A stretch of DNA of 28,501 nt, taken from positions 1 through 28,501 of IMG/VR virus record IMGVR_UViG_3300032216_000241; one strand, 5' to 3'. Shown piece by piece: positions 1 through 28,501 of the stretch. Each line of letters starts with the position of its first letter. Position 1 is the first letter of the stretch. Both the position numbers and the translations under genes were made by a program. The notes beneath the pieces were generated by a model. The model searched no databases. It had not been told where the DNA came from and worked only from the letters and a program-made list of their open reading frames with translations. This DNA comes from a virus (taxonomy: Duplodnaviria; Caudoviricetes).

Positions 1-25
1 AATTAAAGAAGAGGTATTTTCAAAG

Positions 26-172
26 ATGAAAAATATCCTTTCCAAAATTTCAAACTTGTTTAAACAGAAGTCTCAGTTGGAACAATTTATTCTTTCTAAG
101 AATCCAGTAACAGCTGGTGATGTTGATCACTGGACTAAAGTATTTAATCACTCCCAATATAGGGGATTATAA
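26..172 (+). CDS. small hypothetical protein (48 aa, MKNILSKISNLF...QYRGL)
   Basis: Translated by hand; below the ORF-track cutoff. GAGG upstream of ATG 26. TAA 170-172 overlaps the next ATG. Confidence 0.6.
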   Translation: MKNILSKISNLFKQKSQLEQFILSKNPVTAGDVDHWTKVFNHSQYRGL

Positions 173-252
173 TGCTTAACTGGATCCCAATGACAGATGA
201 TGATTGGGATTGGGTGAACGGAAAAGTTCCACCAGTACCTGAGAAGAAATAA
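172..252 (+). CDS. micro-ORF, 26 aa (MLNWIPMTDDDWDWVNGKVPPVPEKK)
   Basis: TAATG coupling with the upstream ORF, AGGGG upstream, and it ends just before a terminator hairpin. Confidence 0.45.
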   Translation: MLNWIPMTDDDWDWVNGKVPPVPEKK

Positions 253-255
253 AAG

Positions 256-285
256 AGTGGGGACTAGATCCCCACTTCTTCATTT
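256..285 (+). terminator. probable intrinsic terminator
   Basis: Stem AGTGGGGA (256-263) / TCCCCACT (269-276), 5-nt loop, followed by TCTTCATTT. Confidence 0.6.
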
Positions 286-286
286 G

Positions 287-293
287 CTAAATA
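287..293 (+). promoter_or_regulatory. putative T4-type late promoter (CTAAATA)
   Basis: Same CTAAATA core as the intergenic sites at 13649, 14994 and 17503; immediately upstream of ATG 298. Confidence 0.4.
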
Positions 294-297
294 GTGG

Positions 298-510
298 ATG
301 AAGAAAAAATTAAGTGTATTTCCAAACATGATAACATATGTACCTATCCGCAGGAGGGATTGGGTATGTAAGATATCCATATTTAAAGACCAGTCTGTAT
401 TGGTCGTGTGTTATAATGTGTATACATTTAGTACAGTAGTTAGGCAGTTTGATGATGCGGATTTAGCTGCATCCTTTTTAGACTTTTTAATTGAACAGGA
501 AGAATTATGA
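298..510 (+). CDS. hypothetical protein (70 aa)
   Basis: ORF with ATGA overlap to the next gene; no recognised motif. Confidence 0.6.
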   Translation: MKKKLSVFPNMITYVPIRRRDWVCKISIFKDQSVLVVCYNVYTFSTVVRQFDDADLAASFLDFLIEQEEL

Positions 511-806
511 CAGTGAAAGTATATAAAATGATTAATGGTGAAGACATTATGGGTGAAGTTTTTAATTCACCAATGATGGATCCAATCGAATTAAAGAATC
601 CATCTCAGATCGTACTTCAAAGAACCGAAACTGGTATGGGTGTTGCTCTAGCACCATACATGCCTTTCGCTGATGGTAATGTTAAGATTCACAAACATGC
701 TATTGCTTCAGAATGTACCCCAGATCAAAACATGATAAACGAATATAACCGAATCTTCGGTTCAGGAATCCAAGTAGCGCCAGCTTCAATTCTTGCAACC
801 CTGTAA
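507..806 (+). CDS. conserved T4-like phage protein, probable Sm-like fold
   Basis: KMINGEDIMG...LKNP...LAPYMPF...EYNRIFGSGI pattern typical of small Sm-like proteins of T4-like phages. Confidence 0.65.
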   Translation: MTVKVYKMINGEDIMGEVFNSPMMDPIELKNPSQIVLQRTETGMGVALAPYMPFADGNVKIHKHAIASECTPDQNMINEYNRIFGSGIQVAPASILATL

Positions 807-812
807 ATAAAT

Positions 813-841
813 TTGCCTTTTATCCGTGCTTCAGGTATAAT
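813..841 (+). promoter_or_regulatory. sigma70-type promoter for dexA-gp43
   Basis: TTGCCT (813-818), 17-bp spacer, TATAAT (836-841); same architecture as the promoters at 4483 and 25193. Confidence 0.75.
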
Positions 842-859
842 TATATCTGAGGCACTTTT
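826..859 (+). terminator. 30-nt inverted repeat followed by TTTT (terminator/operator overlapping the -10 box)
   Basis: GTGCTTCAGGTATAA|TTATATCTGAGGCAC pairs fully with two G.U pairs, followed by TTTT. Confidence 0.55.
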
Positions 860-875
860 ACTTTGAGGTTATATT

Positions 876-1442
876 ATGTTCATGTTCGATATCGAGACTC
901 TTAGCACAGAGTCTACTGCTGTTGTTCTTTCAGCTTCCATCATCCACTTCGAATTGGGAAGCCAATTTACCTACGAAGATCTTTTGGCGAATGCAATGTT
1001 CGTCAAGTTCGATGTCAAAGAACAAATTAAAAATTACAATAGGGTTATGGACAAGAGAACAGTTGAGTGGTGGAATACTCAACACGACTATGTTAAGAAA
1101 ACCAGCTTAGTTCCTTCAAAAGAAGACATGTCAGTTATCGAAGGCATCGATGCTTTCAAATCTTACATCGCAAAGTATCCTGAAGCAGACCAAACATTTT
1201 GGGCACGAGGTTCTTTAGATCAGATGGTCATTGATAGTCTTTGCTACGCAGCAGATCAAGAACCAATCGCAAACTATTCTGTTTGGCGAGATGTGAGAAC
1301 TGCGGTAGACTTACTAACTGATACAGCAAACGCTGGTTATTGTGAAATTGTTCATCCAACCTTCAAGCGACACAATGTGATTAAGCACCACCCAACACAC
1401 GACTGTGCGTTGGACATTATGATGTTAGTTTATGGGAAATAA
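876..1442 (+). CDS. dexA: DexA-like DEDDh 3'-5' exonuclease
   Basis: FDIETL (ExoI), WARGSLD (ExoII), RDVRT, HHPTHDCALD (ExoIII); GAGG ribosome-binding site. Confidence 0.8.
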   Translation: MFMFDIETLSTESTAVVLSASIIHFELGSQFTYEDLLANAMFVKFDVKEQIKNYNRVMDKRTVEWWNTQHDYVKKTSLVPSKEDMSVIEGIDAFKSYIAKYPEADQTFWARGSLDQMVIDSLCYAADQEPIANYSVWRDVRTAVDLLTDTANAGYCEIVHPTFKRHNVIKHHPTHDCALDIMMLVYGK

Positions 1443-3938
1443 ATGGAATTCTATACAAGTGTAGTTCAATATGGTAGTAAGATGCTTGTGCGTGGTTACG
1501 ATACTAAAGGTAACCAATTTAAGCACAGAGTAGATTTCCAACCAACAATCTTTATCCCATCCAAGAATCCCACCGAATATAAAACTCTCGAAAACAAATT
1601 CGTTGCACCACTACAAGCTGGTTCGATGAAAGAAACTCGAGAGTATATTGATCGTTACAAAGAGATAGAGGGGTTTGAGATCTATGGTAACAATAACTTT
1701 GTTGCCCAATTCATCAGCGACAACTATCGAGAAGAGATTATTCCCGACACCGATAAGATTAAGATCTTCACGATCGATATCGAGACATCAACTGAAGAAG
1801 GTTTTCCAGACATTCAATCTGCCAATGAAGAGATTCTTCTCATCACTCTACAGGACAATAAAACTAAAAACATCGTAACTTTTGGTCGCAGACCTATCGG
1901 TGACGCTGGTGATGTTGACTATCGTTTGTATGAAAATGAAACGCAGATGCTGCGAGAGTTTCTAATTTACTGGCAAGATAACTGCCCAGATGTTGTAACT
2001 GGTTGGAATATTAACTTCTTTGATATCCCCTATCTTATTCGTAGGATTCAAAACCTTCTTGGTGAGTCTTTTGCCAAAAAGATGTCGCCATGGGATTTGA
2101 TATCTGAACGCAGAATTCAGATGAAGGGTAGCGAGGAATTAACATACGACATTCAAGGTGTTGCTATGTTGGATTACCTTGACCTGTATAAGAAATATAC
2201 CTATCAAGCACAGGAGTCGTATCGTCTTGACCATATCGCTTTTGTGGAGTTGGGAGACAAGAAACTAGACTACAGTGAGCATGGTTCATTTAAAGATTTC
2301 TATACTCAAGCATGGAAGAAGTTCGTAGCCTATAACATTCACGATGTGCAACTGGTTGACAAACTAGAAGACAAAATGAAGTTGATTGAGTTGCAATTGG
2401 TTATGGCTTACAATGCCAAGATTAACTATGAGGATGTCTTCAGTCAGGTTCGTATGTGGGATGCTATCATCTATAATCACCTACGAGATCGAGGTATTGT
2501 TATTCCGCAGAATTCTGGTAACAGAAAGTATGCGCAGTTTGAAGGTGCTTATGTTAAAGATCCTCTGGTTGGTTTGCATAAGTGGGTTGCTTCCTTTGAC
2601 TTGAACAGTTTGTATCCTCACTTGATTATGCAATACAACATTAGTCCCGAAATGATGTTGGAAGGAAGAGAGACAGTTACAGTTGATCATCTTCTTGAAC
2701 AGAAGTTTGACAACAGCGAGATCAAAGAACGAAATGTTTCTATGACTGCCAATGGTGTTTGTTATTCGAAAGACAAACAGGGGTTTATGCCCGAGTTGAT
2801 GCAAACGATGTATATTAACCGAAGCAAGTTCAAGAAGCAGATGTTGAAATTGCAACAGGAGTATGAGCACGACAAAACAAACAACAATCTCCGTAAAGAA
2901 ATCAGTCGGTTGAATAACCTACAGATGGCTATGAAGATTGCGTTGAACTCTGCTTATGGTGCGATGGGTAACCAATACTTCCGCTATTTTGATTTGCGCA
3001 TGGCAGAAGGTATTACGACTTCTGGTCAATTGTCTATTCGTTGGATGGCTAACAAGCTGAACGACTTTATGAACAAGACTTTGAAGACAACCAAAAGAAA
3101 AGACTTTGTCATCGCGATCGATACAGATTCTATTTACCTTACTCTTGAAACATTAGTTGAATCCGTTTGTGATGGTAAGACTGATGAACAAAAGATTAAA
3201 TACATGGATAAGATCTGTGAAGATATCTTCCAACCTTTCATTGACAAAGGTTACCAAGAGTTGGCGACCTATATGAATGCCTATGATCAGAAGATGCAGA
3301 TGAAACGAGAAGTCTTAGCTGACAAAGCAATTTGGACCGCCAAGAAACGATACATTATGAATGTTCATAACTCAGAAGGAGTTCAGTATGCAGAGCCTAA
3401 GATCAAGGTTATGGGTTTGGAAATGGTCAAGTCCTCTACACCTCAAGTTATTCGTAATAAACTTAAAGATTCGATCAAAGTTATTCTTGAAGGCGATCAG
3501 TCAAAGCTGCACCGCTACATACATTCGTTTAGAGATGAGTTTAACAAACTACCAGTTGAAGAAATTGCGTTCCCGAGATCAGTAAACGGATTAAAAGAGT
3601 ATGCTGCCTTTTCGACTATATACAGAAAGAGCACACCGATTCATGTTCGTGGTGCGTTGTTGTTGAATCACTATCTTAAACAAATGAATCTTGATCGTAA
3701 GTATCAACCTATTCGAGATGGTGATAAGATTAAGTTTGTTTATCTCAAAACACCAAACACAATTCAGGAAGATATTATTTCGTTCAGTCAAGAGTTACCA
3801 AAAGAATTAGACCTACATAAGTATGTGAACTATGAAAAACAATTCGAAAAGGTTTTCCTAGACGCACTACAAATTGTTATTGAACCATTGGGTTGGAAAG
3901 TAGAAGAGCATTCTTCACTGGAGGACTTCTTTGGATAA
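1443..3938 (+). CDS. 43: family B DNA polymerase (T4 gp43-like)
   Basis: DIET exonuclease motif, SFDLNSLYPH, KIALNSAYG, DTDS, KKRY; C-terminal clamp-binding SLEDFF. Confidence 0.97.
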   Translation: MEFYTSVVQYGSKMLVRGYDTKGNQFKHRVDFQPTIFIPSKNPTEYKTLENKFVAPLQAGSMKETREYIDRYKEIEGFEIYGNNNFVAQFISDNYREEIIPDTDKIKIFTIDIETSTEEGFPDIQSANEEILLITLQDNKTKNIVTFGRRPIGDAGDVDYRLYENETQMLREFLIYWQDNCPDVVTGWNINFFDIPYLIRRIQNLLGESFAKKMSPWDLISERRIQMKGSEELTYDIQGVAMLDYLDLYKKYTYQAQESYRLDHIAFVELGDKKLDYSEHGSFKDFYTQAWKKFVAYNIHDVQLVDKLEDKMKLIELQLVMAYNAKINYEDVFSQVRMWDAIIYNHLRDRGIVIPQNSGNRKYAQFEGAYVKDPLVGLHKWVASFDLNSLYPHLIMQYNISPEMMLEGRETVTVDHLLEQKFDNSEIKERNVSMTANGVCYSKDKQGFMPELMQTMYINRSKFKKQMLKLQQEYEHDKTNNNLRKEISRLNNLQMAMKIALNSAYGAMGNQYFRYFDLRMAEGITTSGQLSIRWMANKLNDFMNKTLKTTKRKDFVIAIDTDSIYLTLETLVESVCDGKTDEQKIKYMDKICEDIFQPFIDKGYQELATYMNAYDQKMQMKREVLADKAIWTAKKRYIMNVHNSEGVQYAEPKIKVMGLEMVKSSTPQVIRNKLKDSIKVILEGDQSKLHRYIHSFRDEFNKLPVEEIAFPRSVNGLKEYAAFSTIYRKSTPIHVRGALLLNHYLKQMNLDRKYQPIRDGDKIKFVYLKTPNTIQEDIISFSQELPKELDLHKYVNYEKQFEKVFLDALQIVIEPLGWKVEEHSSLEDFFG

Positions 3939-4482
3939 TATTAGAGTAATCAAAACTGGAATCAATGTTTCAAAGATTCTAAAACAACTACAACAATACA
4001 AAGAAGATTGGGGTGTCCAAAAACGAATGGAAGGTGTGAAAAATGTCCATGATGAATTTGGTTTCCCAGATATTTCTGCTGGTGTATTGCAACTGGTAAT
4101 GGGTGGTGTTGAGAAGGTTGGTGACTATGTAGGAGATACGGAAATATCTATACCAACCCCAGCATACAAAAAACATACAGAGATCGTTGGGTTCTTAAAA
4201 CGAAACTTCCACAATCATGCAAGATGCGGTTTCCTTTCACTACCTATTGGTGGCAAAGTTGGAAAACATATTGATATTGGGAGTTACTACCAAACCAAAG
4301 ATCGTTATCACCTGTCCATACAAGGAAGGTATAGATACTTTGTTGGAGACGAGCACTATGATGTTGAACCAGGAACTCTACTTTGGTTCAACAATAAGTT
4401 GGAACACGGAACTGAGAATCTTGCAGATTGCGTAAGGGTTACTTTTGTATTTGATGTTCCCCATCATAAGAAGAATCCGTGA
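3931..4482 (+). CDS. 2OG-Fe(II) oxygenase, aspartyl/asparaginyl beta-hydroxylase-like
   Basis: HxD (KHID)...RYHL...WFNNKLEH...RVTFVFD facial-triad pattern; TTG start with GGAGG upstream. Confidence 0.8.
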   Translation: MDNIRVIKTGINVSKILKQLQQYKEDWGVQKRMEGVKNVHDEFGFPDISAGVLQLVMGGVEKVGDYVGDTEISIPTPAYKKHTEIVGFLKRNFHNHARCGFLSLPIGGKVGKHIDIGSYYQTKDRYHLSIQGRYRYFVGDEHYDVEPGTLLWFNNKLEHGTENLADCVRVTFVFDVPHHKKNP

Positions 4483-4511
4483 TTGCCTCGCAAGTATTTT
4501 TGGTGTATAAT
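4483..4511 (+). promoter_or_regulatory. sigma70-type promoter for uvsX-40-41 and downstream genes
   Basis: TTGCCT (4483-4488), 17-bp spacer, TATAAT (4506-4511). Confidence 0.75.
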
Positions 4512-4534
4512 TATAGAAGATAAATGGAGAAACT

Positions 4535-5605
4535 ATGGGCATACTAGATAAACTTAAAAAGAATAGCACGATTAAAGAGTCTGCTGTTCTTGCAAATTCA
4601 AAATTCTTTACGAAGAAGGACATGATTCCTACTTCTGTTCCAGCGATCAATGTCGCACTGTCAGGTCGCCTTGATGGTGGATTAACTCCAGGAGTTACGA
4701 TGTGGGCTGGTCCAAGCAAACATTTTAAAACTGCTTTCAGTTTGCTGATGGCAAAATCTTACCTTGACAAATATCCAGATGCTGCTTTACTTTTTTACGA
4801 TTCTGAGTTCGGTACTCCTCAGTCTTACTTTGATTCTTTCGGAATTGACACGGAGCGTGTTATTCATACTCCCCTTACCGATGTAGAGCAATTGAAGTTT
4901 GACATTATGCAACAGCTGCAAGGTGTCGAGCGAGGTGACCATCTTATTATTGTTATTGATTCTATTGGTAATTTGGCTTCAAAGAAAGAAGTTGATGATG
5001 CGTTAGAAGGTAAGTCTGTTGGTGACATGACTCGTGCGAAACAAATGAAGAGTTTGTTCCGTATGATTACACCTCACCTGAACTTAAAAGATATCCCACT
5101 GGTTGTTGTGAATCATACCTACATGGAAATTGGTATGTTCCCCAAAGCAATCGTTGGTGGTGGAACTGGTTCATACTATTCAGCTGATAATATTTTCATT
5201 ATCGGTCGTCAACAAGAGAAAGAAGGAACTGAGGTAATCGGTTACAACTTTATCATCAATGTGGAGAAATCTCGTTATGTTCGAGAGAAATCTAAGATCC
5301 CTGTTACTGTATATCACGATGGTGGTATTAGTCGCTGGTCTGGCTTACTTGATATGGCACTTGATTCAGGGCATGTTATTAAACCATCTAATGGTTGGTA
5401 CTCAAGGGTGGATAAGGACACTGGTGAGATAGAAGATAAAAAGTTCCGTGTAAAAGATACTGATACCAAAGAATTTTGGATGCAGGTTCTAAAACAGAAA
5501 ACATTTATTGACTATGTTAAACAAACTTATCAAGTTGGTCAAACCGATATTCTCAAGGATGAGGAAATCGAAACAGAACTGGCAGAACTCGATGAAGCCG
5601 AGTGA
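4535..5605 (+). CDS. uvsX: RecA-like recombinase UvsX
   Basis: AGPSKHFKT Walker A, YDSEFG, IDSIGNLAS, VVNHTY, GGGTG, VEKSRYVREK. Confidence 0.96.
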   Translation: MGILDKLKKNSTIKESAVLANSKFFTKKDMIPTSVPAINVALSGRLDGGLTPGVTMWAGPSKHFKTAFSLLMAKSYLDKYPDAALLFYDSEFGTPQSYFDSFGIDTERVIHTPLTDVEQLKFDIMQQLQGVERGDHLIIVIDSIGNLASKKEVDDALEGKSVGDMTRAKQMKSLFRMITPHLNLKDIPLVVVNHTYMEIGMFPKAIVGGGTGSYYSADNIFIIGRQQEKEGTEVIGYNFIINVEKSRYVREKSKIPVTVYHDGGISRWSGLLDMALDSGHVIKPSNGWYSRVDKDTGEIEDKKFRVKDTDTKEFWMQVLKQKTFIDYVKQTYQVGQTDILKDEEIETELAELDEAE

Positions 5606-5927
5606 TTTTGTAAGACCCCACAAAACTGTAGAACGCAACGGAGTACTTGCGTTGAAGTTGTCTGAAGGACAATTTGCTGGTATAATATTCTCTTATGGTC
5701 GTGTTGCTTTCGAAGAAGATAAAGAAAACGATCGTTTGAGAGTAAAATATGATTATGAGATCCACGACTTCCGACCAGAAGATTTAGATGTCTCAGCTTT
5801 TGAAAAAGAGTTGGGTGACTTTCTTATTGAGTTGTGTATGTATGGTGTTATGAATAACGATTTAGTTTACACAGGCGGTATTGATGCGCATAGAGAAAAC
5901 AATATTATCGAATCTGATCCACAATGA
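5592..5927 (+). CDS. gp40-like protein (head vertex assembly chaperone position)
   Basis: 111 aa from ATG 5592; lies between uvsX and gp41 as T4 gene 40 does. The call rests mainly on synteny and size. Confidence 0.55.
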   Translation: MKPSDFVRPHKTVERNGVLALKLSEGQFAGIIFSYGRVAFEEDKENDRLRVKYDYEIHDFRPEDLDVSAFEKELGDFLIELCMYGVMNNDLVYTGGIDAHRENNIIESDPQ

Positions 5928-7272
5928 TGAATATTGTAGAAAAGTAGTTCCCCATTTAAAGAAAGAATACTTTACTGATCGTAAAGAAGCGATGATCGTA
6001 GAATCATTGATCAACTTCTTTAATGAGTATAACATGACTGCCACACCAGAGATCTTAGCAATTGAGATCGGGAATAGAAAAGATCTTAATGATAAAGAAG
6101 TTCCAGAAATTGAAACCTATATTAACGAGTTGACCAGTAAGGAAACTAATTCGGATTGGTTGATTGGTGAAACAGAAAAGTTCTGTAAAGACAAGGCGGT
6201 TTATAATGCGATTCTTCACTCAATTAAAATTATTGACGGAGGTGATAAGAATCAAACCAAAGATGCAATTCCTTCTATCTTATCTGAAGCACTTGCTGTT
6301 TGCTTTGATAATCATATTGGTCATGACTATTTGGAAGACTTCGATGAGAGGTATGATTTTTATCATAGGGTGGAAGAGAAGATTGCATTCGACCTTGACC
6401 TCTTTAATAAAATCACTAAGGGTGGGCTTTCAAAGAAAACATTGAATGTAGTATTGGCTGGTACTGGGGTTGGTAAGTCTTTGTTTATGTGCCATGTGGC
6501 TGCATCTACCTTAATGCAAGGTAAGAATGTTCTTTACATTACTATGGAGATGGCAGAGGAAAGAATCGCAGAACGAATTGATGCGAATCTTATGAACATC
6601 GGTATGGATGAGTTGAAGGTAATTGATAAGTCTGTATTCGAATCAAGAGTATCGAAGGTAGCAAAGAAAACACAAGGTAAGTTAATCATCAAAGAGTATC
6701 CAACAGCTGGTGCTCATGCTGGTCACTTCCGTGCGTTATTGGAAGAACTAAAACTAAAACGAGAGTTTAAACCAGACATGGTCATTATCGACTATCTCAA
6801 TATTTGTTCTTCATCGCGAATGAAACAGGGAGCGAATGTAAACTCTTATACATATATTAAGTCGATAGCAGAAGAGTTAAGAGGATTGGCGGTTGAGATG
6901 GCAGTGCCGATTTTATCAGCAACCCAAACAACTAGATCTGGTTTCTCTAACACTGATGTTGAATTGACGGACACTTCTGAATCGTTTGGTTTACCTGCGA
7001 CAGTTGATTTTATGTTTGCTTTGATTAGTTCTGAAGAGTTGGAAGAACTTGGACAGTTGTTAGTTAAGCAGTTGAAGAATCGTTATGGTGATCCGTCTTA
7101 CTTCAAGAAGTTTGTAATTGGAGTTGACAGATCAAAGATGAAGTTGTATAATTTAGAATCATCAGCGCAGAAAGATATTTCAGAATCTGGTCAAGACATT
7201 GGTCCAGTTTTTGACAAATCAGATTTTGGTAAAAGAGTGAAGACGGAAGACTTCGAAGGATTCAAGTTTTAG
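5884..7272 (+). CDS. 41: replicative DnaB-like helicase (T4 gp41-like)
   Basis: LAGTGVGKS Walker A, YITMEMAEE, IIDYLNI, SATQTTR, TSESFGLPAT, KQLKNRY. Confidence 0.96.
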   Translation: MRIEKTILSNLIHNDEYCRKVVPHLKKEYFTDRKEAMIVESLINFFNEYNMTATPEILAIEIGNRKDLNDKEVPEIETYINELTSKETNSDWLIGETEKFCKDKAVYNAILHSIKIIDGGDKNQTKDAIPSILSEALAVCFDNHIGHDYLEDFDERYDFYHRVEEKIAFDLDLFNKITKGGLSKKTLNVVLAGTGVGKSLFMCHVAASTLMQGKNVLYITMEMAEERIAERIDANLMNIGMDELKVIDKSVFESRVSKVAKKTQGKLIIKEYPTAGAHAGHFRALLEELKLKREFKPDMVIIDYLNICSSSRMKQGANVNSYTYIKSIAEELRGLAVEMAVPILSATQTTRSGFSNTDVELTDTSESFGLPATVDFMFALISSEELEELGQLLVKQLKNRYGDPSYFKKFVIGVDRSKMKLYNLESSAQKDISESGQDIGPVFDKSDFGKRVKTEDFEGFKF

Positions 7273-7281
7273 GAGAATGAT

Positions 7282-8643
7282 ATGGTAAAAGTAATTGTAG
7301 CTGAAACCAAGCATGACTGTAATCATTTGCTTGGACAGTTTTTAGATGAGAGGCACTATGATGTTCTGGTTGAAGAAGATTGTGATGTTTATATGCCAGC
7401 CAATTCTGAATTGGCGACGCAAGCCAACGATTCAAATTCCTGTGAAACAGGTATCGATGAAAGACGAATTGTATTTAGATTTCGTAAAAACTACTTTACG
7501 AAAGAAGAACAAGAAATGGCTTATCAAGGGCTACGAGAAGCAGCAACGGTAACGCAGAATCGTGGTTTGGCTTCTGGTCCAAGAGAAGAGTCGCTCGGTG
7601 CAAGACACTGGGTTACTGATGAGCAATTTGATTTGCTTGAGTTTATGATGGAGCCAAAAGAAACTTTGACTGGTGAAGACGGCATTGATGAAATTCGTAG
7701 ACGCCACAGAGAGGGTAAGTACGAAGTTCCATCTCGTGGATATACTTGGTTGCAAAACAAAATTAATACCACTGGCAAAGTATTCAGTGGTGCTGCCAAA
7801 GGTTTTGTGTTTGATGAGTGGGTTGAAACAGTTCGTAAATTACCTAAACAACAAATGCAAGATGAAGCCAAACGAGTTGCTACTGATTTAATCTGCAATA
7901 CTACCTACGCTAACTCTGTATACTCTGGTATTGCTGGCTGGTTCGATCGTTATCCTCGTATCCCGTATGGTCGTGCAACTACTTATACAAGAGATAATCC
8001 AGATAAATTTGCTCTGGCTTATCCATTCTTACAACACTTGGCTAAAGGATTTAAAGATCTTCTGCCATGGCGTTATGCAAATCAAATGCGAGAAGCAGCA
8101 AAGTTGGATCCAGAATTCTTAGTTCCAGAAACTCCATTTACTACGATTACCGTAAACAAGACATTCCGTACTGCAGCACACTATGATGCTGGTGATTTAG
8201 ATAGTGGTTTATCTAATCTTCTTACGCTATCAAATGATGGTAACTACACTGGTGGATATTTGATTGCACCAGAGTATCGTGTTGCGGTAAATGTAAGACC
8301 TGGAGATTTGTTATTGATTAACAATCACGAAGTTATGCATGGCAATACTCCGATTGTATGTGCAGAAGGTTCTGAACGAGTTTCTTTGGTTGTTTACTTC
8401 CGTGAGAAGATGCTTGAGTTGGGTAGCAAAGCGTATGAAGATATTCGTATGAATTTTGTTCAAGATCGTAAAGATAATAAAGAGCATCCAAATCAGAAAC
8501 CATTATGGAATGGTGTTACCGAAGGTATGTGGCAATCTCAAGAATGGAAAGACTATCTGATTGACAAGGGTGGTTTGGAAATGGCTAAGAAATATGAGGC
8601 AAATCTTATGGAAGAAAAATCTTCCTTGGAGGAGTTCTTTTAA
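7282..8643 (+). CDS. TET/JBP-family 2OG-Fe(II) nucleic-acid base dioxygenase
   Basis: FTTITVNK...TAAHYDAGD (HxD)...GDLLL...MHGNTP (H)...ERVSLVVYFRE (Rx5a), the signature layout of TET/JBP oxygenase domains. Confidence 0.85.
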   Translation: MVKVIVAETKHDCNHLLGQFLDERHYDVLVEEDCDVYMPANSELATQANDSNSCETGIDERRIVFRFRKNYFTKEEQEMAYQGLREAATVTQNRGLASGPREESLGARHWVTDEQFDLLEFMMEPKETLTGEDGIDEIRRRHREGKYEVPSRGYTWLQNKINTTGKVFSGAAKGFVFDEWVETVRKLPKQQMQDEAKRVATDLICNTTYANSVYSGIAGWFDRYPRIPYGRATTYTRDNPDKFALAYPFLQHLAKGFKDLLPWRYANQMREAAKLDPEFLVPETPFTTITVNKTFRTAAHYDAGDLDSGLSNLLTLSNDGNYTGGYLIAPEYRVAVNVRPGDLLLINNHEVMHGNTPIVCAEGSERVSLVVYFREKMLELGSKAYEDIRMNFVQDRKDNKEHPNQKPLWNGVTEGMWQSQEWKDYLIDKGGLEMAKKYEANLMEEKSSLEEFF

Positions 8644-9338
8644 TGTGCGCAATTATCGGTGCGTTCATTCAGAACCCTTCATTAGAAGATTTTGAAAGTT
8701 TAAAACGAGTATTCCTTGAGTCTAGAATTCGAGGTATGCACGCAACAGGCATTTCATTCCTTCCTAGTTGGAGTGATAAAGTTATAACGATTAAAGATTC
8801 AATTCCTGCAGATGAGTTTATTAGTATTCATATGCATAATGATAATTTGAAGGAGATGATAAATGCTGACAATAATCTTTACCTTATTGGTCACTGTAGA
8901 TATAGCACTAGCGATTTATTGTATAACCAGCCGATAGCAAATGATAAACACTCTATTGTTCACAATGGAGTTATTACACAAGAGTTGCCTGAGAATTGGG
9001 ATAAGATTTTTGCATACAAATGTGAAACAAAGAACGACTCAGAGTTGGTCTTGCATTCAGGTTCGCCATTGGAAGAATTTCCAGATGCATCGATGGCTGT
9101 TTGTGAATTGACGAGTGATAAAAAATTATTGTTTTATCGCAATGGAAAACGACCATTGTGGTTGTCTCAAATAGCGAATGGGTATATAATTACCTCTACG
9201 GCAGACATTCCACAAAGGGCTGGATTTACAACTCTGACTGGTCAGGTTCAGAAAGACACATATTGCACTGTCTATCCAGATGGTGCGATTATGTTTGAGA
9301 AAGTTGACAACAATACGAAGGATTTACAGAATGTATAA
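8643..9338 (+). CDS. class II (Ntn) glutamine amidotransferase
   Basis: N-terminal MC nucleophile, RGMHATG, GHCRYST, NQP, HNG, NDSE, RPLW; TAATG coupled to the oxygenase. Confidence 0.88.
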   Translation: MCAIIGAFIQNPSLEDFESLKRVFLESRIRGMHATGISFLPSWSDKVITIKDSIPADEFISIHMHNDNLKEMINADNNLYLIGHCRYSTSDLLYNQPIANDKHSIVHNGVITQELPENWDKIFAYKCETKNDSELVLHSGSPLEEFPDASMAVCELTSDKKLLFYRNGKRPLWLSQIANGYIITSTADIPQRAGFTTLTGQVQKDTYCTVYPDGAIMFEKVDNNTKDLQNV

Positions 9339-10299
9339 TGTGAATGTTTGGAGTTATGGAGTAGAGTTAGAGTATGGAGATAGTTATCGCTTCTGCGAGT
9401 TACCTGAAGGTGCTCAGTGGAATGATAAAGATAATACCTGCGTAAGCACTACTGGTATTGCTAATGACCCAGACGGCAAACTCTACAAGTATGGTGGTGA
9501 GATTAACACTAAGCCAACCTACTCAATTGAAGATCAGATTGAACACATTAAAGCTATCAACGAAACTCTTTGCCCTGCTCCAGTCATAAACTATCGTAGC
9601 AATCTTCACATCCATATTCGTGTACCAAACTTACATAATGATCTAGATTCTTGTAAGAAACTACTCCGTTATGTAGATCGTTATCAACAACAGGCATTTG
9701 ATATTGTCGAAACAATTCCTGTTCCAGATAAGAATACTTTATCGCCAGAGGTATACGAGTGGGCACTCAAACGAATGAAGCGTAGACATAAAAGTCACCA
9801 AAACAAACTTCCAAAATCAAGAGTGGAAGCAATGTTGTCTTCAAACACAACTCAGGAGTTTTTTGAGAACCATGCGCACAAAGATGCTAAGGGTAATCCT
9901 GCTTGGTTCCAATGCCCTCGTGCTGGTATCAATCTGCGACAAATGTGGGAAGAAACAAACACAATTGAGTTTCGTCACTTTCCAGGAACAACAGACATGG
10001 TTGAAATGGAATCGTGCATTCGTTGGTGTAGAGAGTTTCTTAACGCTGCATTGAATCGTGATGATGTCTCGCCAGCAGAGTTTTATACTGAGCAAACATA
10101 TCAGTTTCCAGACTTTCAACCATACGAGTATGAAACCGAACAGATTTATCAGTGGACCAACTTTGATACCAATACAAAAAAAGATATTACCAAACGATTG
10201 GAATCACTAAGAGAACAGATTGATATCGATGCAATCGGATCAGTTACCTCTAAAATGATTTTCCCGATTATGCGTCAACTACAGGAACAAGGTCTATGA
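9331..10299 (+). CDS. putative amidoligase (COOH-NH2 ligase, glutamine synthetase-like fold)
   Basis: YGVELEY, GGEINT, NLHIHI, R-x-x-IN, TIEFRHFPGT motifs; start reassigned to ATG 9331. Confidence 0.78.
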   Translation: MYNVNVWSYGVELEYGDSYRFCELPEGAQWNDKDNTCVSTTGIANDPDGKLYKYGGEINTKPTYSIEDQIEHIKAINETLCPAPVINYRSNLHIHIRVPNLHNDLDSCKKLLRYVDRYQQQAFDIVETIPVPDKNTLSPEVYEWALKRMKRRHKSHQNKLPKSRVEAMLSSNTTQEFFENHAHKDAKGNPAWFQCPRAGINLRQMWEETNTIEFRHFPGTTDMVEMESCIRWCREFLNAALNRDDVSPAEFYTEQTYQFPDFQPYEYETEQIYQWTNFDTNTKKDITKRLESLREQIDIDAIGSVTSKMIFPIMRQLQEQGL

Positions 10300-10733
10300 A
10301 GGTATTGTTTGTATGTCATGGTAACATTAACCGCAGTGCTGCTGGCGAGATTATGCTTAAGCAAATCAAACCAGAATGGGAAGTTAAATCTGCTGCACTG
10401 AAAGATACAAAGGGTGGTGAAAGAACTGCCAAGAAAATGCGTGAAACATTAGTTGATGCTGGGTATCTAGGAGAGATTCGTTCAACTCCGATTAGTCAGG
10501 AATTGGTTGATTGGGCTGATGTTATCTTTTACATGGACGATAGCAACCACAACAAACTCAAAGACAAATTCGGTGATTCCGTATTTGAGAAAGCGATTCG
10601 TATTAGCAATTATGTTTCTGGTGTAACAAAGATTCCAGATCCAAACTTTGCTAAGGGAACTGAGATGCACAAGGAAGTTATTAAATTATTAGAAATCGCT
10701 TTATACAAATACATCAATGAGCAAACAGTATAG
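10296..10733 (+). CDS. low-molecular-weight protein-tyrosine-phosphatase/ArsC-fold phosphatase
   Basis: KVLFVCHGNINRS (CX5R P-loop), WADVIFYMD, IPDP general acid. Confidence 0.88.
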   Translation: MKVLFVCHGNINRSAAGEIMLKQIKPEWEVKSAALKDTKGGERTAKKMRETLVDAGYLGEIRSTPISQELVDWADVIFYMDDSNHNKLKDKFGDSVFEKAIRISNYVSGVTKIPDPNFAKGTEMHKEVIKLLEIALYKYINEQTV

Positions 10734-11394
10734 ACAACAAATGGGGTTTAGTCGTAAAGATGAATTCCATAAGTGGGTTTCTTGTAAAGATATTATTATC
10801 CCAAACTGGCCATTGGTTGAAACGAGAAACGAAAGACTGGTAGAAGTCTTCACCAAGATTAACGAACAACTACCAATTAAGTATGAAGGTAACATTGGAG
10901 ATGATATCTGGAAATGTTACAACTCAGTAAAGGCTAACAACCTACTTCCCAAAATGCGTAATCAAGGTAGAGCAATGGAGCAAGTATATCTTACTTGGCT
11001 TATTGGCTACATGGCAGAGAAAGTATTCACTCCATTTATTGTTGATAAATTGATATTGAGTGGGTTGGAAAGAAATGGTGGCGATGACTTATCAAGCATC
11101 GATACTTTTAAAAGAACTGGCGCAGCAGACTTGGTTGACACTAAAACAAATATCTTTATTGATGTTCAGTGCGGTACTGGAGAAGGTGTTGCTACTATTA
11201 AGAAGCACAAAGTAGATCAAGCACTAAAGGTAGGTGGTACTACCTATGCCTGTATGTTTGGTTTGTTTACTGGAACATACGGTATAGTAAATTTGAATGA
11301 GTTGAAAGACGCAGAGTTTTATAAAAACGAAAGTTGGGAGAATGCCCTTTGTTGGGATGTTCCCTCCGACATATTTAAGAACTGGTATGTTTGA
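10717..11394 (+). CDS. hypothetical protein, possible PD-(D/E)XK restriction-endonuclease-fold nuclease
   Basis: GYMAEKVF...GGDD...ADL...FIDVQ spacing resembles an E...D...(D/E)xQ variant active site; function inferred. Confidence 0.5.
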   Translation: MSKQYRQQMGFSRKDEFHKWVSCKDIIIPNWPLVETRNERLVEVFTKINEQLPIKYEGNIGDDIWKCYNSVKANNLLPKMRNQGRAMEQVYLTWLIGYMAEKVFTPFIVDKLILSGLERNGGDDLSSIDTFKRTGAADLVDTKTNIFIDVQCGTGEGVATIKKHKVDQALKVGGTTYACMFGLFTGTYGIVNLNELKDAEFYKNESWENALCWDVPSDIFKNWYV

Positions 11395-12409
11395 TTATAG
11401 ATTGAAAGAAAATAGCAGAGAAGCGTTCATTCGCTGGTTTGCTTGGTCTGTTGAATATAAAGATTGTGATCCTGCAGTATGGATGACTAACTACATCAAC
11501 GATCGTTATGAACATAATGATGAACAGCGTCTATGGCTTTGTTGGTTGTATGGTAATACTTATCACCTACCAACTGCTTGGGTTCTTATGAACGAGTTTC
11601 CAGACTTTGAGTTGGCTACCGTAGATAGAATAGAACAGTGGAATACTGCCAACTATCAACGACTAAGGTATCAAACTGACACGAAGTGGAACAAGGGACA
11701 CCTCCCAACAATGTTTGCTTCATATAAAGAATTTATTGGAAATACAACGCAACGAGAAGCACTAGAAAGTTACTATGGATTATCAGAGGAAACAAATTTT
11801 GAAAACCTGTGGACTGGCGTTAAGTCTGGCTTGCATAAGTTTGGTCGTTATTCCACTTGGTTTTATCTTCAGCATCTTAAGCATACTGGTAATATTCTTA
11901 TTAGCCCCACTTCTCTCATGCTGGACGATTATTCTGGCAGTCGCTCTCATCGTAATGGATTACTATTGGCCATTGGCAGACCTGACGATATGGATCGAAA
12001 ACTCACTGAACAAGAGTATCGAGATCTTGAGGTTCAGTCTATGGCAATTTTGGAGGAAACTCGATTAAGGTTTCCACACCTTACCCACTCGCTAGACTTC
12101 TTTACTATGGAAACCTGCCTATGTTCCTTTAAAAAGATCTTCCGTGAACGAGAAGGTAGATATCTTGGTTACTATTTGGATCGCCAGTCTGAGGAGATTA
12201 AAAAAGTATCAGCCGATGGTTGGTATGGTATTGAGTGGGAAGTTCTATGGCAAGCCAGAGCCGAAACCTTAGACCAAAGACTTGCAACCAGAGATAATAT
12301 TGCAAAAGAAAAGTTTCCTTTTTTCCTGAATACTGGTAAAATAGATCGTATGGAATGGATGTTTGAGGATGAAGAACCTATGAAAATTGGATTGGAGATG
12401 TTTCAATGA
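11387..12409 (+). CDS. aGPT-PPlase / amino acid:DNA transferase family (HhH-glycosylase fold)
   Basis: DCDP, KFGRYSTWFYLQHL helix-hairpin-helix segment, METCLCSFKK and RYLGYYLDR; adjacent P-loop kinase; start reassigned to ATG 11387. Confidence 0.75.
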   Translation: MFDYRLKENSREAFIRWFAWSVEYKDCDPAVWMTNYINDRYEHNDEQRLWLCWLYGNTYHLPTAWVLMNEFPDFELATVDRIEQWNTANYQRLRYQTDTKWNKGHLPTMFASYKEFIGNTTQREALESYYGLSEETNFENLWTGVKSGLHKFGRYSTWFYLQHLKHTGNILISPTSLMLDDYSGSRSHRNGLLLAIGRPDDMDRKLTEQEYRDLEVQSMAILEETRLRFPHLTHSLDFFTMETCLCSFKKIFREREGRYLGYYLDRQSEEIKKVSADGWYGIEWEVLWQARAETLDQRLATRDNIAKEKFPFFLNTGKIDRMEWMFEDEEPMKIGLEMFQ

Positions 12410-12945
12410 GAAAAATTGTTGCCGTTGGTGGAGTTCCAGGAACAGGGAAAACTACCCTATTCCGAAAGTTTATGGAGAATCTTGAGTGGGAAAGAATGGA
12501 GCCAGTTAAGATGCTTCCGATGCTTTACAACAAGGAACACGATCTTTATATCCTTGGAAAGTACGAAGACGGAGAAACCTTTGCTGGGACAGATCGCCTT
12601 TCTATGGCAGTTCAGCCTATCGCCCAAGAGTTCGTAAGTACTTGCTCCTCTAATATCCTATTCGAAGGGGATAGAATTTTTAATCAATCCTTTTTAGAGT
12701 TCGCATCCAGCCTAAATAATGTAGAGTTGCAAATTGTTTATTTGAAGGCTCCCCAATCTATCCTTGAACAGAGATATGCCGATCGTGGATCGGATCAATC
12801 TGAAACATTTCTTAAGGGAAGAGCCACCAAATACAATAACATACTATCTTCATTCGATTTGATGTCCTATATTACTGAGTTCAATAACACTAACTTAGAG
12901 GAGCAGGGAAAGGTATTGAAGTTTCTGGAGTGCCAGCTACTGTAA
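12406..12945 (+). CDS. P-loop nucleotide kinase of DNA hypermodification clusters (candidate 5-hydroxymethylpyrimidine DNA kinase)
   Basis: GGVPGTGKTT Walker A, LGKY, GTDRLS, LFEGDR, lid R...RG; ATGA overlap with the transferase. Confidence 0.78.
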   Translation: MRKIVAVGGVPGTGKTTLFRKFMENLEWERMEPVKMLPMLYNKEHDLYILGKYEDGETFAGTDRLSMAVQPIAQEFVSTCSSNILFEGDRIFNQSFLEFASSLNNVELQIVYLKAPQSILEQRYADRGSDQSETFLKGRATKYNNILSSFDLMSYITEFNNTNLEEQGKVLKFLECQLL

Positions 12946-12957
12946 CTTTCTACAAGT

Positions 12958-13647
12958 ATGAAATATCTGCAAAGTTTAGATTTCGATTTTATAGAGATGC
13001 TTGACTTTGAGCAGAGACCCTTTCGTGCTAAATTTATCCCTTCTAAGATTTGGACTGATTTAGACAAATACAAAAACGACGCCACTGGCTTGAGAAACTA
13101 TTTCAAGAAGTGGCGTTTTCGCATTAACTGGCACTATGAATCTAAACCAACAAAGCATGTAGCTGTTGGTGGTGGGTATTGGCCAGACAAAGAATATTCT
13201 GAACTGGACATTTGGTGTAGTCCCGAAACAGATTATAATCACTATGAGTTTACTGATGCTTCTTGGACTAGATTTAAGTACAGAGTTATTCAAGTAGCAA
13301 TGCATGAGTTGATCCACTGTAAGCAATACTACGGTAAAGATGAAGACTACTGCGCCAGCAAAGTTTACTACGCTAGAACTGGCATCAAACGAATAGACGA
13401 TACTAGAGAATACCATGCTGGTAGAGATGAGATTGAAGCATATGCCCACTGCGTATATCTAGACTTTAAAACCAAACGACCAAGCATTGCAGTTGCCGAG
13501 TTGATTCGTTACGCTAGAACCTATAAGGTATCAAAAAACCTTTCTGGGATCCAAAGGATCTTTAGAACAGATCGTCACAATGAAGTTATCCCTCTCCTAC
13601 TACGCAAAATCCTAGTCTGGGAAAGAAAATATAATCGCTATTCGTAA
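12958..13647 (+). CDS. putative zincin metallopeptidase
   Basis: AMHELIHCKQ (HExxH) with downstream EIEAYA third ligand. Confidence 0.65.
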   Translation: MKYLQSLDFDFIEMLDFEQRPFRAKFIPSKIWTDLDKYKNDATGLRNYFKKWRFRINWHYESKPTKHVAVGGGYWPDKEYSELDIWCSPETDYNHYEFTDASWTRFKYRVIQVAMHELIHCKQYYGKDEDYCASKVYYARTGIKRIDDTREYHAGRDEIEAYAHCVYLDFKTKRPSIAVAELIRYARTYKVSKNLSGIQRIFRTDRHNEVIPLLLRKILVWERKYNRYS

Positions 13648-13657
13648 CCTAAATATA
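13646..13657 (+). promoter_or_regulatory. putative late promoter AACCTAAATATA
   Basis: Identical 12-mer at 14991; variant of the T4 late TATAAATA; intergenic. Confidence 0.65.
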
Positions 13658-13685
13658 GTCATTATATAAGGTTATTCATTTCATT

Positions 13686-14990
13686 ATGCCAGCGATTAAA
13701 ACAGACTCTAAAGTTCAAAACATAATAATCAAGCATTATACCAATGCTCTGGATAAACAGAAGATCCCAGTGATCAAATCGTCCAGAGGTGGTGCACATC
13801 TACGCATAAACTATGCTGGTGATGCTAAAGTATTATTGAATAAAATCCATCCATGCACACTTAAAGCCACGGATGTTTCCATTTCTGGTTCTTATGTAAC
13901 TCAAGAACTAACAATCGGAAAAGATATCAAAGATGGAACTAAAGTAGTCGCAAAGAATGGTGATAAAATATACTTTATTCTAGCAGTTTCTTCTAAGGGT
14001 GTTCTCAAAACTAAAGACCTAACACCAAACAAATTGGGATTGGGTGGAAAGAAAACCACCAAAGATGGTTTCCTTAAAGCGATTAAAGATGGTCTTGCAA
14101 AGATGGACACTCCCACAAACATCAAAGCATTTTTGTCAGAGTTGATGACAGCTTCTGGAACTGCAGGTGGAACTATTAACTCTACTCACATTGAAGCCAT
14201 TAGCGATACTGACATTAACATCATTGCCAAAGATTTCGGAGAGATGTCTGGTGCTTGGTGGTATATGAACCAATACAATAAAAAAGTAACAGCAATCGAA
14301 TATCCAGCAGATGAATCATCTCCGTTGGTTGACTACTATGCTGTTCAAGGTAAGACAAAGATCGCTATTTCTGCCAAAGCAAACGAAGGTGCACCACCTT
14401 CTATTAATGCCATTGCTGATATTTTAAAGACAATGAAGTTTAGTCAACCAGCAAAAGAAGCAGCAAGAAAAGCAATTATTTCTATTAGCGATAAATCTAC
14501 AGTTGATGGTATTGTTGATGCTGCTAAAGATCTTAGCCATCCAGGATATCTTTGGTTAAAGAAAAAGTTCTTTAAGAACAATGATTTTACCGCAGAAGAA
14601 TGCGAAACTGCTTTAGCCAAATATACAAAACCAGACGCTATTCTGGCAGATTTAAACCCATTCTTTGAATTGATCGGAAGAGCAGCATCTAGAGATATTA
14701 CCAAACGAATATTCGACACTAAAGCCAAGAGGTGGGGTTTGATTATATCACCTTTGGGTTATTCTTTGGTAGACACTTTAAATAGTAATCAAACTTATTT
14801 AAGTGCACTAAACGATGCAGCAAAAACCATTGTTGTATCCCAAATTTATGTTAAACTAAACAAATCGACTAAGACTGTTTCCTATGTTGTAAAGCAGTTT
14901 AGTAGTTCGGGGTTTAAGTTTGAATATAACGCTAATGCTGGCCAACCCTCCCTCAAGAAGATTTCCTTCAAGATGGATAAGAAAGCGTAA
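13686..14990 (+). CDS. hypothetical Lys-rich protein, possible PD-(D/E)XK-fold domain
   Basis: 434-aa ORF; KDFGE...YP...PLVDYY...ISAK spacing reminiscent of variant restriction-endonuclease folds. Confidence 0.5.
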   Translation: MPAIKTDSKVQNIIIKHYTNALDKQKIPVIKSSRGGAHLRINYAGDAKVLLNKIHPCTLKATDVSISGSYVTQELTIGKDIKDGTKVVAKNGDKIYFILAVSSKGVLKTKDLTPNKLGLGGKKTTKDGFLKAIKDGLAKMDTPTNIKAFLSELMTASGTAGGTINSTHIEAISDTDINIIAKDFGEMSGAWWYMNQYNKKVTAIEYPADESSPLVDYYAVQGKTKIAISAKANEGAPPSINAIADILKTMKFSQPAKEAARKAIISISDKSTVDGIVDAAKDLSHPGYLWLKKKFFKNNDFTAEECETALAKYTKPDAILADLNPFFELIGRAASRDITKRIFDTKAKRWGLIISPLGYSLVDTLNSNQTYLSALNDAAKTIVVSQIYVKLNKSTKTVSYVVKQFSSSGFKFEYNANAGQPSLKKISFKMDKKA

Positions 14991-15002
14991 AACCTAAATA
15001 TA
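14991..15002 (+). promoter_or_regulatory. putative late promoter AACCTAAATATA
   Basis: Identical to 13646-13657; upstream of the AAGG ribosome-binding site and ATG 15025. Confidence 0.65.
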
Positions 15003-15024
15003 CAATTATAAGAAGGAAATTCTA

Positions 15025-16236
15025 ATGAAATCGTTCCAAACCTATCTTAAAGAAGAAACCGAAACAGGGCAGAAGCTGAAACACATTGCTCACCCAGAAG
15101 ATCGTCCATTAATGCATGGACACGAAGGTTTCGAGCATGCCCATGCTGCCCTTATGCAAGCCCATGCTCATATGAAAGCTGGCCATAAGTCTAGCAACCT
15201 TACTATGAAATATGATGGTTCACCAGCTATCGTTTTCGGACACCACCCAAAGACTAAAAAGTTCTTTGTTTCCACAAAATCTATCGGTAACAAAGATCCA
15301 AAGATTAACTATAGCCATGCTGATGTTGAAAAGAATCACGGACATGCTCCTGGACTCGCAAAGAAATTACATACTGCTTTAGATCATTTACCAAAGGTCG
15401 CACCAAAAGAAGGTGTTTACCATGGCGACTTAATGCATACTCACGATGATCATAAGATTCACGAGTCTGTTCTTATGGAAGCAAAGGGTGATGTTTCCTT
15501 TACTCCAAACACTATCACCTATACTGCCAAAGGTGATGATGCAAAGAAGGTTAAGAAGTCTAAGATTGGTGTAGTTGTCCACCAACAATATCACGGTAAA
15601 GACACAGAGAGTTTAACTGCTTCTCCTCATCCAGATCTCAGTAAGTTTAAAGAACATCCAGATGTTCATATGCATGGTGCTGAGCATGACACTAGCAAGG
15701 TAACTCACTCTGCTGAGAACGAAGCTGGTTTCCACAAGCACATGGCTGCTGCAAAAGAGATCCATGACACTCATGGTCATAAAATGTATAATGCGATTCA
15801 CCCAAAACACTCTGGTGAATCGGGGCATCTTTCTACTTATGTTAACAGCACAGTTAAGAACGATACAGTTCCAAATGTAAAAGATTTACAAGCGCATGTA
15901 AAAGCGCATCACGATAAGAAAGCTGCTGGTGTTTCTACTGAGAAAGCAAAAGCTACACATACTGCTGAAGGCAATTCTCAGGTTGCTCATATCGAAAAGA
16001 ATAAAGCGCACTACGGTAATCTCTTGTCTATGCACCATCACTTGGCTCAAGCAAAGAACCACTTGGTTAGTTCTCTTGAAACTCACGAAGGTCGTTACGA
16101 GCACCACATTGATGGTAAGAAGTCTAAGCCAGAAGGTTTCGTTGTTAATACAGAACATGGTCCAAACAAATTGGTTAATCGTTCTGAGTTTGCAAAAGCC
16201 AATCTATTAAAACCAAAGAGAGTTGCTCCAAAATGA
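15025..16236 (+). CDS. DUF6267-like protein with ATP-dependent ligase/nucleotidyltransferase motifs; His-rich, capsid-targeting-like N-terminus
   Basis: KYDGSP (motif I KxDG), YHGDLM (III), PEGFVV (IV), KLVNR (V); N-terminus MKSFQTYLKEE. Confidence 0.65.
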   Translation: MKSFQTYLKEETETGQKLKHIAHPEDRPLMHGHEGFEHAHAALMQAHAHMKAGHKSSNLTMKYDGSPAIVFGHHPKTKKFFVSTKSIGNKDPKINYSHADVEKNHGHAPGLAKKLHTALDHLPKVAPKEGVYHGDLMHTHDDHKIHESVLMEAKGDVSFTPNTITYTAKGDDAKKVKKSKIGVVVHQQYHGKDTESLTASPHPDLSKFKEHPDVHMHGAEHDTSKVTHSAENEAGFHKHMAAAKEIHDTHGHKMYNAIHPKHSGESGHLSTYVNSTVKNDTVPNVKDLQAHVKAHHDKKAAGVSTEKAKATHTAEGNSQVAHIEKNKAHYGNLLSMHHHLAQAKNHLVSSLETHEGRYEHHIDGKKSKPEGFVVNTEHGPNKLVNRSEFAKANLLKPKRVAPK

Positions 16237-16850
16237 TTTCGTTTTCTGAATTCTTAGAAGAAACAAAAAAGACAGGCTGCACCTGTTGGACTGGATACAA
16301 ACGCAAGCCAGGAACTAAGCCATGCTCACCTGGATCTTGCGTCAAAGAAGAAACAGAATTGAAGGAAGAACATATCGTTCATGTCGATGATGGTAGTAAC
16401 TATGGTGATAAACCTCACGACAAAGATGTTGAACATGTAATGTCTGGTGTTAAAAAACATAATGGTGAGTTTGATGGACACTCAGACAAAGGTGCTTATT
16501 TTAAATTCAAATCACAGTCTGACGCAAGAAATTTTGCAGACCATGTAAAGCGTTCTCCTCATAAAACAGTGCACGCAGACCTTCACGAAGCAGCAACTGC
16601 TGATGCTAAAGGTTACAAATCATCAACTGGTGGTTTGACTCAAAAGGGTCGTGATCATTTCAATGCACAATCTGGCGGACATCTAAAAGCACCAGTAACA
16701 ACTCCTCCATCAAAGTTGAGTCCTGGTAGCAAAGCAGCAAATCGTCGTAAGTCTTTTTGTGCTAGAATGTCTGGTATGGAAGGTCCAATGAAGAAACCAA
16801 ATGGCGAGCCAAGTCGTAAAGCACTCGCTCTAAGAAAGTGGAATTGCTAA
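16233..16850 (+). CDS. modular probable internal head protein with C-terminal DUF6321-like domain
   Basis: MISFSEFLEE start, CWTGY...CVKEE module, GGLTQKGR...RRKSFCARM...ALRKWNC domain. Confidence 0.6.
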   Translation: MISFSEFLEETKKTGCTCWTGYKRKPGTKPCSPGSCVKEETELKEEHIVHVDDGSNYGDKPHDKDVEHVMSGVKKHNGEFDGHSDKGAYFKFKSQSDARNFADHVKRSPHKTVHADLHEAATADAKGYKSSTGGLTQKGRDHFNAQSGGHLKAPVTTPPSKLSPGSKAANRRKSFCARMSGMEGPMKKPNGEPSRKALALRKWNC

Positions 16851-17497
16851 TGTTATCATTTAAAGATTTTATTCTAGAAGAACTTGGTGGAAAAGAGAAG
16901 ACAGATAAATCTGTTAGTCTTAAATCCAAAGTGATTGCGTTTGGTCGCATGAATCCACCAACTGCTGGTCATGAGCAGGTTGTTAATAAAGTTCGTGAAA
17001 TTGCTAAGAAAGAACATGCTACTCATGCTGTTATTCTTTCACACTCACATGACGCAAAGAAAAACCCTTTATCTCCAGAGAGCAAGGTTAAGCATGCTAA
17101 GAATGCATTTCCTGGAACTCATATAGAAGCTGCATCTAAAGAAGCACCAACTATTCTACATCATGCTGCCAAAGCACATGCTGCTGGCGTTCAACATCTA
17201 CATGTTGTTGCTGGTTCTGATCGTAAAGAAGCCATGCATGATCTATTACACAAATATAATGGTGTAAAGGCTAGTCATGGTCACTATAAATTTAAGTCAA
17301 TTACGGTACATTCTTCTGGTGACAGAGATCCTGATTCAGACGAGGGAACTGCTGGAGTATCTGGCACCAAAATGCGTGCCCATGCTGGTTCAGGTAACAA
17401 AACTGAGTTCCACAAAAACCTGCCTAGCAAGATGAAACCAGAACATAAAGATGCTTTATACAATGATGTCCGAAAAGGAATGGGACATAAAGATTAG
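16850..17497 (+). CDS. HIGH-superfamily (cytidylyltransferase-like) nucleotidyltransferase
   Basis: FGRMNPPTAGH (TxGH), KNPL, VAGSDR, RDPD, SGTKMR; ATG 16850 by TAATG coupling. Confidence 0.8.
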   Translation: MLSFKDFILEELGGKEKTDKSVSLKSKVIAFGRMNPPTAGHEQVVNKVREIAKKEHATHAVILSHSHDAKKNPLSPESKVKHAKNAFPGTHIEAASKEAPTILHHAAKAHAAGVQHLHVVAGSDRKEAMHDLLHKYNGVKASHGHYKFKSITVHSSGDRDPDSDEGTAGVSGTKMRAHAGSGNKTEFHKNLPSKMKPEHKDALYNDVRKGMGHKD

Positions 17498-17502
17498 TAT
17501 TC

Positions 17503-17509
17503 CTAAATA
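17503..17509 (+). promoter_or_regulatory. putative late promoter CTAAATA
   Basis: Intergenic CCTAAATA upstream of ATG 17539. Confidence 0.55.
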
Positions 17510-17538
17510 GTTAAATATATTTTTATAGATGGGTCAAA

Positions 17539-19347
17539 ATGAAGAATTTCAAGCAATTAGTAAGAGAACTACCGTCCAATAAAGTCGTATGCGCTTTCGG
17601 GCAGTTCCAGCCACCTACAGCTGGTCACGAACTATTAGTAAAAGCTGTTCAGCAAATCGCTGGTTCTACAGCCGACCATGTCATCTATGCCTCTGCAAAC
17701 GAGGATAAGAAACTTAATCCCCTACCAGCCGATCGTAAAGTATACTTCCTGAAGCGTATGTTTTCAGAAGGTAACTTTCGCACAACTCAGGTAGAGTCGA
17801 TTGTGGATGTTGCTTTTGAACTCAATAAGAAATATAAAAATATTACAGTAGTTGCGGCAAGTGATAAAGTTGCAACCTACGAAACAGAATTAAAAGAACA
17901 CAACGGAACACTCTATAACTTTGATTCTATTAAAGTTGTTTCCTGCGGAGATATCGATCCAGATAACAATACTGTGTCTGCAATCTCTGGTATTAAAATG
18001 TGTGAGTCTGCTAAACAAGGCAACTTCAATCAATTTAAAAAAGGTGTACCACACACCTTAACAGAATTAGACTCTCGTCGTTTAATGAACGATGTCCGCA
18101 GGGGAATGGGTCTTGAGCCAATTCGTGAAACAGTATTATTTGAACGATCAAAGATTCGTGAACAGTTTGTTGCTGGTAAAATTTTTAATGTTGGCGACAG
18201 AGTTCAAGACGAAGCTGGTACATACGAGATTATGGATCGTGGCGCAAACTATATTACTGTTGTTAATGAGTCTGGCGAACTATCTAAAAAATGGATTGAC
18301 AAAGTAACTGTTGCTGATGCAATCGAAGAGAATATCTCTAATAACCCAAATGAATTTACATTCAAGGGTTACACAACTACACAATTCCATAAAGAACCAA
18401 GAGCACAAAAAGCGTTCAAGGCTACCGTTGACAAACATATCAATGGAGAGATCACTGATGGTGTTGCAGTTTTAAATGCAATCAAACATACCGATGCATA
18501 TCTGTCAATGATAGATGGTAAAGATCACGGTAAAGCACAAGAAGCGTTAAAACGAATTGGTGAGTTTGAGAACCATCAAGTATATTGGGACGATCACAAA
18601 CCAACTGTTGATTCTGTAATTGCACATCAGAAAGCTGATCAAGCAAGAGCAGTTAAAGAAGAATCTGAAGTTCTTGATAAGAAGAAAGTTGCTTTGAACT
18701 ATAAAGCATACATCAAGAAGTCCATGTCTAGCGAATTACCTGTAGAATTAGGCGAGCCAGTTAAAGGTGATGGTAAATTAAAACCAAAGTTTGGTGATGA
18801 GATTCCAAACGAATCTGATTTAGAAAAAGATGAAGCTGAAGAACATACTAAAGTTGGTCATACACTAGGTCACTCTCGTCGCCAGAAGATAAATTATCAC
18901 TTGGAGTCTGTTGTTAAAGAAGATATTTACACAGCAGATGTTAAAGTAAAAAAGGTTCAAGTTCAAGACAAAGATGGTAATTGGGTATTCAAAGATCGTA
19001 AATCTCACCCACATCGTATTAATTTTGGTGCCAGTAAAATGAATGGTAAACCAGATTTAGCTAAACAAGCTGCAGCTGGAGAAGGTGTTTATCACCAACA
19101 GAAAGAATCAAAACTGAATTTTGAATCATGGGTTCTAAAACAAAAGACGACCTCTAGTTTAAAGAAAGATAAAAAGGAAACAGAGAAGGCTAGTAAAGCT
19201 GCTTCTGGTGTAGAATTCAAAAACCCTGTTAAAGAGGAAAAACAAGTCCTTAAGAAAAAGAAAAAGTATAAAGATATCAACGACAAAGAAATACCATACA
19301 ATAATAATACCTCTGCAGTCTACGATACTTTTACTCCTACACCTTAA
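17539..19347 (+). CDS. second cytidylyltransferase-like protein with long C-terminal extension
   Basis: FGQFQPPTAGH, LNPL, VAASDK, DIDPD, SGIKM; paralog of 16850-17497; Lys/Glu-rich tail. Confidence 0.72.
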   Translation: MKNFKQLVRELPSNKVVCAFGQFQPPTAGHELLVKAVQQIAGSTADHVIYASANEDKKLNPLPADRKVYFLKRMFSEGNFRTTQVESIVDVAFELNKKYKNITVVAASDKVATYETELKEHNGTLYNFDSIKVVSCGDIDPDNNTVSAISGIKMCESAKQGNFNQFKKGVPHTLTELDSRRLMNDVRRGMGLEPIRETVLFERSKIREQFVAGKIFNVGDRVQDEAGTYEIMDRGANYITVVNESGELSKKWIDKVTVADAIEENISNNPNEFTFKGYTTTQFHKEPRAQKAFKATVDKHINGEITDGVAVLNAIKHTDAYLSMIDGKDHGKAQEALKRIGEFENHQVYWDDHKPTVDSVIAHQKADQARAVKEESEVLDKKKVALNYKAYIKKSMSSELPVELGEPVKGDGKLKPKFGDEIPNESDLEKDEAEEHTKVGHTLGHSRRQKINYHLESVVKEDIYTADVKVKKVQVQDKDGNWVFKDRKSHPHRINFGASKMNGKPDLAKQAAAGEGVYHQQKESKLNFESWVLKQKTTSSLKKDKKETEKASKAASGVEFKNPVKEEKQVLKKKKKYKDINDKEIPYNNNTSAVYDTFTPTP

Positions 19348-19352
19348 TCGAG

Positions 19353-19360
19353 AATAAATA
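19353..19360 (+). promoter_or_regulatory. putative late promoter AATAAATA
   Basis: NATAAATA in the short intergenic gap, 5 nt before the Dps ATG. Confidence 0.5.
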
Positions 19361-19365
19361 TACTA

Positions 19366-19821
19366 ATGGAAACTAAACTAATTCAATTAATGCAAACTGT
19401 CTTGGCTGATAGCCATGAGATGTATATCAAATCGCATGGCTACCACTGGAATGTAGAGGGTAAGTTGTTCCCTATGCTACATGAGTTTTTTGAAAACATT
19501 TATACAGAAGTGTATGAAAGTCTAGATAGTACTGCCGAACAGATTCGTCAACTTCAAGGTCGTGCGATCCACTCACTATTGGAGTTAGATAAAGCAAGAA
19601 CTGTTCCAGATACAGTTATTACTGTTCCTACAGATAACACTGGTATGCTACAAGATTTGGCTTCTACTAATCAATTAGTTCTTATCTCTTTATTGAGAGC
19701 ATACGAAGAGGCTGATGCGCAGCAAGAATTCGGTTTACAAAACTATATCCAAGATCGCATGATGGCGCATAAGAAACATGCATGGATGTTAAGATCAACA
19801 TTAAATAAGGCAGGGGAATAA
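19366..19821 (+). CDS. dps: Dps family ferritin-like protein
   Basis: HGYHWNVEG..F..LHEFFE..Y...D..AE ferroxidase signature; HKKHAWML C-terminal helix. Confidence 0.9.
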   Translation: METKLIQLMQTVLADSHEMYIKSHGYHWNVEGKLFPMLHEFFENIYTEVYESLDSTAEQIRQLQGRAIHSLLELDKARTVPDTVITVPTDNTGMLQDLASTNQLVLISLLRAYEEADAQQEFGLQNYIQDRMMAHKKHAWMLRSTLNKAGE

Positions 19822-21950
19822 TGAAGTCACTATTCGAATCTTACAAACAAATGGCGACAGAAGCCAAAGAGAAAACTTGCAAAGGTTGCGATGAACCAGT
19901 AAGTAAATGTTCTTGTACTATGGATGAAGAACTAAAGGGTAAACAAAAGAAGTTGGACAAGAACCATAATGGTAAACTTGATGCTCAAGACTTTGCTATT
20001 CTCCGTAAAGAAGACAAGGATACTGAGCCACCATTCGACAAACCTTACAAAACAGTTAAGGGTACTGGAACTGTTACAGACAAGTCTGGTGCAAAGCATA
20101 CTGGTATGAGTCGTGCTCGTGACTTGGCTCGTTCTGCTTTGAACAAGCATTTACAAAAACCTTTTGAACCATACAGCCCTCCAAAAGATAATTTGAAAAA
20201 ACAACACTTTGGTATGGCTGAAGAAGTTGAGCAGATTGAAGAATTGTCAAAAGGTACTCTTGGTTCTTACATTAAGAAAGCAAAAGGTTCAGCAATCGGT
20301 AATGCTAATGCTATGGGTATGACACGCCAAGATTCTAATATCCATAAAAAATCAGAAACTAAAATGGTTAAACGAGCAAAGGGTATTGACAAAGCAGTTG
20401 ATCGTTTGACTACAGAAGAAACTCAAGTTGACGAAGCGTTTGTCAATGGTCGTGAGTATGCATCGCATGGTTTGATGCACCCTGATCACGCTAAGATGGA
20501 CATTCATCAGCCAGCCAATCGTGAAGTAGATTTCTATGCTAGTAAAACTGGCGACAAAATGTTAGGTAAAGTTACCAAGAATGATGGAAAACAAGTCCAC
20601 ATTCAAGCACATAAAGAGTTGGGTGATGGTAAGTTGCACAAGTTTAAAGTAACTCCACACCTACCAAAACAAGTTGATGAAGTATTGAAGCCATCAATGG
20701 GTGCTGGTGCTTACATCGACGATTTTGTTCACTCTAAGAATCCTCAATTTGCTGGTAAGTCTAAAGATAAAAGACGCCAAATGGCACTGGCTGCTTACTA
20801 TGCTGCAAAAAAGGGCATGAAAGAAGAAGCCGAACTTGAAGAAGGTATGTATTCTTCTGATGTTGAAAGAGCATTCCCAAATGGTAAAGCCAGCGGTGTA
20901 AAAACGCATGCTCCAGTTGCTCCAGTTCCAGATCGTAAATACATCAAGGGAACTCCAGAGTGGAAAGCCCACAAAGAGAAGAGCAAACCAATCAATGGTC
21001 ATCCTACTAATAGTATGAAGGAAGCAATTAACGATAACCTTCATCCTGCTGGCGCTGCTTTACTGAAACACATTAAACCAGAACACCACAATAAGTATAA
21101 AGCACATTTGACCACTGATACCTTCAATGGATCGTACAAAGATCGTACTGATGTTCTTAATGCTGCTAAGAAAGCTGGGCACCTAAAAGAAGAAGCTGAA
21201 CAGATTGATGAATTAAGCACTGATACACTAAAGTCATTCAAGAAGAAAAAACAAACTCTTCGCGATCTTTATCGTACTGATGCTTCACATCAAAGCAACG
21301 ACTCTGATCGTAGTGAATTATCTAAGTTGGCTAAAGACGCACATAAAAGCGTTAAAAAAGCTGCAAAAAAGATAGCTGAAGATTTAGAAGAGTCTTCAGA
21401 TAGAGTAACTCCAACTGTGAAAACAGCTAAATATTCTTGGGGAACCATGAAGACCATCCATCACGGTTCCAATTTCTCTATTCCTCTGCACCCAGAACAC
21501 CATGAAGCGATTGCGCAGATGAAAGACCAGCAGCAACATACTATTAAAACTGAAGATGGTCGTCAATATCATGTTAAGCGTGAGGGCGACACAGTCCATT
21601 TCCATGGTGTTAATGGTGGAAATAAAACATCTGTGCCTCATAAAACGATGACCGAATCCGCAGAGGGAACTATGAAATCATTTAAAGACTTTATTACAGA
21701 AATTAAACTAGCTGACTTACCAGTTCGTACGATCAAAGGTAAATCTTATGGTAACCAACCAGAAGAACCAGATCATGACGATGAGGAAAACGAAACAGCA
21801 GCACAGAAATCGGCTGAAAAGCGTGGTCGTGGCAGACCTGCTGGCAGCAAATCAGGAGCAAGGCAAATTGGCGGTGCTTCTAAGAAGGGTAGCGGTGTTG
21901 ATTACACTGGCTACAAATTACATTTGCCAAACTCAAACAAATCTTATTAA
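19821..21950 (+). CDS. large low-complexity modular protein, probable internal head (ejected) polyprotein
   Basis: Repeated EE-x-EQI(D/E)ELS..TL.S / QVDE / LEE linkers, DKNHNGKLDAQD EF-hand-like loop, KRGRGRP AT-hook-like motif. Confidence 0.6.
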   Translation: MKSLFESYKQMATEAKEKTCKGCDEPVSKCSCTMDEELKGKQKKLDKNHNGKLDAQDFAILRKEDKDTEPPFDKPYKTVKGTGTVTDKSGAKHTGMSRARDLARSALNKHLQKPFEPYSPPKDNLKKQHFGMAEEVEQIEELSKGTLGSYIKKAKGSAIGNANAMGMTRQDSNIHKKSETKMVKRAKGIDKAVDRLTTEETQVDEAFVNGREYASHGLMHPDHAKMDIHQPANREVDFYASKTGDKMLGKVTKNDGKQVHIQAHKELGDGKLHKFKVTPHLPKQVDEVLKPSMGAGAYIDDFVHSKNPQFAGKSKDKRRQMALAAYYAAKKGMKEEAELEEGMYSSDVERAFPNGKASGVKTHAPVAPVPDRKYIKGTPEWKAHKEKSKPINGHPTNSMKEAINDNLHPAGAALLKHIKPEHHNKYKAHLTTDTFNGSYKDRTDVLNAAKKAGHLKEEAEQIDELSTDTLKSFKKKKQTLRDLYRTDASHQSNDSDRSELSKLAKDAHKSVKKAAKKIAEDLEESSDRVTPTVKTAKYSWGTMKTIHHGSNFSIPLHPEHHEAIAQMKDQQQHTIKTEDGRQYHVKREGDTVHFHGVNGGNKTSVPHKTMTESAEGTMKSFKDFITEIKLADLPVRTIKGKSYGNQPEEPDHDDEENETAAQKSAEKRGRGRPAGSKSGARQIGGASKKGSGVDYTGYKLHLPNSNKSY

Positions 21951-21962
21951 GGAGATACTCTC

Positions 21963-22994
21963 ATGGCACTATGGGGAAACAAAGATAGTAAAACTGCTAG
22001 CGGAACAGTCGCTATTGCCACATCAGGCATAGTAACTGGTACTTCTACACTTTTTACTACACAAGCAAAAATCGGTAATTACATTCGTGCAGGTGGTGTT
22101 GATCACCAAATCGTAAAAATTACATCTAATACAGTATGTCAAGTTGAATCGGGTGTTAATAGTGGCGCAATTGTTGCTGTTAATGCTGGCGCATCTTATA
22201 CATTGTCAGAAAAACCAGCATTCGTAGCTGCTTCTGAGTCAGCTACCACTAGTGGTGTTGCTGGTGACTCTAATAAAGTTTATGGCGTAGATACTACTGA
22301 AGAATCTGCTGGTGGTGACAATGTTACCGATGTAACAATTGTTCAAGGTGGTACTGGATATCTAGAAGTTCCAGCTGTATCATTCTCTGGTGGCGGTGGT
22401 TCTGGTGCAGCTGCAACAGCAACTATCTCTGGTGGTGTTGTTACAGCAATCACTGTTACTAATACTGGTTCTTCATATGAAACAGTTCCAACAGTTAATG
22501 TTAATGTTCCACGCTTAACTATTCCAACTGCTAATATCAGCACTTCTACTGAAGTTATCACTTATACTGGTCATGGTTTAACAACTGGTGAAGCAGTTAA
22601 GTATTATAACGCTGGTGGTGCAACTGCTACTGGTTTAACAAACGCAACTGTCTACTACGCCAATGCTATTAATGCAAATACATTCTATGTATATGACACT
22701 AAAGCCCATGCTGTAGCTGGTGGTGCAACTGGTAAGATCAATCTTTCTGGTTTGGGTAACAATGCTCAGTACTTCGACAGAACTGATAAAACAACTGCAA
22801 CTGCTCGTGCTGCTAAAGGTTCTGGTTCTACTGATGGCGCTAACTCAGCAATGCAGCATGTTACTCACGCTGGTTGGGTTCGTAAGACTGTTGGTACTGG
22901 TGGTCGTGCTGGTCGTGTTCAGTATGAAACTCTTGTTGCTATGGGTTCTATTACTGGCGATCAATCTGACGATATCCAGTTGCCAGACGCATAA
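21963..22994 (+). CDS. virion structural protein (Gly/Thr/Ala-rich, beta-rich)
   Basis: MALWG start and HAGWV...GR...ETLVAM end seen in T4-like structural proteins; GGGGSGAAATATISGGVVTAITVTNTGSSY module; AAGGAG ribosome-binding site. Confidence 0.7.
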   Translation: MALWGNKDSKTASGTVAIATSGIVTGTSTLFTTQAKIGNYIRAGGVDHQIVKITSNTVCQVESGVNSGAIVAVNAGASYTLSEKPAFVAASESATTSGVAGDSNKVYGVDTTEESAGGDNVTDVTIVQGGTGYLEVPAVSFSGGGGSGAAATATISGGVVTAITVTNTGSSYETVPTVNVNVPRLTIPTANISTSTEVITYTGHGLTTGEAVKYYNAGGATATGLTNATVYYANAINANTFYVYDTKAHAVAGGATGKINLSGLGNNAQYFDRTDKTTATARAAKGSGSTDGANSAMQHVTHAGWVRKTVGTGGRAGRVQYETLVAMGSITGDQSDDIQLPDA

Positions 22995-23009
22995 TAAATA
23001 CTTTATGTA

Positions 23010-23037
23010 AAGGGATGGGTTTTCCATCCCTTCTTTT
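23010..23037 (+). terminator. intrinsic terminator
   Basis: AAGGGATGG (23010-23018) / CCATCCCTT (23024-23032) stem followed by CTTTT. Confidence 0.7.
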
Positions 23038-23046
23038 GAATGTGAA

Positions 23047-23442
23047 GTGAGTCTTGTGGTTGATACTGATAAAAAATTAAATGAAGACAATTTCATTGTA
23101 TATGCGATGCATCACTACGATAATCCGCAATGTCATAATATACAAGAATTTGAAAAAGATGTAAAGATATTTCTATACCTAAAAAAATTGATTACAAGGT
23201 ATAGGCAGTCGGATGAACTTCGAGAGAGGTTGATCCTTAATCACATTATTGTTCTTTATAATGTTTTTGGTGATTCAGCCACTAACATGCTGTTCTATAA
23301 GATTGACAAAGAACATTGGGATATCTTAGTTACATTCTTAGTATATCTTGAGAGGATGCCAGAGTCGCTTCCTCAATATGGTATTAAGATTTCAGATATT
23401 AACTTGGATGAACAAGTTATAAATGCTTTAAGGAAAATTTAA
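23047..23442 (+). CDS. conserved hypothetical protein of T4-like phages
   Basis: LNEDNF..YAMHHYDNPQC...EF..D...RERLILNHII..NVFG pattern; GTG start uncertain. Confidence 0.7.
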   Translation: MSLVVDTDKKLNEDNFIVYAMHHYDNPQCHNIQEFEKDVKIFLYLKKLITRYRQSDELRERLILNHIIVLYNVFGDSATNMLFYKIDKEHWDILVTFLVYLERMPESLPQYGIKISDINLDEQVINALRKI

Positions 23443-24113
23443 TGGCATCGAGATTGATGGACAATATGATTGCAATTAAGTTGTTGTACATGCTTACAAC
23501 ACCTTTCGATAAAACAGATGCATTCAAATTGGGTATTGTAGATGCCAAGGGAAAGCTGCTTAAGCCAGCAAACACTTTGCATACTGATGCAGAGAAAGAT
23601 GCTTATAATTATTTGGTTCGTTTAATTTTTAATGTTAAACGACTAATCAATAAGTTGCCAGGTGGTGAGAGCAATCTCAAGAATCTTACTGCTGCATATT
23701 TTATGGTTAAAGAAAAGTGGGAAACAAAAACTACCCACATAAATGAACAACAATTCGTTTCTCTTGTTGAACGAATGAATAAGATTACATTGGTTGAAGA
23801 AGAATTGGCAGTCCTAGAAATTCTGGACGAATCCAAGAGAATGTCTGCTGCAGTTAAACTACAGCGAGCATGGGATCGCGAAAGAGCCAAGTCAGAAGCA
23901 TCTCGTAAAAGAGCACAAGAATTATTAAATCCACCAAAGAAAGAACCAATCAAAGAAGATGGTGAAGGTGGTGCAGCCAATGTAACTGGTGCAGCTGTTT
24001 CGACAGATACGCCAAAGATTGGTAAGAAAGATATAGAGAAATATAAGAAGAAAAATGCTGGGGTTATGACAATGGGTCGTAGACCAGCACCTTTAATGAC
24101 TACGGTAAACTAA
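23442..24113 (+). CDS. conserved hypothetical protein of T4-like phages
   Basis: TPF..T.AFKLGIVD.KGK.L motif; TAATG coupling; C-terminal modules bounded by LDE/IKE. Confidence 0.65.
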   Translation: MASRLMDNMIAIKLLYMLTTPFDKTDAFKLGIVDAKGKLLKPANTLHTDAEKDAYNYLVRLIFNVKRLINKLPGGESNLKNLTAAYFMVKEKWETKTTHINEQQFVSLVERMNKITLVEEELAVLEILDESKRMSAAVKLQRAWDRERAKSEASRKRAQELLNPPKKEPIKEDGEGGAANVTGAAVSTDTPKIGKKDIEKYKKKNAGVMTMGRRPAPLMTTVN

Positions 24114-24114
24114 A

Positions 24115-24564
24115 ATGTGGATTTTGTCATTCGTACCAGATAGCTGGTTACATTTTGCAGTACTATTCATTCTAACTACTGGTTTGGGAATGTATGCTGT
24201 CAGTTTCTTTACGAGATTTATTCCACCACTAATCCCATACTCTGGGGTTGCTAGAATACTAGGAACGATACTAGTTGTTATTGGTATATACTTTTATGGT
24301 AGTTACTCTACCGAGATGTCTTGGAGAGAAAAAGTAGCAGAGGTTGAAGCAAAGGTTGCTGCAGCAGAAGTGAAATCAAAAGACGCTAATGTAGTTATAC
24401 AAAAAGTATATGTTGACAAAATTAAAGTTATAACAGATACCAAAATTGTTATACAAAAAGAGATTGTAGAAAAAGAAAAGATTATTGATGCTCAGTGTGT
24501 GGTTGCACCAGATGCGCTGAACATTTTAAATGAAGCAGCAAAGAATCCAGGAGCAAGCAAATGA
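24115..24564 (+). CDS. Rz-like inner-membrane spanin
   Basis: N-terminal hydrophobic helices, coiled-coil region, single periplasmic Cys; overlaps a lipoprotein gene. Confidence 0.7.
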   Translation: MWILSFVPDSWLHFAVLFILTTGLGMYAVSFFTRFIPPLIPYSGVARILGTILVVIGIYFYGSYSTEMSWREKVAEVEAKVAAAEVKSKDANVVIQKVYVDKIKVITDTKIVIQKEIVEKEKIIDAQCVVAPDALNILNEAAKNPGASK

Positions 24565-24824
24565 GAATACTAATGCTTGTTCCTATTTTGTTATTGAGTG
24601 GCTGTTTGGCAACTGCTCCAGTAACAGTTAAGTTCCCAGAAGTTCCTTTGGAACTAATGAAATCTTGTCCTGATCTAAAACAAACTGAACCAACTCCAAA
24701 GTTGTCAGAAGTTCTAAAGGTTGTGACTGAAAACTACTCGCAATATCATGAGTGTCGTGCCCAAGTAGATTTGTGGATTGAATGGTATAAAACACAAAAA
24801 CAAATTTTCGAGAGTATAAACTAG
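24561..24824 (+). CDS. Rz1-like outer-membrane spanin lipoprotein
   Basis: Lipobox LLLSGC, Pro-rich stretch, two further Cys, NY..YHEC motif. Confidence 0.78.
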   Translation: MRILMLVPILLLSGCLATAPVTVKFPEVPLELMKSCPDLKQTEPTPKLSEVLKVVTENYSQYHECRAQVDLWIEWYKTQKQIFESIN

Positions 24825-24825
24825 C

Positions 24826-25152
24826 ATGGCAATAGATATAGAGAGGATTGCAAAATTGGAAGCCCAAGTAGAAGGCATTAAAGAAGATGTTGCAGCCGTA
24901 AAACAAGACATCAAAGAACTTCATTCTCGCATTACCACAGGTAATCGGGAGATCACCGACCACATCGATCGTAAGATTGACGACCTGGCAAAAAGTGATG
25001 AAGACCAACATGATGCAATGGGAAAGAAGATCGACAGTCTTGGTAGCAGGATTGATCTTCTTGAACGCTGGAAGTGGATGATTGTTGGTGGCGCAATTGT
25101 TGTAGGTTACCTAATGGGTCACTTAGACTTCTTTGCAAAGTTCTTAAAGTAA
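24826..25152 (+). CDS. coiled-coil protein with C-terminal transmembrane helix (holin/XhlA-like candidate)
   Basis: ERIAKLE heptads, then WKWMIVGGAIVVGYLMG transmembrane segment; follows the spanins. Confidence 0.55.
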   Translation: MAIDIERIAKLEAQVEGIKEDVAAVKQDIKELHSRITTGNREITDHIDRKIDDLAKSDEDQHDAMGKKIDSLGSRIDLLERWKWMIVGGAIVVGYLMGHLDFFAKFLK

Positions 25153-25170
25153 AATAACAATATTGTTATT
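25153..25170. repeat. perfect 18-bp palindrome
   Basis: AATAACAAT|ATTGTTATT. Confidence 0.8.
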
Positions 25171-25176
25171 GCAAAC

Positions 25177-25201
25177 AAGCAAACCTTTGGGTTTGCTTTT
25201 T
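25177..25201 (+). terminator. intrinsic terminator overlapping the primase -35 box
   Basis: AAGCAAACC (25177-25185) / GGTTTGCTT (25190-25198), TTTG loop, T-run. Confidence 0.7.
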
Positions 25202-25221
25202 ACTTTGATCTATGGTATAAT
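25193..25221 (+). promoter_or_regulatory. sigma70-type promoter for primase-thyX-nrdA
   Basis: TTGCTT (25193-25198), 17-bp spacer, extended TGnTATAAT (-10 at 25216-25221). Confidence 0.75.
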
Positions 25222-25227
25222 TATACT

Positions 25228-26262
25228 ATGCTACATATTGATACCAAATACGCATCTCTTCTAAATACCCGACTTCGCAACTTTACAAAGAAGAATGATT
25301 TTCTTTGGAACTACAGTTGCCCAGTATGCGGTGACAGCAAGAATAATCCTCGCAAGGCAAGAGGGTTCATCTACAAACATAAACAAGATCTCTTGGTTAA
25401 ATGCCATAAGTGTGGGTATAGCACAAACCTTGGAAACCTAATCAAATATGTAGATACAAACATGTATGATGAGTATGTGATTGAACGATACAAGAGTGGT
25501 GCAACTCGATACAACGACCATAAAGAGATTGGTCAATATATTCCAGAAGTATCGCCTATCGATACTAACGATATACATTTAGAAGATGATGTTCTGGATT
25601 CTCTAAATCGCATCGACAAGATGCCTGAATTGCATCCAGCAGTTCAATATGTAGCCAAACGAAACATCCCAAAGGACAAGTGGAATCTACTTTACTTTGC
25701 TCCAAAGTTTAAAACATACACAAATACAATTACACCTAAGTTTCAAGAACCAATTAAGGATGAACATCCAAGGTTGGTAATCCCTTACTTCAATTCGCAT
25801 GGTAAGGTAATTGCCTTTCAAGGAAGGGCATTCGGTAGCGAAGAGCCTAAGTATTATACCATCAAGATTGATGAAGATGAGGAGAAGATCTATGGATTGG
25901 AACGAATCGACTATGCAAGAAGAATATATGTGGTGGAGGGACCACTTGACTCTCTTTTTCTTCCAAACGCAATCGCTGTATCAGGAAGTAGTTTTGATAC
26001 CCCTACTATTAGGAAGTTGCTTACTAACGCAACAATAGTAATGGACAATGAACCTCGTTCAGTAGAAATTACAAAACAGTTGTCGAAGTATATTGATAAA
26101 GGGTATAATGTAGTGATGTATCCAGATACGATTAAAGAGAAGGATATCAATGAAATGGTTTTAGCTGGACGATCTCCTGCCCAAATTCTAGAATTGATAA
26201 ATACCAATACCTTCACAGGAATGGAAGCAAAGTTGAAATTTTCAGAATGGAGAAAATGTTGA
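25228..26262 (+). CDS. 61: DNA primase (T4 gp61-like)
   Basis: CPVCGDS...CHKCG zinc finger, RLVIP, FQGR, KYYT, VVEGPLDSLF and DNE TOPRIM motifs, KDINEM. Confidence 0.95.
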   Translation: MLHIDTKYASLLNTRLRNFTKKNDFLWNYSCPVCGDSKNNPRKARGFIYKHKQDLLVKCHKCGYSTNLGNLIKYVDTNMYDEYVIERYKSGATRYNDHKEIGQYIPEVSPIDTNDIHLEDDVLDSLNRIDKMPELHPAVQYVAKRNIPKDKWNLLYFAPKFKTYTNTITPKFQEPIKDEHPRLVIPYFNSHGKVIAFQGRAFGSEEPKYYTIKIDEDEEKIYGLERIDYARRIYVVEGPLDSLFLPNAIAVSGSSFDTPTIRKLLTNATIVMDNEPRSVEITKQLSKYIDKGYNVVMYPDTIKEKDINEMVLAGRSPAQILELINTNTFTGMEAKLKFSEWRKC

Positions 26263-26945
26263 AAGTAAAGTTAATTAGTTATAGCACTCCCTCCAAAGAG
26301 ATGTATGAAGAAGGTTTAGAGAATGTTCAAGAATTGATTGGCTTCTGCGCAAGGGTTTCTAATCCCAGCAACCAATTAAACACAGATACATCAGACAAGT
26401 TAATTCGGTATCTAGTAAAGCATAAGCATTGGTCTCCACTAGAGATGGTGTCTGCTTGTTTAGAAATCGAAACGACTAGAGATATAGCAAGACAAATCTT
26501 GCGACACAGAAGTTTTAGCTTCCAAGAATTCAGTCAGCGATATGCTGATCCAACAAAGGATTTAGATTTCGTATTAAGAGAAGCAAGACGACAAGATACC
26601 AAAAATAGACAAAACAGTATAGAGTTGGATATTCAAAACGACAATGCGGATCGTTTCCTAGCCTACCAATGGGAACAAATGCAACAAAAAGTTTTAGATG
26701 CAGCCAAGTCAGCATATACATGGGCTATCGATAGTGGTATAGCAAAAGAACAGGCGAGGGCAGTTCTGCCAGAGGGATTAACAGTCTCTCGCCTTTATAT
26801 GAATGGTACTCTGCGCAGTTGGATTCATTTCATTGAATTACGCAGCGCAAATGGAACACAAAAAGAGCATCAGATGATAGCAAAAGAATGTGCTAAAGTT
26901 ATTACAAGCATTTTCCCTCTTGCTTCTGAATTTGTAGAACAATAA
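26256..26945 (+). CDS. thyX: flavin-dependent thymidylate synthase
   Basis: HWSPLE, RQILRHRSFSFQEFSQRY (RHRx7S), EQARAVLP, LR...TQKEH; GGAG upstream of ATG 26256. Confidence 0.95.
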   Translation: MLKVKLISYSTPSKEMYEEGLENVQELIGFCARVSNPSNQLNTDTSDKLIRYLVKHKHWSPLEMVSACLEIETTRDIARQILRHRSFSFQEFSQRYADPTKDLDFVLREARRQDTKNRQNSIELDIQNDNADRFLAYQWEQMQQKVLDAAKSAYTWAIDSGIAKEQARAVLPEGLTVSRLYMNGTLRSWIHFIELRSANGTQKEHQMIAKECAKVITSIFPLASEFVEQ

Positions 26946-26965
26946 AAAATATAACTGGAGTTAGT

Positions 26966-28501
26966 ATGGCAGACGCAGTCGTGCATGGTATTACGGTAGA
27001 TTATTCAAGAGATAGTTTATTTGATGAATTGGGTTTTATACGATTGAAAGAATCGTATATGAAAGATGATGAGGTAAGTCCACAGGAAAGATTCGCTTTT
27101 GTTTCAAGTCAATTTGGGAGCAATCCAGAACATGCGCAAAGATTATACGACTACAGTAGCAATCATTGGCTCTCTTATTCTACTCCCATTCTTTCTTTTG
27201 GTCGCAGCAAGCGTGGTCTGCCTATATCATGTTTCCTTAATTATATTGAAGATACAGCGGAGGGTCTAGTTGATAATCTATCTGAAACAAATTGGCTTAG
27301 TATGTTGGGCGGTGGTGTTGGGATTGGCTTTGGTATTCGTTCGGCTGATGATAAAAGTACTGGCGTTATGCCTCACCTCAAAATGTATGACGCATCTAGT
27401 TTGGCATACCGTCAGGGTCGCACCCGTCGTGGCAGTTATGCTGCTTATCTGTCTATTGACCATCCAGACATCATCAACTTTTTAGAGATGCGCAAGCCGA
27501 CTGGTGATCAGAATATGCGCACTCTTAACATGCATCACGGGATTAATATTCCTGATAGATTCATGGAGATCATTGAGAACTGTATGATTGATCCAAATTT
27601 TGATGACTCTTGGGATTTGATTGATCCAGCATCAAAGATTGTTCGTGAAACAGTATCAGCAAAAGATCTCTGGCAGAAATTACTTGAGATGCGCATGATG
27701 ACTGGTGAACCATACCTACACTTTATTGACGAATCAAATCGCAAGATGCCTCAGTGGTTGAAAGATAAAGGTTTACAGATTAATCAGTCCAATCTTTGTT
27801 CAGAGATTATTCTACCAACTAATGAAAAGCGCACTGCTGTTTGTTGCTTATCATCTTTGAACTTGGAGTATTATGATGAATGGAAAAATGAACCATTATT
27901 TTTGCGTGATGTGGCGGAAATGTTGGACAATGTTCTCCAGTATTTTATTGATCATGCTCCTTCCAGTATCAAGCGAGCTAAGTACTCTGCTATGCGTGAA
28001 CGCAGCATTGGTATTGGTGCTCTTGGCTGGCACGCATATCTACAAAGAAATAACCTACCTTGGGAATCATCATTAGCAGTTGGCAGAAACAAAAACATCT
28101 TTAAAACAATAAGAGAGAAGTTAGATGAGGCGAACAAACAGTTGGGACTGGAGAGGGGTGAAGCACCTGATGCAGTGGGTACTGGGAATAGGTTTAGTCA
28201 TCTTATGGCTATTGCTCCCAATGCTTCTTCTTCCATTCTTATGGGCAACACTAGTCCTAGTATTGAACCTTATCGTGCCAATGCTTATCGCCAGGATACT
28301 CTATCGGGTTCTCACCTAAACAAGAATCGATATCTCGATAAAATTATTAAGGATAAAGCGAAAGATGAAAATGAATATAATGAAATTTGGTCCAGTATCA
28401 TTGCCAATGACGGATCCGTACAACATATGGAATCCTTGGACGAATGGACAAGAGATGTATTCAAAACAAGTATGGAAATTGACCAACGATGGCTTATCCA
28501 G
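26966..28501 (+). CDS. nrdA: class I ribonucleotide reductase alpha subunit (3'-truncated by window edge)
   Basis: Translated by hand (absent from the ORF track): MADAVVHGITVDYSRD..., STPILS, PISCFL, GGGVG, QGRTRRGS, QSNLCSEI, VCCLSS, SIGIGALG, AIAPNASSS; open to the window end. Confidence 0.93.
   Translation, partial: MADAVVHGITVDYSRDSLFDELGFIRLKESYMKDDEVSPQERFAFVSSQFGSNPEHAQRLYDYSSNHWLSYSTPILSFGRSKRGLPISCFLNYIEDTAEGLVDNLSETNWLSMLGGGVGIGFGIRSADDKSTGVMPHLKMYDASSLAYRQGRTRRGSYAAYLSIDHPDIINFLEMRKPTGDQNMRTLNMHHGINIPDRFMEIIENCMIDPNFDDSWDLIDPASKIVRETVSAKDLWQKLLEMRMMTGEPYLHFIDESNRKMPQWLKDKGLQINQSNLCSEIILPTNEKRTAVCCLSSLNLEYYDEWKNEPLFLRDVAEMLDNVLQYFIDHAPSSIKRAKYSAMRERSIGIGALGWHAYLQRNNLPWESSLAVGRNKNIFKTIREKLDEANKQLGLERGEAPDAVGTGNRFSHLMAIAPNASSSILMGNTSPSIEPYRANAYRQDTLSGSHLNKNRYLDKIIKDKAKDENEYNEIWSSIIANDGSVQHMESLDEWTRDVFKTSMEIDQRWLIQ

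Follow-up and report, generated by a model that had tools for sequence, protein, structure and literature searches.

Clade C1 T-dioxygenases lie in gene neighbourhoods in which a TET/JBP oxygenase is linked to a glutamine amidotransferase (GATase), a P-loop kinase and an amino acid:DNA transferase (AADT), as described in the available parts of PMC13229309 and PMC8256090. Those clade C1 oxygenases that lack ParB displayed no detectable activity in the E. coli assays covered by the accessible text of PMC13229309. In its available portion, Lee et al. 2021 (Fig. 2; PMC8989533) presents metavirome contigs that combine TET_JBP, 5-HMUDK and aGPT-Pplase2 with an amidoligase/glutamidotransferase, and proposes that these contigs hypermodify thymine hydroxylated in DNA. 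Phage PaMx11 makes 5-acetylaminomethyl-dU by a different route. According to the accessible sections of the sources, 5-hmdU is incorporated from nucleotides and the amine arrives via glycine and an FAD enzyme (PMC8989533, PMC11472151); gp47 makes 5-aminomethyl-dU (PMC8989533), and gp48, a GNAT, is the 5-aminomethyl-dU acetyltransferase (PMC8989533, PMC11472151).

The window, that is, the whole stretch of 28,501 nucleotides analysed here, is a 28.5-kb fragment, and gene absences were therefore judged on relatives. Its cassette contains the same families as the clade C1 neighbourhoods (O'Toole et al. 2026; Burke et al. 2021) and, like them, has no nearby C5-methyltransferase. It departs from them in the size of its oxygenase (453 aa long, where the tested C1 enzymes have about 250-330 aa), in a long insertion, a clamp-like tail and an amidoligase-phosphatase module, and in its lack of ParB; the terms 'amidoligase', 'phosphatase' and 'LMWPc' do not occur in 12 supplements of PMC13229309. 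In the available text of PMC8989533 the amidoligase/amidotransferase is given no function and no phosphatase module is seen, whereas a phosphatase is present in the window. With the PaMx11 pathway the cassette shares kinase activation, the AADT fold and an E-T-x-x-C motif, and we infer that a 5-aminomethyl-dU intermediate followed by an acyl cap is common to both. Unlike in PaMx11, an oxygenase would supply the hydroxyl here, glutamine the amine, and the amidoligase and phosphatase the cap. The preliminary description of the locus had spoken of a candidate new pathway. This was overstated in that the family linkage had already been predicted (PMC8989533, PMC13229309), but no characterised product was found in the available parts of the literature searched. 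Cassettes of this kind are in print as predictions, and neither the ammonia route nor the final base turned up in those same parts.

In the pathway proposed here, the oxygenase would convert T to 5-hydroxymethyl-U on finished DNA, the kinase would phosphorylate it, and a complex of GATase and AADT would exchange the phosphate for glutamine-derived ammonia to give 5-aminomethyl-dU. The amidoligase would then use a phosphorylated acid to acylate the amine, and removal of the phosphate from the acyl group by the phosphatase would come last. That the cassette serves thymine hypermodification of some kind is very likely. The ammonia route to 5-aminomethyl-dU is quite probable, and acylation of its amine by the amidoligase is held with the same degree of confidence; for trimming of the acyl group by the phosphatase the chances are equal either way. 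The scheme as a whole (ammonia-fed, acyl-capped, on finished DNA) is judged moderately probable.

Gene order and core enzymes

The cassette is formed by seven consecutive ORFs, all on the + strand and with no internal stops. As initially described, it starts 9 nt past the helicase (stop ending at 7272, oxygenase ATG at 7282), and the ORF coordinates confirm that each gene runs into the next, with successive overlaps of 1, 8, 4, 17, 8 and 4 nt. Six of the seven proteins exceed curated Pfam cut-offs with their catalytic residues intact. The order TET-GATase-(module)-AADT-kinase is repeated in IMG/VR relatives, taken from the best 80 of 449 AADT stretches and the best 80 of 310 TET stretches, and this recurrence indicates that the arrangement is not due to chance. 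A putative sigma-70 promoter-like site (7124..7152, + strand; 12/12 consensus matches, 17-nt spacer) lies in the 3'-terminal part of the helicase gene and precedes the oxygenase by about 130 nt. The promoter scan overall gave 20 sites against 24.8 expected, and only the perfect match is notable. The site scores 12/12 in 10 of 66 relatives and at least 10 in 44 of them, and its consensus is largely dictated by the helicase protein sequence.

The first ORF (7282..8643, 453 aa) encodes a TET/JBP-family Fe/2OG dioxygenase, the assignment originally given to it, with a PF12851 (Tet_JBP) match of 81.7 bits against a cut-off of 34.9. The iron/2OG residues of its HxD...H...R motif (H300, D302, H353, R366) are at least 97% conserved in 118 sequences. 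Its motifs and C-terminal extension are clade-C1-like when compared by eye with published C1 sequences, and it is likely to be a thymine dioxygenase. The enzyme also contains a variable insertion of 119 aa (105-119 aa across the set); by eye, an insertion this long is absent from the tested C1 enzymes, which counts against the explanation favoured here. Genome content was sampled in five relatives, three of them 100% complete. ParB (PF02195) was detected in none of the five, nor in the cassette; a 428-aa ORF that appears ParB-like by eye is present in 11 of 98 loci and has no PF02195 match. ThyX thymidylate synthase (26247..26945 in the window, + strand; PF02511, 153.8 bits) was found in all five, while ThyA/hydroxymethylase (PF00303) and C5-methyltransferase (PF00145) were found in none, the positive controls having matched. 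With ThyX the phage makes ordinary dTMP, which is consistent with modification after replication.

The AADT (aGPT-PPlase2; 11387..12409, 340 aa) matches PF18724 (ADDT) at 76.9 bits (cut-off 26.2), in agreement with the family proposed for it at the outset, and in its catalytic E242-T243-x-x-C246, where Glu and Thr would be the metal ligands, E242, T243 and C246 are kept in 94 of 94 sequences. The top Foldseek matches to its AlphaFold model (pLDDT 88.9) are the helical PaMx11 gp46 (8z2n/8z2m; probability 1.00, TM 0.52-0.62), at E values of 0.026-0.04 that, being above 0.001, are weak. The kinase (Ploopntkinase3; 12406..12945, 179 aa; PF18751, 32.1 bits, cut-off 27) has its Walker A at residues 9-16 and is likely a 5-hmdU-DNA kinase. 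It lies downstream of the AADT in 86 of 98 loci, the remainder of which may include truncated loci, and four AADT-kinase fusions occur. A helical kinase partner (HMUDK_hel) is present in phage Simon, discussed below, and was not detected among 17 window proteins scanned. The earlier suggestion that thymine would be oxidised after replication, phosphorylated and then substituted by the AADT draws support from the profile matches and the Foldseek match to gp46.

In phage T4, the gp45 clamp is bound by the gp43 tail and by a loop of the ligase (PMC6212786). Alpha-glucosyltransferase also co-purifies with gp45, which sets a precedent for a DNA-modifying enzyme at the clamp, and glucosylation levels in T4 do not depend chiefly on clamp contact (PMC13216743). 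Like T4 gp43, the oxygenase and AADT end in a short hydrophobic polymerase-like peptide, known from sequence. The internal reference was the T4-like family B DNA polymerase (1443..3938, + strand), itself named from its sequence alone. By a pattern that was relaxed after a first look at the locus data, the tail was found on 27 of 28 polymerases, 105 of 119 TET, 105 of 118 AADT and 44 of 44 GNAT219 proteins, and on no helicase (82), UvsX (66), GATase (112) or kinase (102); the amidoligase, phosphatase, GATase and kinase of the window have none. gp45 itself is encoded by all five relatives. On balance, the oxygenase and AADT are probably tethered to gp45 by these tails, which may stand in for ParB.

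Proposed capping modules and phage Simon

Three mutually exclusive capping modules are found in these loci: a GNAT; an amidoligase with a GNAT; and the window type, an amidoligase with a phosphatase. No column of the AADT alignment is diagnostic of a module, and the pocket of the enzyme stays unchanged from one module to another (94 sequences); on the AADT tree the modules require 16 changes, where the minimum would be 2. This pocket invariance and these module changes fit a single intermediate with swappable caps. The window amidoligase (Amidoligase_2, a COOH-NH2 ligase; 9331..10299, 322 aa, or 339 aa from an upstream ATG at 9280) matches PF12224 at 29 bits (cut-off 22), and a sequence comparison gave no relative of solved structure; E12, E14, E57, H93, H95, R197, E213 and R215, residues of the kind that bind metal and ATP in this family, are invariant in 36 of 36 sequences. 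In Vibrio phage 2.275.O a more distant homolog adjoins QueF, the enzyme that produces an aminomethyl base. The phosphatase (10296..10733, 145 aa; PF01451 (LMWPc), 63.4 bits, cut-off 23.2) is of the LMW-PTP fold and aligns to solved LMW-PTPs at E 2e-10. It has a C-x5-R-S P-loop and a general acid (C7, R13, S14, D115); of 120 homologs, 119 retain the P-loop motif with C7 and R13, and all 120 have the DP motif of the general acid. Thioredoxin-coupled arsenate reductase (ArsC) uses three redox cysteines, and the single cysteine of the phosphatase makes such an activity unlikely (TIGR02691, 23.1 vs 174.3 bits).

The phosphatase follows the window-type amidoligase in 30 of 32 cases, the other two being cut by contig ends, and follows the other amidoligase subfamily in 0 of 33. 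These counts bear on an alternative in which 5-aminomethyl-dU is acylated, but glutamate or another ordinary acid is the donor and leftover 5-phosphomethyl-U is what the phosphatase acts on, either as clean-up or to free hydroxyls for a glycosyltransferase. Glutamine-synthetase-fold ligases usually activate glutamate, which favours such a donor, and a phosphatase-AADT fusion (P0145) and optional glycosyltransferases that include the TET-associated PF20691 would suit such a phosphatase. However, a clean-up enzyme should suit every module, whereas this one keeps to a single amidoligase subfamily, also in the unrelated phage Simon, and more than 30 fixed alignment columns set the two subfamilies apart; this alternative is considered unlikely. 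Glycosyltransferases of two unrelated types lie between GATase and AADT in 16 of 29 amidoligase-phosphatase loci and in 0 of 69 others, counts that are confounded by the sampling of more distant phages for this module. Such an association would be predicted for a phosphatase that exposes a hydroxyl.

Phage Simon (PQ683277.1, an unverified and unannotated record with no host given) is syntenic with PaMx11 gp45-47 and gp49-53 at 28-51% identity. Its FAD enzyme is 41.6% identical to gp47, and its AADT keeps W146/K150/K248/Y257 and is of the glycine type. In the slot of PaMx11 gp48 stand, side by side, an amidoligase (39.7% identity; 255.7 bits with the window-type profile from this analysis) and a phosphatase (34.5%; 82.6 bits). 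No GNAT was found in Simon, the PaMx11 positive control being detected; the window-type GATase had no match in a search run without a positive control, and TET had none in the cluster region. Simon differs from the window in its PaMx11-like genome, thymidylate-synthase-like gene, glycine-type AADT and FAD enzyme, and resembles it in the amidoligase-phosphatase pair within a thymine hypermodification cluster; no characterised product of the Simon cluster came up in the literature searched. The presence of this pair in the gp48 slot without a GATase match supports a 5-aminomethyl-dU intermediate. As a small deposited genome, Simon also allows the amidoligase-phosphatase step to be separated from the oxygenase.

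The ORF that follows the phosphatase (10717..11394, 225 aa) is PD-(D/E)XK nuclease-like by its ESM Atlas neighbours, a cluster named 'restriction endonuclease' (0.96) and, as no more than a lead, PDDEXK_14 (0.89); neither Pfam nor PHROG gave it a family, and its two NCBIfam rows are at chance level. D138, D149 and Q151 are invariant in 13 sequences. The preliminary description had counted this nuclease in the pathway, to which it probably does not belong, since it occurs in 9 of 98 loci and in 0 of 29 other amidoligase-phosphatase loci. It always lies directly before the AADT, a slot filled by other endonuclease-like ORFs in other relatives, and it is probably a mobile passenger.

The amidotransferase as predicted partner of the AADT

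The GATase (8643..9338, 231 aa; GATase_6, 30.1 bits, cut-off 27) is a class II (Ntn) glutamine amidotransferase whose nearest solved relatives are PurF and GlmS. C2, R86, N108, G109 and D132 are invariant in 38 of 38 sequences, and the N-terminal Cys, Arg, Asn-Gly and Asp presumably have the roles assigned from GlmS/PurF. Of the TET loci with AADT in view, 86 of 86 contain a GATase, against 0 of 9 with another enzyme after TET; AADT is out of view in 22. GATase-AADT fusions account for 11 of 151 proteins in a search whose query was itself a fusion, and an independent GATase-profile search gave five AADT fusions among 20 longer proteins, others of which join GATase to GNAT219 (2) or to amidoligases (2). 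The AADT is further fused to kinase, TET and phosphatase. As both proteins have other fusion partners, fusion alone speaks for a shared pathway and not for a channel.

The modelled complex of AADT and GATase scored 0.89 in three runs, with at least 95% of contacts in agreement and partner pLDDT of 90-91, and the best of three controls scored 0.00. The mark for this score was attained by 116 of 157 solved complexes, against 2 of 215 mismatched pairs, counts that are only approximate with the present alignments. The predicted interface covers the active-site face of the GATase and is enriched in conserved residues on the side of both the GATase (20/31 vs 46/200, p 8e-6) and the AADT (18/26 vs 150/314, p 0.04). 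The GATase is thus predicted to be the ammonia-supplying subunit of the AADT, and co-occurrence, fusions and predicted docking together point to ammonia transfer giving 5-aminomethyl-dU.

The preliminary description had instead paired the GATase with the amidoligase, as enzymes that amidate the adduct or make the donor. In an order built on that pairing, the AADT would add an amino acid (e.g. glutamate), the GATase would feed ammonia to the amidoligase for amidation of the amino acid's carboxyl, and a leftover phosphate would be trimmed by the phosphatase. The two genes adjoin and are fused in the two proteins mentioned, and all characterised AADTs in the available parts of the cited literature use amino acids or diamines. 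The glycine-binding residues of gp46 are W146, K150 and K248 (PMC11472151, PMC13458397), and Y257 is its glycine-carboxylate ligand. By sequence alignment rather than superposition, and with the region around gp46 residues 47-97 unreliable, W146/K150/K248/Y257 correspond to Y155/F159/S247/Y259 in the window. The one residue of four that is kept, Y259, leaves room for an amino-acid donor, as does a Lys near the pocket, four residues past the catalytic Cys and shared with an Ackermannviridae enzyme. However, the three glycine-binding residues are replaced, the GATase is kept without any amidoligase in 38 of 98 GATase-AADT loci, the amidoligase is kept in Simon without a match to the window GATase, and in the model the GATase active-site face docks on the AADT. 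The proposed pairing is therefore probably wrong, and the amino-acid-first order is rather improbable.

Purpose and significance

Ammonia-fed, acyl-capped modification of DNA remains the preferred reading over one in which the amidoligase and phosphatase have small molecules or targets other than DNA as substrates, for donor synthesis or for modifying the cell envelope or proteins, and only travel with the cassette, or in which an inactive oxygenase leaves the DNA unmodified; such a reading can appeal to the lack of a clamp tail on both enzymes, to distant GATases in other gene contexts in many Pseudomonas phages and to the inactive ParB-less C1 oxygenases reported in the accessible text of PMC13229309, but it is very improbable, given that the pair takes the place which the acetyltransferase has in a characterised DNA pathway, that pair and GNAT modules exclude each other in 98 of 98 loci, and that every catalytic residue is conserved across dozens of sequences.

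By analogy, the purpose of the modification is likely protection from host nucleases. More tentatively, the locus may encode a glutamine-dependent two-subunit DNA aminotransferase, in which the GATase channels ammonia into the AADT on double-stranded DNA, with 5-aminomethyl-dU as a hub for interchangeable caps. In this fuller but doubtful version, the amidoligase and phosphatase would install a hydroxy-acyl amide from a phosphorylated metabolite, yielding an undescribed base open to further glycosylation, and the pathway would ride the replication clamp in place of ParB.

In the available parts of published work, GATases and amidoligases beside TET/AADT clusters are assigned no role; here a concrete order of steps is proposed, with masses predicted for the intermediate (257 u) and for the GNAT-only module (299 u). 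The clamp tails suggest a testable explanation for the apparent inactivity of ParB-less clade C1 oxygenases in E. coli, and an enzyme pair that installs an amine on DNA could serve for labelling. If the proposal is true, an amidotransferase and an ATP-dependent ligase would be added to the enzymes that act on DNA bases, and an abundant group of uncultured T4-like phages would carry a new natural base.

Cassette genes and putative capping modules

The window carries T4-like replication genes in its 28,501 bases, and 9 nt past the helicase stop begins the run of seven mutually overlapping + strand ORFs reported in the preliminary description (7282–12945; overlaps 1, 8, 4, 17, 8 and 4 nt). Six of the seven pass Pfam cut-offs: a TET/JBP oxygenase (TET, 7282; Tet_JBP, 81.7 bits; catalytic H300/D302/H353/R366 intact), a GATase (8643; GATase_6, 30.1 bits; C2/R86/N108/G109/D132 intact), an amidoligase (9331; Amidoligase_2, 29 bits; E12/E14/E57/H93/E213/R215 intact), a phosphatase (10296; LMWPc, 63.4 bits; C7/R13/D115 intact), an amino acid:DNA transferase (AADT, 11387; ADDT, 76.9 bits; E242/T243/C246 intact) and a kinase (12406; Ploopntkinase3, 32.1 bits). 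The families first proposed for TET and AADT are thus borne out by profile, and for AADT also by fold: the top three matches of its AlphaFold model (pLDDT 88.9) are all PaMx11 gp46 (probability 1.00, TM 0.52–0.62), with weak E-values (0.026–0.04). Elsewhere, a second oxygenase-like gene lies between polymerase and UvsX (3931–4482; Asp_Arg_Hydrox, 27.4 bits), and the region downstream of the cassette at 15025–19821 encodes DUF6267, two cytidylyltransferase-like proteins and a Dps/ferritin. A 229-aa ORF with an HExxH motif and no family match (12958–13647) also stands 3' of the cassette in most relatives, and is a flanking gene because it is present whichever cassette type precedes it.

Scans of IMG/VR returned 449 stretches for AADT and 310 for TET, of which the best 80 of each were used, and phosphatase and amidoligase queries added 26 and 41 loci. 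GATase and AADT were both called in 131 loci, 98 of them non-identical. Among the matches listed, each of the 98 holds exactly one putative capping module between GATase and AADT: a 219-aa GNAT (GNAT219, 38 loci), a distant amidoligase with a 184-aa GNAT (GNAT184, 31), or a window-type amidoligase with a phosphatase (29); these counts are not frequencies, the window's module being 2 of 71 in the set queried with AADT and TET. In 30 of 32 cases the phosphatase comes after the window-type amidoligase (the other two end at a contig edge), and in 33 of 33 the other subfamily is followed by the GNAT.

The remaining cassette ORF (10717–11394) has no family match and endonuclease-like neighbours in the Atlas. 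Among the matches listed it occurs in 9 of the 98 loci, all with the GNAT-only module, and in two near-copies of the window; it is always immediately 5' of AADT, a slot filled by other endonuclease-like ORFs in other relatives. The nuclease, earlier counted as a pathway member, is on these grounds probably a passenger.

The relatives vary further. A radical SAM gene (491 aa; L074:1785-3260) stands between AADT and kinase in seven loci, and a 138-aa family without Pfam match (L015:1781-2197; 77 ORFs), not found in the window, takes that position in many relatives. Some cassettes hold additional 2OG-Fe(II) oxygenases. Eight TET loci (e.g. L117:11320-12327, L090:9872-10327) have no GATase-AADT-kinase set; in its place behind the helicase they carry 335-aa glycosyltransferase-like and 151-aa HAD-like ORFs (by eye; no Pfam match). 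A further arrangement (L121:1946-2977, L123:6126-6968, L120) lacks GATase and combines TET and a kinase with a 343-aa ORF that ends in a clamp-like tail and with a divergent AADT (ADDT 22.5 bits, below cut-off). In a relative with the window's module, a 255-aa membrane protein directly follows the kinase (L166:9057-9824); by eye it looks PmoC/AmoC-like, a hint that this phage infects a methanotroph or a nitrifier.

Likely substrate of the oxygenase and putative clamp tails

Because ThyX is found in five of five relatives (three of them 100% complete, those three without the window's module), while ThyA or hydroxymethylase, C5-methyltransferase and ParB are found in none of the five by searches whose positive controls were detected, thymine in finished DNA is the likely substrate. 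The variable insertion of TET is 105–119 aa long (115 of 117 relatives measured, and the window). By eye the enzyme resembles clade C1 of PMC13229309, although the clade members tested there have an insertion two to three times shorter. As far as the accessible text of that paper goes, clade C1 enzymes oxidise T, one subclass is linked to GATases, P-loop kinases and AADTs, and the ParB-less members tested had no detectable activity; the window cassette falls outside the ParB-dependent subclass. Full-length homologs of the long TET in phages DLP-6, Cr30 and S-CBWM1 (L156, L157, L159) are annotated 'SNF2 DNA repair protein'. A 428-aa ORF with a GIY-YIG-like N-terminus and a ParB-like middle (L076:8718-10004; by eye, no Pfam match) lies immediately 5' of AADT in 11 of 98 loci, all with the amidoligase and GNAT module.

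A tail of the form Leu-(Glu/Asp/Asn)-x-Phe at the extreme C-terminus, loosened from a stricter pattern that gave 67 TETs and 15 AADTs, ends 27 of 28 polymerases, 105 of 119 TETs, 105 of 118 AADTs, 44 of 44 GNAT219 and 14 of 33 GNAT184 proteins, and 7 of 475 unassigned ORFs. It ends none of the helicases (82), UvsX proteins (66), GATases (112), amidoligases (31 and 32 in the two subfamilies), phosphatases (30) or kinases (102). The T4-type clamp gp45 is encoded in all five relatives. In T4, gp43 uses a tail of this type to bind gp45 (PMC6212786), and the alpha-glucosyltransferase purifies together with gp45 (PMC13216743), according to the portions of these papers available. We infer that the clamp may stand in for ParB.

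Probable destination of the ammonia

Four lines, namely co-occurrence, fusions, a complex model and replaced glycine ligands, point to AADT as the destination of the ammonia. Among the matches listed for 117 non-identical TET loci, GATase is present in 86 of 86 with AADT in view and in none of nine with a different enzyme after TET (22 are uninformative). P0121 is a GATase-AADT fusion, and both domains occur in 11 of 151 proteins from its search, a query that itself favours such fusions. An independent GATase-profile search gave 20 longer proteins: five are fused to AADT, two to GNAT and two to amidoligase, and the remaining 11 have no further cassette domain; fusion of GATase is not exclusive to AADT, since the GNAT and amidoligase fusions also occur. 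In P0253, P0260, P0207, P0190 and P0240, AADT is joined to other partners: TET in two of them, and otherwise a PLP-enzyme-like domain, a kinase (1278 aa for the whole protein) or an intein containing an HNH domain.

The AADT-GATase model scores 0.89 in three runs and the best control 0.00; at least 95% of contacts agree between runs, with partner pLDDT 90–91. Of 157 solved complexes 116 attained that mark, as did 2 of 215 mismatched pairs; with the alignments used here these figures are only approximate. The model supports the predicted binding of GATase to AADT; no solved complex of the two was found, though the domain packing of PurF and GlmS could inform the model. The predicted interface is enriched in conserved residues and takes in the active-site face of GATase, including Y87, whose equivalent lines the ammonia channel in GlmS and PurF. 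Three GATase-free AADTs match 3–5 of 18 conserved interface residues and ten fused AADTs 8–11, a modest contrast given the higher overall identity of the fused proteins. Residues W146, K150 and K248 of gp46, glycine-binding in the accessible parts of PMC11472151 and PMC13458397, are Y155, F159 and S247 in the window AADT, with Y257 kept; the enzyme is not of the glycine-type subclass.

No alignment column of AADT is diagnostic of the module, and across 94 sequences its pocket residues show little or no variation. Its FastTree tree calls for 16 module changes, against a minimum of 2 and a mean of 43.9 after shuffling. This fits a single common intermediate with interchangeable caps.

Proposed capping of the amine and what is new

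Only two GenBank phages match the window amidoligase. Phage Simon (PQ683277.1), an unverified record with neither annotation nor a stated host, is syntenic with PaMx11 gp45-47 and gp49-53 (28–51% identity); its AADT is of the glycine type, and its FAD enzyme shares 41.6% identity with gp47. No gp48 counterpart lies in the region, its slot holding amidoligase, phosphatase and one nuclease-like ORF (L216:4864-12543). The whole record gave no match to GNAT (PaMx11 control positive) or, in a search without positive control, to the window-type GATase. In PaMx11, 5-aminomethyl-dU is the product of gp47 and is acetylated by gp48 (PMC8989533, from the part available). On the simplest reading of these gene orders, amidoligase and phosphatase would cap 5-aminomethyl-dU without requiring GATase, which with AADT would be the other way to the amine. 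The window cassette would work like the PaMx11 pathway. The Simon cluster is a PaMx11-like thymine hypermodification cluster that may give this deposited phage a new base. In Vibrio phage 2.275.O (MG592671.1; L217:7887-13095) the amidoligase homolog lies immediately ahead of QueF among deazaguanine genes; GTP cyclohydrolase, an Ntn hydrolase and a queuosine biosynthesis gene are also present, and the group may specify an acylated 7-aminomethyl-7-deazaguanine. This again places the homolog near an aminomethyl base, a weaker hint to such a substrate.

The phosphatase is an intact LMW-PTP with a single cysteine, is tied to one amidoligase subfamily and is fused to AADT once (P0145). Among the matches listed, 16 of 29 amidoligase-phosphatase loci and 0 of 69 others have glycosyltransferases (two types in all) in the stretch from GATase to AADT; the window has none there. 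The amidoligase may attach a phosphorylated acid, the phosphatase then uncovering a hydroxyl; the main rival is that the phosphatase cleans up 5-phosphomethyl-U. By calculated mass, a product carrying a glycoloyl group (315 u) or a glyceroyl group (345 u) would be isomeric with the known bases GlyT and O-SerT, respectively.

The cassette is real, as first described, and its kind has already been published as a prediction (PMC8989533 and PMC13229309, as partly available), so that the pathway is not new as a class: PMC8989533 describes contigs that encode TET_JBP together with kinase and AADT, and notes associated amidoligases and amidotransferases to which it assigns no role. In the literature covered, which included few subscription journals and excluded published gene-neighbourhood figures that may contain this architecture (Lee Fig. 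2; O'Toole Figs 3, S4), the accessible text gave no ammonia route, GATase-AADT complex, amidoligase-phosphatase module or clamp tails on these enzymes. The present analysis adds a step order backed by evidence, and a way of testing it. The whole case for an ammonia-channelling complex and a new base is tentative, and we lean somewhat against it; if true, the cassette would yield a base new to nature's described set via a glutamine-fed AADT.
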